In this document: positions 1-64,000 of the stretch, piece after piece | How positions within the stretch are numbered: the stretch's first letter is position 1 | Layout: each line of letters begins with the position of its first letter | Assembly: GCA_964573395.1 (NCBI GenBank) | Contig: CAZNJI010000005.1 | Coordinates: forward strand, 7,759 to 71,758 | Length of the DNA: 64,000 nucleotides | Direction of reading: 5' to 3' | DNA from: an uncultured Candidatus Saccharibacteria bacterium | Lineage (GTDB): Bacteria > Patescibacteriota > Minisyncoccia > Phycocordibacterales > UBA9973 | Notes under the pieces: generated by a model | Database searches by the model: none | What the model was told of the DNA's origin: nothing | The model's input: only the letters and a program-made list of their open reading frames with translations | Translations under genes and position numbers: made by a program

Positions 1-464
1 GAGCGACTCCATGGAGCTTTCCGAAACGCAACCGGCTTGTTGCCGGCATCGCGGATGCGGTACTCGTTATTGAAGCCAAAGAAAAGTCCGGTGCGCTCAT
101 TACGGCTCGGCTCGGTACGGAATACAACAAAACGGTCATGGCGGTTCCGGGGCCGATCTATTCCGAATATTCAAAAGGAACAAACTGGCTCTTGAAGCTC
201 GGCGCAGTTCCCGTAACAAATGCCAAAGACATAGCGCGAGAACTAGGATTTGAAATGGCAGCATCCAACCAAGAGGCTCACCTCTTCCATGACCTCACCG
301 ACAATGAAGCGCTGGTGCTCAAAGCGCTGGTTACGCCGCTCACGCGCTTTGAACTCGAGGATGTAAGCAAACTTGAAACGCAAGTGCTCAACATTGCGCT
401 TTCGATGCTTGAAATCAAAGGATACATTGCCGAACGAATGGGTAAAGTAGAACGGATACTGTAG
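1..464 (+). CDS. dprA: DNA processing protein DprA (Smf), C-terminal part; 5' end lies outside the window
   Basis: The frame is open from the window start. The translation NRLVAGIADAVLVIEAKEKSGALITARLGTEYNKTVMAVPGPIY matches the conserved DprA Rossmann-core motif. It sits immediately upstream of topA, the usual dprA-topA arrangement. Confidence 0.7.
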   Translation, partial: ATPWSFPKRNRLVAGIADAVLVIEAKEKSGALITARLGTEYNKTVMAVPGPIYSEYSKGTNWLLKLGAVPVTNAKDIARELGFEMAASNQEAHLFHDLTDNEALVLKALVTPLTRFELEDVSKLETQVLNIALSMLEIKGYIAERMGKVERIL

Positions 465-511
465 CCAGGCTTGTTTGCAAAAAAAAGTATTCAGTGTTAC
501 TACTTTCATCT

Positions 512-2722
512 ATGAAGCTACTGATTGTCGAATCGCCGTCGAAGGCGAAGACGATAGAAAAATACTTGGACGGCGAATATACCGTTCGCGCTTCGGTCGG
601 CCACATCCGCGATTTGCCGAAGTCGAACAAGAAAGCGATTGATATCGAAGCAGGATTCGTACCAACCTATGAAATCAGCAAAGGAAAGGAAAAAGTAATC
701 GATGACCTTCGCGCCATCTCGCATAAGGCAAAGGAAATTGTGCTGGCAACCGACCCCGATCGTGAAGGCGAAGCAATTGCATGGCATCTCTCTCAGATTC
801 TGCATGAAGACAAAAAAGTAAAAGCGCCGATTGAACGCGTTACCTTCCACGAAATTACCAAGGAAGCCGTTGAAGATGCGCTCAAGCATCCAAGAAAAAT
901 CGACCTGAATCTCAAAACTGCCCAGGAGGCGCGGCGCGTGCTCGACCGCTTGTTCGGCTATGATCTTTCAGGTCTTATTTGGAAAAAGGTCCGCTACGGG
1001 CTTTCGGCTGGCCGCGTGCAATCTCCTGCGCTTCGCATTTTAATGGAACGAGAGCGAGAAATCCGCGCGTTCATTCCTGAAACCTACTGGGTCATCAGCG
1101 GACTCTTCACCACAAAAAAAGGCGATGCCCTAGAACTTACCTGCGAAGAAGAGCCGCGAGACCGCGCTCTGGTTGAGAAAATTCTGCGTGACGGAAAGTC
1201 TGGCTCGTGGCAGGTAACAGACGTAAAAGAAACCGAAGTGAAGCGTTCTCCGCGCGCACCATTTACAACTTCAACGCTCCAGCAAGCGGCAAGTTCACGC
1301 CTTGGGTTTTCGCCATCGCGCACCATGATGACCGCGCAAAAGCTCTACGAAGCCGGACACATTACCTACATGCGTACCGATTCCACTACCCTTTCAAAAG
1401 GAGCGATCGGTGCCATTGCTTCCGTTATTGAACAAGATCACGGAAAATCGTCCGTCGAAGTTCGCGTCTATAAAACGAAGTCAAAAAACGCCCAGGAAGC
1501 GCATGAAGCGATCCGTCCAACCCACATGCAGGTGCGCTCATCCGGTACGACTGAAGACCAAAAGCGTCTCTATCGCCTCATTTGGGAACGCACGGTGGCA
1601 TCGCAGATGATTGACGCAAAAATTGCGCGAACGAAAATCAGCGCTTCAGTTGGAACAGAGAACTTTCCCCTCTTTTCAGCTACCGGTTCTCGAGTCATCA
1701 GCCCAGGCTGGCTGTTGGTAGATACCGATGCGCGCGGCGAAGACGTTGAATTGCCAAAAGTAGGAGCGGATGAACCACTTACCTTACAAGAACTAACCGA
1801 TCTAGAAAAACAGACTCAGCCGCCATCGCGCTATACCGAAGCAGGGCTCGTGAAAGAGCTTGAAGCGCGCGGCATCGGCCGGCCGAGTACCTACGCATCG
1901 ATCATGTCGACGCTCGAACAGCGCGGATACGTAACCAAAGAAGGGCGAACGCTCATTCCAACCGATACCGGCGACGTAGTATCAAGCTTTCTGGAACAGC
2001 ATTTTGCAAACTACATCAGCGATGATTTCACTGCAGAAATGGAAACCGAACTTGATGACATTGCAAACGGCGACCGAGAGTATGTAAAAACGCTTAAAGA
2101 TTTTTATACACCGTTTTCAAAAGACGTCAAAGCGAAAGACAAGCTTGATAAGGCAACCACGCTTGAAGCGGCTGACGAGAAATTCAAATGCCCTACCTGC
2201 GGCAGCGGGATGGTAGTAAAACTTGGGCGTGGCGGAAAGTTCCTCTCATGTGACCGATACCCCGACTGCGAGGGAGCATTGACGATTGACGGGCAGGAAA
2301 TAAAAGCCGACGAACCGATTGGCAGCGATCCTGAAAGCGGCCTTCCAATTTACACAAAAATTGGGCGCTTTGGCCCGTACGTCCAGCTGGGGGACATGCC
2401 TCCAAAGGTAAAAGGAAAAAAACAAGAAAAGCCGAAAATGGCTTCGATTCCGAAAATGGTTGACCCAAGCACGGTGACAGTTAAGATGGCGCTTCGATAC
2501 CTTTCTCTTCCGCGAACGCTTGGAACCCATCCGGAAACAGGAAAAGAAGTTGTTGCTACCGTCGGACGCTTCGGCCCCTATGTTGCCCACGACGGCAATT
2601 TCCGCTCGATTAAAACCCCGCTTGATCCGTACACTATTACTCTTGAACAGGCACTTGAACTTTTAGCCCAAGAGAAAAAACCGCGCGGTTTTGCCCGAAA
2701 GAAAAAGACTAAAACATCTTAG
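512..2722 (+). CDS. topA: DNA topoisomerase I
   Basis: MKLLIVESPSKAKTIEKYLDGEYTVRASVGHIRDLPKS is the Toprim start of TopA. It has a C-terminal Zn-ribbon (CPTCGSGM, CDRYPDCEG). The ATG at 512 is preferred over the track start at 494. Confidence 0.95.
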   Translation: MKLLIVESPSKAKTIEKYLDGEYTVRASVGHIRDLPKSNKKAIDIEAGFVPTYEISKGKEKVIDDLRAISHKAKEIVLATDPDREGEAIAWHLSQILHEDKKVKAPIERVTFHEITKEAVEDALKHPRKIDLNLKTAQEARRVLDRLFGYDLSGLIWKKVRYGLSAGRVQSPALRILMEREREIRAFIPETYWVISGLFTTKKGDALELTCEEEPRDRALVEKILRDGKSGSWQVTDVKETEVKRSPRAPFTTSTLQQAASSRLGFSPSRTMMTAQKLYEAGHITYMRTDSTTLSKGAIGAIASVIEQDHGKSSVEVRVYKTKSKNAQEAHEAIRPTHMQVRSSGTTEDQKRLYRLIWERTVASQMIDAKIARTKISASVGTENFPLFSATGSRVISPGWLLVDTDARGEDVELPKVGADEPLTLQELTDLEKQTQPPSRYTEAGLVKELEARGIGRPSTYASIMSTLEQRGYVTKEGRTLIPTDTGDVVSSFLEQHFANYISDDFTAEMETELDDIANGDREYVKTLKDFYTPFSKDVKAKDKLDKATTLEAADEKFKCPTCGSGMVVKLGRGGKFLSCDRYPDCEGALTIDGQEIKADEPIGSDPESGLPIYTKIGRFGPYVQLGDMPPKVKGKKQEKPKMASIPKMVDPSTVTVKMALRYLSLPRTLGTHPETGKEVVATVGRFGPYVAHDGNFRSIKTPLDPYTITLEQALELLAQEKKPRGFARKKKTKTS

Positions 2723-2767
2723 ATACTCGTCCGATCATGCTGTGCATGATTTAGGAAAAATAAAAAA

Positions 2768-2789
2768 CCCTCCATGGAAACATGGAGGG
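2768..2789. terminator. GC-rich hairpin downstream of topA (ccctccatggaaacatggaggg) flanked by A/T runs
   Basis: A perfect 8-bp stem with a 6-nt loop, with an A-tract upstream and T-rich sequence on the opposite strand. Confidence 0.4.
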
Positions 2790-2954
2790 AGCTACTCGTT
2801 AGAGCTTAGGACATAATGTTTCTCATCTCTGCCAAAACGTAGGCGGAGAGGAAACGAGTTTTTTCTGAACTAATTGAATCCTACTGTATCACAAAGTGTC
2901 TTTTTTGCAATAGATTCATTTCACTTTTTCAGCAGTCTGGTTTATTGTAATGCT

Positions 2955-4415
2955 ATGGAAGACGTAGAACAGATTCTTTCGCTCACGAAAGAACTAACCG
3001 CCGACGACAAAAAGCTTATCGAGCAGGCCTATCTGTTTGCGGCCCAGGCCCACCAAATCCAGAAACGGCGCAGTGGCGAACCCTACTTAACCCATGTGGT
3101 AGCAGTGGCAAAAAACTGCGCGGCGCTCGGCATGGACGCGAAAACGATTGCCGGCGCGCTCTTGCATGACGTATTGGAAGATACTACTACGCCCCCCGAC
3201 GAACTGAAAAATCTCTTCGGTGAAGAGATTTTATTTTTGGTGGAAGGAGTGACGAAGCTCGGCCATCTGAAATACCGCGGGCGGCAGCGGCACGTTGAAA
3301 GCATGCGGAAGTTTTTCGTAGCAATTGCCGAAGACATTCGGGTGCTCATCATTAAGCTTGCCGACCGCCTGCATAACATCCAAACGCTTGAACACGTTCC
3401 TCCGGAAAAGCAGAAGCGCATTGCACTTGAAACCATCGAGGTGCACGCAGCGCTTGCGGGGCGGCTTGGCATGGATAAGCTCAAGGGCGAACTTGAAGAT
3501 CAGGCATTTCCCTACGCCTATCCAGCCGAATTTGCCAGAACGAAAAAAGTGATGGATGAGCTTGTTCCAGAATCGAAAGAGGCAGTTGAGAACGCCCATA
3601 AAATCATAGAAAAAACGCTTGAGGAATTTGAAGTGAAGTATACAAGCGTGCATTCGCGAATTAAATATACGTACAGCACCTACCGAAAACTGGTGAAGTA
3701 TAAGTGGAACGTTGAGCAAATTTACGACGTCGTAGCGCTTCGCGTTATTACAAATGCCGTCAGTGACTGCTACCAAGTACTCGGGCTCATTCACATGCTC
3801 TGGAAGCCGATGCCGAAGCGCATTAAAGATTACATTGCGCTCCCGAAGCCGAACGGTTATCAATCGCTGCATACTTCCGTTCTTACCGAACACGGCGTCG
3901 TTGAAGTGCAGATCCGTACCGTTGACATGCACCGGGAAGCGGAAATGGGAATTGCGTCGCATCTTTTATACAAAGAAAGCGAACTGGGAAGCACCTCGCC
4001 CGACAAAAAATTCCACTGGCTCGATGAACTCAAAGAACTCAGGAACGTCGTCGGCGACCCTGGCAAATTCCTGCAGCAGCTGCACATGGATTTGTTCAAA
4101 GACCGCATTTTCGTATTCAGCCCGAAGGGGGACGTTATCGACCTACCTGAAGGCGCAACGGCAATTGATTTTGCCTACGCCATCCACTCCGATATCGGAC
4201 ATAAAACCCATGCCGCAAAAATTAACGGGAAAATGGCTGCCCTTGGTGTTTCTCTTCATAATGGCGACATCATAGAAATCGTTACGGGCAAGCAGTCGAA
4301 ACCAACCAGTAAGTGGCTTGAGTACGCCAAAACGAGCAGTGCCCGAAGAAAAATCCGCGCCCACATTGCGGAGCACGGAGGATTTATCGATCGGTTTCTT
4401 TCGCGAGATCGTTAA
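2955..4415 (+). CDS. Small RelA/SpoT-family (p)ppGpp synthetase/hydrolase (HD domain + RelA_SpoT nucleotidyltransferase + TGS)
   Basis: HD motif LLHDVLEDT, synthetase core YRKL..VVALRVI..DYIALPKPNGYQSLHTSV..VEVQIRTVDMH, and a TGS domain DRIFVFSPKGDVIDLPEGATAIDFAYAIHSDIGH. The ATG at 2955 (MEDVEQ) is the likely start. Confidence 0.85.
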   Translation: MEDVEQILSLTKELTADDKKLIEQAYLFAAQAHQIQKRRSGEPYLTHVVAVAKNCAALGMDAKTIAGALLHDVLEDTTTPPDELKNLFGEEILFLVEGVTKLGHLKYRGRQRHVESMRKFFVAIAEDIRVLIIKLADRLHNIQTLEHVPPEKQKRIALETIEVHAALAGRLGMDKLKGELEDQAFPYAYPAEFARTKKVMDELVPESKEAVENAHKIIEKTLEEFEVKYTSVHSRIKYTYSTYRKLVKYKWNVEQIYDVVALRVITNAVSDCYQVLGLIHMLWKPMPKRIKDYIALPKPNGYQSLHTSVLTEHGVVEVQIRTVDMHREAEMGIASHLLYKESELGSTSPDKKFHWLDELKELRNVVGDPGKFLQQLHMDLFKDRIFVFSPKGDVIDLPEGATAIDFAYAIHSDIGHKTHAAKINGKMAALGVSLHNGDIIEIVTGKQSKPTSKWLEYAKTSSARRKIRAHIAEHGGFIDRFLSRDR

Positions 4416-4423
4416 AGACAGAG

Positions 4424-5386
4424 CTAGAGCGAGAAATTTTTAATGTTATACAGATCGAGTTCTTCTTCGCTTTCTTTCACCTCTTCCTTCGAGCGATCGT
4501 CCAGCAGTTCAGGGTTTGCTTCTGCTTCAGCAGAAACGACGGTTGCAGGCTCTGGCGCAGCGGCCGGCGCATCAAATACTTCCATTAAATGGCGCAAATC
4601 CTCAGGAGAGAAAAAGTCGATGGTAATCTTCCCACCAATTTCCTTCCGTTCAATATGCACTCGAGTGCCGAGCGTTTCCTGGAGCTTTGCTTCAAGCTGG
4701 TCGAATTCAGGATCGGGCAAGTAATTTTTCTTTCGAACGCGATCGGTTGCGATTTTTCGGGCAATTCGTTCTGCTTCGCGGACGGTAATTTTCCTAAAAA
4801 GAATTTCCTTGAAAAGCGTCTGCTGCTCTTCAGGCCGGTTCGAGAGCATCATCAGCGGACGCGTATGCCCTTCGCTGATTTTTCCGGCAGAAAGCGCGTC
4901 TAAAATTTCCTGCGGGAGCGAGAGGAGCCGGAGCGAGTTTGAAACATATTCGCGGCTCTTCCCTACCTTTTCGCCAATTTGAGTGTGCGTGAATTTAAAT
5001 TCGTCAGCCAGCCGCAGAAACGCCCGCGCCCGTTCTACCGGATTCAAATCTTCGCGCTGCAAGTTTTCGATGATCGCGATCTCGAGCTTCATCATGTTGT
5101 CGTCTCCCACCCGTATGAGCGCCGGCACCTGCACTAACCCGGCAAGTTTTGAAGCGCGCAACCGGCGCTCGCCAGCAATGAGCTCGTATTCCGTTACCAA
5201 GCCGCCATCCTCGGTTTCCCGTTCAATGCGCGAAACTACGAGCGGCTGTAGCACGCCGTACTGGCGAATCGATTCTGAAAGGTCTTTGAGCGGCCCTGGT
5301 TCAAATTCACGCCGCGGTTGGTACGGATTCGGCTGGATTTTATCGACATCAATGAAGAAAATCGAATTCGTATAGAGGTTTGACAT
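4424..5386 (-). CDS. parB: Chromosome partitioning protein ParB
   Basis: ParB N-terminal box NPYQPRREF..LKDLSESIRQYGVLQPLVV..YELIAGERRLRASKLAG, followed by an acidic low-complexity C-terminus. Confidence 0.85.
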   Translation of the reverse strand: MSNLYTNSIFFIDVDKIQPNPYQPRREFEPGPLKDLSESIRQYGVLQPLVVSRIERETEDGGLVTEYELIAGERRLRASKLAGLVQVPALIRVGDDNMMKLEIAIIENLQREDLNPVERARAFLRLADEFKFTHTQIGEKVGKSREYVSNSLRLLSLPQEILDALSAGKISEGHTRPLMMLSNRPEEQQTLFKEILFRKITVREAERIARKIATDRVRKKNYLPDPEFDQLEAKLQETLGTRVHIERKEIGGKITIDFFSPEDLRHLMEVFDAPAAAPEPATVVSAEAEANPELLDDRSKEEVKESEEELDLYNIKNFSL

Positions 5387-5450
5387 GGCATTAGTGTAAC
5401 ATATCGATTCATTGAAAAAATGCCAAGAAAATGCAAGAATAAAGGCTCTT

Positions 5451-5520
5451 GCCGGAGTGGATATGAAGCAAACTGCTTTGCTTCATATCCGAACGAAGTG
5501 AGGTGGCCGACACTCCGGCA
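5451..5520 (+). ncRNA. tRNA-like structured element (acceptor-stem mimic, not a functional tRNA)
   Basis: gccggagtg..cactccggca forms a 9-bp acceptor-like stem identical to the tRNA-Leu(CAA) acceptor and discriminator A. It encloses a 13-bp hairpin (gatatgaagcaaa/tttgcttcatatc). No D/anticodon/T arms are present. Confidence 0.35.
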
Positions 5521-5568
5521 TCGGTGCTGGTTTTATAGCACGCGAAATACGCAGTATATTTCGCGAGA

Positions 5569-5652
5569 TGCCGGAGTGGCGGAATGGTAGACGCAATCGA
5601 CTCAAAATCGATCGGGAGTAATCCCATGAGAGTTCAAGTCTCTCCTCCGGCA
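5569..5652 (+). tRNA. tRNA-Leu(CAA)
   Basis: Manual fold: acceptor gccggag/ctccggc, anticodon stem aatcg/cgatc with loop cuCAAaa, long variable arm, T-loop ttcaagt. Confidence 0.85.
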
Positions 5653-5657
5653 CACTG

Positions 5658-5741
5658 CCGCGGTGGCGAAATTGGTAGACGCGCTACGTTCAGGTCGTAG
5701 TGAGAGCAATCTCATGGAAGTTCAAGTCTTCTCCGCGGCAC
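5658..5741 (+). tRNA. tRNA-Leu(CAG)
   Basis: Manual fold: acceptor gccgcgg/ccgcggc, anticodon loop uuCAGgu, long variable arm. Confidence 0.85.
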
Positions 5742-5743
5742 AA

Positions 5744-6595
5744 GTGAAAAAACAAAAAATCATCGTTGTCTGCGGCCCAACCGCAACTGGAAAATCTGAC
5801 TATGCAGTCGACCTGGCAAAAAAGGTTGGCGGAGAAATCATTTCGGCCGATTCTCGACAGGTGTATCGCGGGCTCGATATCGGATCGGGGAAAATTACAA
5901 AACGAGAAATGAAAGGCATTCCGCATCACCTGCTTGATGTCGCCGATCCGAAGCGCGTATTTTCGGTATCGCAGTACCAGGCGCTTGCAACCAAAGCGAT
6001 CACTGACATTGCAAAGCACGGAAAGGTTCCCATCGTGTGCGGCGGCACCGGATTCTACATAGATGCGATTGTCTCTGGCACCGTCTTCCCTGCCGTAAAG
6101 CCAAACAGGGCATTGCGCGAGAAACTGCAGAAAGAACCTATTGAAGTTCTGGCAAAAAAATTACAGAAACTCGACCCGAAGCGCTTCGCGCTTATTGATG
6201 CGAAAAATAAAGTCCGCTTGATTCGGGCGATTGAAATTGCGACAGAACTTGGGAGCGTGCCTGAATTGAAGAAAAATTCCCAATACGACATTGTGTGGCA
6301 CTATCTCGATTTCCCAGATGAAGTGTTGAAAAAAAGAATTCACGATCGGCTTTTGAAACGAATAAAAGCAGGCATGGTAAAAGAAGTAGAGCAGCTGCAT
6401 AAAAACGGTGTGTCATGGAAACGGCTTGAAGCGCTTGGGCTTGAGTATCGCTACCTGGCGCTCTTCCTGCAAAAGAAACCATTCGGCTCTGCTCAGGATA
6501 AACTATCCAAAGAGGCAATACTCAATGAACTTGAGCGGGCAATTTGGCAATACGCCAAGCGCCAGCGAACATGGTTTAAGAAATATGCAAAATAA
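5744..6595 (+). CDS. miaA: tRNA dimethylallyltransferase
   Basis: P-loop VVCGPTATGKS..ISADSRQVYRGLDIGSGKIT. The track ORF start overlaps the tRNA, so the in-frame GTG at 5744 just after the tRNA-Leu 3' end is the more plausible start. Confidence 0.8.
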   Translation: MKKQKIIVVCGPTATGKSDYAVDLAKKVGGEIISADSRQVYRGLDIGSGKITKREMKGIPHHLLDVADPKRVFSVSQYQALATKAITDIAKHGKVPIVCGGTGFYIDAIVSGTVFPAVKPNRALREKLQKEPIEVLAKKLQKLDPKRFALIDAKNKVRLIRAIEIATELGSVPELKKNSQYDIVWHYLDFPDEVLKKRIHDRLLKRIKAGMVKEVEQLHKNGVSWKRLEALGLEYRYLALFLQKKPFGSAQDKLSKEAILNELERAIWQYAKRQRTWFKKYAK

Positions 6596-6625
6596 AAGAA
6601 CCGCGCTCTGAGCGGTTCTTTTCAG
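6596..6625. terminator. Rho-independent terminator after miaA
   Basis: gaaccgcgctctgagcggttc hairpin followed by tttt. Confidence 0.7.
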
Positions 6626-6904
6626 TTACTTCGAACCAATGATACCTGAAAAATCGTTGGGTGGTACGAGTAATGATTCTATTAACTGATGAGAGATGAG
6701 TTCAGGTATGCGGCCATAATGCTCTTTTAGAAAAAGCCGTATTGCTTTATCTACCGCTCTGTTGGGTTTATTTTTTAATGCCATAGCAACCCGAACCCAG
6801 TCATAGATATCGCAACGCTCTTTAGCTTGAACCATTCTCGTGAGGTGTGTAAGCACTACCGAATACGTAAGGCTTACTCTTGGTAAAAAAACCATATTCT
6901 GCAT
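6626..6904 (-). CDS. Hypothetical protein (AT-richer than its neighbours)
   Basis: ORF only. No TM segment, so it is not SecE despite lying downstream of tRNA-Trp. Confidence 0.3.
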   Translation of the reverse strand: MQNMVFLPRVSLTYSVVLTHLTRMVQAKERCDIYDWVRVAMALKNKPNRAVDKAIRLFLKEHYGRIPELISHQLIESLLVPPNDFSGIIGSK

Positions 6905-6917
6905 AGAACAATTTTTG

Positions 6918-6988
6918 CGGGTGATGAAGGAATCGAACCCTCGACGACGGTTTTGGAGACCGTAGTTATACCATTTAACTAATCACCC
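6918..6988 (-). tRNA. tRNA-Trp(CCA)
   Basis: Minus-strand fold: acceptor gggtgat/atcaccc, anticodon stem acggt/accgt with loop cuCCAaa, T-loop ttcgatt. Confidence 0.85.
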
Positions 6989-7028
6989 AAATGGACTGCA
7001 AAACTATAACAAAAAAGCAGTCTTTCGA

Positions 7029-7187
7029 CTACTTTTTCGCTTCTTTAAAGGTAATGATTTTACGGAGCTTTTTGCTGTATTTCTTAGCTTCAAGCTTCAC
7101 GTTTGCAAGCTTCTTGCGGTTTTTTCGCGACCAGTACACCTCTCCGGTTTCCTTGTTTACGAGTCGTACGAGATTATCTTGTGGCAT
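7029..7187 (-). CDS. rpmG: 50S ribosomal protein L33 (52 aa, below the ORF-track cutoff)
   Basis: Manual translation: MPQDNLVRLVNKETGEVYWSRKNRKKLANVKLEAKKYSKKLRKIITFKEAKK. The rpmG-tRNA-Trp linkage is the classic arrangement. Confidence 0.8.
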   Translation of the reverse strand: MPQDNLVRLVNKETGEVYWSRKNRKKLANVKLEAKKYSKKLRKIITFKEAKK

Positions 7188-7281
7188 AGTTCCGTTACGA
7201 TAGCACGAGAGTTATTTTTTTACAATAGATGAATATTGACTTTTATCCAAAATATGTTAATATAAGGAAAAATTATTTACT

Positions 7282-7698
7282 ATGGTACCTCAAACAACCA
7301 ACCGCCAATACCGCGCGCAGATTATTGATCGCATACTCTCCCAAAGAAAAAAACCGTTTTGTAGCAGGTCAAAAGAGCTTCAACAAAAAGACTGTGTAGA
7401 AGCGATTACACCAGAAGTACTGAAAAGTAGTTACCTGAAAACATTCTCTCTCGGAAAAAACACCATTTTCAAGTTCGGTGGAATCATTCGCCTCTTTAGT
7501 GACGAACGCAAGGCCACCATGTCCATTTCTGAAGAAAGAATCTTATACGGCCTCGAAACAGAGGAAGATTTTATTCAATACTGGGAAACCTGTGCAAAAG
7601 TACATAAGGTTTGGGAACTGACTGAAGATGAGAAAAAAAATATTGAGATGTTCCTCAGAAATCAGCGTGTCGCAGAATCACGCAAGTATGCCGCCTGA
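7282..7698 (+). CDS. Hypothetical protein
   Basis: ORF preceded by a sigma70-like TTGACT..N17..AATATA promoter at about 7236-7268. Confidence 0.4.
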   Translation: MVPQTTNRQYRAQIIDRILSQRKKPFCSRSKELQQKDCVEAITPEVLKSSYLKTFSLGKNTIFKFGGIIRLFSDERKATMSISEERILYGLETEEDFIQYWETCAKVHKVWELTEDEKKNIEMFLRNQRVAESRKYAA

Positions 7699-7747
7699 AT
7701 GAAACAAAAAACCCGGACAAAATTGTCCGGGTTTTCTTTTTAATACA

Positions 7748-8152
7748 TTACCCAATCGGCTGGCCGATGCTTTCGCAGTAGCGAGCGAAGTCGTCGAATT
7801 GGGAACCGAGTTCGCGGGCAAGCTGATCGATTCTTCCTGGGCTCATGCAATCATTCGGGTAGAAGTTAATCGTCCGAGAAGTATTGACGTATTCGTACGA
7901 GGAAGAATTTGTTCGAGTATCATAGTATCCATCATAAACAGTTGCTCGAAGCGTAAAAGGCCGGTAAGAGCGATATTCGTACAGATCACCCAAATGGTTT
8001 CCGGTACGGAAGTCGTGGCCAATAAGCATTCGGTTCGCAACCATCGAGCGGCCAGTTCCGCGAGGAATGGCAATGCCAATAAGCACTCCAATAATGAGGG
8101 CAACAATACCGATAGCGGCAAACAATCCGCGGCTGTTTTGATTCTGTTCCAT
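7748..8152 (-). CDS. Hypothetical N-terminally membrane-anchored protein
   Basis: MEQNQNSRGLFAAIGIVALIIGVLIGIAIP is a single TM segment followed by a Tyr/Arg-rich soluble domain. Start is taken at an internal ATG (8152). Confidence 0.45.
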   Translation of the reverse strand: MEQNQNSRGLFAAIGIVALIIGVLIGIAIPRGTGRSMVANRMLIGHDFRTGNHLGDLYEYRSYRPFTLRATVYDGYYDTRTNSSSYEYVNTSRTINFYPNDCMSPGRIDQLARELGSQFDDFARYCESIGQPIG

Positions 8153-8197
8153 ATATTCGGATACTACCCCTATTTTCTGATTTGGCAAGCGCCGGGC

Positions 8198-8290
8198 AGG
8201 ATTTGAACAGGAAAAAGGTCGGGAAAACACTCTGTTTTCCCGTGAAGGAAGGATTGGGAAAACCGTGGGTTTCCCAGGGGGTTCATATTT
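8198..8290 (-). repeat. tRNA-3'-end-associated two-hairpin module, copy A
   Basis: 8198-8217 is an exact 20-nt direct copy of 8432-8451 (3' end of tRNA-Tyr). It is followed by hairpin gggaaaac-actct-gttttccc and hairpin gggaaaaccgtgggtttccc. Copy B is homologous. Confidence 0.6.
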
Positions 8291-8298
8291 CTGTCTGG

Positions 8299-8340
8299 CG
8301 CAAATGTAAAAACCTCAGTTCCTCTGAGGTTTTTACATTT
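8299..8340. other. Long perfect hairpin (17-bp stem) aaatgtaaaaacctcag/ctgaggtttttacattt
   Basis: Seen directly in the sequence. Confidence 0.6.
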
Positions 8341-8427
8341 ATCACCAACCCCCGTAGTGGAAGGCAATCGGAGCAACGCGGAGACGTTGGATACCGCTGT
8401 GTGTCCAAGACGGGGGTCGGGGGTTGG

Positions 8428-8513
8428 TGGTGCGCCGGGCAGGATTTGAACCTGCGTAGCCCGAAGGCGCCTGATTTACAGTCAGGTGTAATTGACCACT
8501 CTACCACCGACGC
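8428..8513 (-). tRNA. tRNA-Tyr(GUA), CCA encoded
   Basis: Minus-strand fold: acceptor gcgtcgg.., anticodon stem cctga/tcagg with loop cuGUAaa, long variable arm, T-arm gcagg-ttcaaat-cctgc, 3' gcgcacca. Confidence 0.85.
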
Positions 8514-8567
8514 ATATCTCGCCGTGAGACAAGCCCAGGCGGCGAGAGTAAATATGAAGAGAATAAA

Positions 8568-11261
8568 CTACGAGGCTTTCGCCTTGGCCGTAGCCTTCTC
8601 TGGTAAAGAACTATTAGTTCGTTTCTTTTTTTCAACATCAACACGAATGTCGCTGCCGGTAAAAGAGACGGTAATCGTATCACCCTCGGCAATGTGCCGA
8701 GAAATGATTTTTGTCGCAACTGGATTCAAAATTTTCGTTTGAATTAGACGACTCAACGGACGCGCGCCGTAGTGCGGATTATACCCTTCTTTTGAAAGGT
8801 ACGAAAGCGCATCATCGGTAAGACGGATCTGAATTCCTTTATTCTTAAGCCGTTCAACCAGTTGGTCGACGCGGAGGGTCACAATTGATTTGATTGCCTC
8901 AGGAGACAGGATATCGAAAACCACGATTTCGTCAATTCGGTTCAAAAACTCCGGTCTGAAGTGGTCTTTAAGCGCTCCCGATACGCGATCTTTCACTTGG
9001 ATATACTCATCAGCTGGAGACTGGTTATGGAATCCAATTGTTTCCATCTTCTGAATGAATTGACTGCCGATATTGCTCGTCATAATAATAACGGTATTCT
9101 TGAAGTTCACTATCCGCCCCTTAGAATCAGTAAGTCTTCCATCATCGAGCACCTGCAAAAGCACGTTAAACACTTCTGGATGCGCCTTTTCAATTTCGTC
9201 GAACAGTACTACCGAGTACGGTCGGTGTCGAACTGCTTCGGTGAGCTGGCCCGATTCATCGTAGCCAACGTAGCCTGGAGGGCTGCCAATTAATTTTGAA
9301 ATTGCGTGGCGCTCCATGTATTCGCTCATATCAATGCGAATGAGCGCCTTTTCGTCGTTAAACATGAATTCGGCAAGCGCCTTCGTGAGCTCGGTTTTTC
9401 CTACTCCAGTCGGCCCAAGAAAAATGAATGAGCCAATCGGCTTGTTCGGATCGGAAATGCCGGCACGCGATCGGCGAACCACGTGCGCCACCTTCTCAAT
9501 TGCTTCATCTTGTCCTACTACCCGCTTATGGAGCTCCGCTTCCATGTGCTCAAGTTTTTCCCGTTCTTCTTCAAGCATTTTTACGAGTGGAATACCTGTC
9601 CAACGCGCAACCACTGCCGCAATGTCTTCGGCGGTAATTTCTTCTTTAAGTACCCGGCGCGACTTCTGCAGTTTTTTGAGCTTTGCCATTTTTTGCTCCA
9701 GCTCTTTCTTGAGCATCGGAATATAGCCGTAGCGAATTTCTGCTGCTCGGCCAAGATCGACGCGCTGTTCGGCAGCATCGGCTTCAAGGCGCATCGTTTC
9801 GAGCTCTTTCTTCACTCGAGTAATGTCCTGCAAAAGCTCTTTTTCGTTTTTCCATTTAATTTCGGTTTCCTTTACCTTGTCTTGCGTGTTGGCAATCTCA
9901 GCATCAATTTCCTTCAACCGAGATTTTACCGACTTGCCGTGGCTTCCCTGCTCAAGATCTTTCTTCAGCGCCTCTTTCTCGATTTCAAGGCGCATGATTT
10001 TTCGATGCGATTCTTCAAGAACAGTTGGCTTGTTTTCAAGCTGCATGCGCAAGCTCGATGACGCTTCATCTAAAAGATCGATCGCCTTATCAGGAAGGTA
10101 GCGGTTGGTAATGTAGCGCGTTGAAAGCTGCACTGCCGAAACGATTGAGTCGTCGGTAATGTGCACACTGTGGTAAAGCTCGTACTTTTCTTTCAATCCT
10201 CGAAGAATGGCAATCGTATCTTCCTGGGTCGGCTCTTCAACGTAGACCGGCTGAAAGCGCCGAGCAAGCGCCGGATCTTTCTCGATGTGCTTCTGATATT
10301 CCTTGAGCGTCGTAGCACCAATGGCACGGATCTCTCCGCGGGCAAGCGCCGGTTTTAACATGTTTGCCATGTCCATCATTCCCTCGGCTGCGCCAGCGCC
10401 AACGATGGTGTGAATTTCGTCGATGAAGAGAATAACCTTCCCTTCAAGCCGCTCAACTTCCTTGAGGATGTTTTTCAATCGCTCTTCAAATTCTCCCCGG
10501 TACTTCGTTCCGGCAATGAGCGAGCCGATATCAAGAGAAACAAGCTCTTTGTCTTTGAGTGATTCCGGCACATCGCCGCGGGCAATGCGGTTTGCCAGCC
10601 CTTCCACGACGGCAGTTTTTCCGGTTCCTGGCTCTCCTAAAAGGATGGGATTGTTCTTCGTTCGGCGCGAAAGAATCTGCATAATGCGCATGATTTCCGC
10701 ATCGCGGCCGATAACTGGATCGAGCTTGTCTTCATGGGCAAGCTTGGTGAGGTTTCTGGTAAATTTCGTCAGCATCCGCATTTTTTTCATCTGCGGGTTG
10801 TCGGTATTTTTCGCCTGGCGAACTTCTTCAACAATACCTAAAAGCTCATCGCGGTTAATTTTAAATTTCGCCAAAACTTCCTGCGACTGGCTTGAAACAT
10901 CAAGAAGTGCAATGAAGAGATGTTCGGTAGAAACGAAATTATCTTTCAGTTCCGTGGCAACGCGGAGCGAATGCTCGAAAATCTGCGCCAAGTCGCCCGT
11001 CACGAACATCTGGTATGACGGAGACATAGTGGTATTGGTTTCAGGCGCTTCAATTCCCTCGAGTACCGAATCGGTGAGAAGGATAGTGTCGACATCAAGC
11101 CGTTCCAGAAGCGAAAGAACGGTTGAATCTTCCTGGGTGAGGAGCGCGGCGAGCAAGTGCAGCGGGTTAACGTTATTCTGCCCTCTTTCAATTGCTAATT
11201 CATGTGCTCGTTTGATTGCCTCCTTCGCCTTGGTCGTAAATTGGTTTAGCGGTGGCATCAT
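8568..11261 (-). CDS. clpB: ATP-dependent chaperone ClpB
   Basis: Two AAA+ modules ([15 protein letters not shown]; [15 protein letters not shown]), a long coiled-coil middle domain, and a ClpB N-domain. Confidence 0.95.
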
Positions 11262-11270
11262 ATAAGTGTA

Positions 11271-11311
11271 AAGTTATAAGGTTATAAGGTTATAAAGTTG
11301 AAAGTTAAATG
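11271..11311. promoter_or_regulatory. Five tandem degenerate 8-mers (GGTTATAA-like) upstream of clpB
   Basis: AGTTATAAGGTTATAAGGTTATAAAGTTGAAAGTTAAATGG lies immediately 5' of the clpB start. Confidence 0.4.
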
Positions 11312-11467
11312 GAAAGCGGAAAAAACATCCATGCAGACGGGACAGTGGTGCGGTAAGTTCTGTATTGGAAGTAGTATAGCATAAAAGTCAACAGCATTAA
11401 ATATACTTTTTTGCCGGAAAAAAGTAATGGAAAAGATTTCGAGAAGTAGCCAGTTTGAAGTGAAGAA

Positions 11468-12661
11468 CTAAACTAAATTGTATTTAGCCAATACTTCTTT
11501 CAAGGCGTTTACGGCTTGTTTTAATTGGTGAAGTGTCGTCATTCTGCCGTATGAAAACCGAAGCGCGCCAAGATCTTTTTCGTTTGGATATAAAAATGCA
11601 AGAATCGATGAATCTTTCCCGTCGTCGTTCTTGCAGGCGCTTTTTGAAGAAACGGCGATTCCCCGTGCATCAAGTTCAATGACCATCAATTCGCTCTCAA
11701 TGTGTGGCACAACTACGTGCGTAATGTGAGGCAATCGTTCTGTCTCGGCTCCGCTAATTTTGATGTTTGGAATTTCGGAGGTAAGCAGCGTTTCAAATTT
11801 TTCTTGCAATCGCTTCAGCCGGCGAACTTCTTTTTCTTTTATTTCATGCGCATACACGAGCGCCCATGAGAAATGGTAAATCAAAAAGAGCGGTTCGGTT
11901 CCCGGCCGGATGCCGAACTCCTGGTTGCCTCCGTACTGCTGCTGGCGCAGTTTTACTCCTCGGCGGCAATAGAGCGCCCCAACGCCACGGTGCGTATAAA
12001 GCTTCGTGCTTCCAATGGTCAGTAAGTCGGGATGCAACTGGTCAACATTGAGCGAGCAGTACGGCGCTGCCTGGGTTGCATCAACATGGAATAGTACTGC
12101 CTGATCGGGGTTAAGTTTCTTCCACTGCCGAATTACCTTCGCAATTTCTTTAATGGGCTGCAGGGTGCCAATTTCGTTATGTCCGTACACGCACGAAACT
12201 AGTACAGTCTTTTCGCTCAGAAGCGATGCAACCGATTCAGCGGTTACGATTCCCTGTTCGTTTGGAACGGCATACTTAATGGTTGCCCCCCGAGCAGCCA
12301 GTTCGGTAACGGCCATCAAGACCGATGGATGTTCGAACGAGCTCGTAATAATTTCCATCCGACTGTAAGATTTTTTCTTTCCAAAGAGTGCTTCAATGCT
12401 TCCAATGATTGCCAGCGTATTCGATTCAGTCGCCCCGGAAGTAAACATAATTTCTTCCGCATGCGCACCAAGAACGTTAGCCACGCGCTTGCGCGATTCT
12501 GATAGAATACGGCCAGCTTCAACTCCTTCGCGGTGGAGCGCATGCGGATTAGCGCGAATAATACTACTTGAAAGATGGGGAGTTTTCCTCATCAGGCGCT
12601 CGTCAAGCGGAGCGGCTGAAGCGTAGTCGAGATAGATTCTTTTGTTGGAAAAAAATCTCAT
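11468..12661 (-). CDS. Class V aminotransferase / cysteine desulfurase family protein (NifS/IscS-like)
   Basis: IYLDYASAAPLDERL and a PLP-lysine region STKLYTHRGVGALY. The internal ATG at 12661 is the likely start. Confidence 0.75.
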   Translation of the reverse strand: MRFFSNKRIYLDYASAAPLDERLMRKTPHLSSSIIRANPHALHREGVEAGRILSESRKRVANVLGAHAEEIMFTSGATESNTLAIIGSIEALFGKKKSYSRMEIITSSFEHPSVLMAVTELAARGATIKYAVPNEQGIVTAESVASLLSEKTVLVSCVYGHNEIGTLQPIKEIAKVIRQWKKLNPDQAVLFHVDATQAAPYCSLNVDQLHPDLLTIGSTKLYTHRGVGALYCRRGVKLRQQQYGGNQEFGIRPGTEPLFLIYHFSWALVYAHEIKEKEVRRLKRLQEKFETLLTSEIPNIKISGAETERLPHITHVVVPHIESELMVIELDARGIAVSSKSACKNDDGKDSSILAFLYPNEKDLGALRFSYGRMTTLHQLKQAVNALKEVLAKYNLV

Positions 12662-12700
12662 AATTGAAAAAATGTTGAAATTATTGTAGAATTTGTCGCT

Positions 12701-13177
12701 ATGATACTCGAGAGTATACCATTTATCATCGGCCTCCTTGCGTTTATTGTTCTTGCAGTGGCTGCGCTCTTTATAGCGCACATCCGCCTTTCTCGAAAGC
12801 TCAAGCGGTTCATGCTCGGCAAAAGCGCTTCATCGCTCGAAGAAAGCCTTGAAAGTATCATTGAACGAAATAGCACGATCGAAAAAACGCTCTCGGCCCA
12901 TAAGGAAGCACTTGAAATTATTAATACGCGCCTCTCGGGCAGCATCCGCGGCACATCGCTTGTGCGCTATGATGCATTTCAAAACTCAGGCGGCGCGCAG
13001 AGTTTTGCGGCAGGATTCCTTGATGAGCACGGCAATGGATTTATTCTTTCAGTCGTAACGAATCGAAGCCACGTAGGCGTATACGCAAAACCGGTTGCCG
13101 GCTTTGTAGCAACGGTCGAACTAACGCCGGAAGAATCAGAAGCATTGATGAAAACTAAAGAACAGCAAAAAATATGA
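12701..13177 (+). CDS. Hypothetical membrane-anchored protein (possibly DUF4446-like)
   Basis: N-terminal TM plus a soluble domain. Its stop overlaps the infB start by 4 nt (ATGA). Confidence 0.45.
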   Translation: MILESIPFIIGLLAFIVLAVAALFIAHIRLSRKLKRFMLGKSASSLEESLESIIERNSTIEKTLSAHKEALEIINTRLSGSIRGTSLVRYDAFQNSGGAQSFAAGFLDEHGNGFILSVVTNRSHVGVYAKPVAGFVATVELTPEESEALMKTKEQQKI

Positions 13178-14661
13178 GTACTATCCCCCGCCCTCCAGTT
13201 GTCGCCGTCATGGGACATATCGACCACGGAAAATCGACACTTCTGGATTACATTCGAAAAACAAACATCGTAGCCCAGGAAGCGGGTGGTATTACTCAGC
13301 ACCTTTCGGCGTACGAAATAGTACACGCCGGAAGCAACGGTACTGGTCGCGCCATTACCTTCCTTGATACTCCCGGCCATGCAGCATTTTCAGGAATGCG
13401 AGAGCGCGGCGCCCAAGTGGCAGACATTGCCATCTTAGTTGTTTCTGCCGAAGACGGAGTGAAAGCGCAGACGATTGAAGCACTGAAAACCATTCTTGAA
13501 GCAAAGATTCCCTACATCGTTGCCATCAATAAAATCGATAAGCCGGAAGCGAACATAGAAAAAATAAAAATGAACCTTGCCGAACATGAAGTGCTGGTTG
13601 AAGGATACGGCGGGCAAATTCCGTTCGTTCCCATTTCCGCAGTAACCGGCCAGGGCATCGATGATTTGCTTGAAACTATCCTGCTTGTTGCCGACCTTGA
13701 ACAGTTTACAGGAGACTCAAGCGCTCCGGCTGAAGGCATTGTTATTGAATCGAAACTCGATGCAAAGCGCGGTATTGCCGCAACGATCATTATTAAGAAC
13801 GGAACGCTCAAAAAGGGCGAATTCGTCGTTGCAGGAGATTCATTCGCTTCAACCCGCATCATTGAAAACTTCCTGGGAAAGCAGGTGGAATCAGTCAGTT
13901 TCTCTTCTCCGGTGCAGCTGGTGGGCTTTTCTAAACTTCCCGCAGTTGGAAGCAGCATTACCCTGGTAAAAACAAAACGAGAAGCCGAAAATCTTTCTTC
14001 GGGAAATGCCGAGACACTGAAGCGAAGACACGAACAGGTGCACGTAGCAGAGGGCATGAAAGTAGTACCCCTTATCATTAAAAGCGACGTATTCGGCACC
14101 GCTGAAGCAATTGAACGGGAAATCAAGAAATTGAGCGTTGATGATGTCTATCCGAAAATAATCAGCAAAGGAATCGGGACCGTATCGGAATCTGACATCA
14201 AGCTTGCGCTTGGCGACAAAGAAACGCTCATTGTTGCCTTTAATGTTGGCGTCGAACCAATCGTTCGGGAGCTCGCAGAAAAAGCAGGAATTGCCGTTCA
14301 GCCGTTCACCATTATCTATAAACTGACCGAATGGCTTGCCGAAGAGCTTGAGCGCCGCAGACCGCGAAAAGAAGTGCGTGAAGTGATTGGCAAGGCTAAA
14401 GTGCTAAAAGTCTTCTCTAAAACAAAAGAGCGGCAGGTTATTGGCTGCCGAATCGAAAGCGGGCTGCTTTCAGAACAAGCGAAAGTAAGCGTGCTCCGAC
14501 GCGATTTCGAAATAACGCACGGAACGATCGTTGGGCTTGAGCAAAACAAGCAAAAAACAAAAGAAATTAAAGAAGGGAACGATTGCGGCATTCTGATTGA
14601 AACGAAGAATGATGTTGCACCGGGAGACGTGCTTGAGGCGTACACCATGGTAACGCGCTAA
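13174..14661 (+). CDS. infB: Translation initiation factor IF-2, short form lacking the N-terminal extension
   Basis: G-domain [29 protein letters not shown], plus the IF-2 beta-barrel and C-terminal domains. Confidence 0.9.
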
Positions 14662-14666
14662 ATAAT

Positions 14667-14990
14667 ATGGAACAGAACCGGAAAGAAAAAATAGAAATGC
14701 ACCTGAAGGAAATTATTGCTACCTTTCTTGAGCGCGAATCAAACCGCACGAATCTACTGACGGTTACCCGCGTTCTGCTTGGCGACCGCGGCAAGCGTGC
14801 TCTAGTGTACCTCACTGTTCTTCCTGAAAGCGCAGAGGAAAGCGCCCTTTCGTTTGCAAAGCGAAAGCGCGCGGAGATGCGGGAATTTATCAAACCCTAT
14901 CTGAATACAAAAACAATTCCCTTTCTCGACGTTGCAATTGACACTGGCGAGAAAGCCCGACAAACTATAGATGCTCTGTTAAAAGAGTGA
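14667..14990 (+). CDS. rbfA: Ribosome-binding factor A
   Basis: About 107 aa, placed after infB as in the conserved operon. KH-like sequence VTRVLLGDRGKRALVYLTV. Confidence 0.75.
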   Translation: MEQNRKEKIEMHLKEIIATFLERESNRTNLLTVTRVLLGDRGKRALVYLTVLPESAEESALSFAKRKRAEMREFIKPYLNTKTIPFLDVAIDTGEKARQTIDALLKE

Positions 14991-14992
14991 TT

Positions 14993-15064
14993 GTCCTGGT
15001 GGCCAAGTGGTAAGGCGGAGCTCTGCAAAAGCTCTATACGCGAGTTCGATTCTCGCCCAGGACT
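14993..15064 (+). tRNA. tRNA-Cys(GCA)
   Basis: Acceptor gtcctgg/ccaggac, anticodon stem gagct/agctc with loop cuGCAaa, T-loop ttcgatt. Confidence 0.8.
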
Positions 15065-15143
15065 CCCTAAAACATTTGCTTCGCAAATGTTCGGGCGAAT
15101 AATTTGCCCGAGGCAAATTGTTTTAGCCACAACGTAATACATT

Positions 15144-15227
<84 letters not shown>

Positions 15228-15284
15228 CAAATAAAAAAAGAGTTTTGTGGTCAGGGATAAATACATAATTTGCAGGAATCTCAC

Positions 15285-15371
15285 AAGCTGGGAAACCCAC
15301 GGTTTTCCCAATCCTTCCTCCACGGGGAAACAGCAGTTTCCCCGACCCCCTTCTGGTTCGAATCCTGCTAG
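15285..15371 (+). repeat. tRNA-3'-end-associated two-hairpin module, copy B
   Basis: 15291-15319 is an exact inverted match to 8252-8280. Hairpin ggggaaac-agca-gtttcccc shows a compensatory G-C versus A-T change relative to copy A. It ends with ggttcgaatcctgctag, identical to the sense 3' end of tRNA-Lys on the other strand. Confidence 0.6.
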
Positions 15372-15424
15372 ACTAATCAATGTAACAAAAAATTCCTAGC
15401 AATAAGCTAAGAATTTTTTATTAT

Positions 15425-15498
15425 GTGCGCCTAGCAGGATTCGAACCTGCGACCGTTTGCTTAAGAGGCAACTGCTCTACCGACTGAGCTATAGGCGC
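15425..15498 (-). tRNA. tRNA-Lys(CUU)
   Basis: Minus-strand fold: gcgccta.. acceptor, anticodon loop cuCUUaa, T-arm gcagg-ttcgaat-cctgc. Confidence 0.8.
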
Positions 15499-15509
15499 TT
15501 ATAAAAATG

Positions 15510-15594
15510 TGCCGAGGAGAGGACTTGAACCTCCACAGGTGTAACCCTACCTGCTCCTAAGGCAGGCGCGTCTACCAATTTCGCCACCTCGGCA
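15510..15594 (-). tRNA. tRNA-Leu(UAG)
   Basis: Minus-strand fold: acceptor gccgagg, anticodon stem cctgc/gcagg with loop cuUAGga, long variable arm. Confidence 0.8.
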
Positions 15595-15715
15595 GGCACT
15601 TTTTTATACCATAATTCCCTTTTCTTTTCAAAGATTCCTTTCCATTTATATTGACAAATAAACATTTTTATGCATAATATAATCAAACAATTTTCGTAAA
15701 TTAAAAATAAAAAAT

Positions 15716-16936
15716 ATGGCATCAAACAAACGTCCGCTATTTCTGTTTACCCCTGAAAAAGGTAAGCATTATATCCTCACCAAATTCAACAAGGAAGTTG
15801 AGGAGGTATTCTACGATCCGAATAATCCGACAGAAGACGAGCCCTCTCTTTTATTCCTTATCCCCTACTTTTGGCAATTAGCCCAGTGGCAGCTTGAATG
15901 GACTGAAAGGATGAGCAAAGATGAAGCAATCGCCCGGAGAGAAAAAATTAAAAACGATCCGTTCCGAAGCCTTGAAATCTTGCTCGATCTTCCAACTGCA
16001 ACTGAAGGACAACAATTAACCCAAGAAGGGAAAGAATCTGAGAAAACCGATGAAGCGAAATCGCTTCAGGTTATCGTTGTTCGGAAAGAGCCAGTTTGGT
16101 ACTTGTTTCATTTGGAAGCTCACCCTGTTATTGTTCCGTTTACTACAGAAGACGGGAGCGACTTCCTGCTCATCGTGCAAGCAGCGTATCAAACCAATGA
16201 TGCAATCCTCGCAAAAACAAGCGTGAAAAACTATTTGTCGTTTGCGGAGGTTCAAATTTCAGAGGCGCTGGGAACTATTGGAAGAAATAAAACGTTCGAC
16301 CAAGCCCTAAAAATCGATTCTGAAAATTTCGGAGATTTTGTCTCGGAAGGAATTACTATTGCTGATAACAGCTCTGAGACAAGAAGAAAGAAAAAAAGCG
16401 GCATCATCAAAGTCATCAAATACCTCAACAAAGAAAAGTTTAGAAAGTTAGGATTTGAGCTCACCGATCTCATGTTCACCCGAGTGCTGGTAACCAGAAG
16501 GTCTCATGACATTTTGGAACAAAAAGAAAACCTGAAAAAAGCCGTGCTGCAAAATCAGATCGCAGAAGAGCAGGCAAATGCTTTTAAAAAGCATCGCCAG
16601 GCTCAAATCGACATGCAGCGCAAAGAAGGCATCATTGTTTCAAAGAACATGCGCGACCAACTGCAAGAGGTTTACCGTTTCGACTACCATGAATCTCAAT
16701 TGGTAGACAAAACAACGACAACCATTGCTCAAAACCTGGGAGCAACGCACGGGAAATTAACCCTCCTCGGAGAATCATTTCTGTCTAAAAAATCAGAAAT
16801 GTACAAAGAGGCAGTGCTTGCAAACATGACTACCGAAGAAGAGCCTGATGTTGCAGGCACCATTGAAGAGGCAAACAAACAACAGAAAACGCCAAACAAA
16901 CGAAAAGGAGGTAAATATGGCAAACCAAGGAACTAA
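15716..16936 (+). CDS. Hypothetical protein with a Lys-rich C-terminus
   Basis: 406-aa ORF with ordinary coding composition and no recognisable motif. Confidence 0.5.
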   Translation: MASNKRPLFLFTPEKGKHYILTKFNKEVEEVFYDPNNPTEDEPSLLFLIPYFWQLAQWQLEWTERMSKDEAIARREKIKNDPFRSLEILLDLPTATEGQQLTQEGKESEKTDEAKSLQVIVVRKEPVWYLFHLEAHPVIVPFTTEDGSDFLLIVQAAYQTNDAILAKTSVKNYLSFAEVQISEALGTIGRNKTFDQALKIDSENFGDFVSEGITIADNSSETRRKKKSGIIKVIKYLNKEKFRKLGFELTDLMFTRVLVTRRSHDILEQKENLKKAVLQNQIAEEQANAFKKHRQAQIDMQRKEGIIVSKNMRDQLQEVYRFDYHESQLVDKTTTTIAQNLGATHGKLTLLGESFLSKKSEMYKEAVLANMTTEEEPDVAGTIEEANKQQKTPNKRKGGKYGKPRN

Positions 16937-17603
16937 CAAAAGGCGTAGGCTGCAGCCATGGTGGGTAAAAATAGCATGGTGGACAGCAGTGCTCTTAGCT
17001 TTTGCTATCATCATAGGGCTACTCATTCTCATTTTCAGCATTCCCTGGTATTGGCTGCTGCTTGGAATCGCAGCGATTTATCTCCTTTCGCAAGGAAGAT
17101 CGATCGGATCAGTTACTGTTCCTGGCATAGGATGGAAATGGGTACTTGGAATTCTAATTGGTACTGGAGTTCTACTCAGCCTTCCATCCATCATCGGCTG
17201 GATTAAAACAAAGACTGAAACAGGATATTACGCCTGGGCGAAACGCTACTACGAGAACCTTTCAGAAGAAGAGAAAATCAAAGCTGGAATAGGTTGGAGT
17301 ACCATCAGTCAAGGAGAAACAAAATATTTGTTTCTCCAAAGGGATAAAAGCCGCACTTTTGAATTCGACGGATTAGAGAACGGTGATACCGTTACTGCCC
17401 GCCTGATGCGAAGAGATACTGATTCGCCGCGGATGATTGCCGTTTGGACGGAGGGTAACCCAATTTACATTAATGGCTATCCTTATGGAACAAAAGAAGA
17501 TGTGGATGGTTTTCCTATCGACTTTGAAACAAATCTGAGCCCAGGGTTGTACCTGGTAACAGTCAACAAAAAAATCAAAATGCGCTTTGCCAAAGAATGG
17601 TAA
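16917..17603 (+). CDS. Hypothetical membrane protein (2 TM)
   Basis: MANQGTNKRRRLQPWWVKIAWWTAVLLAFAIIIGLLILIF.. then a soluble C-terminal domain. Confidence 0.5.
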   Translation: MANQGTNKRRRLQPWWVKIAWWTAVLLAFAIIIGLLILIFSIPWYWLLLGIAAIYLLSQGRSIGSVTVPGIGWKWVLGILIGTGVLLSLPSIIGWIKTKTETGYYAWAKRYYENLSEEEKIKAGIGWSTISQGETKYLFLQRDKSRTFEFDGLENGDTVTARLMRRDTDSPRMIAVWTEGNPIYINGYPYGTKEDVDGFPIDFETNLSPGLYLVTVNKKIKMRFAKEW

Positions 17604-17606
17604 CGC

Positions 17607-17638
17607 AAAACGCCATCCGAGTTCGGATGGCGTTTTTT
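17607..17638. terminator. Bidirectional rho-independent terminator
   Basis: aaaacgccatccgagttcggatggcgtttttt. Confidence 0.7.
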
Positions 17639-17648
17639 ACTGCCTCAT

Positions 17649-17981
17649 TTATTTCATCTTCACTGACGGCAGAACGGGAGTATTTATTTTCTGCTCATTG
17701 ACGTTCACGTAGCTGAGCCCGAAAATACTGACGAGAAGGTTTAGTATACCGAAGACGCTTACCATGATGACCATCCCGATGATGCCCCAGAGCATATGCC
17801 GCTGGCCTTTTTCCTTCGCCTCTTTATTGGCGCCGTTGCGAATGAACGCAACCATGCCGTAGAGAAAATACGCAAGGGCAATGGCAAACGCAACGCTAAT
17901 GAGTGGGTTAAATATAAACTTGTTCAGCTTATACACCAGCTCCTGAACGCCGTCTGCGGCATAGACGACAGGGTCAAACAT
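17649..17981 (-). CDS. TrbC/VirB2-like (T4SS pilin-like) small membrane protein
   Basis: About 110 aa with two hydrophobic helices separated by the charged loop NGANKEAKEKGQRHMLWGIIGMVIMVS. It is paralogous to three downstream genes. Confidence 0.5.
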   Translation of the reverse strand: MFDPVVYAADGVQELVYKLNKFIFNPLISVAFAIALAYFLYGMVAFIRNGANKEAKEKGQRHMLWGIIGMVIMVSVFGILNLLVSIFGLSYVNVNEQKINTPVLPSVKMK

Positions 17982-17999
17982 ATCGTAAGAACTCTTTTA

Positions 18000-18407
18000 T
18001 TAGATACAACTTCCAGAAGGGCCAACCGGGCGAGTTCCTGGAGGACAAGGGAGTTTATTCACTGAATTTGCTCCTGCTCCAATGCCAAGTGTGTTTCCAA
18101 TAAAGTACACGATTCCCCATACTGACACAATCACGAAGAGTCCGATAATGCCGGCAACCATCTGCTTTCTTTTTTCAGTACGCTTTGCGGCATCGCTTGT
18201 CGTAACAAACTGAATGACGGTCCAAATGAAATAGAGCGTTGCAAGAATCATCAAGAAGGTGATTCCCATGCGGGCATATTCAAATACTTTTGCCACCCAA
18301 AAATCAACTTGGCCGGTATTTGGAACGCCTGCCGTCTGAGCTAATGTAACTGCAGGTATAATAAGTGAAACACCAAATACAGTTACGGATTGAAGAAACT
18401 TTTTCAT
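18000..18407 (-). CDS. TrbC/VirB2-like pilin-family protein
   Basis: Signal peptide MKKFLQSVTVFGVSLIIPAVTLAQTAG, TM1, loop DAAKRTEKRKQ, TM2 MVAGIIGLFVIVSVWGIVYFIG. Confidence 0.55.
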   Translation of the reverse strand: MKKFLQSVTVFGVSLIIPAVTLAQTAGVPNTGQVDFWVAKVFEYARMGITFLMILATLYFIWTVIQFVTTSDAAKRTEKRKQMVAGIIGLFVIVSVWGIVYFIGNTLGIGAGANSVNKLPCPPGTRPVGPSGSCI

Positions 18408-18480
18408 AATAAAAAATAAATAAATTGGTAATTACTAAACCCGGTACCCGCCTGGGCACGGTATTAAAATTATACCACAC

Positions 18481-20289
18481 CTACTCCTCTTTCAATTGTG
18501 GCGGAAAGTCGAACCTGAACCCGAGCGTATCCGTTGCCAAGCGCACAATGCCCCAAATTGACACCATAATAAAGAGCGCAATAATCGCCCACAGCATGTA
18601 GCGCCTGCCTTCAGCCCGCTTGTCGGTTGAATCCGCCGCCATGTAATACTTGATGACGCCATAAATAAACAAGAGGGTGGCAAGTACGAAGGCAAGCGGA
18701 ACGAATATTCGGGAAACAATGTTTTGAATCGTACAGGAAATAGCCTTAAAACTAGTGAAGCGGAAATTAATTTGGGCACAAGTTAAGCTGGCATCAGAAA
18801 CCGTTTCGCTGGTAAGGTCCTTTCCCCCGCCAAGGTCGCCAAACGGCGAACTGCCGATGACCCCAGAGCTTGCCTTCTTGCAAGTTAAGTTCTGCCAATA
18901 ATAGGTGTTCGCTATGTACAGATACACCGGCTTTCTTGTCTTTACCCCATTCTCATTCGTTACTTCCTGATAGCCGATCGGCTTATCATCGTAGCCGTCG
19001 CAGTCAGTATCGCGGTTTTGGATACTGAAACCGCTCGGGCACATTTTCTTGTAAAAAGGCTCGTTCGGAAGCAGAATCATGTTTCCTTTCGCATCCCTTC
19101 TTCCCGAATATCCGGATCCGTTCGAATCGGCATAGCCGTCGCAGTTGCGGTCTACTTTCGTTGGGCACATCAGTGTCCAGTCAGCCATCGCTTCGCTTGT
19201 ACCAAGCAAATCGGTCCCTGTTCGATCATCGATACCATCGCAATCAGTATCGCGCGGCTGGCAGAGCTGCTGCCACGCCGGCAATTTATCGATAGTTTTT
19301 AAATTCTCACCCGAAATATCATCAGTGCCGTCGCAATTTTGATCGATGTACCGAATTGTCGCAGAGCAATCAAGTTTCCAGCTTTGCGTATTTGTAATGT
19401 CCAAACATATCGGTTGCGGAACATTCGGCTGGGCAACGTATCCCGGTTCTGCAACATTAGCGCAGCTTGGCAGTGTTCCATACTGCTTTGTCGGGTCCTG
19501 ATTCGTATATCCGAGCGGCGTATCATCGTACCCATCGCAGTTCGCATCATGGCCGTTGCTTCTATATCCGCTTGGGCATTGGAGCTTATGAATATTAAAA
19601 TCAGTTCTTTGTTGGGAGTTTTGCGGATTATCAACAAAATACTTTATGCCGGTAAAATCTGAATATCCATCGCAGTTCTGGTCTATTTTTCCCGGACAGA
19701 GCGATCCCCAAATCTGCCACAGTTCCGGTTCGTTTGGGTTAAAGAAACTAATCTTTAACACATCATCAACCCCGTCGCAATTTGCATCTTTATATTGGGT
19801 TGGATCCGGGCAGATGCGATTCCAGTAATCCGTTTTTCTGACATCAATGTTCGGATATCTATCATCTCTCCCATCACAATTATTGTCTTTATTTTCCGAC
19901 GAAAACCCGTTTGGGCACTGCCGGGCAAGCGCTAGTTCTGCATCAGTAACCAACTGGCCATTCTCAATTGTTTCTGAAAACATCCGAGTGCCGTTTAGGT
20001 CTGATCGTCCGTCGCAGTTCTTATCAACCTTTCCCGGACACAACAGCGTCCAAGCAGCCCGAGTGATTGTATTACTCAACATATTCAGCCCGGTAATGTC
20101 TTCATTACTGTCGCAATCTAAGTCTTTAAACGGAAGCGGCCCGAGCTGTCCGAGCCCCTGCGAACCTTGCGCATGTGCCGGCAGCGGCATGCTGAAAAAA
20201 CTTCCGAATATGAGCGGAAAGAAAATTGCCACGAGCAAAATGTTCTTAGCCAGTGATCTCATTGACCGTTGTGACGATTGCGGAAGCAA
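18481..20289 (-). CDS. Secreted Cys-repeat protein with a C-terminal TrbC/VirB2-like pilin domain
   Basis: Signal peptide, ten repeats of ..CP....N/DCDGxxD.., then a C-terminus FVLATLLFIYGVIKYYMAADSTDKRAEGRRYMLWAIIALFIMVSIWGIV matching the neighbouring pilin-like genes. Confidence 0.6.
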   Translation of the reverse strand: MLPQSSQRSMRSLAKNILLVAIFFPLIFGSFFSMPLPAHAQGSQGLGQLGPLPFKDLDCDSNEDITGLNMLSNTITRAAWTLLCPGKVDKNCDGRSDLNGTRMFSETIENGQLVTDAELALARQCPNGFSSENKDNNCDGRDDRYPNIDVRKTDYWNRICPDPTQYKDANCDGVDDVLKISFFNPNEPELWQIWGSLCPGKIDQNCDGYSDFTGIKYFVDNPQNSQQRTDFNIHKLQCPSGYRSNGHDANCDGYDDTPLGYTNQDPTKQYGTLPSCANVAEPGYVAQPNVPQPICLDITNTQSWKLDCSATIRYIDQNCDGTDDISGENLKTIDKLPAWQQLCQPRDTDCDGIDDRTGTDLLGTSEAMADWTLMCPTKVDRNCDGYADSNGSGYSGRRDAKGNMILLPNEPFYKKMCPSGFSIQNRDTDCDGYDDKPIGYQEVTNENGVKTRKPVYLYIANTYYWQNLTCKKASSGVIGSSPFGDLGGGKDLTSETVSDASLTCAQINFRFTSFKAISCTIQNIVSRIFVPLAFVLATLLFIYGVIKYYMAADSTDKRAEGRRYMLWAIIALFIMVSIWGIVRLATDTLGFRFDFPPQLKEE

Positions 20290-20785
20290 TCGTCCATGCT
20301 CCTAATATAAGCAGCGCTCCGATAAGCGTGTACCAGAACATGCGTTTTGCTTTTTCGATGGTTTCCTTGTTGCCGCGAGCCGTGACGAACAAGAAGCCGG
20401 CGTAAATGAAGAATAGGACGATAAATGGAATGGCAACGGTAAGGATGGCATCCATAATCTTTTTAATCAGTTTTGGAATGGTGTCGGTTTCGCCGAGCGG
20501 ATTTTTCAGTTTGATATCGATTTTTACACTATCAGCAGCAGATGATCCCGATTGCTGGCCAGGAATAGATTCGCTATTGTCGGAGGTAGAGCTGCAATCC
20601 GGGTCAAATGTTGCTCCCGAACCGAAATCCCTCTTACCGTCACCATCGTTGTCATTTCCATCATTACATTCAGTAGTGGTAGATCCCACGGAACCTTGTG
20701 CCATTGCTTTTGGCAGACTACCGACTGCTCCAAGCAAATAACATGACAAGAAAATGGTGAGAAAAAATATTCGCATTAGTTTCAT
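20246..20785 (-). CDS. TrbC/VirB2-like pilin-family protein with an acidic Cys-containing N-region
   Basis: ECNDGNDNDGDGKRDF..DPDC, then IPFIVLFFIYAGFLFVTARGNKETIEKAKRMFWYTLIGALLILGAWTI. Confidence 0.5.
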   Translation of the reverse strand: MKLMRIFFLTIFLSCYLLGAVGSLPKAMAQGSVGSTTTECNDGNDNDGDGKRDFGSGATFDPDCSSTSDNSESIPGQQSGSSAADSVKIDIKLKNPLGETDTIPKLIKKIMDAILTVAIPFIVLFFIYAGFLFVTARGNKETIEKAKRMFWYTLIGALLILGAWTIASAIVTTVNEITG

Positions 20786-20789
20786 TATA

Positions 20790-21191
20790 TCATTCAAAAA
20801 ATCTAAGCCCTGCATCATAGCCGAGCGTTACCATGATCATCTTCACGATGAGCCACGAAGAAAGCACCAAGAGCAGCCCGAGAATCGCCTTCCAAAGCAT
20901 TCCTTTTACTTTTGCATGCACACCCGGATTTCCCTGGGCAGTAATGTACAGATATCCCGCATAGAGCAAAATGAAAACGAAGATAGGAAGTACGAGATAC
21001 TCAATCGACTTTTCAATGAGCGTATTAATAAGAGTTAAGAGATGGCTAAAACCGCAATCATTCGTGCATGGCACCAGGCCAGTATCATTTTGCGCATAAA
21101 CGGAGACAAAAAAACCGCTGAAAAGAAAAAAGAGGGTGAAAGCAGCCAATATGTTAGCGAATAAGGCTTTGCAGGGCGCGGTTTGCTTCAT
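20790..21191 (-). CDS. TrbC/VirB2-like pilin-family protein
   Basis: Signal peptide, VPCTNDCG, then LPIFVFILLYAGYLYITAQGNPGVHAKVKGMLWKAILGLLLVLSSWLIV. Confidence 0.5.
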   Translation of the reverse strand: MKQTAPCKALFANILAAFTLFFLFSGFFVSVYAQNDTGLVPCTNDCGFSHLLTLINTLIEKSIEYLVLPIFVFILLYAGYLYITAQGNPGVHAKVKGMLWKAILGLLLVLSSWLIVKMIMVTLGYDAGLRFFE

Positions 21192-22446
21192 AGATTGCTT
21201 CCGTCGGCGACATCCGACCGGAACTGACATTGGTAATCATAGCACGAAAAACATCATCGCTCTTCGCTTCGTCGGGGTCTGGCCATGAAAACACGGAAAC
21301 TGCCGTGCCGAAAAATACGTTCATGTACGGATTATCAGGCCTCAGCACCAATAAATCGCGCCGAGCCGGCGGGATGGACATGGTTTTCGAGAGATAGTCG
21401 GAGAATCCGACGCCGGCAAGCTCAAGCATTGCTGAATACGCGCTCACAAAATTTTGCGAAGCCTTTACCGTTGCAATGCCGGTAAAATCCGCAAACACGA
21501 CCGGCCGCTCCGTTTCTTCCGGCTGCGGCACTTCCGTGACGTCGAAATTAAGGTTCGGGTTTTGCGCTCGTATCTGGAATAAATCGGAAGCAGTGCCTAT
21601 GTAGAATGCGGCTTTTCCGGCGACAAACATATCAAGCGAATTCGGAAGCGATCGATTCCACGAATAGAACTCATTCACCGGGTTGGCAAACGAAATGTAG
21701 TACATGAGCGCTTCTCCGGCTGGAGTGCCTCCCTCGATGGTTCGGTCGAGCTGTGCCCCGTAACGCAGTGTCAGCGGATCTTCCGCAACGATGCGATTGC
21801 CTGTTTGCAGGAACAAATTTGAAAGAATCTTTTTAAAATAGCGAACGTTTACCGATTCGCCAAGCGGCAGCGCCGTTTGGGTTATGGCGCCGGCAGTATC
21901 GCGCTTGACGAAAAACGGTAGGAACCGGTTCAGCTCTTCCCAAGTGCGCGGCGGCGTAATGATGCCGACACGGGCAAGCATGTCTTTATTGTAGTAGAGA
22001 ACGAGCGGGTCAACGGTAAGTGGAAATGCCGCTATCCCCTCTTGGTTCAGAAAAACGCTTGCCCCATCAATGTAGGTATCCCGATATAACCGTTCCGAAT
22101 AGCTGGTAAAAGGAACCGGAAAGAGCTTGTCTTTATTCCGCAAGAACGTACTGCTGGTAACGAGTACTAAGTCGGGGCCAGTGCCGGACGCAAGCGCTTC
22201 AATGAATGATTCGGTAAAAACATCAGGTGCAATCGCCGTATAGACAACTGAATATGGTTTTCCTTTGTTAAATTCATTAATGTACGGCTCAACGTTTTCC
22301 ACCGGAATGGTTCCCCAGAGCGCAACGGTTCCTCCGGCGCCCGGAGTGTTCGATGAACCAATTTTGATAATGCCGGCAAAAACAAGTACGGCGAAAAAGA
22401 AAATGAGTACGAAAACAGCAAGGAGAATAATGTGAAAATTACGCAT
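21154..22446 (-). CDS. N-terminally anchored extracellular solute-binding-protein-like protein (ABC SBP family 1-like)
   Basis: A TM anchor, then a ~400-aa alpha/beta domain with SBP-like segments (LWGTIPVE.., FPLTVDPLVLYYNKDML). Confidence 0.5.
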   Translation of the reverse strand: MRNFHIILLAVFVLIFFFAVLVFAGIIKIGSSNTPGAGGTVALWGTIPVENVEPYINEFNKGKPYSVVYTAIAPDVFTESFIEALASGTGPDLVLVTSSTFLRNKDKLFPVPFTSYSERLYRDTYIDGASVFLNQEGIAAFPLTVDPLVLYYNKDMLARVGIITPPRTWEELNRFLPFFVKRDTAGAITQTALPLGESVNVRYFKKILSNLFLQTGNRIVAEDPLTLRYGAQLDRTIEGGTPAGEALMYYISFANPVNEFYSWNRSLPNSLDMFVAGKAAFYIGTASDLFQIRAQNPNLNFDVTEVPQPEETERPVVFADFTGIATVKASQNFVSAYSAMLELAGVGFSDYLSKTMSIPPARRDLLVLRPDNPYMNVFFGTAVSVFSWPDPDEAKSDDVFRAMITNVSSGRMSPTEAIYEANRALQSLIR

Positions 22447-22457
22447 AGGTAAAATGA

Positions 22458-22982
22458 TTATTTCTTGAAAAGTATAGCATAGTGATGTTCTCCTGCCGGC
22501 AGTTTCTCGCTTAAGAGCTTGAATCCTTTCCGTTCAAACAGCTCTTTTGCGGCCGGAGCGGCAAACACATGATGCGGTGCCGGTCCTAATCCGCCAAATG
22601 ATTCGCTCCAATCAAGCACCAAGACCCGCCCGCTGGGCTTTAATACGCGGAATGCCTCGGTTACGCATGCCTGCTTGTCTTCAAGCTGGAATAAAATATT
22701 CGAGAGGATGACGAAATCAACCGTTCCATCCTCCAGGCTGGTGCCGCGAGGAGCTTCAATGTCTCCCCAGATCGGATGTAGGTTAGAGAGCCCTGCTTCT
22801 TTGGCTTCATGCTGCAAGCGCTCGACCATACCACGTAGCAATTCAATGGCATACACTGTTCCTTTTGGAATGAGTTTCGCCGCAGCCCGGCTCATGAATC
22901 CGCTACCAGCGCCAAAATCAGCAACGACGTCCCCGGGGGAAAGTTGGCAAGCAGTAATCACCTGCTCAGGATTCATGAACAT
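22458..22982 (-). CDS. Class I SAM-dependent methyltransferase
   Basis: Motif I VADFGAGSGFMS and post-I acidic VYAIEL. Confidence 0.8.
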   Translation of the reverse strand: MFMNPEQVITACQLSPGDVVADFGAGSGFMSRAAAKLIPKGTVYAIELLRGMVERLQHEAKEAGLSNLHPIWGDIEAPRGTSLEDGTVDFVILSNILFQLEDKQACVTEAFRVLKPSGRVLVLDWSESFGGLGPAPHHVFAAPAAKELFERKGFKLLSEKLPAGEHHYAILFKK

Positions 22983-23096
22983 ATATATAAGTATACAAGA
23001 GTAAACAGATAGTAGTAAGTAGCTAGTAAATAATCAAACCATCTTTATGATGTGCTTCCTTACTATTCACTACTTACTATTTTCTACTAACTAGGT

Positions 23097-25550
23097 TTAC
23101 AAGCACGTTACCGATGCAAGGCTGTCTCCCGATCGGAGCTTCATGATGGTTACGCCCTGGGTTTGCCTGCCAGTTGAAGGAATGGTGGTAAGGTCAACGC
23201 GAATCACCTGGCCTTTCTTCGACATCGCCACCAGCTCGGTTCCATTCTGCACGACGCGCCCGACCATTATCTTTCCGGTTTTTGCCGTTACCTTCGAAGT
23301 GATGATCCCCGATCCGCCGCGCTTTTGCACTTTGTATTCTTTAAGCGCCGTTTTCTTTCCAAGCCCATTCGCCCCCATCGTCAGAAAGAATCCACTTTTA
23401 CCCTCTTCGGTAATAACGTCCGCACCAATGAGCACATCGCTCTTATCGAGCTTCATGGCGCGCACGCCGCCTGCCGTTCGGCCCATTTCACGAATGTCGC
23501 TTTCCTTGAATCGGATCGATTGACCGTCGGCGGTTGCCAAAATAATTTCTTCCCCTTTTTTCACCCGGAGCACGCTTTCAAGCTCATCGCCTTTATCAAG
23601 TCGTATCGCAATGATGCCGCTTCGGCGAACGTCTTTGAAACTTTCGTATGAAACTTTCTTTGCCGTTCCCTGCTTGGTAATGAGCATAAGCGCCGCGGAA
23701 TCATTCTTGAGCGCCTTCGGCACCGCCAAAATCGACGTCACGCGCTCGTCTCCGGCAAGGGAAAGGTAGTTCATGATCGATTTCCCTTTGGTTGCCCGGC
23801 GCCCTTCCGGAAGATCATACATTTTAATTTGGTACGCCTTTCCGAGATTCGTGAAGAATAGCAGGTCGCTGTGGGTGTCGGCAGTAAGAAGCTGAGTGAC
23901 GAAGTCTTCCTCTTTCGTTTCAAGATCAATGACGCCCACACCGCCGCGCTTCTGAATTTTGTATTCGCTCGGATCAGTCCGCTTCACGTATCCGCCCTGA
24001 GTGAAAACTAAAACGGAATCTTTTTCAGGAATGAGATCTTCGTCAGAAATCGACTTCACTCCCCCCGTCATAACCTTCGTTCGGCGATCATCGCCGTACT
24101 TCTCCTTAATTTCCCGCAATTCATCGGCAATGACTTTGAAAATTTTCTTTGAACTCGCCAGAAGCGCTTCCAAATAGGCAATGAGCTCTTGCTTTTCCTT
24201 CAGCTCGAGTTCAACCGCTTTTCGTTCCAGGCCGGCGAGCTTTTGAAGCCGCATTTCAAGAATGGCGTCAGCCTGCAAGTCAGAGAACTTGAATTCCTTC
24301 ATCAAGTTGAGCTTTGCAACGGCAGCATCTTTTGAACCGCGAATCGTCGTAATGATTTTATCGATATGGTCGAGCGCCTTCTTCAGTCCCAAGAGGATGT
24401 GCTCGCGCTCTTTCGCCTTCTTAAGGTCATACGCGCTTCGGCGGCGAACCACCACCTCGCGATGCCCAATGAACGAAGAGAGGATCGTCTTCAGCGAGAG
24501 CGTTTCCGGAATGCCATCGACGATGGCCACCATGTTGTAATGGAACGTCTGCTCGAGCTGGGTGTGTTTATATAAATAGTTGAGCACTTTCTGCGGATTG
24601 ACGCCGTTTTTCAGCGTAATCACCACGCGAATGTCCCTGGTCGAGAGATCTTCAAGCCCTTTGATTCCCTCAAGCTTCTTTTCCTGTACCAATTCTGCAA
24701 TTGATTCTATGAGATTCGCCTTAATGACGCGGTACGGAAGCGAGGTAACGATGATTTGGTACACTCCGTTTTTTGCTTCAGCAATCTCGGCTTCTCCGCG
24801 GCATACTACTCCGCCGCGGCCGGTTGCATAGGCGTGCAAAAGATCTTGTTTTCCGAATACGATTCCCCCCGTCGGGAAATCAGGCCCTTGTACCAATTCG
24901 GCAAGGTCCTCGTTCGAGGCATCATCATTTTCAATCAAGTACAGGCAGGCATCGATAATTTCGCCCAAATTGTGCGGCGGAATGTTCGATGCCATGCCCA
25001 CTGCAATGCCGAGCGTTCCGTTCAATAGAAGGTTCGGCACCGCAGACGGAAGCACGGTCGGCTCTTTTCTGGTTGCATCGTAGTTCGGGCGGAAATCAAC
25101 CGTGTCTTTCTCGATGTCGCGCAAAAGCTCCGCGGAGAGTTTCGACATGCGCGCCTCGGTGTATCGCATCGCCGCGGCATTGTCTCCATCGATGGAGCCG
25201 AAGTTTCCCTGCCCCTGAATGAGCGGATAGCGCATCGAAAAATCCTGCGCCAAATTCACCATGGCGTCATAGACGCTCGTATCGCCGTGCGGATGATACT
25301 TACCGAGCACGTCTCCGACGACCGTTGCGCTCTTTCTGAATTTTGCGCTCGCTGTCAGGCCGTTTTCATACATCGAGTACAGAATGCGGCGATGCACCGG
25401 CTTCAACCCGTCCCGAACGTCCGGAAGCGCGCGTGCCGTAATGACGCTCATCGCGTAGTCGAGGTAGCTCTCCCGCATTTCGCGGACGATATTGACGGGA
25501 ATCACCTGGCTTCCGGTCGCTATAGGTTCTGGTTTTTGTTCTTTTGCCAT
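23097..25550 (-). CDS. gyrA: DNA gyrase subunit A
   Basis: [22 protein letters not shown], active-site Tyr region, and a C-terminal beta-pinwheel with repeated GRGG/GVG blades. Confidence 0.95.
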
Positions 25551-25581
25551 AATAAATTACAAGCCGAATTCTAACATACTC

Positions 25582-25782
25582 TTAATAGGAGCGGATGGTC
25601 TCCATCAAGCTCTCAGTGAGCGTGGGGCGTTCGCCGGTCGTTGTGGTTGTCGCGTGATTTATCCATACCGTCAGGATAAGCACGGCAATCAATGCGATGC
25701 CGATAATCGAAACAATCATTGAGGCGAGCGTTCGTCTGAACGATTCCGGCTTCGAACGAATGTGTTCAATCAGTTTCTTCAT
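25582..25782 (-). CDS. Small hypothetical membrane protein
   Basis: 66 aa with a single TM, lying between an MBL-fold gene and gyrA. Confidence 0.35.
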   Translation of the reverse strand: MKKLIEHIRSKPESFRRTLASMIVSIIGIALIAVLILTVWINHATTTTTGERPTLTESLMETIRSY

Positions 25783-25800
25783 ACTCCCCTCAGAGCAGCG

Positions 25801-26430
25801 TTAACTCTGCACCTCAAGCGGTATAATGTACGCCTCTTTTCCTTCAAGATCCTTGCGCTTGATGGTGAGCTTTTCGAGCATCTCGTTCTTTTCCTGCCCT
25901 CCCTCTTTCAAGAATCGCTTCAGCGCATCCGCTTCATAATCCATCGGAACGATAATGCTCGGATCGAACGAGACGGAAACTTTGTAGCCTTGGGCCGGAT
26001 CCATGACGTCTTTCCCGCCGATCGGCACGAACAGAATATCCGCCGCGCCGGCAATTTGCCGCGCCTCCGGCGAAAGCGTCGCCTCGTCAGAGAGCGCTCC
26101 CAGAAACGCGACCTTGATGTTGTCGAGCTCGAATCCGTAGACGGTATTGACGTACTCTTTTCCGCCGATCGAGGATAGAGAGTGTGCCCCCTTGAAAAAG
26201 AGCCCTCTGGTTTCGTAGTCTCCTGGGCCATCAATCACGAATGGCTCTTTTCCTCCAAGCGTTACCGTATCGATGCCGCTGTAGTCCGGATGCCGGAGCG
26301 ACGAGAGCACGATGTCCGCCCCGAAACGCGGGGTCTTTGCCGCTTTCGCCGGAGGGTTGATCGCAACCGTAAGATCTCCGAGCGTTATTTTGAAGTATTG
26401 GCGGCCAAAATAGGTAATAACCATCTGCAT
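25801..26430 (-). CDS. MBL-fold metallo-hydrolase (UPF0173-like)
   Basis: About 209 aa with beta-lactamase-fold-like segments (ITYFGRQYFKI, ADILFVPIGG). Confidence 0.55.
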   Translation of the reverse strand: MQMVITYFGRQYFKITLGDLTVAINPPAKAAKTPRFGADIVLSSLRHPDYSGIDTVTLGGKEPFVIDGPGDYETRGLFFKGAHSLSSIGGKEYVNTVYGFELDNIKVAFLGALSDEATLSPEARQIAGAADILFVPIGGKDVMDPAQGYKVSVSFDPSIIVPMDYEADALKRFLKEGGQEKNEMLEKLTIKRKDLEGKEAYIIPLEVQS

Positions 26431-26643
26431 ATTATAGCAGAAAAAGTCATATTTTCCAAGGATGAAAAGGCGGTTCTCTCGGTTGCATAGTCTGCGGCAG
26501 CATGGTAGAGTAATGGTCCCTTTACAAAGGCATATATTTAATCGTTACCCTCTGGAATAACCCCCGCTTTGTCTGCCGTAAACAGGCAGGTGGGAATCTA
26601 GAGCGGTGGTTTTCATCCGCCGCTGGGCGGATATTTTATTTGT

Positions 26644-27777
26644 ATGAAGAAAGAAACAGAATTAGCAGAAGAAAAAGATGCTGCGGTTGAAGCCGAAGCT
26701 GAAGAAACGTCAAAGGAGCTTGAACGGCCGAAAGTTGAAGACCTGGTTGAAGGTCCGGTGATTGCCGTTGAAAAAGCGGCGGTCTACATCGACCTTAAGC
26801 CATTCGGCACCGGTATCATCTATGGGCGCGAATTTATCAGCGCTCGAGACCTGATCAAGAAGATCAACGTCGGCGACCTAGTGAAAGCAAAAGTAGTCGA
26901 CGTTGAAAACGATGACGGTTACATCGAACTTTCCCTGAAAGAAGCGAAACAGGCGCTCATCTGGAGCGAAGCTGAAAGGGCGATCAAAGCCAAAACGGTC
27001 TTTGAGCTTGCCGTCAAAGAAGCAAACAAAGGTGGCGTTATCGTTGAATGGCAAGGCGTGCAGGGATTTCTTCCCGCTTCGCAGCTGAAGCCGGAAAACT
27101 ATCCCCGAGTGGAAGACTCCGATAAGGATAAGATTCTGCAAGAGCTCAAAAAAATCATCGGCAAGAAGCTTGCCGTTACCATCATTTCCGCATCTCCGAA
27201 AGAAGGAAAACTCATCTTCTCTGAAAAGGAATCAAACCCTGAAGAGCGCCAGGAAATTATCGGCAAATATAATGTCGGCGACGAGCTTGATTGCGAAGTA
27301 ACGGGCATTGTCGACTTCGGCGTCTTCTTAAAGATTGAAGAAGGGCTCGAAGGGCTCGTGCATATTTCTGAAATCGACTGGGGGCTTGTTGAAGATCCGC
27401 GAAGCATGTTCAAACTCAAAGACAAGGTTCGCGCAAAGATCATCGACATCAAAGACGGAAAGATCTCTCTTTCTATCAAGGCCTTGAAGGAAAACCCTTG
27501 GAAGGACTACGAAGGCAAGATCAAGAAAGGCGATGTCGTGAAAGGAATCGTCATCAAGTACAACAAGCACGGCGCGCTCGTTTCCATCAAGGAAGGAGTT
27601 GCTGGATTGGTGCACCACTCGACCTTTGGCTCAGACGAAAAGTTGCGCGAAACGCTGCAGCTTGGAAAAACATACACCTTTACGGTAACGCTTTTTGAAC
27701 CGAAAGAGCATCGCATGACGCTCGTCTACGGAGAACAGAAAGATCTTCCGGAAGAATTGAAAGAAAAAGAAGTGTAA
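26644..27777 (+). CDS. rpsA: 30S ribosomal protein S1-like (four S1 domains)
   Basis: Repeated S1 OB-fold signatures (GxV..I..G.F.), 377 aa. Confidence 0.7.
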   Translation: MKKETELAEEKDAAVEAEAEETSKELERPKVEDLVEGPVIAVEKAAVYIDLKPFGTGIIYGREFISARDLIKKINVGDLVKAKVVDVENDDGYIELSLKEAKQALIWSEAERAIKAKTVFELAVKEANKGGVIVEWQGVQGFLPASQLKPENYPRVEDSDKDKILQELKKIIGKKLAVTIISASPKEGKLIFSEKESNPEERQEIIGKYNVGDELDCEVTGIVDFGVFLKIEEGLEGLVHISEIDWGLVEDPRSMFKLKDKVRAKIIDIKDGKISLSIKALKENPWKDYEGKIKKGDVVKGIVIKYNKHGALVSIKEGVAGLVHHSTFGSDEKLRETLQLGKTYTFTVTLFEPKEHRMTLVYGEQKDLPEELKEKEV

Positions 27778-27809
27778 CAAATTAAAAAACCACTCAAGAG
27801 AGTGGTTTT

Positions 27810-28388
27810 TTAATTGTATTCATTCATGGTTTCTTCCGGTGAATGCGTGAGGCGAAAAGTAAGCGCTCGTACCGATTTTTCTATTCCCTCCTTCAGCCCG
27901 TCTTGTTCCATCGGGGTAAAATCATCAAGCAAGAATTTTTCGAAACCGTCCGGCGGAGCGATGCGGGGCAAAAGCGCTTCATGTATCGGCCGCACCCCTA
28001 TCCGAACCCTGAAAAAATGTGGATGCCCCAGGTGGTCGATTATTGATTGCAGGCCGTTGTGCCCGCCGCCCCCTCTTCCGAATGAACACTTAACGGTACC
28101 GAGCGGAATGTCGATATCATCGTACATAACCGCAAGCATTGCGTCAGGAAACTCTCTCGTAAGCTTCGCGGCTGTTTCTCCGGAATGGTTCATGAACGTT
28201 TCCGGCTTTGCCGCTATTACCGAAACGCCCGCAATCGCTCCCTTCCAAATTTTTGCCTGATAGATTTTGTCTGGTGAAAATTCCCCTCCAACGCCTTCGA
28301 TAAGCGCATCAAGGGCCATAAAGCCGCTGTTGTGCCGGTTGTGCGCATAGGACGCACCTGGATTACCGAGACCGATGAAAATATGCAT
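27810..28388 (-). CDS. pth: Peptidyl-tRNA hydrolase
   Basis: MHIFIGLGNPGASYAHNRHNSGF. Start is taken at the internal ATG (28388). Confidence 0.85.
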   Translation of the reverse strand: MHIFIGLGNPGASYAHNRHNSGFMALDALIEGVGGEFSPDKIYQAKIWKGAIAGVSVIAAKPETFMNHSGETAAKLTREFPDAMLAVMYDDIDIPLGTVKCSFGRGGGGHNGLQSIIDHLGHPHFFRVRIGVRPIHEALLPRIAPPDGFEKFLLDDFTPMEQDGLKEGIEKSVRALTFRLTHSPEETMNEYN

Positions 28389-28745
28389 ATGCTCCATCAC
28401 TGTATCAGAAGATATAAAACATGGACAAGAGCACGCCAGAAGGAAATCCGAGTGTGTTCGCTCCGTGAAATGCTTTTCTCGCCCCAGACCTACCCCCGCC
28501 TGCTCGAAAAATATTTCACTTCGCTCAACAAAAACGTGCCTTTTCGAAAGAGATAATTTTTCTAGCGAGCGCAGTCTCAACGCGGAAAGAGCATCTCGCA
28601 GGCGGGTAGCCGAGGGCTAGCAAAAAATTCACGAGAATTTTATTGCGTGCTCTTTCCGCGTTCGAGATAAGTGAGCCTTCATTTTGGCATCTTCTAAGGC
28701 GATTGCAGGCAACCCGTCTTTGTAATACAATCTGGCTACTTATAT

Positions 28746-29324
28746 ATGAATGAAGCTCCCCAGTATCCTCGAGAGTCGAAGTTTCGGGCATTCGTCGAAG
28801 GAGCGCTGTATTTTTTGAGTGCTTTTGCGCTCGCGCTTTTGATTCAAACCTACGTTGCCCGACCGTTCATCGTCAACGGCCAATCAATGGATCCGACTTT
28901 TTCGGACGGCGAATATTTGATCGTCGATGAAATTTCGTACCGATTCAACGATCCGGCACGAGGAGACGTCGTGGTATTCCGAGCGCCTCCTACTCCAGAG
29001 AAATTCTTCATCAAGCGGATCATCGGCCTACCTGGAGAAACGGTAGAAATTAAAAATGGCATCATTACCATAAAAAACGATGAGTACCCGAAGGGTTTCG
29101 TGCTCAAAGAAGAATTCATTACACATCGATCGCATGACACGTACCACACCACCGTACCCGATGGCGCCTACTTCGTCATGGGAGACAACCGCCAAGGAAG
29201 TTATGACTCGAGAAGCTGGGGAAGCCTTCCTGAAGAAAATCTTCGCGGGAAAGCGCTGGTGCGGCTCTTGCCCATCAAAAACATCGACTTCCTTCCAGGC
29301 AAGGTAGAGTACAGCGCGAATTAA
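28746..29324 (+). CDS. lepB: Signal peptidase I
   Basis: SMDPTF and GDNRQGSYDSRSWG boxes. Confidence 0.85.
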   Translation: MNEAPQYPRESKFRAFVEGALYFLSAFALALLIQTYVARPFIVNGQSMDPTFSDGEYLIVDEISYRFNDPARGDVVVFRAPPTPEKFFIKRIIGLPGETVEIKNGIITIKNDEYPKGFVLKEEFITHRSHDTYHTTVPDGAYFVMGDNRQGSYDSRSWGSLPEENLRGKALVRLLPIKNIDFLPGKVEYSAN

Positions 29325-29325
29325 C

Positions 29326-30627
29326 ATGGAAAAGAAAAAGCAAAAAAAGAACGAGCCGCTTACCAGCCCGAAGGGAATGCGAGACATCATCGGCGATGAT
29401 TACTATAAATTCCAAGGGTTTTTCGAAAAAGCCCAGGAGGTAGCCGTCTATTACGGCTTCAAGCCGATTGAAACGCCGATCCTCGAGCAAGACGAAGTGT
29501 TCACGAGCGGCATTGGCGCCGGCACCGACATCGTCGATAAGGAAATGTACACGCTTCGCACCAAAGGCGGCGACCATCTGGCGCTTCGCCCTGAAGGAAC
29601 CGCCGGCGTGGTACGAAGCTACATCGAGCATGGCATGCAGAGCCTGCCGCAGCCGGTCATGCTCTATTATTTCGGCCCGTATTTCCGACACGACAAGCCG
29701 CAGCGCGGCCGCTATCGCCAGCTGTACCAATTCGGGCTTGAAGCGCTCGGAAGCGAAAAAAGCATCGTTGATGCTCTTCTGATTAAGGCGACCTATACCA
29801 TTCTTGAAGAAGCAGGAGCGAAGAACCTTATTGTAGACATCAACTCGCTCGGCGACAAAGAATCCCGCGCGCAATACACCAAAGAACTCGTTGCCTACTA
29901 CAAAAAGTATGCAAATGCCCTTCCGACGGTCGACCGCGAACGACTGAAAACGAACCCGCTCCGTATCCTCGATTCAAAAGAGCCGAAAACGATTGAAATC
30001 AATCAAGACGCTCCCGATGCGGTGAGCTGCCTAAACGCCGCGTCGAAAAAGCATTTCAAAGAAGTGCTCGAATATTTAGGCGAAATGAACATTCCCTACC
30101 AGATAAATAAAAATCTGGTCCGCGGCCTCTCGTACTATACGCACACCATTTTTGAAATAATCGACACGACTACGGCTGAAGACGGCAGCGCACCGCTTGC
30201 CATTGCCGGCGGCGGCCGGTACGACCTCCTGGCAAAAGAGCTCGGCGCAAAGAAAGACGTGCCTGCAATGGGCGTTGGCATCGGGGTTGACCGCATCGTC
30301 GAATCTTCCTGGTACAAGAACTGCATGCCGCGCATCATGAAGAAGCCGAAAATCTACTTTATTCAAGTCGGCTTCGAAGCAAAACTGAAAAGCTTGAATG
30401 TGATTGAGATTCTTCGCAAGGCGCATATGCCCGTTATGCAGGCGCTCTCAAAAGACAGCCTTGCCGCCCAGCTTGCCGTTGCTGAAAAATCAGGCGTTCC
30501 GTACGTGCTTATTTTCGGCCAGAAAGAAGCGCTTGAACAATCGGTAATCGTTCGGCACATGGAAACTCGTTCGCAAGACACCGTTCGAATCGACAAACTG
30601 CTCGAATATCTCAAAAATTTGAAATAA
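29326..30627 (+). CDS. hisS: Histidyl-tRNA synthetase
   Basis: Class II motifs HLALRPEGTAGVVRSY and GGGRYD, plus an anticodon-binding domain. Confidence 0.9.
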   Translation: MEKKKQKKNEPLTSPKGMRDIIGDDYYKFQGFFEKAQEVAVYYGFKPIETPILEQDEVFTSGIGAGTDIVDKEMYTLRTKGGDHLALRPEGTAGVVRSYIEHGMQSLPQPVMLYYFGPYFRHDKPQRGRYRQLYQFGLEALGSEKSIVDALLIKATYTILEEAGAKNLIVDINSLGDKESRAQYTKELVAYYKKYANALPTVDRERLKTNPLRILDSKEPKTIEINQDAPDAVSCLNAASKKHFKEVLEYLGEMNIPYQINKNLVRGLSYYTHTIFEIIDTTTAEDGSAPLAIAGGGRYDLLAKELGAKKDVPAMGVGIGVDRIVESSWYKNCMPRIMKKPKIYFIQVGFEAKLKSLNVIEILRKAHMPVMQALSKDSLAAQLAVAEKSGVPYVLIFGQKEALEQSVIVRHMETRSQDTVRIDKLLEYLKNLK

Positions 30628-30629
30628 TC

Positions 30630-31124
30630 ATGGGAGCCATCATTCAGGAGCCGAATACCGTACTTCGCTCGGAGGCAGTTGCCGTTCCGCTTGATCAGAT
30701 CGCCTCGCCGAAGATCAGAAAAATAATCGCGGACATGAAAGCGGCGCTTGCCGGAGAAGACGACGGCGTGGCACTTGCCGCTCCGCAGATTGGCGTATCG
30801 CTTCGCCTCTTCATTGTTTCAAAAAAAGCGATGAAGGACGCGACTGACGATGTCGCATTCATCAATCCGACACTGGTTCGATTGGGAAAGAAAAAGAAGC
30901 TCGTTTCGGAAGGTTGTCTTTCCGTTCGGTGGAAATACGGCCAAGTAAAGCGTTCAGAAACTGCGACCGTTCGGGCGTACAACGAAGAAGGACATGAATT
31001 CGTCATGAGCGGCAGAGGCCTGCTGGCCCAAATTTTCCAGCACGAAACCGACCACTTAAACGGCATTCTTTTCATCGACTCGGCAATTAACATAGCGGAC
31101 ATGCCGCCTGAAGAAACCACATGA
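30630..31124 (+). CDS. def: Peptide deformylase
   Basis: Motifs EGCLS and QHETDHLNG. Confidence 0.9.
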   Translation: MGAIIQEPNTVLRSEAVAVPLDQIASPKIRKIIADMKAALAGEDDGVALAAPQIGVSLRLFIVSKKAMKDATDDVAFINPTLVRLGKKKKLVSEGCLSVRWKYGQVKRSETATVRAYNEEGHEFVMSGRGLLAQIFQHETDHLNGILFIDSAINIADMPPEETT

Positions 31125-31963
31125 AGTACGCTTTCTTTGGAACGCCAGCGGTAGCGAAAATCGCACTTGAAACGCTTATCGGTAAAAGGCTCGTTCCCCA
31201 ACTGGTTGTTACGGCGCCCGATGCACCAAGCGGTCGAGGCCTGCGGCTTACCCCTTCGCCCGTAAAAACATTCGCACTAGAACAGCAGATTGCGGTTGCA
31301 ACGCCTGAAAAAATAACCAAGGAGTTCATTGCCGAGCTTTCTGCGCAGGGCCCGTGGGATTTTTTTGTCGTAGTGGCATACGGAAAAATTCTTCCAGAAT
31401 CGCTTCTTGCAATTTCAGCGCATGGAGTGCTGAACATTCACCCTTCGCTTCTTCCAAAATATCGCGGGCCGGCACCGCTTGAAAGCGTACTGCTCTCAGA
31501 TGATACCGAAACCGGCGTTACTATCATGCTACTTGATACGGAAGTTGACCATGGCCCTGTGCTGGTGCAGGAACAATGGCCACTTCCGGAAACGGAAACA
31601 TTTGAAACGCTCGCCGAAAAATCGTTTATTCGTGGCGGAGAACTGATTGCGGAACTGGCGCCGAAACTTTTAGATAAAACAGTAACGCCTGCCGAGCAAG
31701 ATCACGCCCAGGCAACATTCACTAAAAAATTCATCAAAGAAGACGGCCTAGTACGTCTGGAAGAAACCCCGTGGGAATTATGGAAAAAATACCGCGCACT
31801 GCACCGGCGCCCGGGATTATATTTTTTTCATGAAAAAGAAGGAAAGAGCATGCGGATAAAAATAAAATCCGCCCGCTGGGAAGGCGGCAGATTCATCATT
31901 GAAACGGTTATTCCGGAAAACGGAAGACCGATACCGTTTGAACGGCTCTACTATTTGCAATAG
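31121..31963 (+). CDS. fmt: Methionyl-tRNA formyltransferase
   Basis: HPSLLPKYRGPAPL motif. The def-fmt gene pair overlaps by 4 nt. Confidence 0.9.
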   Translation: MKYAFFGTPAVAKIALETLIGKRLVPQLVVTAPDAPSGRGLRLTPSPVKTFALEQQIAVATPEKITKEFIAELSAQGPWDFFVVVAYGKILPESLLAISAHGVLNIHPSLLPKYRGPAPLESVLLSDDTETGVTIMLLDTEVDHGPVLVQEQWPLPETETFETLAEKSFIRGGELIAELAPKLLDKTVTPAEQDHAQATFTKKFIKEDGLVRLEETPWELWKKYRALHRRPGLYFFHEKEGKSMRIKIKSARWEGGRFIIETVIPENGRPIPFERLYYLQ

Positions 31964-31971
31964 TGATGAGT

Positions 31972-32069
31972 TGACATACTGCAATCGAAAGCCTCACGCA
32001 AGGCGGGCAAGTCGAGCGGATCAAAAACGTACGAGCGTTTTATGAGTGCTTTTGATTGCAGTATGTCGA
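31972..32069. other. Large inverted repeat (about 19-bp arms, about 57-nt spacer) between the convergent genes fmt and hpf
   Basis: tgacatactgcaatcgaaag .. cttttgattgcagtatgtcga. Confidence 0.5.
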
Positions 32070-32087
32070 ATAAGTAGTAAACAGCTG

Positions 32088-32480
32088 CTATTTTCTTTTT
32101 CGGAAGCTGAAACTTTTAACCGAATTGTATCCTCCTCGCAGCATTTCTTTTACGGCAAGCGCTCCCCGCTTCCAGAGCCGGCGTTCTTTGCCTTTGCTTG
32201 CGGTAATTTCGCGCTTCATTTCGTCTCGAATGTCGTCAATTGCCTCGTAGAGATCGGTTTTTTCAGAAACCGCACGATGCAAAGATCCGGCCGGGGTCGT
32301 AACGTTTACTTCAGCTCGGAAAATTTCTCCCGATTTATGATGATTCGTGGTTTTTTCAAGCTCAACCGATACCTGGCTTTCTGCGCCAGCAAATTGCTCT
32401 AAGAAGGAAAGTCGCTTTTCGGTATAGTCCCGCAGCGCTTCAGTAAGATCTAAATTAGTCGATTTTATGATGATGTTCAT
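32088..32480 (-). CDS. hpf: Ribosome hibernation promoting factor (RaiA/HPF short form)
   Basis: MNIIIKSTNLDLTEALRDYTEKRL.. is a typical HPF fold sequence. Confidence 0.85.
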   Translation of the reverse strand: MNIIIKSTNLDLTEALRDYTEKRLSFLEQFAGAESQVSVELEKTTNHHKSGEIFRAEVNVTTPAGSLHRAVSEKTDLYEAIDDIRDEMKREITASKGKERRLWKRGALAVKEMLRGGYNSVKSFSFRKRK

Positions 32481-32558
32481 ACGATAAACTCTTTGATTAT
32501 TACTGACCTTGCTATGCTTTCAGTGTAGCACGAGCTTAGAAAGTGAGAATGAAAGCAG

Positions 32559-33974
32559 TTACGCCGTCAGAATGAGCATCATGTTGGTGCTGCCGCTTTT
32601 GCCGAACGGAATTCCTGCCGTTGCCACGAAGTGCTCACCTTTTCCAAGTAACCCTTCTTTTACGAGAATCGGTCCGATTTCTTCGATTACTTCTCCCACG
32701 TATTTGAACTTTCTCATCTGAAACGGCTGGCAACCATACACCAGGGTTAATTGCCGAACCACTCGTTCGTGCGGCGTGAGCGCGATAATTGTCTGCTGCG
32801 GTTTGTAGCGCGCAATATTTTTCGGAGTTGAGCCAGTTTCGGTAAGCGCCACAATGTGCTTTGCCCGAATGTCTTCGGCATTGTGCACAACAGATGAACT
32901 GACCGAATCGATAATACTGTCGGTATGCACCTTGTGGCGGCGATGCGTCCCAACACCGCTCTCTGCCTGCACGGCAACTCGCGCCATAACCGTTACCGCC
33001 TCAACTGGAAACTCACCAAGCGCTGTTTCTTCGGAAAGCATCACCGCATCGGCACCATCAAAAATAGCGTTCGCCACATCTGAAATTTCAGCGCGGGTTG
33101 CTACCGGCGAGTGGATCATGCTCTCAAGCATCTGCGTTGCCACGATAACCGGCTTTCCCACTTCGTTGCATTTGCGGACAATCATTTTTTGCACCGCGGG
33201 AACGTTTTCCGGGCCAATTTCAATTGCCAAATCGCCGCGAGCCACCATCACACCGTCTGCAGCCGCAATAATGGCATCAATGTGCGTAACCGCTTCCTGG
33301 GTTTCGATTTTTGCAATAACGAGCGCCTCTTTTTTTGCTTTCTGAATGAGCTTCTTCAGTCCTGTAATATCATCAGCCGTACGAACGAACGAAAGCGCAA
33401 CGAAATCAACATTGTGCGAAAGCCCGAATGCTAAATCTTTTTTATCTTTGACAGTAAGCGCCGGAATCGAAAGGTACGCACCCGGAATGTTTACCCCACG
33501 GCGGCTTTTCGTTGCCCCTCCTACCAACACCCGCGTGTACACATCGGTGCCTACCACTTTTTCAACAACTAATTTCTTTTTTCCGTCATCAAGCATCAGT
33601 ATAAGTCCGGGCTGTATGTCTTTTTGAATATGTGGGTAATTGAAGTACACCTTTTTCTCTGTTCCCGCGCACTTTTTTCCTGAAAGAATCAGTTCTTGTC
33701 CTTTCACGAGCATAACCGAACCTGCTTCAAAGTCTCCAATGCGGATTTTGGGCCCTGAAAGATCAAGCAGCATGCCAATTGGTTTTTTCTTCGCCTTGGC
33801 TACGGCCTGGATGGTTTTCATCTTCTTGCTGTGTTCATCGTGCGACCCGTGGCTCATGTTAATGCGGGCAACATTTAAGCCGGCATCAATCAGGTCTCCG
33901 AAAACCTCTTTGCCTTCCGAGGCTGGGCCAATGGTTGCGACGATTTTTGTCTTTTTAAGCAAGTCGGGTTGCAT
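32559..33974 (-). CDS. pyk: Pyruvate kinase
   Basis: KIVATIGPAS..NVARINMSHGSHDEH and MVARGDLAIE motifs. Confidence 0.9.
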   Translation of the reverse strand: MQPDLLKKTKIVATIGPASEGKEVFGDLIDAGLNVARINMSHGSHDEHSKKMKTIQAVAKAKKKPIGMLLDLSGPKIRIGDFEAGSVMLVKGQELILSGKKCAGTEKKVYFNYPHIQKDIQPGLILMLDDGKKKLVVEKVVGTDVYTRVLVGGATKSRRGVNIPGAYLSIPALTVKDKKDLAFGLSHNVDFVALSFVRTADDITGLKKLIQKAKKEALVIAKIETQEAVTHIDAIIAAADGVMVARGDLAIEIGPENVPAVQKMIVRKCNEVGKPVIVATQMLESMIHSPVATRAEISDVANAIFDGADAVMLSEETALGEFPVEAVTVMARVAVQAESGVGTHRRHKVHTDSIIDSVSSSVVHNAEDIRAKHIVALTETGSTPKNIARYKPQQTIIALTPHERVVRQLTLVYGCQPFQMRKFKYVGEVIEEIGPILVKEGLLGKGEHFVATAGIPFGKSGSTNMMLILTA

Positions 33975-34023
33975 AATGTTTCTGTGTCTTGAAAAAGTGT
34001 TAAAAGAGTACTAGTATAGCGGC

Positions 34024-34338
34024 ATGACAAAAATAGTCAAAATAAGCTTGGTATTTCTAGGGCTTTTCCTTACATTCCGGGCATTGCCGGCGGAAGCCCA
34101 GTATTACCCGTTCTATTACCAGCCGCAGCCATGTTGCCTCAGTTACGCCTGGCACGATCCGCTGACCACACTCAGCTACGCGCCATTTTACGGAGGCTAC
34201 CCGCAATCATACGGATGGAATCAGCCATACCTTGGGAATGGTTTTGGAAACAACTTCGGCGGATGGGGCTACCCGGGATTTTCTTACGGAAACGGCGGAT
34301 ACTTCAACCTTGGCGCAAGCTTCGGTTTCGGCTGGTAG
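34024..34338 (+). CDS. Small secreted Gly/Tyr/Pro-rich protein
   Basis: Signal peptide, then YYPFYYQPQ..GNGFGNNFGGWGYPGFSYGNGGYF low-complexity sequence. Confidence 0.4.
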   Translation: MTKIVKISLVFLGLFLTFRALPAEAQYYPFYYQPQPCCLSYAWHDPLTTLSYAPFYGGYPQSYGWNQPYLGNGFGNNFGGWGYPGFSYGNGGYFNLGASFGFGW

Positions 34339-34611
34339 AACGGTATCACAAACGATGCTATAATCATCGGGCATTTTTAAAATGCTTAGTTCTTTATGTA
34401 TTAATATTCCCCTGTAGCTTGCGGTGGAGTGAGGCTTGGGATGGGACCCAAGCTGCAAGACCTTTTGAGATAGAATTGAGCATGCGAAAATTATATCCAA
34501 AAGGTGTACAGCTCCTGTAAGGAGGTCGCCGAGGCGACTGCCTACCGCGTAACAATTTATTTTGGCAATCATTAATGATGGTTACCAAATAGAACGTTAC
34601 AAAAAAAATAT

Positions 34612-34976
34612 TCCCCTGTAGCTCAGCGGTAGAGCAGTCGCCTGTAACATGAACAATGTTCAAATAGCAGCTTCCCGATCGAAAGACGGGTCGAAAAACG
34701 AAGTGAATTGACTGGAAATCCTGATCACACAGGATAATCAGCAGCCAAGCCCAGCCGTGAATCCAATAAGTTATTGAACTCACAACTGGGAAGGTTCAGA
34801 GACTATCTCGAAAGAGAGTACTCTCAGCCGTATTTTGTTTATAAAAAAATACGGCTAGGCGGAAGCGCTTCGCACCTTCCCTTTTTATTAAGAATGGTGA
34901 TGATATAGTCCATACCCGCAGTAATGCGAGAATATATGTAAGCGATTGGTCGTAGGTTCGAATCCTACCGGGGGAG
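34612..34976 (+). tRNA. tRNA-Asn(GUU) interrupted in the anticodon loop (between positions 35/36) by a ~293-nt intron-like insert (34646-34938)
   Basis: 5' exon: tcccctg-ta-gctc-agcggta-gagc-a-gtcgc-cugu. 3' exon: uaa-gcgat-tggtc-gtagg-ttcgaat-cctac-cggggga-g. Acceptor 7/7 paired (with U6-G67), and the G73 discriminator is typical of tRNA-Asn. The insert ends in G and contains CAGCCAAG and AGACUA P7-like motifs. Confidence 0.55.
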
Positions 34977-36641
34977 CAAAGTCGAACAAACATCCCTGAA
35001 AATAGGATTTTGTTCCGAAACATCAATGATATTTTCAGGTTCGAACTGTATGTTCTTCTGTTTTGCCGCACTTAGTCCATCAATTAGAGTTTGAAACTCT
35101 TCTGCGTTGGTAATACTCATTTTTTCTTCATTCCAGATAAGGTTCGATTTAAACTTCTTCAAAACAACTCGTTTAGCCTTGGTATCATCTGAAGAAAGAA
35201 CATCCACGAAAGATTGTGTTAAATCAACAATTTCACGCATTCGTATTGACCAATCCTGTCTTTGTATTGATTGCGTTTTAAGCTCAGCAACTTCCCTATC
35301 AATTTTTTCAGCATCTTTTTTGTAATCATCGGGAGAAGTTACACCATCGTTTAAATACTGTCGTGCTCGGTCCTTGCGTGCAAGAAGCTGTTCAAGGTGA
35401 CTTTTTCTTCCTTGTTCAATCGTTACAATGTGCTCTACTTCTCTATCTTTCATTTCTTGAATATTTCTCCTGCACCAATCCGCTAAAGCTGGCGATAGTT
35501 GAAGATTTTCCTTAACGTAGCTGATTAAGTAGTCAGTAATACAAGATTCTTCAATATATCGAGCTTTGAGTTTTTTCTTTCTACGACTGACGTTGTAATA
35601 GTAATGGTATGAGAGGTATTTAGGGCTCTTAATTTCTGCAAGTGTTTTGTTGCATTTAGGGCAACAGTCCTTGTTCTGGTAGGAGAATTTATATTTGCAC
35701 TCGCAAATTAATTGAAGCTTTATATCTGGACCAATAAATTCACCGTAAGGAGATTTAATAAAACCACTATAAGGAGTTAAGTGCTCTTTTGTCTTTGGAA
35801 CACTTCTATCTCCAAGCATTCTGCGTACCTTGTAATGTTCTGCCTCGGTTATCATTCGAGGTAATTCTGGAGCAAGCTCATATCGTTCTCCTCCATAGTA
35901 AAAGAAGCCTGCAAAAATAGGGTCTTTCAAAATTTCATAAATACGTGAGTAAGTAATAAATTTCCCACCAATTCTTTTACTCTTCCGTGTTGTGAACTTA
36001 ACTTCATTTACTGCCCACTCATAGAGCTGTGTTCCGGAATAGCTTCCGGAAAGAAACATACTGAACATCTGTTTGATAATGTTAAACCGATCCTCATCTA
36101 CTAACCACTTCCTATTTCCCTTTTCTTCGCTTCGATCATTTTTAAACCCAAGAGCCGCAAGACCATGTGGGTATCCCATGCTAGCTTTCTTTGCCTGCCC
36201 TCGTTTTACGTTTACCGAAAGATCTCGACTAAACTGATTAGCTGAACCAAATTCAACTGACATAAGGAGTGCATTTTCGTTTGGAAGATATACTTTAGTA
36301 GGAGTAATAATTGCTTTGATGATTCCTTTTTGAAGTAAGTCTATTATGAGCCCTCCATCAACCATGTTTCGAGCAAGACGGTCCAATTTCCAGCAGATAA
36401 TTGCATTGATTTTTCCCTCATGTAGGTCTTTAATCATTCGCTTATAAATCTCACGCTCTCCGGCAAAATGTGCCGATTTTGCTTCTTCATACAATTCTGA
36501 CTTCACTATTTCCCAATATGAAATTAGACGCTCTGCCTCTTCCTTTTGGGCTGGAATTGAAAGGACCTGTTTTTCTTCAGATTCTTGCGATTTCCTACAA
36601 TAAATTCCTGGAATTAAATCTTTTATTTGGTTCCTGTCCAT
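34965..36641 (-). CDS. Large serine recombinase (site-specific integrase)
   Basis: Resolvase catalytic domain (IYCRKSQESEEKQ..S, KLDRLARN), a recombinase domain, and a Zn-ribbon CECKYK..CCPKC. The last 4 codons overlap the tRNA-Asn T-arm/acceptor. Confidence 0.9.
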   Translation of the reverse strand: MDRNQIKDLIPGIYCRKSQESEEKQVLSIPAQKEEAERLISYWEIVKSELYEEAKSAHFAGEREIYKRMIKDLHEGKINAIICWKLDRLARNMVDGGLIIDLLQKGIIKAIITPTKVYLPNENALLMSVEFGSANQFSRDLSVNVKRGQAKKASMGYPHGLAALGFKNDRSEEKGNRKWLVDEDRFNIIKQMFSMFLSGSYSGTQLYEWAVNEVKFTTRKSKRIGGKFITYSRIYEILKDPIFAGFFYYGGERYELAPELPRMITEAEHYKVRRMLGDRSVPKTKEHLTPYSGFIKSPYGEFIGPDIKLQLICECKYKFSYQNKDCCPKCNKTLAEIKSPKYLSYHYYYNVSRRKKKLKARYIEESCITDYLISYVKENLQLSPALADWCRRNIQEMKDREVEHIVTIEQGRKSHLEQLLARKDRARQYLNDGVTSPDDYKKDAEKIDREVAELKTQSIQRQDWSIRMREIVDLTQSFVDVLSSDDTKAKRVVLKKFKSNLIWNEEKMSITNAEEFQTLIDGLSAAKQKNIQFEPENIIDVSEQNPIFRDVCSTLLPR

Positions 36642-37009
36642 AATTGGTTATCTATATTATTTTAACTCATTTTTACGTAGCACCCGACCTTTCTGCCTAT
36701 AATGCATGGCATACCGATAATTTATGTAACAATCTAGGTATAAATACTGACGGCCTCTGCCCTAGAACTCCTGCATATGGTTCATTCTCTGAAGTTCCCT
36801 CTCTTAGGCATCATATTTATTGACCATATGAGGTGCTTATTAATGGGCTGGGTGCGGTGTAGGTCGTCGAAACGCATTATTCCCAGCTTTCACATAAACA
36901 CCCCATGTAGCCTTCATTTTCGTGTACATTGACCAATGTACCTTATTAAAGCGGTGTCTTTTTATCGCGAGTATTCACCAAAGTTCGCTGTGTAGATTGA
37001 ATTGTCGAA

Positions 37010-37225
37010 TCATTTTTTTTCCTGTTTAATAGACTCAACAAATAATGTAAGTAGAAAATCACCGATATTATTTATATCTGTATCAGATAGTTTTTGTGCG
37101 CCAGAATGACCTATTTCGTTTTGTAAGACAAAACGTAAATCATCAATCGCTTTTTGACTTAATCTTCTTATCTCTTCCACTGTTGTGTGCCTATTAAATA
37201 AACACAGAACAAAAAAGCCGAGCAC
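37010..37225 (-). CDS. Hypothetical small protein
   Basis: ORF followed by terminator 37211-37252 (aaaaaagccgagc..gctcggctttttt). Confidence 0.3.
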   Translation of the reverse strand: MLGFFVLCLFNRHTTVEEIRRLSQKAIDDLRFVLQNEIGHSGAQKLSDTDINNIGDFLLTLFVESIKQEKK

Positions 37226-37514
37226 CTAATATTAGGTTGTCTCGGCTTTTTTGTAAGGGAATACAACCTAGGTTAAATTAGGTTATATTCCCTTAGAGAA
37301 ATAAGGAAACGTTGCACTGTTCTATAACTCGAATCGCTGTTTCTTGATGGTCACATAAAGCGCCCTCACAAGTTGCTAGAATTTGACTTTAAAAGTTCTG
37401 TAGCAAAACACCCACCACAACTGTAAGGTATTGGAGTACATATTGTTGTGAGGGATGTTTTACTCTCCAATACCTAATTTTATTTTAGTAAATAAAAATC
37501 AAATTGTCTATAAG

Positions 37515-37530
37515 TTGATTTAGAAATCAA
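37515..37530. promoter_or_regulatory. Palindromic site TTGATTTAGAAATCAA (copy 1)
   Basis: Identical 16-mer with 7-bp inverted arms, repeated at 38304. Confidence 0.4.
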
Positions 37531-37544
37531 GAAATCAAGTTTAA

Positions 37545-37691
37545 TTAATCCTCAAAACCACCTAATAAAGCGATTATTATTCCCATAACAACAAGTGAAG
37601 CAATCGCTGTCCAGAAACCGCCCATTAATAATGCAATGATAAAAACAATTACGGCTAATATTCTCATGAATATATGAATAAAAAACTTCAT
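37545..37691 (-). CDS. Tiny hydrophobic protein (48 aa, below track cutoff)
   Basis: Manual translation: MKFFIHIFMRILAVIVFIIALLMGGFWTAIASLVVMGIIIALLGGFED. Confidence 0.3.
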   Translation of the reverse strand: MKFFIHIFMRILAVIVFIIALLMGGFWTAIASLVVMGIIIALLGGFED

Positions 37692-37693
37692 TT

Positions 37694-37924
37694 TTAATCT
37701 TTCTTAACCAAACTATATTCCTTCGGTTTCTTTCCAGTAATCTTATGAATTACTTTATTAGCGATAGTACATCCAATTACTACAGCAATGATTAAAGGTA
37801 TAAGTCCTTGAACAATAAGACCATTAACAATACCTATTACAATCAAAACAATAAATAACCCAACAATATAAGCAATGATTATTCTTCCTGTACTAGGCTT
37901 CTTAATATTTAACTCTTCATTCAT
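37694..37924 (-). CDS. Small membrane protein (2 TM)
   Basis: 76-aa ORF adjacent to the tiny hydrophobic ORF. Confidence 0.4.
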   Translation of the reverse strand: MNEELNIKKPSTGRIIIAYIVGLFIVLIVIGIVNGLIVQGLIPLIIAVVIGCTIANKVIHKITGKKPKEYSLVKKD

Positions 37925-38303
37925 AGTTTAATTTTTTGTTTAAAAACAATAAAACATTCTTTTAATAATTAAATGGGTTTTTGTATATAAAACGCAAAAA
38001 GCCCAACACGAAGGTGGTAGCTTGCGCTACCCATACCAGTTTCCCGGTATGACCAGTGACGGCAGACCCTTCGATGTTGGGTTCTTTGCACGTCACTGGT
38101 TTTTCTTCACCATGCCAGCCCTAGGGGCTGGTTTAGGCTACTTCGCTAAGTATTACACGAAAATATGAAGTTTTCTACAGATAGGTTTAAAAACCCAAAA
38201 ACCCAAGAAATCCATATTTTCTTAGGTAGATAAGAGTCCGGTTTTTAAACCGGAAAACCCGATATTTTGGTTTAAAAACCAAAAAAACAATAACCCTTAA
38301 AAA

Positions 38304-38319
38304 TTGATTTAGAAATCAA
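38304..38319. promoter_or_regulatory. Palindromic site TTGATTTAGAAATCAA (copy 2), 36 bp upstream of the 38356 operon
   Basis: Exact repeat of the 37515 site. Confidence 0.4.
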
Positions 38320-38355
38320 TTAATCAGAAATTGGCTTGTAAACACAAATATAGCT

Positions 38356-39273
38356 ATGATGCCAAATATGGAAAACTCTCCCACCCCTAAAACAATGTTT
38401 ACTGATACATTTCCTGATGATATTACGTCTGACGAAGAATTAGATGTTATAAAAGCTCAATATCCAGATTACGATGATTATTATGTGGCGAGTGGTTCCA
38501 TTAAGGAACGTAGAGAAAGTTTTGATGCAATGTATCAAATATACGCTCCTTATGCCGATAAACACTTTCTTTCCGATCTAAAAAAGCATTTCCATGAACG
38601 AACATGGGAAATGTATATTGGATATACCCTAATAAAAAATGGTGTCTCATTTACATCCACAAATAAAGGACCAGATATTCTTATTGAAACACCTGAAGGG
38701 AAAATATGGATTGAAGCTGTTGTTTGTAACAGTGGAGATGGCCCAGATCGTGTCCCAGCTATGATATATGGTGTAGCCTCAGATGTACCCGATGATGAAA
38801 TGATTATCAGAATGGCAAATAGCCTTGATGCCAAATTTAAAAAATATCAAAAATATATTAATGAAGATATTGTGTCAGTAGAAGATAAATTAATCATTGC
38901 TGTAAACGCCGGTATTTTTAGCCACGTAGTTGATGGAGATATGCCACTTATTCTAAAAGCAATTTTTGCTATCGGATTCCGAACATTATCATTACCAATC
39001 GACGGAAAAGGACCAGTAAAACCAGGGATCTCGACTAGAAATTTTATTGAAAAGAAAAATGGAAGCAAGGTTGCAACCACTTTCTTTTTAGAAAAAGAAC
39101 ATGCTTCAATTAGTGCTGTTTTATATACCAGTAGAACAGTGCTTAATCAAGATGAGCCAGCTGGGACTAATATAATGGTAGTTCGTAATCCAATAGCTAC
39201 TAATCCTCTCCCGGATGATGCGTTCCCATTTATGCATCAAATTATTACTAAAGGAGGCATTATAGAATTATGA
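38356..39273 (+). CDS. Hypothetical protein (possible PD-(D/E)xK-like nuclease), first gene of a 3-gene operon
   Basis: 305 aa with GPDILIETPEGKIWIEAVV resembling a D..ExK core. Its stop overlaps the next start (ATGA). Confidence 0.45.
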   Translation: MMPNMENSPTPKTMFTDTFPDDITSDEELDVIKAQYPDYDDYYVASGSIKERRESFDAMYQIYAPYADKHFLSDLKKHFHERTWEMYIGYTLIKNGVSFTSTNKGPDILIETPEGKIWIEAVVCNSGDGPDRVPAMIYGVASDVPDDEMIIRMANSLDAKFKKYQKYINEDIVSVEDKLIIAVNAGIFSHVVDGDMPLILKAIFAIGFRTLSLPIDGKGPVKPGISTRNFIEKKNGSKVATTFFLEKEHASISAVLYTSRTVLNQDEPAGTNIMVVRNPIATNPLPDDAFPFMHQIITKGGIIEL

Positions 39274-40268
39274 AAACCTGCATTTATTGTAGATCGCAGA
39301 ATCAATCTTTATTTAAAGGGGTTGAGCATCTTATACCCCAAAGTTTTGGTACTTTCAGCTCTGAGACTCCAACGTTAAAATGTGTTTGTGATGAGTGCAA
39401 TGCTTTCTTTGCAAAAGAACTCGACCAAATACTTGCTCGTGACAGCTGGGAAGGTGTAGAGAGATACAAAAAAGGAATTAAATCCAGAGAACAAAGACCT
39501 ATTAAGAGACTAAAATTTAGTCTCGAAAATACCCCAGAAATGGGCGAATTTGGCGGAATGGTTTTTGAAGGTGTTGATGCTACTACAGGAAAATTACTAC
39601 ATCCGAAAGGGCAATTTCATATAAAAAACATTAAAACTAAAAAATTTGATGTCTTCTTTACAGATGCAATAAAAAATATAAAACTTGATGATGAAACGTA
39701 TGGAGTAAAAGGCACGAGAGAAACAAAAATATTTGCAAATTCTGAAGAAGAACACCAAGCTGTTTTTGATGAAGTAAGAAAAATTATTCCGACTTATAAA
39801 ATAAAAGAAAAATTTCAACCTCCATTTATTCAAGGTAGAAAAGATGATGAAGTAATTGAACTTCCAATTTGGATTGAGGGAACTATTGATCATCCTATAA
39901 AAAGAGGATTAATAAAGATTCTTCTAAATTTTTCAGCTTACTATATTGGAAATGAAGAAGTTCTTAAGTCGGAATGGGATAAAGCAAGAGACTACGTTAG
40001 ACTTAATTCAGAACCAATCTTGGGTAAAGCTGATACTAAACCTTTCTGGGGAGATGAAACAGAAGTAATGCGTCTCCCAAATGATAGCTTTAATATTCTT
40101 GTTGAGAATAAAGGTAAAGATGTAATAGGAAAAATCCAAATATATAATTTTTATACCCACACCTTTATTCTCGCTGAGAATCACAGTATTCCTATAGGAA
40201 AAGAAAAAGCTATGCGCTTTACTAAAGGAAAACCTCCATACCGCGCAGAAAAAAGAACAGTGTTTTAA
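39270..40268 (+). CDS. HNH endonuclease-domain protein
   Basis: N-terminal CIYCRS..FKGVEHLIPQSFG HNH motif plus a second Cys pair CVCDEC. Confidence 0.65.
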   Translation: MKTCIYCRSQNQSLFKGVEHLIPQSFGTFSSETPTLKCVCDECNAFFAKELDQILARDSWEGVERYKKGIKSREQRPIKRLKFSLENTPEMGEFGGMVFEGVDATTGKLLHPKGQFHIKNIKTKKFDVFFTDAIKNIKLDDETYGVKGTRETKIFANSEEEHQAVFDEVRKIIPTYKIKEKFQPPFIQGRKDDEVIELPIWIEGTIDHPIKRGLIKILLNFSAYYIGNEEVLKSEWDKARDYVRLNSEPILGKADTKPFWGDETEVMRLPNDSFNILVENKGKDVIGKIQIYNFYTHTFILAENHSIPIGKEKAMRFTKGKPPYRAEKRTVF

Positions 40269-40302
40269 ATATTAATTAAAAACCACCTTTTTAGTTATTT
40301 TT

Positions 40303-40980
40303 ATGAAGCTACTAGAAATATTTAATACTCGGGAATTAGCGACAATAGTATGGGTCATTATTTTATTTGTATATCTTATCCGAAAACCAGAAATTCGCTC
40401 TAGTTTACTGCGATTTTTAAAAAGTGTTTTTAAATTATGGAAAATAGTGCTTAGCATGATTATCTACATCATTTTCTGTATTTTTATTTTGCACAAAATG
40501 TCGTTCTGGAATATGGATTTACTTAAATTAACAATTTTTTGGTTTTTTGGTTGGGCTTCTGTAATGTTTATAAACCTCAACGATATACAAAAAAATAAAA
40601 GTTACCTCAAAAAAGTACTAGTTAATATTTTAGGGTTAACAGTTGTTATTTCATTTATCACAAATTTCTATACATTTCCCTTTATAGCTGAACTGATCCT
40701 TTTACCAATCATTACGATCCTTTTAGTATTCACAGTTATGCCTCAAATTAAAGGCAACCTAAAAGTAAATAGACTCATAAACCAAGTACTAATTGTTTTT
40801 GGACTTATTGTATTAGCTATTAATATAAAGAGAGTAATATGTAATTTCCAAACTTTCTCCTCTATGAACACTCTACTAGAATTTCTTCTACCAATAATCC
40901 TATCCTTAATGTTTTTACCGTATCTTTATTTACTATTCCTTTATTCAGAATGTGAACAAAAGAAAATAAAGGGTAAATAA
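40303..40980 (+). CDS. Polytopic membrane protein (about 6 TM), probably co-transcribed with the HNH gene
   Basis: Hydrophobic throughout; 34-nt gap from the upstream gene. Confidence 0.5.
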   Translation: MKLLEIFNTRELATIVWVIILFVYLIRKPEIRSSLLRFLKSVFKLWKIVLSMIIYIIFCIFILHKMSFWNMDLLKLTIFWFFGWASVMFINLNDIQKNKSYLKKVLVNILGLTVVISFITNFYTFPFIAELILLPIITILLVFTVMPQIKGNLKVNRLINQVLIVFGLIVLAINIKRVICNFQTFSSMNTLLEFLLPIILSLMFLPYLYLLFLYSECEQKKIKGK

Positions 40981-41039
40981 TATTCCGAAGATCTGTACAT
41001 AAGGCGGAGTTCTTCTGGTAATTTGTTACAATCTAACCT

Positions 41040-41801
41040 ATGCCAACAGAGGCTCATTTTACGCTATACCTCGATGAAACTGGGGATCATCTTCTTTACT
41101 CAGAGGAAGAATACCTTCAAAATTCAGAACTAGAAAGTCATTGTACTCTCTTAGGCTACATCCTTCAAAATGACGTTAAGCCTATTGTAAAAGAAGGACT
41201 CAAAGCCTTGAAAAGAGAATTTTGGAAGACGGATGAAGTTATATTACATAGTGTAAAGATACGTCATAAACAAGGATGCTTCGCTTTGTTTCATTACATA
41301 CCTGAAATGTATGAGAAATTTAAGGTTCGATTAATGGAGATTATTAAACTATCTAACCCCGTGATTGTATGTAGTTCACTAGACAAGCGATTATGGATTA
41401 AAAAATATCCAAGGAAATACTACTTTAAAGACGATCCTTATGATCAGGCATTTATTTTTCTTCTGGAAAAATATGCGCGTTTTCTTAACGATCAGAAATA
41501 CGACAAAGTGGTTGGTCGAATATCTGTTGAAAAAAGAGATCCCGCCAGAGACAAATCGCTAAGAGAGACATATACGAGCGTAAAGAGAAATGGTACTCAA
41601 TTTCGCAATAAAAACTTTTTCGATAAACTCTCGGATAAAATGGATTTTGACAGTAAAGGATTCAATATTCCCGGTTTGCAATTGAGTGACTATTGTTCAT
41701 ATCCTTTTTATATAAACCATAAATTTCCTACTCGAGATAATAAATTATATGAACTACTTAAGACATATATTTATAACTGTGGACATAAAAAATGGCCCTA
41801 A
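41040..41801 (+). CDS. DUF3800-like protein
   Basis: N-terminal LYLDETGD resembles the DUF3800 signature (hydrophobic-YIDESG); 253 aa. Confidence 0.5.
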   Translation: MPTEAHFTLYLDETGDHLLYSEEEYLQNSELESHCTLLGYILQNDVKPIVKEGLKALKREFWKTDEVILHSVKIRHKQGCFALFHYIPEMYEKFKVRLMEIIKLSNPVIVCSSLDKRLWIKKYPRKYYFKDDPYDQAFIFLLEKYARFLNDQKYDKVVGRISVEKRDPARDKSLRETYTSVKRNGTQFRNKNFFDKLSDKMDFDSKGFNIPGLQLSDYCSYPFYINHKFPTRDNKLYELLKTYIYNCGHKKWP

Positions 41802-41944
41802 AAAACACAAAAGAGCTCGTATTGAGCTCTTTTGTGACCCCTCATTCGAAGGGAAAATATCACTGAATGATACCTTTTAATTATATATTAAAGAACAATC
41901 TTGTATACATAGTTATTAACAGTCCATCAACGTTCGGAACAAAC

Positions 41945-42451
41945 TCAATGGATAGAAATAAAACCATCATCATAATGCTCTTTAAATTTAATTAAGTTAG
42001 TGTCATCAAGTTTGTTTTGAGAAATATACAATTTTGCCGCCTCGATTATGTCTTTACAAAATGTATGAATATTGATTATCATTTTTCGTGGCTGTATAAC
42101 TCCTTTATTATAATTACCTCCCAAATAACCGAAATGAGATGAACTTTTTTCCGTTAAAACCACAAATTTATCAAAAACGTCCTTAAAATACTTCTCATCT
42201 TGAGTTGTTACATCGTCAGTTCCCTGGTGTAGAGCAGCACATCGAAAAGCCCAACAAATTTTCCCGGGAATGCCTCTACTTGCATATGTAGGCATATTTT
42301 CGTTAAACCATTGTATATATTTCTCTCCTAAACCCCTCTTTCCTTCTTTTATTGAAACGCATATATCTGGAATTGTTAAGGCAATAAATAATGCTCCGAA
42401 GAAGGCTTTATTTTCTAAACATATCTCAATTGAATCACCCAATTCATTCAT
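41945..42451 (-). CDS. Hypothetical protein (downstream gene of a 2-gene operon)
   Basis: 168-aa ORF, 3 nt after the upstream gene. Confidence 0.4.
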   Translation of the reverse strand: MNELGDSIEICLENKAFFGALFIALTIPDICVSIKEGKRGLGEKYIQWFNENMPTYASRGIPGKICWAFRCAALHQGTDDVTTQDEKYFKDVFDKFVVLTEKSSSHFGYLGGNYNKGVIQPRKMIINIHTFCKDIIEAAKLYISQNKLDDTNLIKFKEHYDDGFISIH

Positions 42452-42454
42452 AAA

Positions 42455-42817
42455 CTAAGATTTAACTATCTTCTTTTTTATTGAATCAACAAATAGGCGG
42501 AATGCAGGACGGTTCTCTTTATCGTAAATAATCTTTACTCCCAGTAAGTGGCCTTTATCACAAGAGAGATCTTTTTTTGAGATAGAAACTTTTGGCTCAA
42601 TAATCCTATCATGGTACATACGGCGAAGATTGCCTGGACCATCTTTTTGATAGTGGCAAATGTGAGCTCCGCATTTCTCGCATGAGATAGCGAGCAGCCG
42701 GGAGTACCCGCCTCTTACCTTCTTATATCGATCATTCTTGAAGCTATTCTTTTTCACGTCGTGAGTATAGCATTCCGAACATCCTCCAACGTTCGGAGCC
42801 ATCAAAAAACAGCTCAA
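42455..42817 (-). CDS. Hypothetical Zn-ribbon protein
   Basis: CSEC..CEKCGAHICH Cys/His cluster; 120 aa. Confidence 0.4.
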   Translation of the reverse strand: MSCFLMAPNVGGCSECYTHDVKKNSFKNDRYKKVRGGYSRLLAISCEKCGAHICHYQKDGPGNLRRMYHDRIIEPKVSISKKDLSCDKGHLLGVKIIYDKENRPAFRLFVDSIKKKIVKS

Positions 42818-42871
42818 ATACAGGGCTGTTTTTTGTTGCCCCAGTAGGGTTCAGAACTCAAATTTGTTACT

Positions 42872-43582
42872 ATGATAGTAATGAAAAAGTTTATTATTTA
42901 CACACTACTGTCAGTATGTCTTCTCATAGTATGCGGATATGGTTTGCTTCAAGTTAGCAAATCCCGCACCTTTCAATTCTTTGGTAGCATTGTAAGTCGG
43001 GTTGATACTGAAGAAAAAGTAATTGCCCTTACATTTGATGATGGACCAGAAAGTTATACCAATGAGATATTGAGTGTGCTTAAAAAGAAACAAGTAAAAG
43101 CTACGTTTTATGTAATTGGTGAGAGATTGCAAGAAAACTTAGAGATTGGAAAACGTATTACAGACGAAGGCCACGAATTAGGTAATCACTCGTATACTCA
43201 TCAGCGATTTTTATTCAAATCACAATCCTTTATTGATAGCGAGATACAAAGAACTAATCAACTTATTCGTGAGACAGGATATGGAGGAGCTATCACGTTT
43301 CGCCCGCCATATGGGAAAAAACTATTCGGGCTTCCGTGGTATCTAAATAAACACAACATTGAAACCATTATGGTTGATGTTGAACCCGATACCTATGGAA
43401 CAACATCCGACTTTTTTGTTGAATATACAGTTGCTAATACAAAAGCGGGTTCTATTATTTTGCTTCATCCATTCTGTGAGACCTGCATCGAACAAAGAAA
43501 AGCTGTTCCACTCATAATAGATGCACTAAAGGAAAAGGGTTATACCTTTGTTACTGTTTCTGAGCTACTTTCTAAAAGATAA
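42872..43582 (+). CDS. Polysaccharide deacetylase (NodB-homology domain)
   Basis: TFDDGPESYT.., ATFYVIG.., GHELGNHSYTH motifs; N-terminal TM. Confidence 0.8.
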   Translation: MIVMKKFIIYTLLSVCLLIVCGYGLLQVSKSRTFQFFGSIVSRVDTEEKVIALTFDDGPESYTNEILSVLKKKQVKATFYVIGERLQENLEIGKRITDEGHELGNHSYTHQRFLFKSQSFIDSEIQRTNQLIRETGYGGAITFRPPYGKKLFGLPWYLNKHNIETIMVDVEPDTYGTTSDFFVEYTVANTKAGSIILLHPFCETCIEQRKAVPLIIDALKEKGYTFVTVSELLSKR

Positions 43583-43595
43583 GTTTAGAGAAATC

Positions 43596-43702
43596 AGTTC
43601 TGAAGTTTTGCCTCAGGAAATATCTCAAAAATCTTAGAAAACTCAATATCTCTTTTGATTGCAGTCCAGTTGAGAGTTCTGAACTCGTCCACTAGAGGGA
43701 GC
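43596..43702 (+). repeat. Conserved ~107-bp intergenic repeat R1 (cassette-boundary-like)
   Basis: tAGTTCTGAAGt ..ctcaaaaatcttagaaaactc.. gAGTTCTGAACtcgtccac-agagggagc. Four copies lie in the island. Confidence 0.7.
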
Positions 43703-43708
43703 AAATAT

Positions 43709-43736
43709 TTGACTTATTTATATTTTATGCTATTAT
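43709..43736 (+). promoter_or_regulatory. Sigma70-like promoter after R1 (TTGACT-16-TATTAT)
   Basis: Seen in sequence; conserved with the promoter after R3. Confidence 0.55.
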
Positions 43737-43885
43737 AAAAATAATAGTGTTCTTTGTTGTTTTTATAGGTTCATAGCTAAAAGTTACTTAAAACTTTAGG
43801 TATTTTTTAGCTATGACCACGGTGGTCTAGTTCCCGCTTACGGACAGTAAGCAAAAACGGGCTATCAGCCTATAAATAAATCAAT

Positions 43886-44521
43886 ATGAAATACAACGAG
43901 TTTAACCTCGGTCAGATTGAAGCTGTCTTCAACAAGCTTGGAGGAGTATACGGTGTAAAACGTTTTCTCTCTGGTCAAACGGAAGTAAGAGCAATTCCTA
44001 AAAGCTTTCTCTGGTGGAAAAAAGTTACTATAGGAAAATTTAATTCTATAGGAGAAGTGTGGCGGGCGCTTACTGAAAAAGGTGTGGAATTAAAAGAAGG
44101 TATTCCATATGGCTCCAAAAAATGTGCCCTACGACATCGCTCGGTAACTATGTTAAACAGCCCATTGTTTACCCTAGCCAAGGTAGAAGAAGAAATCGAA
44201 CTTGTATCAGTAAAATTAAAAGATTTAGGTTTCGTAGATAGTGGTTTTGTACCAAAAAAGGAAGTTCTTAAATGGGCTTCACAAATTGGATTAGAACCCT
44301 GTCCTGCAGAAGTAGTAATTGACCTGCTTTTAAATCACCAACTCGAAGAAACAAGAAGAAAAGATGTTCAAATTGTGATGGAACCTATACGTGTCGCAGA
44401 TGACCATCTGAACTTCAGGTTAAGAGAAGATGGTGGGTGTGGGGCGTTACTTTTAGATTGGGATGTTTCTGATAAATTTTCCGACTTTGAGTGTTACGTA
44501 TTTCGTTTAGTAAACAAATAA
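43886..44521 (+). CDS. Hypothetical protein (cassette gene)
   Basis: 211-aa ORF followed by terminator hairpin cctcacgca..tgtgagg-tttttt (44531-44562). Confidence 0.5.
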   Translation: MKYNEFNLGQIEAVFNKLGGVYGVKRFLSGQTEVRAIPKSFLWWKKVTIGKFNSIGEVWRALTEKGVELKEGIPYGSKKCALRHRSVTMLNSPLFTLAKVEEEIELVSVKLKDLGFVDSGFVPKKEVLKWASQIGLEPCPAEVVIDLLLNHQLEETRRKDVQIVMEPIRVADDHLNFRLREDGGCGALLLDWDVSDKFSDFECYVFRLVNK

Positions 44522-44562
44522 CAAAACAAGACCTCACGCAATAACTATGTGTGAGGTTTTTT

Positions 44563-44669
44563 AGTTCTGAAGTATCATCAAAGGAAATACCTCAAAAATC
44601 TTAGAAACTTCTAAATCTCTTTTAATTGCAACCCAGTTAAGAGTTCTGAACTCGTCCACGAGAGGGAGC
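44563..44669 (+). repeat. Intergenic repeat R2
   Basis: Same architecture as R1. Confidence 0.7.
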
Positions 44670-44783
44670 CATTTTTTGAAGCTTATTTCGTAACAGTTAA
44701 TTTTGATACCCAAATAGGGTTCAGAACTTTACATAAGAAAAGCCCGCCATTACTGACGAGCTTTTTTTGTTTTTAATCGTTGA

Positions 44784-45140
44784 TTACTTGGTTTGCAACT
44801 TCCACACTTTTGATGTTTCCATTACATTACCTTTCCTTGTGCGTGTATTGTAATAAAATGCACGCTTCTCGGATTTACCCTCATCAACTGAGTTAGGTAA
44901 TCCTTGAATAAGGAACTCTCCAATCCAACTTTCACCTGAACCATCTTCAGGACCTGCGAGATGCACGGTAGCATTAAACTTTTTCCCAATATCCATTGTG
45001 CTTTTTATAGCGCTGGTGTTAATGGAGAACTGGATTGTCTTTTTATCAAAAAGACTGGCTTGTAGGTCATACTTCGATGGACCATTTGTGATTGCACATA
45101 ATCCTTCAGGAAGTAGTGCTGTTTTGGATGTGATTACCAT
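44784..45140 (-). CDS. Hypothetical protein (cassette gene)
   Basis: 118-aa ORF. Confidence 0.4.
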   Translation of the reverse strand: MVITSKTALLPEGLCAITNGPSKYDLQASLFDKKTIQFSINTSAIKSTMDIGKKFNATVHLAGPEDGSGESWIGEFLIQGLPNSVDEGKSEKRAFYYNTRTRKGNVMETSKVWKLQTK

Positions 45141-45263
45141 AACGATAATTGTTTATTTTGAAGAACAGTGAGGTTACGACCCTCGATTACGTTGCTGAAT
45201 AACTCAGTCTTGTTTACATTGTAGCATACTACAAGATAAATGTCAATATATAGCCAATTTACT

Positions 45264-45370
45264 AGTTCTGAAGTGCCATCATCGGAAACATCTCAAAAAT
45301 CTTAGAAAACTCCAATTCCCTTTTGATAGCAACCCAGTTAAGGGTTCTGAACTCGTCCACTAAAGGGAGC
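45264..45370 (+). repeat. Intergenic repeat R3
   Basis: Same architecture as R1. Followed by a TTGACT-17-TATTAT promoter at 45377-45405. Confidence 0.7.
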
Positions 45371-45526
45371 TAATACTTGACTTTTCTATATTTTTATGCT
45401 ATTATATATTTGTAATAGTACTTTGAGATACTTGGTTATTTAATGTTGATTTTGTTGGGTTTTCTGTGTTCCCTGCTTGGGATTATAGACAACTCAATAA
45501 TTTCTAACAATTAAATAAACAAAAAA

Positions 45527-46000
45527 ATGAACAGTTATCAAAAAAGTGAAAGGGTTACAAAAATCCTTTCTATATTTTCAATTGTGTCGTTTGTTATCGC
45601 CATTATTTCGTTTGTAATTTATGCCTTCGTTGGACGAAAAACATTCGACACTATCGCCGTGACTGGTTTAACAGCGTTCATGCTGCCCATTCTGGTGCTG
45701 CAAGTCGCCATGCCAGCAAACTTCCACATCTTTGGAACAAAAGGTATAGGGATCCCCTGGTCGCTATTTTTCTTCCTGTTTATATTCCCGTTCGCTGACC
45801 TGTGGTTCTTCTCTGGGTTAAGCACTTTATTCAACATTATTCCTGATTATCACTCTGTGATGAACGGATCAATGAAAGAACTGGTGCGTAATCAAGCCAT
45901 GACAGAAGCATGGACATACATCGGGAGTATATATGTGGGACTAATTAGTATCGGCCTGCTGTTAAGAAAAAAACAAAAAGAAAAAATTGTTCTGGGATAA
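45527..46000 (+). CDS. Hypothetical membrane protein (cassette gene)
   Basis: 157 aa with 4 predicted TM. Terminator at 46021-46051. Confidence 0.45.
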   Translation: MNSYQKSERVTKILSIFSIVSFVIAIISFVIYAFVGRKTFDTIAVTGLTAFMLPILVLQVAMPANFHIFGTKGIGIPWSLFFFLFIFPFADLWFFSGLSTLFNIIPDYHSVMNGSMKELVRNQAMTEAWTYIGSIYVGLISIGLLLRKKQKEKIVLG

Positions 46001-46054
46001 CAAACAACCCGCCAACACGGAAACCCGTTCGTTGAGCGGGTTTTCTTTTTGTTT

Positions 46055-46161
46055 AGTTCTGAAGTACTACCACTGGCAACAACTCAAAAATCTTTGAAAA
46101 CTCCAAATCTCTTTTGATGGCAGTCCAATTCAGAGTTCTGAACTTGTCCAAGAGAGGGAGC
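46055..46161 (+). repeat. Intergenic repeat R4
   Basis: Same architecture as R1. Confidence 0.7.
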
Positions 46162-46549
46162 AAAGTAAAAAAGACCTTTTCAGGTCTTAGGTTGATACCC
46201 GCTCCATTTAGTTTTACTTCTTGCATTTAGCACGATGACGCGGACAAGAAAACTGCTTGGAACTAAAAAAACTTCGCGAACAGTTAAAAGTCCCTCTATT
46301 TTATAATAGTCGGAGCGACTGCCTCAACTAAAAACAAACTTTTGCTTTAACTATAGGAGAGTTTGAACCTATAGCATCCCCAAGGATTAACTTTGCTTGG
46401 AGAACCACAAATTTTTAAGCGGATACCGTTCTTGGTATGTATTCTCTCTTCTTCATTATACTAGCACGTTCCCCCCCCCGCCGAATGGCAGGATAAACTC
46501 CAATGTTCAGAGCTCCTAAAAATCTTAAACCAGCAACACTGCGTTGGCC

Positions 46550-47476
46550 CTATTTTGAGAGGATGCTATTTCCTTCATTCATGTAATCAAGCGCTTCAGC
46601 ATAGAGCGGAATTGCTGTCTGGATATCGCCCAAATTTTTATACTCATCAGCCTTTCCTTTCATCTCTACAGACTGGAGGTGCAGCTTTTGAGAACGATCT
46701 AAAATGTCAGATTCATACTTTCTATTTTTTGTTTTTTCTGCATATTCTCGCTGTTCTTTTTCTATGCTTTCAATAAGAACTTGAATTTCCTTATCGCTAT
46801 CTTCTATTCCCTCTTCCGTAAAGTCTTTAATGATCTGCTCAGCCTCATCTCGCACCGATTCTTCTTCTGCAATAAGTTTTCCGCGAAGAACATACAGTGT
46901 TTCAGAATCATCGCCGTCTTCATCTACTTCCTCTAGGATTTCCACGTGCGTAGAAAGAGTGGTTCCTAGTTCAGATGAAAGCGTCAGCGCCTTTCCTTCT
47001 TCTCCGGAATCCTCCAATTTCTGAATATGGCCTGAAGCTTTTTTCCGTAAGAGAGTAGTTTGTTCAACTAGTGAGGTAATAACCTCGTCTTGGTCGGTTT
47101 CGGATAGGCGCTCTTTTTTAACCACCTTTTCAGCCTCTTCGAGCCTTCGGTCAACAAGTTTCGTTGCGTGCTTAATTTTTGATTCAGTTGAAAGAGAGAA
47201 TGCTTCAGTAACCTTCTCATTAACTCGAGTCTTCACTGGATACAAATAGTCTCCCGGGATAGTTTGCTCTGCAGCAGCTGAAACCGACCCCACCGTTACC
47301 ACAAGGAGTAGCGCGACCACAACACCCGATCGGAAAAAATGATGCGCCCAATAGCGCGCATGGCGCGTACCGCGTTTTTGAGAACCTGCCATGGTAATAG
47401 AGGCCTTCATTTGGCTTTTTTCAAGACGACTCAGTCGTATGTGTTCTTTGGTTGTATGAAATTTATGGTTTTCCAT
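46550..47476 (-). CDS. Putative anti-sigma factor (single TM, acidic coiled-coil extracytoplasmic domain)
   Basis: Overlaps the 3' end of the ECF sigma gene. TM HHFFRSGVVVALLLVVTVGSV. Confidence 0.5.
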   Translation of the reverse strand: MENHKFHTTKEHIRLSRLEKSQMKASITMAGSQKRGTRHARYWAHHFFRSGVVVALLLVVTVGSVSAAAEQTIPGDYLYPVKTRVNEKVTEAFSLSTESKIKHATKLVDRRLEEAEKVVKKERLSETDQDEVITSLVEQTTLLRKKASGHIQKLEDSGEEGKALTLSSELGTTLSTHVEILEEVDEDGDDSETLYVLRGKLIAEEESVRDEAEQIIKDFTEEGIEDSDKEIQVLIESIEKEQREYAEKTKNRKYESDILDRSQKLHLQSVEMKGKADEYKNLGDIQTAIPLYAEALDYMNEGNSILSK

Positions 47477-47987
47477 GGTGTCCTCTTTGTTCTATTATTT
47501 TCCTGAGCCTGTGCAATGCTCGGTGAATTCTCACTGATACAACATTTGCTGTCTCATGCAGCAAGTCAGCTATTTCTTTTACTTCATATTCATCAACATA
47601 TCGCAATGTGAGCACCTCACGATACTGAGGAGGAAGATGCTGAAATATTTCAATAATCTCTTGCGCTTCCCGCTTCAGCAGTTCTTGTTCCCCATCGGTT
47701 CCTGGCTCTAATCCTTCTTTTTGCAAATCTTCGATTGAGACACTTTCTTTTCTATCCCGCCACTCATTTACAAACAAATTATGAGCGATAGTATAGAGAA
47801 ATTTTTTTGGGTATTCAATGTGTTCTCCTTTTTGGAGCGTTTTCCACAATCGCATAAAAACCTCTTGCGTCAGCTCCTTTGCCCGAGCCCGATCTGAGAT
47901 TTTAAAAGAAATATGGCGGAAAATTGCATCCGAATATGCTTCGAAGTACTCGTTGAAACGTTCATGCTGGACTTGCTGTTCATTCAT
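47463..47987 (-). CDS. ECF-type RNA polymerase sigma-70 factor
   Basis: Region 2 EVFMRLWKTL..YTIAHNLFVNEWR and region 4 VLTLRYVDEYEVKEIADLLHETANVVSVRIHRAL. Confidence 0.85.
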   Translation of the reverse strand: MNEQQVQHERFNEYFEAYSDAIFRHISFKISDRARAKELTQEVFMRLWKTLQKGEHIEYPKKFLYTIAHNLFVNEWRDRKESVSIEDLQKEGLEPGTDGEQELLKREAQEIIEIFQHLPPQYREVLTLRYVDEYEVKEIADLLHETANVVSVRIHRALHRLRKIIEQRGHHGKP

Positions 47988-48131
47988 ACTGACACGGGGG
48001 CGAATCGATTCTTACACCCTATAGCATACACCACTACTGTAAGATTATGCTTTTTGAGGTGTCAGTAGTTATGTACCTAGAAATAATAATTATTACCAGG
48101 AAAATATTATTCATTAAATGAGAAAAGTATT

Positions 48132-50051
48132 ATGAAAATGAAACTAGCATTACCGCTGTCTGGCATACTTGCATTTCTGCTGTTATTCATCGGAATACCG
48201 AACGCAGACGCCTATATGCACACAGCGACATTAAAAACCGGGTCAAGAGGCTCGCAAGTTGTCGAGCTGCAAAAGACCCTGAACGCCAACGGATACACCG
48301 TATCGTTCTCTGGGGCCGGCGCTCCGGGAATGGAAACTTCCTATTTCGGCATAAAAACAAAAACTGCCGTTATGTCATTCCAGTCAGCTCAAGGGCTTGT
48401 CTCGGATGGCATTGTGGGGCCGATAACTGGAACACGCTTAGCGGCACTGGGTACACCAGTGGGGCCTATCCCAAATCTTCCTCTGGGATGTAGCTCGATT
48501 ATCGGGTACAGCCCGCTCACCGGAGTGAAATGTGATAGCACAACCACTACTCCTCCAGTAACCCAGCCTGATCTTTCAGGCAATAACGGAGTGATTCACC
48601 AGTTCAGCGAACTTTCTCCGTACAGCAACGAGGAAGTAGCTGAAGGGCAAAAAGATATTCGCGTAGCTGGATTTGAAATTGAAGCTTCACGTGATGGAGA
48701 CATAGAAATTCAATCAGTGCGCCTGAGCTTCGACCCGGCGGGAAATACCGGCTCGAATCGCCTCGATCGGTATATCGACTCAGTATCTCTGTGGATGGAC
48801 GACACACGAATCGCAACTGCTCGGGTAGATGATTTCTCACGAGGCAGCGGCAACGTGTACTCTCGAACAATGTCTATCAATAAAGCTATTGTTCGATCCG
48901 GCCAGGAACAGAAATTTTATATTACCGTTGATGCAGTACGAAACCTTGACTCTGCAGATATTAGCGGAGACTCATGGACAGTTGATGTTGAGAGTGTTCG
49001 CTACAAAGACGGTCTCGGTGTAGTAACCACCGACAACAGAACGGGCGATATGAACAGCATGGATGTGCCGATTAACTTCGTCACCTTCAGTTCTGCGGCA
49101 GACACGAACCTTAAAATCAGCCTTGCTTCAGATAACCCCGAAGAAGGATTGGTCATTGTCAGAGACAATAGAACGACAGATGGTGTACTTCTATTGAAAG
49201 GTGCGCTCAAACTCGAAGGTACTTCAGATGTAACCATAGAAGAGCTACCGGTAACCTTTACGGTTTCTGGAACTGCTGCAAATGTTGACGCAGTGCTAAA
49301 CTCAGCAACTCTTATTATTGGCAACGAAGAATACACCGAACGGGTTTCTACCACCGGAACAACCGCAACCGTAATCTTCGATAGACTGGATTATGAAATG
49401 CGTGCCGGAAGAACGGTTGATTTCAGCATTGTTGCTGAAATGAACAGACTTCGACCAGGCATATTCGAAGAGGGAGATACTATCAAGGCTGAAATATCTT
49501 CAGCAAACAGAGACCTCATCGAAGTTGAAAATGAGCGCGGAGATGATCTTTCTAATGCAGATGAAAAATCAGGTACCGCTATCGGAAAAACGATGGAGTT
49601 GCGCAAAAGCGGTATCATGCTCTCTCTTGTGTCAACGAATACCTCATCAGTTTCTGGCGATTCTGCAAACGATGACATCGGAACGTTCAGAATTAAGTTC
49701 AAAGTAAAAGCGCTCGGTGAAGATGCATACATTTCTTCCCTGGGCACTACTGACGGACTTACCTATCTCGTCGATAAAGCAGGAGAAATCGTAGCCTCAG
49801 GAACAACGGCAATAATCACTAACAATACCAGTTCTTCTCTCACTCCAGCGGGTAACTACCGCATTAATGAAGGAGAAGAAGAAACGGTAGAAGTTATGAT
49901 TATGATCCAGCTTCCAGATGCAGGCACAGCCGGACTCTACCGAGGAAGTTTAACGGGGTTAAAATGGGATACTGACGACGATGCTACTCCCGACAATAAC
50001 TACACGTTCAATCTTGATCAATTCAGAACTCCTTATATGATATTAAACTAA
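48132..50051 (+). CDS. Secreted protein with an N-terminal peptidoglycan-binding (PG_binding_1-like) domain and a large beta-rich C-terminal region
   Basis: Signal peptide, then GSRGSQVVELQKTLNANGY..FGIKTKTAVMSFQSAQGLVSDGIVGPITGTRL. Confidence 0.55.
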   Translation: MKMKLALPLSGILAFLLLFIGIPNADAYMHTATLKTGSRGSQVVELQKTLNANGYTVSFSGAGAPGMETSYFGIKTKTAVMSFQSAQGLVSDGIVGPITGTRLAALGTPVGPIPNLPLGCSSIIGYSPLTGVKCDSTTTTPPVTQPDLSGNNGVIHQFSELSPYSNEEVAEGQKDIRVAGFEIEASRDGDIEIQSVRLSFDPAGNTGSNRLDRYIDSVSLWMDDTRIATARVDDFSRGSGNVYSRTMSINKAIVRSGQEQKFYITVDAVRNLDSADISGDSWTVDVESVRYKDGLGVVTTDNRTGDMNSMDVPINFVTFSSAADTNLKISLASDNPEEGLVIVRDNRTTDGVLLLKGALKLEGTSDVTIEELPVTFTVSGTAANVDAVLNSATLIIGNEEYTERVSTTGTTATVIFDRLDYEMRAGRTVDFSIVAEMNRLRPGIFEEGDTIKAEISSANRDLIEVENERGDDLSNADEKSGTAIGKTMELRKSGIMLSLVSTNTSSVSGDSANDDIGTFRIKFKVKALGEDAYISSLGTTDGLTYLVDKAGEIVASGTTAIITNNTSSSLTPAGNYRINEGEEETVEVMIMIQLPDAGTAGLYRGSLTGLKWDTDDDATPDNNYTFNLDQFRTPYMILN

Positions 50052-50108
50052 TAAGGAATGCAATAAAAAAACCACCCCCGAGGGGGTGGTTTTTTGCTTT
50101 CTTCGATG

Positions 50109-50516
50109 CTACTGCTTCTTCATCAGAACCGCAAATACGATGAAATAGATAATGTGTTCATCGACAAGCGGATTGGTTTCAGGCGGAAAAGCGGCAAAGT
50201 ACATTAACGCCATCAGTGCCATGCCGGCAATGCTTCCCCATTTCACAAACCGGTTCAACAGAAGCGTGATCCCAATAAACAGAAGCCCAAGCATAAAGAG
50301 CCAATCGATAACCGGCATCCCCGCAAGGCTTTGAAAGAATTCAACGAACGGCCCTTTGGTACCATTCATCAGAAATCCTGTTGTCGGCGATCCGCCATTC
50401 AGCCATGCCTTCTCAGGGCTGGTGGCAAACCCTAACCCAAACAGCTTATCGAGAAAGGCCCACAAGAATATGAACGCCATCGCGACTCGCAGATATATAA
50501 TTTTTTTCATATTCAT
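50109..50516 (-). CDS. DoxX-like small membrane protein
   Basis: 135 aa with 3-4 TM and a DoxX-like hydrophobic pattern. Confidence 0.45.
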   Translation of the reverse strand: MNMKKIIYLRVAMAFIFLWAFLDKLFGLGFATSPEKAWLNGGSPTTGFLMNGTKGPFVEFFQSLAGMPVIDWLFMLGLLFIGITLLLNRFVKWGSIAGMALMALMYFAAFPPETNPLVDEHIIYFIVFAVLMKKQ

Positions 50517-50558
50517 ATTGTATCAAATAGGAAGGCCTGGTGTGCTACAATTTTCCCC

Positions 50559-51428
50559 GTGGAATCGGCAGCGAAAAAGACTTGGGCCTCCATTTTTATT
50601 GCGATGCTCATTATCGGCATCGGATTCGGAGGATACAAATACCATCTGCTCAACCAAGAACTGAAAGAAACGAAACTCGAACTTGAAACGCGGCTCGAGC
50701 AGCTTGGCATTGCGCTGAACGCTACCGAAGAAGAGAAAGAGCAGCTTCGAACGGTACTGCAAGATGAGCAAGCAAGAAGCGAGGCGCTGGGAGAAGAGCT
50801 TGAAGAGACAACCGAAGAAAAAGAGAAGCTCGAAAAATTGACCGAACTTGACCCTGAACTATTAAAAAAATATTCGAAGGTATATTTTTTAAGCGAGCAT
50901 TACGTGCCCGAGCGGCTCGCAGAAATTCAGGCCGAATACGTACTGCCGGCCGGACGGAAGATTTCAATTCATGACGACGTTGCGCCGTTTCTTGCAGACT
51001 TGCTTGAAGAAGCAACCGAAGACGGGCTGAACCTCCGCGTCGTTTCAGGCTATCGCTCGTTCGAAGAGCAGAAAAACCTTAAATCATCGTACGTGGTTAC
51101 CTACGGCGTTGGCGCAAATCGGTTCTCTGCCGAGCAAGGTTACTCGGAACACCAGCTTGGCACGACGGTTGATTTTGGAACCGTAGCGCTTCCGTATGCA
51201 AACTCAAAATTCGAAACGACGCCGGAGTTTGCCTGGCTGGTAGAGAACGCCGACCGATTCGGCTTTACTCTTTCGTATCCGAAGAATAACGCCTACTATA
51301 AATATGAGCCGTGGCATTGGCGTTTTGTCGGCCGGGATCTCGCTGATGACTTGGCAGACGATGGAACATACCTCTACGATCTCGATCAGCGAGAAATTGA
51401 TTCTTACCTGCTCGAAATATTCGATTGA
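50559..51428 (+). CDS. Membrane-anchored D-alanyl-D-alanine carboxypeptidase (peptidase M15B/VanY-like)
   Basis: SGYRSFEEQ.., SEHQLGTTVDFG, EPWHWRF motifs, after an N-terminal TM and coiled coil. Confidence 0.8.
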   Translation: MESAAKKTWASIFIAMLIIGIGFGGYKYHLLNQELKETKLELETRLEQLGIALNATEEEKEQLRTVLQDEQARSEALGEELEETTEEKEKLEKLTELDPELLKKYSKVYFLSEHYVPERLAEIQAEYVLPAGRKISIHDDVAPFLADLLEEATEDGLNLRVVSGYRSFEEQKNLKSSYVVTYGVGANRFSAEQGYSEHQLGTTVDFGTVALPYANSKFETTPEFAWLVENADRFGFTLSYPKNNAYYKYEPWHWRFVGRDLADDLADDGTYLYDLDQREIDSYLLEIFD

Positions 51429-51926
51429 TTAGCGCACTTCCGAAGGAACGTCATCGCAGGAAACTCGCGGCAAGGTTTCGGTGAAAGAAACCGCATCCCT
51501 ATCAACATAGCGGTATATGCCTTCCGTTTCTGCCAAGTCTCCCCACCCAACCGATGCACCGTCGGCAGTAACGGAAACAATCCGCTCTTCCTGCACGCTC
51601 GTACCTTCAGCGTAGTAGCTGTGCACGACTTCAAGAACTATTTTTGAGCCGTCTTGGCGCCAGATTCCTTTGAATGGCCCAACCAGTTTGTCTTTTTCAG
51701 CTGGAAGCAGATGGTAGACTCCTAAAGCGCTTTGGTCGGCAGAGAGTACGGCTTGCAGGTACGCATAATCGTTTCCGGCGGGCGTTTCAATCGTTCGGAG
51801 GAAACAGAGATTCTGCGAGGCACCTTGGGACAAATCGCGTAAGCGGTTCTGTTCGCGCGTTTGGCGGGCAGAAACGGCAAAGCCGACAAGGAAAAGCACG
51901 AGCACAAAAAAGAGAAGTTTCTTCAT
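51429..51926 (-). CDS. Hypothetical secreted protein
   Basis: Signal peptide MKKLLFFVLVLFLVGFAVSA. Confidence 0.45.
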   Translation of the reverse strand: MKKLLFFVLVLFLVGFAVSARQTREQNRLRDLSQGASQNLCFLRTIETPAGNDYAYLQAVLSADQSALGVYHLLPAEKDKLVGPFKGIWRQDGSKIVLEVVHSYYAEGTSVQEERIVSVTADGASVGWGDLAETEGIYRYVDRDAVSFTETLPRVSCDDVPSEVR

Positions 51927-52039
51927 ATACCGCATTCTAGCAGAAAAATGGGAACTGCAATCTCATAAGAACAGTAGACAGGATTGAAAAGCTATATTTG
52001 AGTAATATAAAGCCTATGGGCATCGTCTATACTACACGT

Positions 52040-52996
52040 ATGAAAACAGGAATTGTCATTACCATTCTTTTGGCCCTTGGGGCGCTCATTCTTGCCACCT
52101 CTGTGCTCAAACCGGATTCGGCTAAAAACGTTACCGATTTTACGAGCTGTAGAGAAGCAGGATACCCCATCCTCGAGTCGTTCCCCGAGCAATGCACGAC
52201 GCCGGACGGCAGAACGTTTACAAATACCGACCAAGTCCAGCCAGTGCCTGGAGTAACCGGAAAAGAAGATTTAATCGTGGTGAACGTACCGGTTCCAAGC
52301 CAGCCGATTACCAGCGGATTCATTGCATCCGGGCAGGCGCGCGGCGGATGGTACTTTGAGGGAAGCTTCCCGCTGACCCTCGTTGACGCTGACGGAAAAA
52401 CCCTTGCACAAACCTACGCAACGGCGCAGGGCGAATGGATGACACAGGAATTCGTTCCGTTCATTTCCCAACCGATTACCTTTGCACAGCCGGCAACCGC
52501 TACTGGCACGCTCATTTTCCATAAAGACAACGCTTCAGGCTTGCCTGAGCATGACGACGAACTGCGAGTGCCGGTGCAATTTGGCGCGACAAACCAGCGC
52601 TCCGTTCAGCTGTATTTCTACGATGACTCGAAAGACCTCGACGCGCAAGGCAACGTACTCTGCAGCAGTAAGGGGCTCGTGGCAGTTTCGCGCAGCATTC
52701 CAAGTTCGGCTACTCCGATTCAAGACGCCGTGAAAGCGCTCCTCGGGCAAGGACCGACTGCGGCTGAAAGAACCCAGGGGCTCGAGAGTGAGTTTCCGCT
52801 TTCAGGGGTAACGCTCCAAAGCGCGAACCTCACCCCGGCAGGAACTCTGACGCTCGCCTTTGCGGATCCGCAGAATAGAACCAGCGGCGGCAGCTGCCGG
52901 GTGGGCATTCTGCGGGCGCAAATTGAAGCGACCGCCAAGCAGTTTCCCGAAGTAAAAACGGTGGTTTTGGCTCCGGCAGCCATTTTTCAGCCTTAA
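52040..52996 (+). CDS. Hypothetical secreted/anchored protein (GerMN/Gmad2-like)
   Basis: N-terminal TM. Weak resemblance to the GerMN domain in VKALLGQGPT..LESEFP. Confidence 0.4.
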   Translation: MKTGIVITILLALGALILATSVLKPDSAKNVTDFTSCREAGYPILESFPEQCTTPDGRTFTNTDQVQPVPGVTGKEDLIVVNVPVPSQPITSGFIASGQARGGWYFEGSFPLTLVDADGKTLAQTYATAQGEWMTQEFVPFISQPITFAQPATATGTLIFHKDNASGLPEHDDELRVPVQFGATNQRSVQLYFYDDSKDLDAQGNVLCSSKGLVAVSRSIPSSATPIQDAVKALLGQGPTAAERTQGLESEFPLSGVTLQSANLTPAGTLTLAFADPQNRTSGGSCRVGILRAQIEATAKQFPEVKTVVLAPAAIFQP

Positions 52997-53118
52997 CCGT
53001 TATCCACTGCTCTAGCCTGAAATCTGTGGTATAGTGCTAGCATGTGGGTTCCCCTCCTTATTTTGGGCGTGGTTCACACTTTAATAAAATAGTTAACTAT
53101 ATAGTTTGAAGTTTATAT

Positions 53119-53418
53119 ATGAATAAAAAATTATACGTTGGAGGAATTTCGTTCCAAGCGTCTGAATCCGATCTGAACGATCTTTTTGCAACGATTGCGC
53201 AGCCGGTTTCTGCTAAGATCATCAGCGATCGAGAAACAGGCCGGTCTCGCGGATTCGGATTCGTTGAGATGCCTTCTGAAGAAGATGCTCAAAAAGCAAT
53301 TGATCAGCTCAATGGAACCGAACAATGGGGGCGAACCATTTCAGTAAGCATTGCGCAGGAAAAGCGCGATAATGGCGGATTCGGCGGCGACCGAAAGCCT
53401 TTCCAAAAGCGTTTCTAG
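53119..53418 (+). CDS. RNA-binding protein (RRM domain)
   Basis: RNP2 KLYVGGISF, RNP1 RGFGFVEM, and a Gly/Arg tail. Confidence 0.85.
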   Translation: MNKKLYVGGISFQASESDLNDLFATIAQPVSAKIISDRETGRSRGFGFVEMPSEEDAQKAIDQLNGTEQWGRTISVSIAQEKRDNGGFGGDRKPFQKRF

Positions 53419-53437
53419 CAACTGTTTTCTTGGCCAG

Positions 53438-53468
53438 AAAAAAATCCCTGATTTCAGGGATTTTTTGT
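53438..53468. terminator. Bidirectional rho-independent terminator
   Basis: aaaaaatccctgatttcagggatttttt. Confidence 0.75.
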
Positions 53469-54548
53469 TTCCGAATCATGCCGTGATTCAATCAGCTTAT
53501 GCTCAAGCTCTTTTATTTCTTTGAGCTCCGCTTCCAGGATTTCGCTGGCGTGTTCGAGTTTTTCAATTTTCTCGGCTACTTCTTTTTTCGAATCATTCCG
53601 CCCGATCCGAAAGAGCGCGCGGTAGCGCTGGCGCAGCAGAACGTAGAGCGTTACTGCAATAATAAGCGCTCCTAAAATGATGGCGCCGATAATCAGCCCC
53701 GTTTCCCCTTCTCCAAACCAGCGCACGCCCAGCTTCGTCTGCTCCGGATCGATGTTAATCCACTTTTCAGTTACCGTATTCCGATCAACGGTGGCAACCT
53801 GCGAATATCCCTTTTCCAAAATGGATTGCAGAATCGTTTTGTCGGAAGTCATGCCGAACGAGAGTTGGTAATAAAATCCGGTAGAGCCCGCAATGCGCAC
53901 GGCCGAGAGCGCTTGTCGCGACAGAAAATAAGAAAGCGAGGCAACATCAAGGATTGCGGCATCAACGTCTCCCAAGGCAAGCTGCTGCAGCGCAATTTCG
54001 TCATCGGTAACCTGGCTGAGCACCACCCGAGGGTAGTTTTCACGAATAAAATAGGCCGCCCCCGAATTGCTCGTTACCGCCACTTGTTTTCCCGAGAGCT
54101 CCGAGAGTTCAACGTCCTTCTTTCCCGAATCGCGCCGAACGACAATGACTGCCGGAACTGAGATATAGGGCTGGGTAACAATGAGCTCTTCCTGTTCGGC
54201 GTTGGCACTATCGACGCGGGCAATAACGTCCCCGCGGCCTTCGAGAATATCGTTTCGTATCTGCGCCCGAGAGCGAGCAGGCAAATAAACAATCTTTGCT
54301 CCAATCTGTTCGGCAATCAATTCAAGGTAATCGATCGAGAGTCCGGCGGGCGGGCTGTTCGGGTTCGTTACGTAGACGAACGGCGGAGCGTTTTTCTCAG
54401 GATAGACGACAATCGTATTATTGCGAGAACGAAGCCAGAGCCGTTCTTCTTTCGAGAGAATGTCCACCTGAGCAAAGGCAGCCGACCATCCAGTAGCTAA
54501 AAAGAAAACGAGGGATAGCGCCCACACTCGAGTCTTTTGCTTTTTCAT
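53454..54548 (-). CDS. Periplasmic substrate-binding-domain protein (SBP family 3-like) with a C-terminal TM and coiled coil
   Basis: Signal peptide, an SBP_bac_3-like fold, TM IIGAIILGALIIAVTLYVLL, and a C-terminal EKLEHASEILEAELKEIKELEHKL. Confidence 0.5.
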   Translation of the reverse strand: MKKQKTRVWALSLVFFLATGWSAAFAQVDILSKEERLWLRSRNNTIVVYPEKNAPPFVYVTNPNSPPAGLSIDYLELIAEQIGAKIVYLPARSRAQIRNDILEGRGDVIARVDSANAEQEELIVTQPYISVPAVIVVRRDSGKKDVELSELSGKQVAVTSNSGAAYFIRENYPRVVLSQVTDDEIALQQLALGDVDAAILDVASLSYFLSRQALSAVRIAGSTGFYYQLSFGMTSDKTILQSILEKGYSQVATVDRNTVTEKWINIDPEQTKLGVRWFGEGETGLIIGAIILGALIIAVTLYVLLRQRYRALFRIGRNDSKKEVAEKIEKLEHASEILEAELKEIKELEHKLIESRHDSETKNP

Positions 54549-54590
54549 CGTACCAATCAGTATATCACGAAGAGAAGTATGTCCGTCAGA

Positions 54591-55697
54591 TTACTCTCGA
54601 AGATTCTTAATTGCTTCGTCGAGTGCGCGATCGTTTCGCAACAGATCGTGGCCTTGTACGTCGAGTTTTTCTTCTTCAAGTCCGAATTGCTTTTTCAATA
54701 CGCGCATTTTTCTGAATGAGTACCACGGAATGAAGTAAATGACGACGATGAGCCCGACAACCGGAATCAGAAGTGCCAACACGTTAATGAGGATTACCAA
54801 AAACCTGACAATCGGACTGTCGGAAACGAGCAGGCGCGCACCAAGCCCCGGGCGTTCGGTGTTGGTTGATTGGTCAACCAAGAATGGCGTTGCGCTGTAC
54901 ACGCCGGCAAGCAGATTGCGTTCGGTCGTATATTCGAAATTTCCTTCAGCATCGTTTTCGACATACGCGTTTGGCGGGCTGATTCGTTTCGTCTGAAGCA
55001 GTTGAATGAATCGTTCGCCGAGCGATTTCTGATCGGCCCCCTCGAATACTAGCTTTGTCATTGCGTTCGGTTCCCCTTTTCCGCGAACGTACATGGCTTG
55101 TCCAGTTCCGATCTCAGGAGAATATTCGGTAATAACCGGCAAAGCTGGCAATTTTCCCGGCACAACTGCAACCGGTAACGTGGGCTGCACTGGTATCGTA
55201 ATGGAATCTTTCTCTGGCGTTACTATGGCGACAATCGCATCTTGCCCCGCTGAAGCTAAGAGATTTGTCCCTTTGCCGTCGTTTGCAAGAATTGATCCGT
55301 CGACAAAGTGGATTGCAGCCTTACCGGTCGATTTTGCCTCAAAGGTAACCTTGAAAGCCGTGCCGGCCGACCCTTGGTACCCCGGATTGAGAATAACACC
55401 TTCAAACGGTATGCGGTTTGATAATCCTTCCGGTTCTTTGGTCCAGAAATTAATAATGCTATCACTTTGGCTCACCGCAACAAGATTGAGAAGATTCGTA
55501 GGAAAGAGGAGCGTGCCGGAAATCGCATTGATGGCCTGATCAACCGAGCGAACCTGTACCGTTACCGTAAACTGAGTGCCGGCCGATACCGAAGCAGGCG
55601 CACCGGTAATCGAAAAAGATGCGGTTTGGGCGAACGCAACACTGGGGATAGTAAGGAAGAAGAGCAGTATTAAAATTCTTACGACGCGTCTCATCAT
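54591..55697 (-). CDS. Signal-peptide protein with a cohesin-like domain and a C-terminal TM anchor
   Basis: QTASFSITGAPASVSAGTQFTVTVQV..AISGTLLFPTNLLNLV. Paralogous to the adjacent gene. Confidence 0.45.
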   Translation of the reverse strand: MMRRVVRILILLFFLTIPSVAFAQTASFSITGAPASVSAGTQFTVTVQVRSVDQAINAISGTLLFPTNLLNLVAVSQSDSIINFWTKEPEGLSNRIPFEGVILNPGYQGSAGTAFKVTFEAKSTGKAAIHFVDGSILANDGKGTNLLASAGQDAIVAIVTPEKDSITIPVQPTLPVAVVPGKLPALPVITEYSPEIGTGQAMYVRGKGEPNAMTKLVFEGADQKSLGERFIQLLQTKRISPPNAYVENDAEGNFEYTTERNLLAGVYSATPFLVDQSTNTERPGLGARLLVSDSPIVRFLVILINVLALLIPVVGLIVVIYFIPWYSFRKMRVLKKQFGLEEEKLDVQGHDLLRNDRALDEAIKNLRE

Positions 55698-55700
55698 ACG

Positions 55701-56567
55701 CTACCGTTTTATTATACGAATTAGTACCGAAAGAAGCACGAGGAATAATAGCAATGACACCACAATCGGCCATGAGTGGATAGCGCCAGGAATTTCCGCC
55801 GTACCAACGGCTGCATTGCCGGCGTAATCAACCGCTCGTACCGTTACTCTATAGCCAAACACCGATCGCGGCAATTGGTACGGGCTCTGCGCTTCTTGCC
55901 ACTCGTTATTGCCAATTTTAACTTGGTACGATGCAACGCCTGAATCTGCATCAGTGGTCATAAATGAAAGGAGCGGCGGCGTACCTCCTTTGCGATTTCC
56001 AGGAATATAGAGCGGCATAAAAAGCTCCGGCGGGTTCGTATCTACTTCATAGGCCGATGCCACTTCACCTCCTGAAACTGCTTGCAGCGTTATCCCCTTG
56101 CCGGTAGCAGTAAGCGCTGTTCCTTGGCCATCGTGCGCGTAGAGCACTGAATCTGCAATGGTAAGCGAAAGCGGGCCAGGGGTTTTGGCCGTAAAGAACA
56201 GTGTTACCAGTTTTAAGGATTTCCTCGTTCCTGCTTGCTGATCATACACTTTATCTATCCCCCCTGGAATCACTCCAGCAAAGCTGACGGTGTTGCCACT
56301 TACTTTCGGCGGTTCAACCCACATGCGAATCGCTGCCCCCGCTTCTTGATACCCCGAGAACGAAACCTGGTCGGGATGAAACGATACTGAAACCGACACC
56401 GAATTAACCGGCACGTCGCCCGCTTCCACTATCACGGCAACTGGTATGCGAGCACCAACACTCAAGACATTCGCTGGAGACTCAAGCGAAACGGTTGCAG
56501 CAACAAGCGAAGCTGCCTGCGAGCAGAGCACCATGATGCTGATAAAAAGTAATGTAGCGTATTTCAT
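55701..56567 (-). CDS. Signal-peptide protein with a cohesin-like domain and a C-terminal TM anchor (paralog)
   Basis: ATVSLESPANVLSVGARIPVAVIVEAG..SVSVSFHPDQVSF, and a C-terminal TM. Confidence 0.45.
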   Translation of the reverse strand: MKYATLLFISIMVLCSQAASLVAATVSLESPANVLSVGARIPVAVIVEAGDVPVNSVSVSVSFHPDQVSFSGYQEAGAAIRMWVEPPKVSGNTVSFAGVIPGGIDKVYDQQAGTRKSLKLVTLFFTAKTPGPLSLTIADSVLYAHDGQGTALTATGKGITLQAVSGGEVASAYEVDTNPPELFMPLYIPGNRKGGTPPLLSFMTTDADSGVASYQVKIGNNEWQEAQSPYQLPRSVFGYRVTVRAVDYAGNAAVGTAEIPGAIHSWPIVVSLLLFLVLLSVLIRIIKR

Positions 56568-56569
56568 AT

Positions 56570-57841
56570 TTATCCAGTCCAATAAAACGCAAGGATGCTA
56601 AAGTCTACTAAGTTCACAATACCATCTTTATTCACATCAACGGATTCTGGCGGATTCGGCTTTAAGTACCAGTATGCCGCGATCGAAAAATCTTTGATAT
56701 CGACTCTTTTGTCTCCGTTGTAATCACCCGAAATTTGGCCTGGGATTCTTCGCTCTACCGTTCGGTTTCCCATAATGAGTTCCATCAAAATGCTCTGGCG
56801 AGGATCATCCTGATAGCGTACCTGTATGCCGTATTTCCCGTTAGGATAGCTAACTGTCTCAAGCACGTACTGGTACTTTCCGTCGGCGGAAGACTGTACA
56901 CCAACACTCTGCACTGCTGGCCCGCCTATTCCCAATACCAATTCTCGGTTTGGAATTGCTGATCCGTTGATGATAACTTCTCCCGGCTTCCGAATTTCGA
57001 TTTTGTCGGTAAAGATACTCGGCGGGAAAATAATTCCGGTAATGCGGGTAACGTGCCCATTATGAATAACCAACGGGTAGTTAATCAGAAGCGATCGGAT
57101 ACCGTCGGTGTCTTCGGCAAAGAGCGTGTAAATTGCCGTCTGATCGTAGCTTTCAGGAATAGCGATTGAAAAAGCGGCAGCGGCATCAGCAAGTGTTTCT
57201 CCGTACGGAACGGAATTTTTTAACACTACCACTTTTGCATTCGGATACGCATACCCCGAAAACTGCACGCCGGAAACGATGGCCGCGCCACCCCCGCCCC
57301 CGCCGCTTGCAGGAGGTGTTGCGCCGGAAGGAGTGAGCGATATTTCATTTGAAGTTGCAATGGCATTACCGAATGCATCAAGCGTTCGAACAACGAAATA
57401 ATAAGCTGTATTGTTCGTCAAAGCGTTTTGCAACGAGCTCGTTACGTTTCCGACGTTCGTAAAACTGTACGATCCGCTGGTGGTACCAACCCCAACTTCG
57501 TATCCACTGACCGAAAAACCAAGTCCGGAAGTTGCCGCATTCCATGAAAGATTCACGAGCCCGTCACCAGCAACTCCTGCAAGCGTTACGTCGGTGACGA
57601 AAGGGAAATACAAGAAGCCGAACCGTCCCGTAAATGAGGCCGAATCGTTAGTACCGGTAAAGAGCAGCTCTCCGCTTGAAAAAAGCTGGAATGCGCTTGA
57701 TGCCGAATAGCCCGAACTGTTTCCAATGACCGGATCGCGGACGATAAAGCTAGAGCTCGTAAAGTCTGCGGCCTGCATCTTCCCTATTCCCATAAAACAA
57801 CAGAAGACGCACATGACCAAGAAATACAGGTGCGTCTTCAT
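56570..57841 (-). CDS. Secreted protein with FN3-like region and a C-terminal dockerin-type repeat pair
   Basis: C-terminal DYNGDKRVDIKDFSIAAYWY....VDVNKDGIVNLVDFSILAFYWTG is two Ca-binding dockerin-like segments. Confidence 0.5.
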   Translation of the reverse strand: MKTHLYFLVMCVFCCFMGIGKMQAADFTSSSFIVRDPVIGNSSGYSASSAFQLFSSGELLFTGTNDSASFTGRFGFLYFPFVTDVTLAGVAGDGLVNLSWNAATSGLGFSVSGYEVGVGTTSGSYSFTNVGNVTSSLQNALTNNTAYYFVVRTLDAFGNAIATSNEISLTPSGATPPASGGGGGGAAIVSGVQFSGYAYPNAKVVVLKNSVPYGETLADAAAAFSIAIPESYDQTAIYTLFAEDTDGIRSLLINYPLVIHNGHVTRITGIIFPPSIFTDKIEIRKPGEVIINGSAIPNRELVLGIGGPAVQSVGVQSSADGKYQYVLETVSYPNGKYGIQVRYQDDPRQSILMELIMGNRTVERRIPGQISGDYNGDKRVDIKDFSIAAYWYLKPNPPESVDVNKDGIVNLVDFSILAFYWTG

Positions 57842-57873
57842 ACGTTGCTTTGGGGATACCAAAAGCCTACATG

Positions 57874-58269
57874 CTAGTTAGCTGACGTAGTTGAGGTTCC
57901 CGATGTCTGAGCACCGATATTGATTGGAGCGACCGTGATAATTTTTTTCGCCACAGGATCGTACAGAATTGCCTTCTTGGCATTCGTGTAAATCAGCACC
58001 TTATCTCCCTGTTTTGCGCCAGAGAAGAACGCTTGCGTCTTTAACTGTTCTGGGTCAGAAACGGTAGCAATGGTTGGAACTTCGTCAGTTGGAACCACAA
58101 TGAGTTTTCCAACTTCGCTCGCAAGTTCCTGGGCCTCTGCCTGAGCGATTTTCTGCGGATCAGCCTGCGCTACGTTAAATTGCCGGTAGAAATACACGGT
58201 TGAAGCCGCCAGAGCGACGGTAAGCACAACGAGTAATGGGAAAACGAATCGCGGAAGTGTTTTTGGCAT
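57874..58269 (-). CDS. Hypothetical N-terminally anchored protein
   Basis: 131-aa ORF with an N-terminal TM. Confidence 0.4.
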   Translation of the reverse strand: MPKTLPRFVFPLLVVLTVALAASTVYFYRQFNVAQADPQKIAQAEAQELASEVGKLIVVPTDEVPTIATVSDPEQLKTQAFFSGAKQGDKVLIYTNAKKAILYDPVAKKIITVAPINIGAQTSGTSTTSAN

Positions 58270-58399
58270 ATAAACTGATTAATCTACTACTAATAAATAG
58301 TGGCTTTAGTATAGCATATTCCAAAAAAGACAAGCTGATTTTTAGCCTGGCAAATGGCTTTAAAACGCTTGGTTTGTCTGCCTAAAATGATATGATAGC

Positions 58400-59338
58400 T
58401 TGGTGAAATTACTCAAAAATCCTTTACTGACGGCACTAACGGTAAGCGTTTTATTGAACGTTTTTTTTACGATAAAAACCATCCTGCAAGAAAATGAAGC
58501 TAAACAAAGCTCCCGTTACGAATACCTTTCAAAGAGAATCTTTGCTGAAAACCAGAATGACATTCTTATTAACTTTACTCCCCTACGCGAAGCATTAAGA
58601 GCTTATGTCGGAAAACAGCCGCATCCAATAGGAGTTTACTTTGAATATTTGCCGGCCGGAACATCCATCGGAGTAAACGATTCGCTTGAAACGAAAATTG
58701 CCAGCCTCATTAAAATTCCGGTCGTTATGGCGGCATACAAAGCGATCGAAGAAAAGAAAATAACGCTCGATCAAGTTATCACCGTCGGTGAAGATGACAT
58801 CGATCCTACGTTCGGCGCACTATGGGAAAAAGGCCCTGGCACTACGCTTACCGTAAAGGAAACAATCGATCTTGCGTTAAAAGAATCAGATAATACGGCA
58901 ACTCGGGCGCTTACCGACGCTTTGCCTGAATTTTCAATCGAGCGAGTGTTCAATAGTCTTGATATTCCTAAAAATAAAGAAGAAAACTATATTTTGATAT
59001 CTCCGAAAAATTACACTTCCATTTTGCGAAGCTTGTATCTGAGTTCGTATTTAGAACAGGAAGATTCAGATGCAATACTAGAAACGCTTACTCAAACGAA
59101 GTACAACGACAAACTGCCTGCAGGAGTCGAAGAAAAGGTACCGGTCGCTCATAAAATTGGAACCTATAACATCGATGACCGCCAAGAATCTGTCTATAGC
59201 GACTGCGGCATTGTGTATGTCCCAAACCGGCCCTACAGCTTATGCATTATGATGCATGGATATGCCGAAGAAGAAGTTCGCCAGCATATGCAACTCATTT
59301 CAAATATGGTGTACCAGTACATAGTGAAAGTTAATTAA
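58400..59338 (+). CDS. Serine hydrolase related to class A beta-lactamases
   Basis: SxxK (ASLIK), SDN (KESDNTA) and a KxG-like HKIGT element, after an N-terminal TM. Confidence 0.5.
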   Translation: MVKLLKNPLLTALTVSVLLNVFFTIKTILQENEAKQSSRYEYLSKRIFAENQNDILINFTPLREALRAYVGKQPHPIGVYFEYLPAGTSIGVNDSLETKIASLIKIPVVMAAYKAIEEKKITLDQVITVGEDDIDPTFGALWEKGPGTTLTVKETIDLALKESDNTATRALTDALPEFSIERVFNSLDIPKNKEENYILISPKNYTSILRSLYLSSYLEQEDSDAILETLTQTKYNDKLPAGVEEKVPVAHKIGTYNIDDRQESVYSDCGIVYVPNRPYSLCIMMHGYAEEEVRQHMQLISNMVYQYIVKVN

Positions 59339-62300
59339 ACTGTTGGTTCCGGTGTAGATTTCTGTACTGGTTCCTCTACCGGTGCCGGGTCAGGAGTTGA
59401 TTCAGGAACGGTTGGTTCTGGGGTTGGCGTAGTTTCTGCTGGTGGTGGAGCCGGCTCAGGTGTTGGTGATGGTTGCGGCTTTGATTCTTCTATAGGAGTA
59501 ACCTCAGGTGTAGTTTCAGGTTCAGGTTGAGGTTGAGGAACTACCGGATCTTCTGCCGGTGCTGGATCAGGAGTTGGTTCTGGTGTAGTTGCTTCAGGAG
59601 CAGCAGGTTCTGGCGTTGGTGTTGGTTCTACTGGTGGCGGAGTTGGTTCAGGCGATGCTGATGGCTCTGGTTGTACTGCTTCTGGAGGAGCAATGTCTAA
59701 CCCTTCAAAGACGCTTTCGTACACAGCCGGGTCTTTACTTGCAAGCGCGGTCCATGAGAAGCGGATATCACGCACTGCAGGCTTATTCAAGAGAATCGTA
59801 AATCCTGTCTTGCTCTTATCAACAATTAAGAACTGGATTCCGGCATTAAAGAACGCTTCGGCTTCTGCATCGGTCATGTCATCAGCTGATTCGAATGAGA
59901 TGGAAGCATTCGTTGCCGGTTCAACCATGTACTCGTTCTCAAAGTCGATTCTGACGCGACGATCACCTTCTTTAATAAGTGCAAATCCGGCAGTGTCTTT
60001 ATTAAAGAGCGGAGGCAATGCGAACTCTACTGCCCCGCCAAAGGTAACAGCTTCATTGAAGACGGTTGCTCCACTGAAGAAGCTTAATCCGTTAAAGTCG
60101 GCCTGGCCGTTGAAGGCGCTCTCTCCTGAAACAGTTAATTTGCCTGCCGTAAGTTCAGCTATCGTAAAGGTTTCGTTCTCTCCAAAGAAGCTTTCAATAA
60201 GTGCGAGTCTTCCTGCGAGCCCTTCTTGAGCAGTCGCAAGTTCCGTAAGGTATGCCGCTCCGTCTACGCCGGCTTCCTGCAGCGCGCTAATTTGAGATGC
60301 AAGCGCATGTACCGCTGAAGCGGTCAGCGCAAGCGATTCCTGCCCTTCGCCAAGCACTGCCAAGCGGTTCGTAATGGTTTCAAGGCCGGTGATTTTACCT
60401 GCTTCAATTTCAGTTGCAGTAATCTTGCCAGCGAACGTTCCGTTGCCAAGCGCGTCGAAGGTAATAATCGGTTCAACCGTGGTACTCGTGGTGCCGTCCT
60501 CGGCGGTTATGGTAACTTCTTTGCCTATCGTAAATGGACTACCATCGGTAAGCACCAATCCTATTCCATCTTCTCCGGCAGGCCGTATCGTATTTACTTC
60601 GAGCGTATCGGTAATTACCTGCGGCGTAATGATTTCAAGCCCAGCAACAAGTCGGTCGGTAATAATTTCAGACATGTTTACTTCCGCTTCGTTTCCGTAA
60701 AGCTCTTTCTGGTTCACAAAATACTCCAATGCAGTTTTGCTAAGGTTTTGCTCGGTAAGCAATGCAGAGTCAGTTCCCGGAGGAGGGAGCAAGTCTTTTA
60801 AGTTTGTACCGTTATAGCTACCAGTTTTTACAAACATCAATACCGAGCCAACATCTTCACCGTCGTAAGAATCAAGCGCAACACCAATTACCGTGCTAGC
60901 TTTAGTCGCCTTCATTGCCACCCCAGGAATTGAAGAGCTGGTGAGTGCATCGCCAACATTAATTGCACCGTTTTCCGTACTTACCTTAACTGGTACGCGC
61001 CCAGAGAGAGCAACCATAACCGGCGTACCACCATCTGGTTGGATATCACCTATTACCAACCCCGGCTTGGTGGTAACAACGCCAAGCAAATTTTTGCCAT
61101 ACGCACCTTCTGATGCTTTTACTCCAGCAGAAAGTTGACTATCGGTCATTACTACTGTTCCCGGCGAGAGAGTGCCACCTTTGGCATAGTACACTTCGGC
61201 CAAATCGGCTCCAGAAACTTTATATGCTGTAACATAGCTTCCGGCATATACAGTTGTTGTACCACTTGTTGCAACCTGCCCTACCTGCAGTTGAACATCA
61301 CCAGCAGTACCGGCTGTTACTATTGTTCCTGTTACCCATATCGAATCAGTCGTAGTTGTTGCTATGGCCAAATTTCCTGAAGTTGTTCCACAAGCAACAT
61401 TTGCTACGGAAAGAGCTTCCTCCATGATATTAAAACTGATATCACAAGTAGAGCCTGTAGGGGCATCTATATCTCCTTTAAAATCTGCCGTTGAGTTTGA
61501 TGAAAACTGCAAGTTCATCTGGAATATCCATGTTTCGTTTGCCCCAACCGGAAAGCCCATATTGTCGGTTGTATCAGAATTATTATCAACATCCTCAGGT
61601 GTCGTAGAAGTAGTTGTAAAGTTTCCGTCGAGTACATTATGAAATGTTGCCCGATCCGATCCGCACTCCCATACTGAACCTGATTCATCCCACTTCAATA
61701 CTTGGCCGTCAGCACAGCCCTGCAACAGCCCAATACCGCCTGTGCCTGCTTCCATTCCCGATGCGCTAGAAGTTGCCCCCGACCCATCACTGCTGGTAAG
61801 ATCAACCGTCCAAACTGAACCAGATGAAGCAACGGTAACATCGCCCTTATCGCCATCGCTTACCCCACCACCACCGCCACAGGCCTGCCATTCCAAAAGC
61901 GCACCGCCACCGGTTTCTGAAGTTAAACAGTATTCATCAGTAGCCGTTCCCTGCGTGGTAAGGTCGCCCCGTTCAATGCCTGCATCAAGCACACTAAACT
62001 CGCTAGTTGAAATAAGCGTTCCGTTCACGTTGAACAAATTGGTAAACGTTCCGCCGGCATCGATGAACTGGATGGCGTTCGTAACCGCAGTATTCGTGTC
62101 TGAGTTATCAATCACCAAAAGCGATTCAGTTGTTCCGGATGATGCTGCGTTGTCGATATAGATGCCGTATTGGTTGCCCGACGACGTTGCATTCGTAAGT
62201 GTTAGTGTTGCCAATTCTTCAGCCGTGCTTCCTGTAAGAGAAAGCGTGCTATTAAGTGCCGCTTCGGTAAAGTTAATGTCATGCTCGTCGGCATCAACCA

Positions 62301-64000
62301 CCAGAATGGTCGCCCCTGCCTGCTGCATTTCTCCCAGGCGATAAATGTTGCTTGAATCATCAGCTTCAAACACCGTTCCAGCGCCGTTGTTAAAGCGAAT
62401 CGTTCCAATGTCATCATCTACTTCTATGTAGTTACTATTGTTTGCGTTGTTGAAATCTCCGAGCGCTCCTATACCTGAGATCGGATCGACTTTGAAAAGG
62501 CCTCCAGTATAGCTTCCACCATTTACCTGCAGTCGTCCGTCAAAAAGGCCGGCATAGTTTGCAGTCGTTGCTCCTGATGCCGTTGCATAGAGCGCGACAT
62601 TCGTTGCACTCGCTCCGGTATGAGTATTGGAAAGATATGCGCCGTAGGTGGTGTTTGCCCCCGTTACCGCGCCGGCAGTTGAAATGTTTAATGCCTTCTG
62701 GCTTGAAATGCCTGCCGTACCGGTAACTGAAAGATCGAGCAGTGTTCCCGATGAAAGCGTGCTTGAAGCAATTGAGAATGCGGTTGCAGTCGTAGCGTTT
62801 ACCGTCCACGCAGTTTCTTCGCCTGAATCAAAGGTAAGTGCCTGATCGCCCGTTGGGTTCGAGATGCCGTTCCATGTCGAGCCGCCACCGACTCCGCAGC
62901 CGGTACATGAATTAACGGTTAAGTCTCCGAGAATTACCAAGTCGCCGTCTTCATCGAGCGTTAAGAGTGCCGTATTCGATGCCTGGCTTCCTTTTGCCAC
63001 ACCGAACACTTGCTGATCAGCCGTTGGGGAAGCACCTACTAAGATTTCAAAGAGCGGATCAGTGGTTGCAGTTGCTGCAGTTTGCGTGGTAGTGAAGAGG
63101 AGTTGATTATCAACGCCTTCATCGTATTCGATTGCCCAGTTCGCATCGTTTCCGAAGACAAAGTTGGTGTCGTCCTGTACTTCCCACACCCCCGTAATGT
63201 TCTCTGCGTCTGAGTCGAAGATGAGGGCTTCGATGGTGTTTTCGCCTGTAGCATCCACTGCATCAAGGCCGTTAATCGTACCAGTACCAGTAAGGGTAAG
63301 CGTTGCAGTTGAGAGAATGGTCGGACTGAGCGTGCCAGTGGAAGCATCATAGAGGAGTCCGCCATCCGTCTTTGGAGCAAGTGATCCCGTAGCAGAGTCG
63401 AAGATGGCCACGAATGAGGTGGCATCAGTGCCGTCAACGACAGTGACCGTTGAAGCAAGAGTAGCAAGATCAACGGTGATGTTGTTTGGAATATCACCAT
63501 CAGTGAGAGAGGCACAGGTTAAGTTGCCATTCGCTGCAATGGTGGTGGCGAAGGTATTTGCGGCACAGTCAGTTGGGTTGGCAGCAAGAGCGGTGGCGGT
63601 GTCAGCGTTGCCGGTTAATCCACCGATGAAGCTGGTGGCAGTGAGTGCATTGGTGCTGGCGTTGTATGTCAGGCCGGCGTCGGTGGCTGGAGCGAGTGAG
63701 CCAGTGGCTGCGGTGCCGAGCGCGACAAAGGTGGTGGTGTCGCCTCCGGCGTCAGCGAAGGTGACGGTGCCCGCGTTGCCGGTGACGGAAGTCTGGTCGC
63801 CGGTGTTAGTGCCGGAGACAGTCGTGGTACCAGAGACGGTGAAGGATTGTCCTTGGATGGAAGTGAGGTTGGCTAGTGTATCAATGGCACTTTCAATGGT
63901 GGTCTCGGTGGTGGCATCAATGGCATCAAGACCGTTGAGTGTGCCAGTGCCGGTTAAGGTGAGCGTATCAGTTGAAAGGGCGATGGCACCAAACGTTGCT
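59335..64000 (-). CDS. Giant repetitive cell-surface protein with a Pro/Thr/Glu-rich C-terminal tail. N-terminus lies outside the window (frame open to window end; the track start is an internal GTG).
   Basis: More than 1550 aa in the window. Internal repeats ATGSLAP(K/A)TD(G/A)GL(L/T)Y(D/N)AST and LTLTGTG(T)(I/L)NGLDA(V/I)DAT. The C-terminal 250 aa is PEPTP/PAPxE repeats. Confidence 0.7.
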   Translation of the reverse strand, partial: ATFGAIALSTDTLTLTGTGTLNGLDAIDATTETTIESAIDTLANLTSIQGQSFTVSGTTTVSGTNTGDQTSVTGNAGTVTFADAGGDTTTFVALGTAATGSLAPATDAGLTYNASTNALTATSFIGGLTGNADTATALAANPTDCAANTFATTIAANGNLTCASLTDGDIPNNITVDLATLASTVTVVDGTDATSFVAIFDSATGSLAPKTDGGLLYDASTGTLSPTILSTATLTLTGTGTINGLDAVDATGENTIEALIFDSDAENITGVWEVQDDTNFVFGNDANWAIEYDEGVDNQLLFTTTQTAATATTDPLFEILVGASPTADQQVFGVAKGSQASNTALLTLDEDGDLVILGDLTVNSCTGCGVGGGSTWNGISNPTGDQALTFDSGEETAWTVNATTATAFSIASSTLSSGTLLDLSVTGTAGISSQKALNISTAGAVTGANTTYGAYLSNTHTGASATNVALYATASGATTANYAGLFDGRLQVNGGSYTGGLFKVDPISGIGALGDFNNANNSNYIEVDDDIGTIRFNNGAGTVFEADDSSNIYRLGEMQQAGATILVVDADEHDINFTEAALNSTLSLTGSTAEELATLTLTNATSSGNQYGIYIDNAASSGTTESLLVIDNSDTNTAVTNAIQFIDAGGTFTNLFNVNGTLISTSEFSVLDAGIERGDLTTQGTATDEYCLTSETGGGALLEWQACGGGGGVSDGDKGDVTVASSGSVWTVDLTSSDGSGATSSASGMEAGTGGIGLLQGCADGQVLKWDESGSVWECGSDRATFHNVLDGNFTTTSTTPEDVDNNSDTTDNMGFPVGANETWIFQMNLQFSSNSTADFKGDIDAPTGSTCDISFNIMEEALSVANVACGTTSGNLAIATTTTDSIWVTGTIVTAGTAGDVQLQVGQVATSGTTTVYAGSYVTAYKVSGADLAEVYYAKGGTLSPGTVVMTDSQLSAGVKASEGAYGKNLLGVVTTKPGLVIGDIQPDGGTPVMVALSGRVPVKVSTENGAINVGDALTSSSIPGVAMKATKASTVIGVALDSYDGEDVGSVLMFVKTGSYNGTNLKDLLPPPGTDSALLTEQNLSKTALEYFVNQKELYGNEAEVNMSEIITDRLVAGLEIITPQVITDTLEVNTIRPAGEDGIGLVLTDGSPFTIGKEVTITAEDGTTSTTVEPIITFDALGNGTFAGKITATEIEAGKITGLETITNRLAVLGEGQESLALTASAVHALASQISALQEAGVDGAAYLTELATAQEGLAGRLALIESFFGENETFTIAELTAGKLTVSGESAFNGQADFNGLSFFSGATVFNEAVTFGGAVEFALPPLFNKDTAGFALIKEGDRRVRIDFENEYMVEPATNASISFESADDMTDAEAEAFFNAGIQFLIVDKSKTGFTILLNKPAVRDIRFSWTALASKDPAVYESVFEGLDIAPPEAVQPEPSASPEPTPPPVEPTPTPEPAAPEATTPEPTPDPAPAEDPVVPQPQPEPETTPEVTPIEESKPQPSPTPEPAPPPAETTPTPEPTVPESTPDPAPVEEPVQKSTPEPTV

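Follow-up and report, generated by a model that had tools for sequence, protein, structure and literature searches.

A geneless structured element with arms copied from the adjacent tRNA gene, and its putatively mobile family in Patescibacteria

Elements that carry tyrosine integrases are said, on the account given by Williams in 2002, to target the 3′ ends of tRNA and tmRNA genes. Integration of the CTX-phi/IMEX type, as worked out by Val and colleagues in 2005 and in later work, reportedly proceeds through a folded single-stranded attP hairpin with the help of Xer recombinases. The tiny genomes of Patescibacteria contain few mobile elements that can be recognised as such, and non-coding RNAs described from this group are very few. 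In a 64,000-nt stretch of patescibacterial DNA (hereafter the window), a preliminary description noticed a direct copy of a tRNA-Tyr 3′ end beside two hairpins, which it took for the classic scar of a tyrosine integrase and also, given a similar hairpin pair beside another tRNA, for more than a chance match, namely a small functional RNA or a miniature element that targets tRNA genes. The latter direction has proved right. The tRNA-Tyr repeat and both hairpins are a single module, one copy of an element family of which more than 220 copies were found in genomes and metagenomes, mostly at tRNA gene ends and with arms copied from the tRNA. A full-text literature search did not find the element described.

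The module at tRNA-Tyr (copy A) is built in the order arm, P2 hairpin, 14-nt linker, P3 hairpin, pyrimidine tail, arm (Table 1). The exact 20-nt repeat, GCGCCGGGCAGGATTTGAAC, exists as reported, with its second copy at 8432–8451 inside the tRNA-Tyr(gta) gene; its first copy, however, lies at 8189–8208 and not at 8198–8217. Shuffled sequences give 0.00 expected matches of this kind, and the 223 nt between the repeats contain no ORF of a known family. The outer arm covers the T-loop, the 3′ strand of the T-stem and the 3′ strand of the acceptor, and leaves out the discriminator and CCA. An inverted, degenerate copy of the same 20-mer, overlooked before, forms the inner arm; it pairs with the outer arm as P1 (8189–8208 with 8281–8301, including three G:T pairs on the plus strand) and thereby closes copy A into a three-way junction. 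The two hairpins reported between the repeats are present at 8221–8241 and 8256–8275. The purine tail repeats the P3 strand in mirror order and is a candidate third strand of a triple helix. Beyond the inner arm, the 17-bp hairpin is indeed perfect, but its stem strands are 8302–8318 and 8324–8340, so that it does not begin at 8299; in relatives, this position (S′) is taken by the spacer/terminator that separates the tRNA from the module.

The stem-enclosed domain next to the tRNA was also correctly seen, with 8343–8353 pairing to 8419–8429 over 11 bp and a 2-nt overlap with the tRNA CCA. It is a second copy of the module, circularly permuted, and abuts the CCA end of tRNA-Tyr directly. Among the 120 metagenome copies, a search for the tail-before-P2 pattern returned no further permuted copies, and the covariance model used here is blind to them. 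A third copy (copy B) stands about 7 kb from copy A, beside a convergent tRNA-Lys(ctt) gene. As previously claimed, it is homologous: 8232–8277 is the reverse complement of 15288–15333 (46 nt, 96%), and copies A and B are therefore mutually inverted. Its 3′ arm, which went unrecognised, is an inverted copy of the T-loop, T-stem and acceptor start of that tRNA-Lys. Judged by the strand asymmetries of the family (see below), copy B would fold on the minus strand.

Table 1. Features of the three module copies in the window and of their target genes
Feature	Position	Strand	Remarks
Copy A outer arm	8189–8208	+	20/20 identity; antisense of the tRNA-Tyr 3′ end
Copy A purine tail	8209–8220	+	aggaaaaaggtc; minus strand reads GACCTTTTTCCT
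Copy A P3 hairpin	8221–8241	+	Covarying helix; hairpin 1 of the preliminary description
Copy A linker (14 nt)	8242–8255	+	gtgaaggaaggatt; family consensus GTGGAGGAAGGATT; almost invariant
Copy A P2 hairpin	8256–8277	+	gggaaaaccgtgggtttccc plus ag; invariant within variant A
Copy A inner arm	8281–8301	+	GTTCATATTTCTGTCTGGCGC; degenerate; reads like the sense strand of the tRNA-Tyr 3′ end
Perfect 17-bp hairpin	8302–8340	.	Position of the spacer/terminator (S′)
Second module copy	8343–8429	+	Diverged, variant-B-like, circularly permuted; missed in the preliminary description. Plus strand: P3 3′ strand 8343–8353, linker 8354–8368, insert 8369–8385, P2 8386–8409, tail 8410–8418, P3 5′ strand 8419–8429
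tRNA-Tyr(gta)	8428–8513	-	Gene whose 3′ end the copy A arms reproduce
Copy B 5′ arm plus junction	15270–15287	+	ttGCAGGAatctcacaag; pairs with 15355–15371
Copy B core	15288–15354	+	P2 15288–15309, linker 15310–15323, P3 15324–15343, tail 15344–15354
Copy B 3′ arm	15355–15371	+	GGTTCGAATCCTGCTAG; 17/17 identity to tRNA-Lys(ctt)
Bidirectional terminator-like hairpin (S′)	15386–15419	.	A6, stem, T6; separates copy B from tRNA-Lys
tRNA-Lys(ctt)	15425–15498	-	Convergent target gene of copy B

The family comprises 100 loci in genomes of GTDB species, with two matches in 12 genomes, and at least 120 further copies in metagenomes. With two exceptions (L046 and L063), the titles of the genomes behind the 100 loci name Patescibacteria, Parcubacteria, Paceibacteria or “Saccharibacteria,” and most of the family belongs to Paceibacteria. 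About 130 copies stand just beyond a convergent tRNA gene, representing at least 20 isoacceptor types; a tRNA on the opposite strand lies immediately downstream of ∼70 of the 100 genome copies and 62 of the 120 metagenome copies, and a same-strand tRNA follows none of those 120. Besides tRNA genes, the element sits at tmRNA and rpsI and, in a single case (L017), at the 5′ end of a glycosyltransferase gene, where a 38-nt duplication (36/38) of the 5′ coding end flanks the element. A covariance-model search of 709 kb added four copies only, all intact, and comparison of tRNA flanks revealed core variants that escape the regular-expression patterns. Two scans of viral contigs gave 0 matches, and a phage or plasmid origin was rejected on that ground.

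Known RNA and coding classes do not account for the module. Rfam 15 holds no family for it: at the gathering threshold the window yields tRNAs, a group I intron and LOOT only, and E-value scans of both copies return chance-level hairpin matches far below threshold; a known RNA family was rejected on these scans. A small self-cleaving ribozyme was considered on account of the circular permutation, and dropped when neither copy matched any Rfam ribozyme at E up to 10. Within the modules ARAGORN detects neither tRNA nor tmRNA, and the T-stem is unformed in the fragment; a tRNA-like or tmRNA gene was accordingly rejected. At some rpsI loci a peptide, VEEGLGKPWVSQ, can be read from the core, but the frame varies among loci; coding is unlikely because the invariance is at the nucleotide level, without wobble variation.

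In most loci the layout is the same: direct repeat, core, inverted repeat, spacer, real gene end. Both arms are copies of the last 12–60 nt of the adjacent gene, one inverted and one direct, and the whole element measures only ∼110–170 nt and is geneless. At least 12 nt are shared with the tRNA 3′ end by the 5′ arm in 90 of the 112 tRNA-associated copies, by the 3′ arm in 87 and by both arms in 75. The direct repeat is 7–62 nt long (median 17) with a variable inner boundary, and in 45 of 78 copies it is longer than in every shuffled control. The arms are the sole inverted repeats; they are specific to the locus and match the adjacent gene, and the stems have no sequence in common between loci. 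P1 is weak in some copies, such as those of L102 and the rpsI loci, and is not tRNA-like at rpsI or L017. In many loci a strong bidirectional terminator lies between gene and module, and the spacer carries a conserved motif.

The core of about 70 nt consists of P2, the linker, P3 and a tail that mirrors P3, and 35 of its nucleotides are invariant. The invariance of P2 and the linker is overstated because both search patterns lie within them, although the covariance-model search added only the four copies mentioned above, all of them intact. P3 shows compensatory changes at seven of nine pairs (75 cells, uncorrected for phylogeny), a level reached by 0 of 500 shuffles. The A-T to G-C change noticed earlier between the first hairpins of copies A and B is real and recurs throughout the family (AU 49, GC 21). 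The outermost P2 pair changes from G-C in variant A to U-A in variant B, variable insertions are confined to the loops and the linker, and the minimum-free-energy fold is a three-way junction. Aligned in parallel with the purine strand of P3 (offset +1), the tail is compatible at 328 of 395 positions (83%); shuffles give 284.7 ± 4.7, and 0 of 2000 reach the observed value. Antiparallel Watson-Crick pairing of tail and P3, compatible at 39%, was rejected. Mutual information between tail and P3 is 0.57 and 0.49 at the two variable positions. Covariation in mirror register is the signature of base triples, and the core probably contains a triple helix in which the tail lies against P3. Two short likenesses are probably due to chance: the linker GGAGGAAGG resembles 16S rRNA around positions 1176–1184, and TAGCGA resembles the CS-6 motif of ssoA.

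Which strand folds, and as what? The P3 mismatches on the displayed strand are A.C in 10 cases vs. G.U in two, and those 10 become G.U pairs on the other strand. P1 is stabler on the non-displayed strand at 48 loci vs. 20; GNRA tetraloops number 31 of 53 there and 0 on the displayed strand, CGAAG 105 vs. 16, and the GCGAAGC mini-hairpin motif 40 vs. 2. Wobble pairs, GNRA loops and GCGAAGC mini-hairpins thus all point to one folding strand. It is usually the sense strand of the neighbouring gene; in the window, both tRNA-Tyr copies have a folding strand antisense to the tRNA. On this strand the third strand would be purine-rich (G.G-C, A.A-T type), a composition that we do not know from any natural RNA, and we know of no all-RNA purine-motif triplex that is stable. 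C-GAA-G triloops are a hallmark of DNA. Across copies, −10-like hexamers show no positional enrichment on either strand. An own promoter was rejected, consensus scans of L102 and the window having yielded only that of the downstream gene as relevant. The asymmetric G:T pairs, the GNA and GNRA loops and the purine mirror repeat may be indirect hints of a single-stranded DNA intermediate. We lean slightly to single-stranded DNA as the active form over read-through RNA, which would be almost as likely.

The presence of the element differs between relatives. Comparison of tRNA-Tyr loci, as the preliminary description had advised, reveals empty ClpB–tRNA-Tyr loci in L103 and L104 and a likewise empty tRNA-Tyr site in L105; the site is filled in the window, in L101 (variant B) and in L102 (variant A), and the window core is inverted with respect to the latter two. 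L011, L092 and the window each have tandem A and B copies at one tRNA. In L101 and L102 the proximal tRNA keeps a CAA(A/T)G-plus-terminator flank like that of the empty sites L103 and L105, and the distal repeat consists of tRNA sequence only, followed by unrelated sequence. With flank and terminator still attached to the tRNA there, the distal repeat is not the original 3′ end moved outwards, and a simple staggered-cut target duplication fails for some loci. Pfam analysis of nine neighbouring ORFs detected housekeeping genes only (among the neighbours are ParB, MiaA, ClpB, a class-V aminotransferase and DUF4446) and no integrase, other recombinase or transposase near either window copy; an adjacent 134-aa gene was rejected as a linked protein when no homologues were found. 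Two points speak against mobility: no transposase, recombinase or reverse transcriptase has been linked to the element, and a mobile reading does not account for the way new arms are acquired at a new target. Conservation is far stronger in the core than in the flanking repeats, and copies within one genome differ in P3; purifying selection in place, for a host function, fits these two observations at least as well as selfish spread.

With confidence slightly better than even, we read the window as holding one copy, an adjacent permuted copy and a third copy 7 kb away of an undescribed non-coding, non-autonomous mobile family restricted to Paceibacteria-type Patescibacteria. The folding strand would adopt the three-way junction, with its tail in the P3 groove as a triple helix, and the folded P1 stem would mimic the duplex target. 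A putative host factor would recognise the core, and recombination or template switching between the folded single strand and a gene end could insert the element and regenerate that end, to leave target, core, inverted target, spacer and target, the topology expected from CTX-phi-type folded single-strand integration. That this amounts to a new class of non-autonomous mobile elements, acting as a folded single strand, most likely of DNA, with a natural intramolecular triplex in a three-way junction and a stem rewritten at each insertion, is a tentative proposal, possible rather than probable. It would make the element a protein-free, target-programmed attachment site, through which landings in the reduced Paceibacteria genomes could occur just past tRNA, tmRNA and ribosomal-protein genes without damage.

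Could the module instead be a host non-coding RNA gene family, not mainly mobile, and likely the 3′ trailer of tRNA, tmRNA or rpsI read-through transcripts? We consider this rather unlikely. In such an RNA, P1 would mimic the acceptor/T-arm minihelix of the neighbouring tRNA, and the module might be cut out by tRNA-processing enzymes (RNase P, RNase Z, the CCA-adding enzyme). Another possibility is a switch in which the arm that complements the tRNA 3′ end pairs either with the pre-tRNA or with the distal copy; in both cases a conserved cellular factor would be the partner of the invariant core. The extreme conservation of P2 and the linker beside a covarying P3 is what an RNA would show, as are the variable-length hairpin insertions and the circularly permuted copy, both typical of structured RNAs, and the cores that outlast the decay of their flanking repeats, as at rpsI loci. 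The GNRA tetraloops of the folding strand suit an RNA as well, whereas its C-GAA-G triloops are typical of DNA and its purine-rich third strand belongs to a motif that is not known to be stable in RNA alone. Transcription is similarly two-sided: the folding strand usually runs sense to the upstream gene and the permuted copy lies within the tRNA-Tyr transcription unit, but both strands lack a promoter-like signal at a fixed distance, a strong terminator parts gene from module at many loci, and the two tRNA-Tyr copies of the window fold antisense to the tRNA. A minihelix role agrees poorly with the P1 stems of rpsI and L017, which are unlike tRNA, and the insertion into a coding region with its 38-nt duplication, the empty sites and the alternation of variants A and B at one site demand mobility.

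The putative mobile family must also be set against two mechanisms that leave repeats without such an element. Replication template switching at terminator hairpins, with duplication, inverted triplication and duplication beside highly expressed genes and a core that is merely prone to fold back, is improbable. Serial switches would yield direct, inverted and direct copies of a gene end with variable repeat lengths, and the inverted copy and real end often form one long palindrome about the terminator loop (L003, L029, and L053). They leave unexplained, however, the recurrence of one and the same 70-nt core, complete with its 35 invariant nucleotides and its covarying helices, at more than 220 independent loci in many genera, and equally the strict orientation and the conserved spacer motif; the covariation seems to imply selection or a sequence-specific partner. 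Most improbable is the original idea of an integrase scar, the remnant of an island or prophage at the tRNA-Tyr 3′ end of which nearly everything was deleted. The 20-nt direct repeat starts in the T-loop, like many attL/attR pairs, and at tRNA loci the repeat often begins there. Against this, the vicinity of both window copies holds no integrase remnant or transposase, each copy has an additional inverted target copy, the repeat ranges over 7–62 nt with an unfixed inner boundary, and the same core accompanies at least 20 tRNA types, tmRNA, rpsI and the 5′ end of a protein gene. On the proximal side, flank and terminator look like those of empty sites, the distal repeat of L101 and L102 is not the displaced original end, and viral contigs give 0 matches. 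A classical integrase-island scar is already contradicted by this evidence.

If the family is mobile, a target chosen and duplicated by way of a stem copied from that same target would be a new mechanism of insertion and possibly a path to programmable insertion. If it acts as RNA, it would be a new and widespread class of structured RNA associated with tRNA 3′ ends. Either reading offers a specific case in which a natural intramolecular triplex can be put to the test, and a marker of genome dynamics in uncultivated CPR lineages. Annotation would benefit too, as partial tRNA copies and spurious short ORFs over the core (VEEGLGKPWVSQ...) may mislead gene callers.

How does the element compare with described systems? 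With integrative elements that target tRNA and tmRNA genes it shares the targets, a direct repeat spanning T-loop to 3′ end, and a gene end left intact; it differs by the absence of integrase and cargo, an extra inverted repeat, protein-gene targets and a variable boundary. Like MITEs it is short, non-coding and dispersed, has target duplications and would depend on factors in trans, but its only terminal inverted repeats are derived from the target and the duplication has no fixed length. REP/BIME (REPIN) sequences with their RAYTs, and palindromic elements derived from IS200/IS605, are likewise small, non-coding, structured, non-autonomous repeats at gene 3′ ends, often between convergent genes, and they act as strongly strand-biased single-stranded DNA hairpins. 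The element differs in that it occurs at a few copies per genome and carries target duplications that are long and variable, in addition to an inverted copy of the target; no conserved 5′ or target tetranucleotide was seen, and no Y1/HUH transposase was identified among the neighbouring ORFs analysed.

The closest parallels lie among systems that fold a single strand. Integron attC sites are imperfect single-strand hairpins as well, with strand choice by asymmetries, a branchable terminal structure and conservation as structure; there the stem ends (R and L boxes) are conserved and the loop varies, whereas here the core is invariant and the stem specific to the locus, and IntI, attI and a gene cassette are absent. 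The CTX-phi/IMEX type has a matching integrated topology (target, loop, inverted target, body, target) and tandem copies, a folded-strand stem that mimics the duplex target, and no need for a recombinase encoded by the element. That type integrates at dif by way of XerC/D binding sites in the hairpin stem; the present element targets the end of the adjacent gene, with a stem that changes from locus to locus, and is only ∼110–170 nt long and without genes. Its triplex, too, would depart from the MALAT1/PAN ENE type, with a purine-rich third strand in place of a U-rich loop plus A-tract. As in natural triplexes (MALAT1/PAN ENE, telomerase and SAM-II pseudoknots, and H-DNA mirror repeats), the candidate third strand covaries with a purine-pyrimidine helix in mirror register, and the intramolecular triplexes designed by Sklenar and Feigon likewise run from a hairpin through a 2-nt turn into the third strand.

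The window contains two exact copies of the 20-mer GCGCCGGGCAGGATTTGAAC, where shuffles predict no such match; the 20-mer is antisense to the T-loop, the 3′ strand of the T-stem and the 3′ strand of the acceptor of tRNA-Tyr(gta), without the discriminator or CCA. The preliminary description had recognized this exact duplication and located the copy within the tRNA gene correctly, but it misplaced the distal copy at 8198-8217 (for the actual position see the table). Two small hairpins, a perfect 17-bp hairpin and a stem-enclosed domain described between the repeats were all recovered. Overlooked at the time was a degenerate inverted copy of the 20-mer, by virtue of which the plus strand of copy A, the module beside tRNA-Tyr, folds as a three-way junction (minimum free energy -43.6 kcal/mol, z = -3.4); the enclosed “domain” proved to be a second copy of the module. 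The homologous copy reported near 15 kb (copy B) is real but inverted, a 46-nt segment of copy A being its reverse complement (96%), and it carries a hitherto overlooked 17-nt fragment of the convergent tRNA-Lys(ctt). A sequence resembling a promoter (TTGCCA, 16 nt, TAGTAT) lies immediately against the outer arm of copy A, ahead of a 134-aa orphan gene. The product of that gene has a hydrophobic stretch at its N-terminus, suggestive of a membrane protein; among 5.8 billion proteins, no homologue was found except its own record.

Coordinates of features in the window and at loci from other genomes or metagenomes (L handles)
Feature	Positions	Strand
parB (ParB)	4424-5386	
Orphan 134-aa gene	7748-8152	-
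Promoter-like site	8161-8188	-
Copy A	8189-8301	+
20-mer, distal copy	8189-8208	
Small hairpins	8221-8241, 8256-8275	
Inverted homology, copies A and B	8232-8277, 15288-15333	
20-mer, degenerate inverted copy	8281-8301	
17-bp hairpin	8302-8318/8324-8340	
Permuted copy	8343-8429	
Closing pair of permuted copy	8343-8353 with 8419-8429	
CCA junction, GGCGCA-CCA	8428-8431	
tRNA-Tyr(gta)	8428-8513	-
20-mer, copy within tRNA-Tyr	8432-8451	
Copy B	15270-15371	
tRNA-Lys(ctt) fragment	15355-15371	
Low-GC stretch	~34000-47000	
Rfam group I intron match	34560-34931	
tRNA-Asn(GTT), interrupted	34613-34975	+
LOOT RNA (RF03000)	38016-38139	-
L017, element and duplication	3742-3925	
L061, near-identical part	~5590-5640	
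L068, near-identical part	~2730-2775	
L076, one copy and the convergent tmRNA gene	2817-3211 / 3275-3344	+ / -
tRNA-Tyr end, L101	6820-6828	
tRNA-Tyr end, L102	6815-6822	
tRNA-Tyr end, L103	5312-5320	
tRNA-Tyr end, L104	5305-5312	
tRNA-Tyr end, L105	~7020-7026	

Two further RNA features lie in the window. tRNA-Asn(GTT) is interrupted by a group I intron, with both halves readable (5′ tcccctgtagctcagcggtagagcagtcgcctgt, 3′ ...gattggtcgtaggttcgaatcctaccgggggagca), and ARAGORN run on the window did not call it; this matches a phenomenon described for Patescibacteria (PMC13011429). A LOOT RNA (84 bits in Rfam) is contained in a stretch of 31-42% GC, against ~48-50% elsewhere, which may be a foreign island.

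The module has further copies elsewhere. In species-representative genomes an exact 20-mer taken from the core matched 100 loci, 98 of them titled as Patescibacteria, Parcubacteria or Paceibacteria lineages (Nomura-, Kaiser-, Yonath-, Zambryski- and Taylorbacteria, or “Saccharibacteria” in third-party MAG titles); the closest relatives of the window's ClpB are likewise Paceibacteria proteins. Of the two exceptions by title, a Prolixibacteraceae locus (L046) has the 20-mer match alone, the core being absent, and a Flavobacteriaceae locus (L063) has a normal core adjoining tRNA-Ser. Twelve genomes have two matches each, and a second search pattern added at least 120 copies from metagenomes; the viral contigs searched gave none. 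When 709 kb of loci were searched with a covariance model, only four extra copies appeared, all intact, which implies that genomes have few copies each and that decayed ones are rare. A scan of Rfam 15 matched no family at gathering or E-value thresholds, and no description of the element was found in the literature searched.

A common architecture runs through these loci. The displayed strand is defined as the orientation where the core reads CTGGGAAACCCACGGTTTTCCC (P2), AATCCTTCCTCCAC (linker), P3 and then GA with a pyrimidine tail. On it, the antisense end of the neighbouring gene is first copied directly as DR(a), followed by a short junction and the core; behind the core this gene end recurs in inverted orientation as X(b), and after a spacer, S′, consisting of either a bidirectional terminator or 17-22 nt that include the motif TCACTTCGTTC, comes DR(c), the real end of the gene on the opposite strand. 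Of the copies from genomes, about 70 of 100 have a convergent tRNA as the next gene, as do 62 of 120 from metagenomes; in the metagenome set this tRNA never lies on the same strand. At least 20 isoacceptor types are represented. Among 112 tRNA-associated copies, a match of at least 12 nt to the tRNA end occurs for DR(a) in 90 and for X(b) in 87; 75 copies have it in both arms. In 45 of 78 loci the direct repeat (median 17 nt, maximum 62 nt, sometimes including non-tRNA flank) is longer than in any shuffled control. Targets other than tRNA genes are tmRNA (L076), from whose 3′ end the arms are copied, the 3′ end of rpsI (uS9 ending ...APQWSKR) at some ten loci and, once, a glycosyltransferase gene at its 5′ coding end (L017). 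At the rpsI loci L042, L048, L052, L067 and L006 a gene-strand ORF crosses the core (...VEEGLGKPWVSQ...) and terminates in a decayed duplicate of the uS9 C-terminus (...WSKR*), which gene callers could mislabel as a small protein.

The fold is supported by covariation. P3 shows compensatory changes at seven of nine pairs, in 75 cells (72 distinct cores; uncorrected for phylogeny), a number reached by none of 500 shuffles, and register controls collapse. P2 is without variation inside variant A, one of the core types, an invariance of P2 and linker that is partly due to ascertainment because both search patterns lie within them; the outermost P2 pair changes from G-C in variant A to U-A in variant B, whose linker has an additional small hairpin. 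Large insertions are confined to the P2 loop, the P3 loop or the linker. The C count of the tail tracks the G count of the P3 5′ strand, in which G-to-A changes are mirrored as C-to-T in the tail. With tail and P3 5′ strand aligned in parallel register (offset +1), compatible combinations (G with C or A with T; uncorrected for phylogeny) number 328 of 395, against 284.7 +/- 4.7 in shuffles, none of 2000 reaching the observed value; the two variable positions have mutual information of 0.57 and 0.49. Antiparallel Watson-Crick pairing of tail and P3, compatible at just 39%, was rejected. A hairpin, a 2-nt turn and a strand mirroring the hairpin's own strand constitute the design of an intramolecular triple helix, and from these sequence patterns we infer that tail and P3 may form a physical triplex.

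Four asymmetries agree on the folding strand. P3 mismatches on the displayed strand are A.C in ten cases and G.U in two, the former being ten G.U on the complementary strand; P1, the stem of paired arms, is more stable on the complementary strand at 48 loci and less so at 20; 31 of 53 P3 tetraloops are GNRA there, against none on the displayed strand; and CGAAG (105 versus 16) and GCGAAGC (40 versus 2), found in junction, spacer and variant-B insert, favour it too. The strand that folds is thus the one normally carrying the neighbouring tRNA in sense orientation, and its third strand is rich in purines. Triplexes of the purine motif and C-GAA-G mini-hairpins are hallmarks of DNA, whereas GNRA loops are typical of RNA; a -10-like signal showed no fixed-position enrichment on either strand. 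With signatures thus mixed, we lean only slightly towards single-stranded DNA rather than read-through RNA as the active form. The motif TCACTTCGTTC / GCTTCGC (opposite strand GAACGAAGTGA / GCGAAGC, the latter a classic extra-stable DNA mini-hairpin) recurs at three peripheral positions: the module-tRNA spacer (L009, L010, L011, L023, L095, L100 and others), long junctions (L029, L033, L035) and variant-B inserts (L134, L143, L175, L177). ParB and a flip in gene orientation at ~12.7 kb, from minus-strand ClpB and aminotransferase genes on the left to plus-strand DUF4446, IF-2, RbfA and tRNAs on the right, hint that the window lies near a replication origin, which, if true, bears on the element's strand bias.

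Presence varies among relatives. Where ClpB is 83-84% identical, the module follows tRNA-Tyr with the usual convergent arrangement (variant A in L102, variant B in L101), and at 77-78% identity empty sites are present, the tRNA being followed by CAA(G/A) and a terminator (L103, L105) or directly by the next gene (L104). The window core has the opposite orientation to the cores of L101 and L102 with its perfect arm still distal, which fits a flip through recombination between arm sequences. The further, variant-B-like copy, lying between tRNA-Tyr and the 17-bp hairpin, is circularly permuted (P3 3′ strand, tail, P2, insert, linker, P3 5′ strand) and without P1; tandem A and B copies at a single tRNA also occur in L011 and L092. 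This permuted copy is joined to the CCA of tRNA-Tyr, a triplet not encoded in the five related genes (L101-L105), which read GGCGCA-CAA; the junction could derive from a mature tRNA 3′ end or be coincidence. In L017 the element and a 38-nt duplication (36/38) split the glycosyltransferase gene start: the original N-terminus survives in the upstream duplicate, where it is fused to the element; the downstream duplicate has acquired an ATG through a CTG-to-ATG change that appears to have created a new start codon. Two loci of one genome, L061 and L068, adjoin different tRNA-Arg genes and share near-identical tail, X(b) and spacer, implying exchange between copies; the inverted arm of L068 matches the tRNA of L061, which points to ectopic gene conversion or to movement taking the arm along.

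The anatomy, target-derived arms, covariation, strand asymmetry and presence/absence polymorphism are observed; the element would spread in the form, or by way, of a folded single strand with a stem that mimics a duplex gene end, and insertion would restore that end, leaving target, core, inverted target, spacer and target. Simple staggered-cut duplication does not cover all loci, since the tRNA in L101 and L102 retains its own flank and terminator. The scar of a tyrosine integrase, raised in the preliminary description as the classic source of such a duplication, fails three of four defining tests, and a pure by-product of template switching cannot account for an invariant core at >220 junctions. 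In the main rival reading, a non-coding RNA of the host would be excised from read-through transcripts, P1 serving as a tRNA-like minihelix or switch; this accounts for the core being kept in place where repeats have decayed, but leaves unexplained the terminators upstream of the module, the non-tRNA stems and the coding-region insertion. Spread as a mobile element is compatible with such a host role, and the two are not exclusive.

No known family fits the element. Unlike it, MITEs are without target-derived repeats, REP and IS200-type elements are without target duplications, and integrase islands contain an integrase and cargo; attC sites have conserved stem ends and a variable loop, the opposite of the arrangement here. 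The folded single-stranded attP of CTX-phi, recombining with dif, yields the type of topology inferred for the insertion product of the element, whose targets, however, are not dif and whose stems are unlike at each locus.

Follow-up and report, generated by a model that had tools for sequence, protein, structure and literature searches.

The window, by which we mean the whole 64,000-nucleotide stretch of DNA analyzed here, contains two copies of a small module with two hairpins, H1 and H2, each copy lying next to a tRNA gene whose 3' end is partly repeated in the arms of the module (Table 1). Copy A adjoins tRNA-Tyr(GUA) and copy B adjoins tRNA-Lys(CUU). The genes neighboring the copies encode ClpB, IF-2, and RbfA as well as ORFs without a Pfam match, and Pfam searches of these neighboring ORFs found no recombinase. 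Rfam detects tRNAs, one group I intron, and LOOT in the window and nothing else; a preprint on group I introns in Patescibacteria tRNAs explains a separate feature of the window. We refer to the live 3' end of a target gene as X, to the inverted copy of the start of X as antiX, and to the second direct copy of the gene end as X'.

Re-reading the window confirmed the sequence of copy B as quoted in the initial annotation, together with the claim that its last 17 nt equal the sense 3' end of a tRNA-Lys encoded on the opposite strand. The right arm, GGTTCGAATCCTGCTAG, matches the sense 3' part of the minus-strand tRNA-Lys(CUU) at 17 of 17 positions across a gap of 53 nt to the tRNA 3' end. This 17-mer occurs at exactly two sites in the window, the right arm on the plus strand and a minus-strand site within tRNA-Lys(CUU), and the match is absent from all 100 shuffles. 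In terms of the family, this opposite-strand copy of 17 nt is the antiX of an element occupying the 3' end of tRNA-Lys(CUU); it comprises the inverted T-loop, the 3' strand of the T-stem, and the first 3 nt of the 3' acceptor strand. The left arm, written on the tRNA strand, is GTGAGATTCCTGC. It is a short direct copy (X') of the T-stem 3' strand of tRNA-Lys, now decayed, which matches X at only 8 of 9 positions and is preceded by the element's own altered T-loop-like GTGAGAT. An exact-protein look-up for an empty allele of the window locus returned a sole other contig, from the same organism, which ends inside the core.

The 29-nt segment formed by H2 and the linker is identical in copies A and B, and shuffles give no match. 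The palindromic hairpin flanking copy A is the counterpart of the terminator frequently located after X' elsewhere in the family. The initial annotation describes copy B as inverted relative to its tRNA, unlike copy A; in the family, copy B shows the normal arrangement and copy A is the exception, its whole block being flipped relative to its tRNA. A convergent tRNA, as at copy B, is found for 88 of 119 copies, with the tRNA end 90–260 nt from the start of the module.

Table 1. Positions of copies A and B, their parts, and their target genes in the window.
Feature	Position	Strand	Basis or remark
Copy A, core and arms	8189-8301	-	Module on minus strand
Copy A, 20-nt perfect direct repeat of tRNA-Tyr 3' end	8189-8208		Matches 8432-8451 (repeat D18)
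Copy A, tail	8209-8219	-	
Copy A, H1	8220-8242	-	
Copy A, linker	8243-8255	-	
Copy A, H2	8256-8275	-	
Copy A, degenerate inverted copy GTTCATATTTCTGTCTGGCGC	8281-8301		Written on plus strand
Palindromic terminator-like hairpin AAATGTAAAAACCTCAG..CTGAGGTTTTTACATTT	8302-8340		Flanks copy A
tRNA-Tyr(GUA), 3' end copied in copy A arms	8428-8513	-	ARAGORN; Rfam
Copy B, left arm remnant GCAGGAATCTCAC and junction AAGCT	15272-15289	+	Sequence compared with family left junctions
Copy B, hairpin H2 GGGAAACC-CAC-GGTTTTCCC, one bulged T, variable loop	15290-15309	+	Fold, alignment
Copy B, near-invariant pyrimidine linker AATCCTTCCTCCA	15310-15322	+	Alignment
Copy B, hairpin H1 CGGGGAAAC-AGCA-GTTTCCCCG, loop AGCA, 5' arm purine-rich	15323-15344	+	Fold; covariation
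Copy B, pyrimidine tail ACCCCCTTCT, candidate third strand of triplex	15345-15354	+	Parallel covariation with H1 purine arm
Copy B, right arm (antiX when read on tRNA strand)	15355-15371	+	Exact 17/17 match
Copy B, loop separating X from its inverted copy	15372-15424		Read from sequence
AT-rich palindromic hairpin AAAAAATTCCTAGC..GCTAAGAATTTTTT in copy B loop	~15387-15419		Looks like bidirectional terminator
X (last part of tRNA-Lys), partner of inverted copy	takes in 15431-15447	-	17-mer match
tRNA-Lys(CUU), target gene of copy B	15425-15498	-	ARAGORN; Rfam tRNA 74.7 bits

The Core and Its Candidate Triplex

An alignment of 91 distinct cores bears out the earlier proposal of a repeated module: its hairpins are real, and so is the covariation. 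In H1, double changes occur at six of nine pairs (94 cells), a level reached by 0 of 500 shuffles. The strongest covariation in the family is at the H1 pair formed by alignment columns 40 and 56, which is A-U in 58 cores and G-C in 29; the compensatory A-T to G-C difference between copies A and B, noted in the initial annotation, is real and falls on this pair. Mismatches in H1 on the module strand are 12 A.C and 6 G.T.

The tail ACCCCCTTCT is a mirror repeat of the 3' arm of H1, and across the family the tail covaries with the purine arm of H1 in parallel register. At one layer the counts are 53 A-T.T and 27 G-C.C, and at the next 72 A-T.T and 12 G-C.C; this covariation was reached by 0 of 500 and 0 of 2000 shuffles and collapses when the register is slid. 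There are six to seven potential triple layers, two to three of which covary as G-C.C versus A-T.T. A homopurine/homopyrimidine helix beside a mirror-symmetric third tract that covaries with it is, as far as comparison of sequences can tell, the signature of a triplex.

On the gene strand, GCGAAGC and ACGAAGT can be read as GAA-loop mini-hairpins, a weak hint of DNA folding on that strand. A tail A opposite an A-T pair would likewise give a T.A-T triad in a gene-strand purine motif, which hints weakly at DNA folding, as does the failure to find a promoter on the module strand.

H2 is a near-invariant bulged hairpin, but its stem was set by the search pattern, so that its invariance is uninformative; the near-invariance of the first part of the linker is also partly built in, since the pattern imposed its first five bases, AATCC. 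In a second subfamily detected with nhmmer, H2 carries a compensatory G-C to T-A change. A reading of GGAGG...GTG on the gene strand as a Shine-Dalgarno sequence and tiny ORF was rejected because the loop of H2, where the candidate start sits, is variable. A conserved helix closing the two arms, resembling a tRNA-like minihelix, was also discarded as the key feature: in 44 of 116 copies the arms pair weakly or not at all, the mismatches are of every type, and each arm fits the live gene end better than it fits the other arm.

Distribution and Architecture of the Family

An exact-pattern scan for the core (68–75 nt) found it at 117 loci, nearly all in Patescibacteria MAGs, with one to three per genome; the element is present in more than 100 species-level genomes of Patescibacteria (the candidate phyla radiation). 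The targets include tRNAs with more than 30 anticodons, and about 11 copies follow the stop codon of rpsI (S9) and two that of rpmG (L33). One core family alone occupies more than 35 different targets. The element measures approximately 110–190 nt, contains no genes, and sits within the last 13–50 nt of its target, a conserved and highly expressed gene. Along the gene strand the parts follow one another as gene body, X, loop, antiX, core, and X', often with an intrinsic terminator thereafter, and the core itself reads purine tract, H1, TGGAGGAAGGATT, and H2. The loop is short and in other loci holds a terminator hairpin or a GAACGAAGTGAG motif. Several other, unrelated core families have the same architecture.

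Each arm copies the gene end at its own locus, over a length that ranges from 8 to about 50 nt. AntiX is better matched to the live tRNA end than to X' in 79 of 87 loci; in many loci the pairing of X with antiX is perfect over 17–22 nt (20/20 in L108, 17/17 in L088), and it is maintained where the sequence differs, as between L088 and L096 (AAG/CTT versus AAA/TTT). X' matches X over a median of approximately 14–15 nt. The arms are locally derived, and X and antiX form the best-matched pair. By comparison, 107 tRNAs without this core mostly show background repeats only (median score 6).

These data support the mechanistic tie between the module and tRNA 3' ends that the initial annotation had suspected, although not its view of how targets are recognized. 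The T-arms of tRNA-Tyr and tRNA-Lys are indeed nearly identical, but the family data disagree with this as the reason that both carry copies, or with one factor recognizing a shared T-arm: the arms copy whichever gene adjoins, across more than 30 anticodons and the coding 3' ends of rpsI and rpmG, and some have no T-loop at all. In many copies the junctions of arms and core show ...AAC at one side and GTT... at the other; these triplets are present only where the arm includes the T-loop and are absent at protein-gene targets.

It had also been suggested that the module encodes a split tRNA or a tRNA-like 3'-half RNA, with an acceptor-like tail pairing in trans with a 5' half. The right arm does include a complete T-loop together with part of the 3' acceptor strand. 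However, a complete tRNA of the same identity adjoins every such copy, and ARAGORN calls only this adjacent intact tRNA. The arm often lacks the T-loop or most of the acceptor strand, and the ends of protein genes are copied within the same architecture. Moreover, a search of the upstream sequence on the module strand yielded no sigma-70-like promoter, either in the 119 copies or at copy B. We consider a split tRNA or 3'-half gene scarcely credible.

A broader proposal is that antiX, core, and X' form a functional structured RNA, transcribed as a 3' trailer of the gene or from the other strand; it could be a triple-helical structure that protects or terminates the 3' end, or a mimic of a tRNA minihelix processed by RNase P or RNase Z. 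The strong secondary and triple-strand covariation, the near-invariant core sequences (partly imposed by the search pattern), and the fixed orientation relative to the upstream gene would all suit such an RNA. Where the loop holds no terminator, the gene end is separated from the downstream terminator by the block, which would therefore be co-transcribed, and on the module strand the triplex would be of the RNA-compatible U.A-U / C+.G-C type. Against this stand the weak arm-to-arm helix, the missing module-strand promoter, and the several unrelated cores that share one architecture. Protein genes have the same layout, where mimicry of a tRNA would make no sense. No credible Rfam match was obtained, either at gathering thresholds over the window or at E values up to 10 over the element, and the other cores have none. 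The element is also patchy among close relatives and occurs as tandem copies and decayed remnants. A functional RNA is an unlikely alternative.

The same patchy presence, with tandem arrays at one tRNA (L110, L016), nested remnants (L074), and the recurrence of one core variant (CGGGAAAC-TCCC) beside many different tRNAs, indicates a turnover typical of mobile DNA.

Origin of the Repeated Gene Ends

The copies at rpsI bear on which gene end is original. Here X' still encodes P(Q/H)WSKR*, with other synonymous codons than X or with a 1-nt frameshift; decayed X' copies still encode PQWSKR*, and in several loci X' is followed by its own terminator. The synonymous codon differences between X and X' imply that X was imported from another lineage. 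An empty rpsI end (L150) reads ...AGCAAGCGCTAG|TTGTGCACAG, and L170, which retains a short remnant from a different core family, reads ...AGTAAGAGATAG|AGCTGTGAC|GTAAGCGCTAG|TTGTGCACAG, a comparison in which the original flank TTGTGCACAG stays with X'; this direct flank evidence consists of one empty/filled pair, from another core family and at rpsI rather than at a tRNA. Read in this way, the sequences suggest that X' is best regarded as the displaced original gene end and X as the imported one. Among 78 metagenomic rpsI ends, three have this core, at least ten contain a different core or a small insert, and the remainder are empty.

The element thus has the hallmarks of integrative elements, namely an insert in the 3' end of a conserved gene, flanking direct repeats, and a gene restored by element sequence, the last supported by L150 and L170, that is, by another core family. 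A DNA insertion that supplied a new gene end and displaced the old one is very probable, and a recombination-type process, one of the possibilities raised in the initial annotation, is supported as the best explanation. Models based on reverse transcription (tRNA-primed synthesis, or template jumping onto RNA 3' ends) were rejected: the ends of the arms next to the core are gene-internal, and on their outer side the arms run past the gene into non-transcribed flank.

The repeats could also arise by template switching during replication, as inverted triplications at fork barriers of heavily transcribed genes, with the core copied through microhomology at T-loop-like sequences. The direct-inverted-direct order of X, antiX, and X' is the classic product of two switches; the palindrome often continues through the flank to a central tip, inverted T-loop copies flank the core in many loci, and no enzyme gene has been found. 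Template switching nevertheless leaves unexplained the conservation and covariation of each core family and the synonymous codon differences between X and X' at rpsI, and the boundaries at rpsI and rpmG have no T-loop-like microhomology. We regard it as improbable.

Alternatively, the loci could be scars of larger elements, prophages or ICE/IME-like elements with a tyrosine integrase, that were later deleted and left only their two att-proximal arms between the direct repeats, in which case the small unit would not be mobile. Direct repeats of the gene 3' end do flank the insert, very short remnants exist (L139 and L170), and the targets (tRNA, rpsI, and rpmG 3' ends) are classic for integrases, with tandem accretion on record (PMC5357655). 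Yet in more than 100 loci the complete core recurs with identical boundaries, and no variable cargo is left over. At no locus does a large element lie between X and antiX; the apparent exceptions are a group I intron in the tRNA (L070) and a hydrolase gene in between (L073). Three patterns searched against viral contigs of IMG/VR found no copy, which leaves no link to phage attP, and ordinary attP arms lack an inverted copy of the core site. Deleted larger elements are an unlikely source, slightly less so than template switching.

A Possible Route of Insertion

In the best reading, which we judge to be about as likely as not, copy B belongs to a Patescibacteria family of very small, gene-less, site-directed, non-autonomous insertion elements, and the chances seem about equal that the small unit itself is, or is not, the mobile entity. 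How such a unit would move can be sketched only tentatively, and folded single-stranded DNA acting with a trans-acting recombinase is a possible but doubtful answer. The moving unit would be a small folded single strand, a dumbbell of X, loop, antiX, and core, in which the stem of X and antiX would imitate the duplex target. One strand would be exchanged with the chromosome by a recombinase provided in trans, and replication would complete the insertion; CTX-phi moves in this way at dif, and integron cassettes do so with attC. H2, with its sequence-invariant stem and bulged base, would be the protein-binding hairpin, while H1 and the mirror tract may form an intramolecular triplex that shapes the folded strand.

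An observation against this explanation is that X and antiX are perfectly matched at each of the more than 35 targets of the same core. A pre-formed hairpin hopping to a new tRNA would yield a chimeric, dead tRNA, which counts against simple retargeting. Clustering of the ORFs within 4 kb on either side of the 119 copies gave only housekeeping families, with no recurring recombinase, transposase, or Rep gene; no autonomous relative was found.

An ordinary MITE, with terminal inverted repeats and moved by a DDE or HUH transposase, would also be small, non-coding, and repeated, with inverted arms and hairpins, and one hairpin has a bulged base as in the ends of IS200/IS605. The "terminal repeats" of the element, however, change from locus to locus, each being a copy of the gene end there, and its direct repeat is 13–50 nt long and lies inside the gene instead of being a short target duplication of fixed length. 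There is no recurring transposase nearby, each genome has only one to three copies, and an nhmmer search of 0.9 Mb of loci found no element-specific ends at unrelated sites with a short constant duplication. A MITE is very unlikely.

Literature searches found no prior description of the element. It may, tentatively, represent an undescribed class of minimal mobile DNA: a gene-less dumbbell of about 150 nt that, as folded single-stranded DNA, would home into tRNA and ribosomal-protein genes at their 3' ends and use its own stem to rebuild the gene end. Its recognition in cis would depend on a conserved hairpin and an intramolecular triplex, and several unrelated core families would share the pathway. 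We hold this full description to be possible, although the balance is against it. If several unrelated core families do use the same insertion pathway, this would imply an unrecognised recombination activity of the host or of a helper.

Comparison with Known Systems

Integron cassettes are small units recombined as folded single strands. The element resembles attC sites in having imperfect inverted repeats with extrahelical bases around a center and in forming arrays by repeated insertion at one site, and the AAC/GTT at many of its arm-core junctions recalls the R''/R' boxes. In contrast to integrons, it has no cargo ORF (none lies inside the unit), attI, or L boxes, and no integron integrase family recurs near the copies. 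Its protein-gene targets lack AAC/GTT, and its center is conserved where that of attC is variable.

Elements such as CTX-phi are a close parallel for a unit lacking its own recombinase. In such elements two inverted target-like sites lie approximately 75–90 nt apart and can fold into a hairpin resembling the duplex target; those of CTX-phi, about 90 nt apart, fold in single-stranded DNA, and after integration one functional site and two non-functional ones remain (PMC3089051). The element likewise has inverted target-like sites with a short spacer, able to form a target-mimicking stem, and its X, antiX, and X' are comparable to one functional and two non-functional sites. It differs from these integrative mobile elements exploiting Xer (IMEX) in targeting the 3' ends of tRNA, rpsI, and rpmG rather than dif through XerCD, in its size of about 110–190 nt with no genes, and in a stem sequence that changes with each target.

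ICEs, IMEs, prophages, and CIMEs with tyrosine integrases use the same target genes, and their inserts provide a replacement gene end flanked by direct repeats; tandem accretion and decayed neighbors are further common traits, with precedent in PMC5357655. The element is about a hundred-fold smaller, has neither its own integrase nor any other gene, contains an extra inverted target copy, and places one core family at more than 35 targets. REP/BIME, Correia, and RUP/BOX sequences are, like the element, short, structured, non-coding, MITE-like units located after genes, which often overlap terminators and can affect transcript 3' ends; they differ in having fixed ends of their own, high copy number, and short or no target duplications, and they do not rebuild a gene 3' end. 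Element-specific terminal inverted repeats with a short constant duplication, as in MITEs, are absent from the element.

The putative triplex is similar to H-DNA mirror repeats and to the MALAT1/PAN ENE in combining a homopurine/homopyrimidine stem with a third tract in mirror symmetry, and the MALAT1 triplex also adjoins a tRNA-like structure. Unlike MALAT1 and PAN, the element lacks a U-rich internal loop and an A-rich tail; it is a hairpin with a tract attached via a 2-nt linker, in a bacterial context.

Implications for Patescibacteria

The genomes of Patescibacteria are tiny and are thought to harbor few mobile elements. Here a conserved element is present in more than 100 species-level genomes, located at essential single-copy genes, and the sampled rpsI ends suggest that these gene ends are hot spots for several such element families. 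As comparative signatures of a natural intramolecular triplex in bacteria go, the covarying hairpin and mirror tract are among the clearer ones. The element also has practical consequences: the repeats of the element break assemblies (contig L118 ends inside the core), the partial tRNA copies that it makes confuse annotation, and imported ends that replace those of tRNA and ribosomal-protein genes affect phylogenetic markers. If the unit is mobile, it would be close to the smallest site-directed mobile DNA known and would suggest that some recombination activity can be directed to many different gene ends.

Copies A and B in the Window

Copy A, near tRNA-Tyr(GUA), and copy B, near tRNA-Lys(CUU), share a core made up of an H2 hairpin, a pyrimidine linker, an H1 hairpin, and a tail. 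We call the strand reading from H2 to H1 the module strand and its opposite the gene strand. The 29 nt of H2 and linker are identical in the two copies, which are 96% complementary over a 46-nt stretch (inverted repeat I1), and in copy A the tRNA-Tyr 3′ end recurs as a perfect 20-nt direct repeat (8189-8208; direct repeat D18). In 64 kb, the 17-mer that ends copy B is present exactly twice; its other occurrence is on the opposite strand within tRNA-Lys(CUU) (15431-15447), and no shuffled sequence yields a match to it. The reading of copy B in the initial annotation is thus borne out far beyond chance, as is the compensatory A-T to G-C difference that it noted in H1 between the copies. It had also described copy B as inverted relative to its tRNA, unlike copy A; the orientations do differ, but it is copy B that is typical and copy A that is rare, since an opposite-strand tRNA ends 90–260 nt downstream of the module start in 88 of the 119 copies (ARAGORN, all copies).

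Coordinates of the two copies, of tRNA-Lys(CUU), and of other cores at tRNA 3′ ends (window coordinates unless a locus from the genome or metagenome scans is named)
Feature	Sequence	Position	Strand	Source
Copy B H2	GGGAAACC-CAC-GGTTTTCCC	15290-15309	+	read from sequence
Copy B linker	AATCCTTCCTCCA	15310-15322	+	read from sequence
Copy B H1	CGGGGAAAC-AGCA-GTTTCCCCG	15323-15344	+	read from sequence
Copy B tail	ACCCCCTTCT	15345-15354	+	read from sequence
Copy B 17-mer	GGTTCGAATCCTGCTAG	15355-15371	+	read from sequence
tRNA-Lys(CUU)		15425-15498	minus	ARAGORN, Rfam
Copy A core and arms		8189-8301	minus	
Other core, L060		6504-6800		
Other core, L008		5592-5860		
Other core, L091		1055-1260		
Other core, L030		669-930		
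Other core, L012		1278-1480		
Other cores, L072, L079, L086, L103, L044				

The neighbors in the window are ClpB, IF-2, RbfA, and ORFs without a Pfam match. Between tRNA-Tyr and copy A (8352-8427), CCAACCCCCG...CGGGGGTTGG forms a 10-bp long-range inverted repeat enclosing ~55 nt of this spacer. A contig from an independent assembly of the same organism (L118, Logan SRR15237806) is 100% identical at 3325-3650 to window 14991-15316 and stops inside the core at ...CCCAATCCTT; short-read assemblies are broken by the two inverted copies of the element.

Family and Distribution

An exact-match scan for the pattern GGGAAACCNNNGGTTTTCCCAATCC, with one genome per species, returned 117 stretches, nearly all of them in Patescibacteria MAGs. 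Carriers include Paceibacterota, Kaiser-, Yonath-, Nomura-, Zambryski-, Vogel-, and Taylorbacteria, Minisyncoccia, and many bins labelled Saccharibacteria, with one to three core copies per genome; a few matching contigs are binned to other phyla, and one locus (L061) is a chance partial match. Searching the fetched loci with nhmmer added a second subfamily, CTTGGAAACC..GGTTTTCCAACG, a small extra hairpin, then TGCCTTCCTCCA, in which the outer H2 pair changes from G-C to T-A with both sides altered. No Rfam family matches the element, and scans of IMG/VR viral contigs with three patterns found no copy.

Targets and General Layout

The adjoining tRNAs represent more than 30 anticodons, and the same core variant occurs beside many different tRNAs. 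Alignment of arms and tRNAs identifies the right arm as a sense copy of the T-loop, the T-stem 3′ strand, and some or all of the acceptor 3′ strand; this arm often extends into the flank, forming a long palindrome with a center that resembles a bidirectional terminator. The left arm reads as the reverse complement of the final ~15 nt of the tRNA together with a few bases of flank. The right arm is more similar to the live end of the tRNA than to the left arm in 79 of 87 loci. Of the 107 tRNAs in the same loci without this core, most show only background-level repeats of their own ends.

Where no tRNA is present, the element directly follows the stop codon of rpsI (~11 loci) or rpmG (L047, L076), and its arms copy the last 12–50 nt of coding sequence. 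The tRNA and rpsI/rpmG loci yield a general gene-strand layout of gene body, X (the live 3′ end), loop, antiX (its inverted copy), core, and X′ (a displaced direct copy), with a terminator after X′ in many loci. At rpsI, antiX pairs with the X now in place (20/20 in L108, 17/17 in L088), and a compensating change separates L088 from L096 (AAG/CTT versus AAA/TTT). X′ there still encodes P(Q/H)WSKR*, with other synonymous codons or a 1-nt frameshift, and is followed in several loci by its own intrinsic terminator; at tRNAs a terminator hairpin often follows X′.

The initial annotation had suggested that, the T-arms of tRNA-Tyr and tRNA-Lys being near-identical, one recombinase or RNA-based mechanism could recognize both. 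Its recombination idea was right in spirit, but the reason given did not hold: the T-loop is dispensable, as some arms begin no earlier than the T-stem 3′ strand. Its split-tRNA interpretation was wrong. A tRNA-like minihelix was also rejected, as the required arm-to-arm helix is weak in 44 of 116 copies.

Introns and Other Features Nearby

Beside the element in L070 (~1330-2500, oriented view) is a tRNA-Asp split by an intron encoding a 225-aa LAGLIDADG-type ORF (FAADGYI motif), which is why ARAGORN missed it. The window itself contains a group I intron (34560-34931, +; Rfam, 86.7 bits) directly followed by a tRNA 3′ half (TAAGCGATTGGTCGTAGGTTCGAATCCT, 34939-34966) with no ARAGORN tRNA call. 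This fits a recent report that group I introns in Patescibacteria tRNA genes hide tRNAs from annotation tools (bioRxiv 10.1101/2025.07.03.662931). Other features are a LOOT RNA (RF03000) match (38016-38139, minus; 84 bits versus a gathering score of 46.4) near the repeats TTGATTTAGAAATCAA (37509-38326, D8); a fourfold 123-nt direct repeat (43590-46171, 77–82% identity, spaced 700–970 nt; D1), probably repeated domains or paralogous genes; and several 30–72 nt direct-repeat families (ATCATCGTAGCCGTCGCAGT... and similar; 18970-20040, D2, D3, D5), which suggest a repetitive coding region.

Core Structure

Across 91 distinct aligned cores, H1 shows both-sided changes in six of nine pairs (94 cells), a value reached by 0 of 500 shuffles, and slid registers collapse. 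H2 is invariant in this alignment because the search pattern fixed it; its one compensatory pair comes from the second subfamily.

The tract after H1 mirrors the H1 3′ arm and is therefore the parallel complement of the purine 5′ arm. Across 82 unique arm/tail haplotypes, parallel matching covers 84.5% of purine positions, compared to 72% for shuffled tails (sd 1%; 0 of 2000 reach the observed value) and 45% for an antiparallel control. Arm columns 40–42 covary with tail columns 66–68 (A/T 53 and G/C 27; A/T 74 and G/C 12; A/T 60 and G/C 2), which 0 of 500 shuffles reached; counted as triples, the two best layers give A-T.T 53 / G-C.C 27 and A-T.T 72 / G-C.C 12. Template-directed processes generate inverted rather than mirror repeats, so we read the mirror tract as selection for an intramolecular triplex of six to seven layers. 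Template-switch triplication, which would account for the repeated gene ends by copying, is very unlikely. The triplex could be of the pyrimidine motif on the module strand, which is RNA-compatible, or of the antiparallel purine motif on the gene strand, the type usual for DNA at neutral pH. Three weak hints, none decisive, favor the gene strand: a tail A that faces an A-T pair reads as a T.A-T triad if the purine motif is assumed there, H1 mismatches on the module strand are A.C in 12 cases versus G.T in 6, and GAA-loop mini-hairpins (GCGAAGC and ACGAAGT) occur on the gene strand.

Other Cores with the Same Architecture

Other conserved cores, different in sequence and none matched in Rfam, lie between inverted and direct gene-end copies at ~25–30 tRNAs in the fetched loci and at least 10 rpsI ends. 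The arrangement thus seems to be general to these genomes, with the GGGAAACC core one family among several. Examples are GCCCGATTGAG...GGGGTACTG, with a hairpin carrying a TGTAA loop, ...GGTGTACWGAATCTGTAAG, and ...GAGCGACGGCGA...TGTGAC. At three loci (L066 3900-4092, L055 3560-3758, L085 121-320), a 58-nt insert separates tRNA-Pro(UGG) from a second copy, 30 nt long, of its variable loop, T-arm, and acceptor strand. In L055 a compensatory T-stem pair distinguishes the two copies (CTGGG/CCCAG versus CCGGG/CCCGG), which suggests that one was imported from another lineage.

Empty and Filled Sites

Most of the 78 readable rpsI ends from a metagenome scan with the S9 protein are empty, the stop codon being followed by a terminator. 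The core studied here is found in L129 and its second subfamily in L147 and L183; at least 10 further ends have another core arranged in the same way, or a small insert between duplicated gene ends. The orthologous ends L150, which is empty (...CAATGGAGCAAGCGCTAG/TTGTGCACAGTTTG...), and L170, with only a short remnant resembling another core family (...CAGTGGAGTAAGAGATAG/AGCTGTGAC/GTAAGCGCTAG/TTGTGCACAGTTTA...), indicate that the old gene end and flank now lie farther downstream, behind a newly supplied end that uses different synonymous codons. For the studied core, the same conclusion comes from decayed X′ copies and the terminators after them. In L139 and L170, two copies of the S9 C-terminal codons, using different synonymous codons, are only 7–9 nt apart; these look like minimal cases that remain after core loss.

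Tandem arrays at single tRNAs (L110, L016), nested remnants (L074), patchy presence among relatives, and one core variant at many tRNAs together point to recurrent insertion and decay and away from a fixed regulatory RNA. A functional RNA, with which a module-strand triplex would be compatible, is unlikely. No sigma-70-like promoter was found upstream on the module strand in the 119 copies, copy B included; promoters of the next gene lie just after X′ on the gene strand, again including copy B.

Proposed Mechanism

It is reasonably supported that DNA has inserted into a conserved gene at its 3′ end, bringing a replacement end X and an inverted antiX and displacing the old end as X′. The small unit itself would be the mobile entity, integrating as a folded single strand in which the X:antiX stem mimics a duplex target, with the enzyme provided in trans. 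Within 4 kb of the copies, no family of transposases or integrases is found repeatedly. That these loci are deletion scars of larger elements is quite unlikely, and an ordinary MITE is extremely improbable. Reverse-transcription models fail, as the gene-internal arm ends face the core and the arms extend outward into flank DNA.

Among the closest precedents for folded-strand insertion are integron attC cassettes and CTX-phi. CTX-phi has two inverted dif-like sites ~90 nt apart that fold in single-stranded DNA; it relies on host XerCD, and after integration one site is functional and two are non-functional (PMC3089051). Retargeting is the main gap in this model. One core variant is found at more than 35 different gene ends, with X and antiX perfectly matched at each, which a pre-formed hairpin cannot manage without a step that copies the new target.

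The element occupies the same kinds of target as tyrosine-integrase ICEs and IMEs, and tandem accretion is shared as well (PMC5357655). Our literature and Rfam searches returned no prior description and no matching family, and we would place the element among the site-directed integrative elements, as a new and extremely reduced form whose unusual core is a putative triplex former.

Follow-up and report, generated by a model that had tools for sequence, protein, structure and literature searches.

Patescibacteria account for a large share of bacterial diversity and are host-dependent, with little known of the means by which they attach to their host cells and exploit them. The presence of VirB2-like pilins in a monoderm is one oddity of their T4SS. 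In Bartonella and Anaplasma, VirB2 paralogues have been proposed to diversify against host defences or for different hosts. Southlakia epibionticum ML1 cannot grow as an epibiont without the pilin array inside its T4SS cluster (SEML1_0006-0019; Wang et al. 2023, Cell, PMC10633639; PMC12857230). A survey anchored on virB4 neighbourhoods (Quiñonero-Coronel et al. 2025, Microb Genom, PMC12102498) reports 441 VirB2-like arrays of 2-11 genes each and finds them in greatest numbers in Microgenomatia and Saccharimonadia. According to the same survey, VirB4 is present in 2417 of 3035 Patescibacteria assemblies, pilins occur near virB4 in just 1135 of 1948 assemblies, relaxases are mostly absent, and antigenic or host-range diversification has been suggested for these pilin arrays too.

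The array described here, five genes that we call A-E, is a real feature of a kind already published in 2023-2025, including arrays away from the secretion-machine genes. What it adds is an old core locus of fixed order with positional orthologues, tightly linked to an orphan solute-binding protein (SBP) and not to T4SS genes, and, in pilin C, ten Cys/Asp repeats that make up an ectodomain of about 460 aa specific to the lineage. It offers a clean, deeply conserved example from Paceibacteria, a class for which experimental data are almost absent.

With the surveyed Patescibacteria arrays (PMC12102498), A-E share PF18895, the tandem arrangement, the chromosomal location, a position that is often not beside virB4 and the lack of a relaxase context; paralogue identity is low in both (about 25% on average there versus 19-43% here). 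The Paceibacteria clade, the fixed gyrA/methyltransferase/SBP context, the strict positional orthology and the member with the long ectodomain set our array apart, none of these being described in the available portion of that article, and we found no related assembly accessions in its supplement. The S. epibionticum series likewise comes from a monoderm CPR bacterium and consists of several VirB2-like pilins that diverge in sequence and resemble each other in structure, with a presumed role in epibiotic host interaction and not in conjugation; its six pilins, however, sit in the T4SS gene cluster of a member of the Saccharimonadia and are essential by Tn-seq, whereas our array is detached from T4SS genes and belongs to Paceibacteria.

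Among more distant systems, the canonical conjugative pilins (A. tumefaciens VirB2, RP4 TrbC, F TraA) share with the array a signal peptide followed by two hydrophobic helices that a short basic loop connects, a length of about 70-110 aa when mature (as for A, D and E), the predicted extracellular position of both termini and, in VirB2, the signal-peptide end ...A↓Q. They differ from it in that our array has a monoderm host, no adjacent virB genes, longer loops richer in Lys/Arg, scores below the PF04956 cut-off and no VirB2 similarity that hhalign or fold searches could detect. Given the large N-terminal ectodomains and the C-terminal Cys loops of the array, head-to-tail cyclisation is unlikely. 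Mbov_0395/MMCAP2_0565 of Mycoplasma ICEs (NF045849) is also a small two-TM pilin-like protein, from a lineage that is wall-poor or monoderm and has a T4SS of the MPF-FATA type, but it is a single ICE gene and not a chromosomal five-gene array. The VirB2 arrays of Bartonella and Anaplasma phagocytophilum resemble ours in that T4SS pilin genes of host-dependent bacteria were tandemly multiplied and diverged; those bacteria are diderms, however, and their arrays lie in or beside virB operons and are read as antigenic variation, whereas the A-E paralogues are old and have fixed positional orthology.

A conserved operon of five pilin-like genes

The earlier note on this DNA had counted four pilin-like genes. 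In the ORF list of the window, that is the whole 64-kb stretch of DNA analysed, there are five consecutive small ones on the minus strand, spanning 17649-21191, and all five of the peptide motifs that the note itself quoted occur verbatim in them. The ORFs as called are, on the minus strand, 20790-21230 (A), 20246-20818 (B), 18481-20289 (C), 18000-18407 (D) and 17649-17981 (E). For two of them, orthologues and an independent gene call (Logan in the case of A) indicate a later start: 21191 is the likely true start of A (133 aa), its mechanical ORF extending to 21230, and 20262 that of C (593 aa), its ORF running to 20289. The features of the locus are as follows.

21154..22446, minus strand: membrane-anchored solute-binding protein (SBP_bac_1), 430 aa; Pfam SBP_bac_1 3.7e-14, SBP_bac_8 1.3e-12
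20790..21191, minus strand: pilin A, 133 aa; PF18895 31.5 bits; hydropathy; orthologues 54-64% identical
20246..20818, minus strand: pilin B, 190 aa, or 176 aa with the start at 20776; PF18895 41.1 bits; orthologues 56-60% identical
18481..20262, minus strand: pilin C, 593 aa; PF18895 37.8 bits, residues 520-584
18781..20169, minus strand: pilin C ectodomain, ten tandem Cys/Asp-rich repeats
18000..18407, minus strand: pilin D, 135 aa; PF18895 35.7 bits
17649..17981, minus strand: pilin E, 110 aa; PF18895 28.3 bits; orthologues 67-68% identical
17611..17632, no strand assigned: hairpin, putative bidirectional terminator; perfect 9 bp, lying between E and convergent gene 16917-17603, which are 45 nt apart

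The locus is a conserved operon on the chromosome of an ultrasmall CPR/Patescibacteria bacterium and encodes five small pilin-like membrane proteins, each different from the others. The nearest named relatives are Candidatus Paceibacterota, Nomurabacteria and Pacebacteria, and the host organism belongs to Paceibacteria (Patescibacteria/CPR), which bears out the earlier note in its guess of a reduced-genome bacterium living on a host cell. Directly upstream of pilin A, with a 38-nt overlap, lies the SBP gene, whose product has an N-terminal hydrophobic anchor in its sequence; it is probably co-transcribed with the array, and no ABC permease is found near it. At the other end, the hairpin between E and its convergent neighbour has a predicted RNA folding energy of -24.6 kcal/mol (z = -6.3 against shuffles) and, as there are T runs on both strands, looks like a bidirectional terminator ending the operon; a simple terminator scan missed it because the minus strand has only 4 T.

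We compared the related loci L002, L003 and L005-L014. The order gyrA, methyltransferase, SBP, A-B-C-D-E is fixed in at least ten related genomes, and the SBP gene precedes the array at every related locus (orthologues 44-57% identical). Positional orthologues of A-E are 41-68% identical, versus 19-43% between paralogues, and the hallmarks of each class are kept: the C-terminus LRFLE in A and TVN.ITG in B, the C-terminal PCPPG...C loop in D and the lack of a signal peptide in E. The array is an old core locus of fixed order with five anciently diverged paralogues. Ectodomain lengths vary widely between genomes (A 126-432 aa, C 132-614 aa), and D and E, almost without ectodomain, are nevertheless the best conserved members.

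These patterns bear on the idea that the array is a cassette for antigenic or host-range variation, in which five interchangeable alternative major pilins have diversified to evade defences or to suit different hosts. The low paralogue identity would agree with it, and the similar average of 25% in Patescibacteria arrays is interpreted in this way in PMC12102498, as would the strong differences in A and C ectodomain length between genomes. Each class, however, has its own orthologue at the same position in every genome, with class-specific hallmarks conserved and no recent duplication or gene conversion visible, a pattern that suits five distinct roles and not interchangeable variants. We regard the cassette as very unlikely. 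Old paralogues, each tied to its own position, point to a heteromeric structure of specialised subunits and away from antigenic variation.

Family assignment and secretion machinery

All five genes pass the gathering cut-off of Pfam PF18895 (T4SS_pilin; 26.6 bits, profile length 71 positions) with E-values from 1.9e-10 to 1.9e-6, which upholds the T4SS-pilin assignment put forward in the earlier note; precomputed annotation of identical proteins is concordant. The TrbC/VirB2 model PF04956, to which that note had also pointed, gave a different result, its cut-off of 27.9 bits being reached by none: B scored best with 23.6 bits (E=6.2e-5), C had 10.3 bits, and A, D and E gave no match at E<=1. 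A family search returned 257 matches, nearly all PF18895, with PF04956 TrbC also precomputed on 16 among the 120 family matches listed; NCBI titles of relatives read 'pilin [Candidatus Paceibacterota bacterium]'. Against NF045849 (Mbov_0395 pilin-like), four of the five genes gave E-values from 7e-8 to 2e-6, but since all scores lie below the cut-off of 40 (E 32.0, C 31.0, B 30.4, D 27.1 and A 11.8 bits), A-E are not members of the Mbov_0395 family. PMC12102498 defines an array as two or more pilin genes, highly divergent among themselves, that stand in tandem or have no more than one non-pilin gene between them; here five are contiguous, and at 19-43% identity over the aligned hairpin they find each other by BLASTP. 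Arrays in this sense are further expected in genomes that encode the Patescibacteria-clade VirB4 T4SS, for which the survey figure of 2417 of 3035 assemblies sets the prior.

PF18895 is short and consists mostly of hydrophobic helices, and the same proteins have weak sub-threshold matches to many unrelated membrane families, as would be expected if unrelated small hydrophobic proteins were matching a low-information two-TM HMM by composition. This explanation is effectively refuted by five adjacent genes above a curated cut-off with E-values of 1e-6 to 1e-10, by paralogues that are mutually detectable and by orthologues conserved across many genomes; furthermore, a profile built from the array matched no other ORF at E<=10 among the 804 six-frame ORFs of the window. 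Type IV pilins (T4P, PilA-like), in which a class III signal peptide (G↓F/M-x-x-x-E) and one hydrophobic helix at the N-terminus come before a globular domain, were considered and rejected: the signal peptides here are of the ordinary AxA↓Q type and the two-helix hairpin is C-terminal. The Pfam scan found no T4P pilin family at E<=1.

The absence of VirB4, VirB6 and VirD4 from the window, already remarked on from the sequence, was confirmed by Pfam and NCBIfam scans of essentially every plausible ORF of at least 120 aa: the families matched are those of housekeeping genes, with no T4SS ATPase or channel among them. Genes for VirB4, VirB6 and VirD4 were likewise absent within 10 kb of the same locus in nine related genomes, the sole exception being an integrase-linked element with VirD4-like ATPases 5-10 kb downstream at L011; neither VirB4 nor VirB6 lies within 10 kb of the array in L002, L003 and L005-L014. 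Adjacency to a T4SS gene cluster, a mark of TrbC/VirB2 genes, was found neither in the 64-kb window nor within 10 kb in the relatives, and with no VirB4 or VirB6 within 10 kb at eleven loci there is no guilt-by-association link to a T4SS for this array type. The convergent neighbours, a 228-aa TM protein and a 406-aa protein, were considered as hidden T4SS parts; they have no Pfam or NCBIfam matches, their homology search was empty, and their positional counterparts are just 23-39% identical, so that nothing speaks for or against such a role.

Membrane topology and ectodomains

The proposed layout of a signal peptide and two helices with a charged loop holds for A-D and not for E. In a Kyte-Doolittle scan, A-D have an N-terminal hydrophobic segment and two TM-like segments, that is a signal peptide, then two TM helices flanking a Lys/Arg-rich loop, whereas E is a hairpin of two TM segments without any N-terminal hydrophobic or signal-peptide-like segment, and so are its full-length orthologues. 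An invariant Ala-Gln closes the signal peptides in the alignment; VirB2 of A. tumefaciens has the same pair at its cleavage site (...AAAQSAGGG). A signal peptidase I gene lies within the window (28746-29324). The AlphaFold2 model of D is a helical hairpin (pLDDT 74.5; helices 32-69 and 74-106, 4-residue turn). Profile and fold comparisons, neither of them informative, did not demonstrate direct homology to canonical VirB2: with the verified VirB2 sequence of A. tumefaciens, hhalign reached a probability of less than 1%, the array profile matched only TM hairpins among PDB sequences (e.g. HtrII, E about 0.03), and fold searches showed a generic TM hairpin and no VirB2 similarity that they could detect.

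The individual pilins carry variable ectodomains on a two-helix core that is conserved. Pilin A (signal peptide end VYA↓Q) has a short Cys-x3-Cys ectodomain, the loop GNPGVHAKVKG between its two TM helices and the C-terminus LRFFE. Pilin B (AMA↓Q) has two TM helices, the C-terminus TVNEITG and one acidic double-Cys motif, C-N-D-G-N-D-N-D-G-D-G-K-R-D...D-P-D-C; its E-value against NF033662, the acidic double-disulfide repeat, is 0.026. In pilin D (TLA↓Q) the two TM helices flank the loop SDAAKRTEKRKQ and are followed by a conserved C-terminal Cys loop, LPCPPGTRPVGPSGSCI; in a 50-sequence alignment A23, Q24, G89, W97, G98 and P122 are invariant and C121 and C134 at least 90% conserved. As the simplest member of the array, D is a candidate major subunit. 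Pilin E is a two-TM member with a conserved N-terminus, MF[DE]..[VA]YA...

In pilin C (AHA↓Q), an ectodomain of about 460 aa precedes the C-terminal two-TM pilin domain (residues about 505-580). Its repeat unit is C-P-x(5-11)-D-x-[ND]-C-D-G-x-[DSA]-D, giving 22 Cys and 55 Asp in 463 aa, and the Cys, Asp and Gly columns are invariant in a four-sequence alignment. It has no Pfam match at E<=1, and phmmer against 1.84 billion representatives returned two matches only, both from the same clade; the Cys/Asp repeat ectodomain is lineage-specific. Scanning genome contigs with the pilin C alignment yielded one 3.2-kb contig of a Candidatus Paceibacterota bacterium. Orthologues of C are 547-614 aa long and 41-46% identical, and in more distant relatives the gene at this position encodes just 132-259 aa. 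The likeness to thrombospondin type 3 and acidic double-disulfide repeats is a resemblance of motif alone, confirmed by no model, and the AlphaFold2 model of the ectodomain was not usable (pLDDT 55). We infer a disulfide-stabilised, possibly Ca-binding domain that works as an adhesin-like module. With variability centred on the N-terminal ectodomains, it is a candidate host-recognition module.

Such ectodomains raise the question whether the hairpin is a mere anchor. A-E could be stand-alone membrane-anchored surface proteins displaying variable ectodomains (the C repeats, the D Cys loop), with no polymerisation and no T4SS, perhaps capturing host-derived molecules together with the co-transcribed SBP. 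Consistent with this are the lack of T4SS genes near the array at any of eleven loci, the tight conserved linkage to an orphan SBP gene that overlaps gene A, the undetected VirB2 homology, the generic TM-hairpin fold, and the fact that the ectodomains are the variable part. However, the same family is found inside T4SS clusters of other Patescibacteria, where the pilins are essential together with the T4SS (PMC10633639, PMC12102498). Furthermore, D and E are best conserved with almost no ectodomain to display, and that five paralogues keep a common order and a strongly conserved core speaks for subunits packing against each other more than for simple anchoring. We consider the anchor explanation unlikely.

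A probable pilus for host contact

On balance, A-E are probably subunits of a heteromeric T4SS-type pilus, extruded by a T4SS encoded elsewhere and serving epibiotic host contact or exchange and not conjugation. A-D would be exported by Sec, signal peptidase I would cut after the conserved Ala, leaving an N-terminal Gln, and each protein would span the membrane as a hairpin whose Lys/Arg loop faces the cytoplasm. From there, a T4SS of the monoderm type of Patescibacteria (VirB4, TrsD, VirB3, VirB6), encoded elsewhere in the genome, may extract the subunits and polymerise them, building a heteromeric pilus or a short fibre. Its shaft or base could consist of D, which is simple and well conserved, perhaps together with E, and A, B and especially C may bind the host cell through Cys/Asp-rich N-terminal domains presented at the tip or surface. 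Counting against a T4SS pilus are the lack of any T4SS core gene tied to this genome in the 64 kb covered, the absence of VirB4 and VirB6 families within 10 kb at eleven instances of the locus, the missing signal peptide of E and the inter-helix loops, which are longer and more charged than those of VirB2. That such pilins serve attachment or uptake rather than conjugation had been suggested in the earlier note and agrees with the published view of Patescibacteria (PMC10633639, PMC12102498). The position-specific paralogues, the variable ectodomains and the SBP linkage provide testable leads on CPR host specificity.

A more far-reaching and unlikely possibility is that the SBP and the five pilins form an organelle of their own, self-contained and present throughout this Paceibacteria lineage. 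It would be a fibre for host-tapping or uptake to which each class contributes one structural part (the base, the shaft, a decorated shaft, or a tip adhesin whose Cys/Asp repeat domain binds Ca) and which works with the co-translated orphan SBP. If so, the array would stand apart from the T4SS ATPase genes either because it is assembled by another route or because a constitutive core locus is kept separate from the machine, and the locus would encode a heteropolymeric VirB2-type pilus with a nutrient-capture function, so far undescribed.

Family and topology of the pilin-like array

On the minus strand, positions 17649-21230 hold five consecutive pilin-like genes, here called A to E in order of transcription. 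An earlier note on this DNA had described four consecutive minus-strand genes; strand and arrangement hold, the count is five, and the five peptide strings quoted there were all found, one per gene. To set the starts of A and C, we used orthologues and the genes called independently on L001, a metagenomic contig of identical sequence.

Features of the array and its immediate surroundings
21154-22446, minus: upstream gene for a solute-binding protein (SBP), 430 aa; 38-nt overlap with A
20790-21191, minus: pilin A, 133 aa; the mechanical ORF extends to 21230
20246-20818, minus: pilin B, 190 aa
18481-20262, minus: pilin C, 593 aa; the ORF extends to 20289
18781-20169, minus: ectodomain of pilin C, ten Cys/Asp-rich repeats
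18000-18407, minus: pilin D, 135 aa
18336-18341: Ala-Gln junction of D, with equivalent sites in A, B and C
17649-17981, minus: pilin E, 110 aa
17611-17632: perfect 9-bp hairpin in the 45-nt gap between E and the convergent gene

Genes A to E overlap or are spaced by 18-73 nt, and this, together with the overlap between the upstream gene and A and the hairpin 3' of E (-24.6 kcal/mol, z = -6.3), makes the upstream gene and A to E look like one operon.

All five proteins belong to the Pfam family T4SS_pilin (PF18895), with scores of 31.5 (A), 41.1 (B), 37.8 (C), 35.7 (D) and 28.3 bits (E) and E-values of 1.9e-10 to 1.9e-6, all above the curated cut-off of 26.6 bits. By hydropathy, A to D have an N-terminal signal-like segment and two transmembrane (TM) segments, and E has two TM segments and no signal peptide; the signal peptide plus two hydrophobic helices that had been claimed for every gene therefore apply in full to A to D and, in E, to the helices. 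The inter-helix loop is rich in Lys and Arg in all five, which fits a loop on the cytoplasmic side and termini that both lie outside. Furthermore, outside the array itself, a profile derived from it matched none of the window's 804 six-frame ORFs. Scores above the cut-off in five of five genes, the hydropathy and the specificity of this profile within the window confirm that the pilin-like cluster is real and beyond chance; that the PF18895 signal is a compositional artefact we regard as extremely improbable.

Membership in TrbC/VirB2 proper is not established. Pilin B scored 23.6 bits with the TrbC/VirB2 model (PF04956), under its cut-off of 27.9, and PF18895 and PF04956 occurred together in 16 of the 120 relatives listed. 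Given an hhalign probability of <1% between the array profiles and Agrobacterium tumefaciens VirB2 (sequence checked against PDB entry 8cue), the link to TrbC/VirB2 is indirect. That the proteins work like a VirB2 pilin is suggested by topology, size and family context. An AlphaFold2 model of D (pLDDT 74.5) predicts a signal helix, a long helix (32-69), a four-residue turn, a second helix (74-106) and a small C-terminal hairpin closed by two Cys.

In A to D every signal peptide terminates in Ala-Gln, and the verified VirB2 sequence has the same ...AAA-Q junction. Both residues are invariant across 50 D-type sequences (alignment A3), and the conserved N-terminal Gln suggests that pyroglutamate formation or other N-terminal processing may take place. 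Full-length E orthologues in four related loci (L003, L005, L007 and L009) likewise have no signal peptide; the N-terminus of E is conserved (MF[DE]..[VA]YA...), and E is the nearest of the five pilins to the Mbov_0395 model from Mycoplasma ICEs.

A conserved locus with position-specific pilins

Using homologues of C and D and a pilin-domain profile, we reached ten more instances of this locus, which come from nine other genomes (L002, L003, L005/L006, L007/L008, L009, L010, L011/L012, L013 and L014). The surroundings are alike in every related locus: S1, Lactamase_B_3, gyrA, a methyltransferase and SBP_bac_1, followed by five pilin-position genes (broken off by the contig end in L010 and L014), two or three convergent uncharacterised genes and then, in most cases, rbfA, infB, DUF4446, an aminotransferase and clpB. 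Among relatives that carry a name, the closest are 'Candidatus Paceibacterota', 'Candidatus Nomurabacteria' and 'Candidatus Pacebacteria', which places the organism in the Paceibacteria/Parcubacteria, within the Patescibacteria (CPR).

In an all-against-all BLASTP of the window, L002 and L003, positional orthologues were 54-68% identical (41-46% for C) and paralogues only 19-43%. The hallmarks of each class are kept in more distant genomes: an LRFLE terminus and a C-x3-C motif in A, a single acidic double-Cys motif and a TVN.ITG terminus in B, a Cys-rich ectodomain in C, a terminal PCPPG...C loop in D and, in E, an MF[DE]..AYA start with no signal peptide. The variable portions are the N-terminal ectodomains, with lengths across genomes ranging from 126 to 432 aa in A and from 132 to 614 aa in C. 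Across a broad clade of Paceibacteria, this type of array thus belongs stably to the core genome, with five position-specific orthologous classes, and its diversity is restricted to the ectodomains, the extreme being the repeat domain of C, which is lineage-specific. That such an array is a cassette for antigenic or host-range variation is improbable, since five position-specific orthologous classes fit distinct structural roles better.

In the clade of the window, pilin C carries ~460 extracytoplasmic residues. Its ten repeats follow the unit C-P-x(5-11)-D-x-[ND]-C-D-G-x-[DSA]-D and hold 22 Cys and 55 Asp, and in an alignment of four C orthologues the Cys, Asp and Gly positions do not vary. 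The ectodomain had no Pfam match at E<=1, and when 1.84 billion representative proteins were scanned in full with HMMER, just two relatives were returned, each belonging to the same clade; it is thus lineage-specific and unclassified. By their motif the repeats may recall Ca-binding, disulfide-locked acidic repeats; the AlphaFold2 model of this ectodomain is unreliable (pLDDT 55).

The conserved partner of the array is an orphan membrane-anchored SBP_bac_1 protein, encoded ahead of it in all related loci, with orthologues 44-57% identical and the overlap with gene A present in most genomes. No ABC permease or ATPase gene was found near the SBP gene. It is conceivable that the pilins act with this SBP as non-polymerising membrane anchors, which we consider rather unlikely.

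Two genes converge on the array (15716-17603, plus strand), encoding a 406-aa soluble protein and a ~228-aa protein with three TM segments. Neither matched a family, a homologue search with the 406-aa protein gave zero matches despite the identical gene called on L001, and genes of similar size in the same position of relatives are only 23-39% identical to the pair. Four tRNA genes (14993-15593; Cys-GCA, Leu-TAA, Lys-CTT and Leu-TAG) lie between infB and these convergent neighbours.

Absence of nearby machinery and a possible role

The VirB4, VirB6, VirD4 and VirB3 families were found in no plausible ORF of the window, confirming what had been stated for VirB4, VirB6 and VirD4, and in the related loci the 10 kb around the array are free of VirB4 and VirB6 families. 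In L011 (JGI 3300045972, a 215-kb contig), positions 15385-20441 contain a tyrosine integrase gene and then two TraG-D_C/TrwB-like ATPase genes (434 aa; 1034 aa with DUF87), the ATPase genes lying downstream of the pilins at a distance of 5-10 kb, in the place of rbfA/infB in other genomes. Integrase and ATPases probably form an inserted element with T4CP-like genes.

Wang et al. describe T4SSs of Gram-positives as normally without pili, and relaxase and coupling proteins as absent from their T4SS cluster (PMC10633639). A survey of 3,035 genomes, with profiles including PF18895 and PF04956, reports VirB4 in 2,417 assemblies, VirB2-like pilins in 1,948 VirB4-positive assemblies (just 1,135 of which have them close to virB4) and 441 arrays of 2-11 pilin genes each across 383 assemblies, with a mean within-array identity of 25% (Quiñonero-Coronel et al. 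2025; PMC12102498). Its authors suggest that arrays help to adapt to different hosts, a view repeated in a 2025 review (PMC12857230). In light of these three publications, a T4SS-pilin-like cluster in a CPR genome, apart from its machinery and probably serving host interaction and not conjugation, is of a kind already described. The same interpretation in the earlier note is supported by PF18895 membership, topology and this published kind. The locus is a well-conserved new case, some features of which appear unreported: the available portions of PMC12102498 do not mention a position-specific core locus, ectodomain-confined diversity, an SBP partner or a signal-peptide-less E.

Whereas the pilin family, the topology, the conservation and the absence of machinery nearby are observed, we infer processing, polymerisation, T4SS dependence and an adhesive role. 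Sec would export A to D, cleavage after Ala would yield an N-terminal Gln, and each of the five pilins would form a hairpin in the membrane. They would then be extracted, and polymerised into a heteromeric fibre, by a T4SS whose genes lie elsewhere, with D and perhaps E as its core and the ectodomains of A, B and C exposed for host contact. We lean towards this whole chain with modest confidence.

Wider chromosomal surroundings

The window is ordinary chromosome, with topA, relA/spoT, parB, miaA, clpB, a class-V aminotransferase, DUF4446, infB, gyrA, a SAM methyltransferase, S1, pth, signal peptidase I, hisS, def, fmt and pyk, and it also encodes cell-wall enzymes. Family matches are few or absent for a series of large ORFs at 53454-63411 (minus strand), which may encode surface proteins.

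Large ORFs of the 53454-63411 region
59335-63411, minus: 1358-aa ORF, no family match
within 53454-63411, minus: 430-aa ORF, Dockerin_1 and Big_6
within 53454-63411, minus: 293-aa ORF, sub-threshold match to an OmpL47-type barrel domain
within 53454-63411, minus: 368-aa ORF, no match

A low-GC island at 34965-46000 (GC 0.31-0.37 vs ~0.48 elsewhere) adjoins the gene for a 558-aa serine recombinase (34965-36641). Its ORFs include HNH_5, DUF3800, a polysaccharide deacetylase and several without a family, and the island is probably an integrated mobile element.
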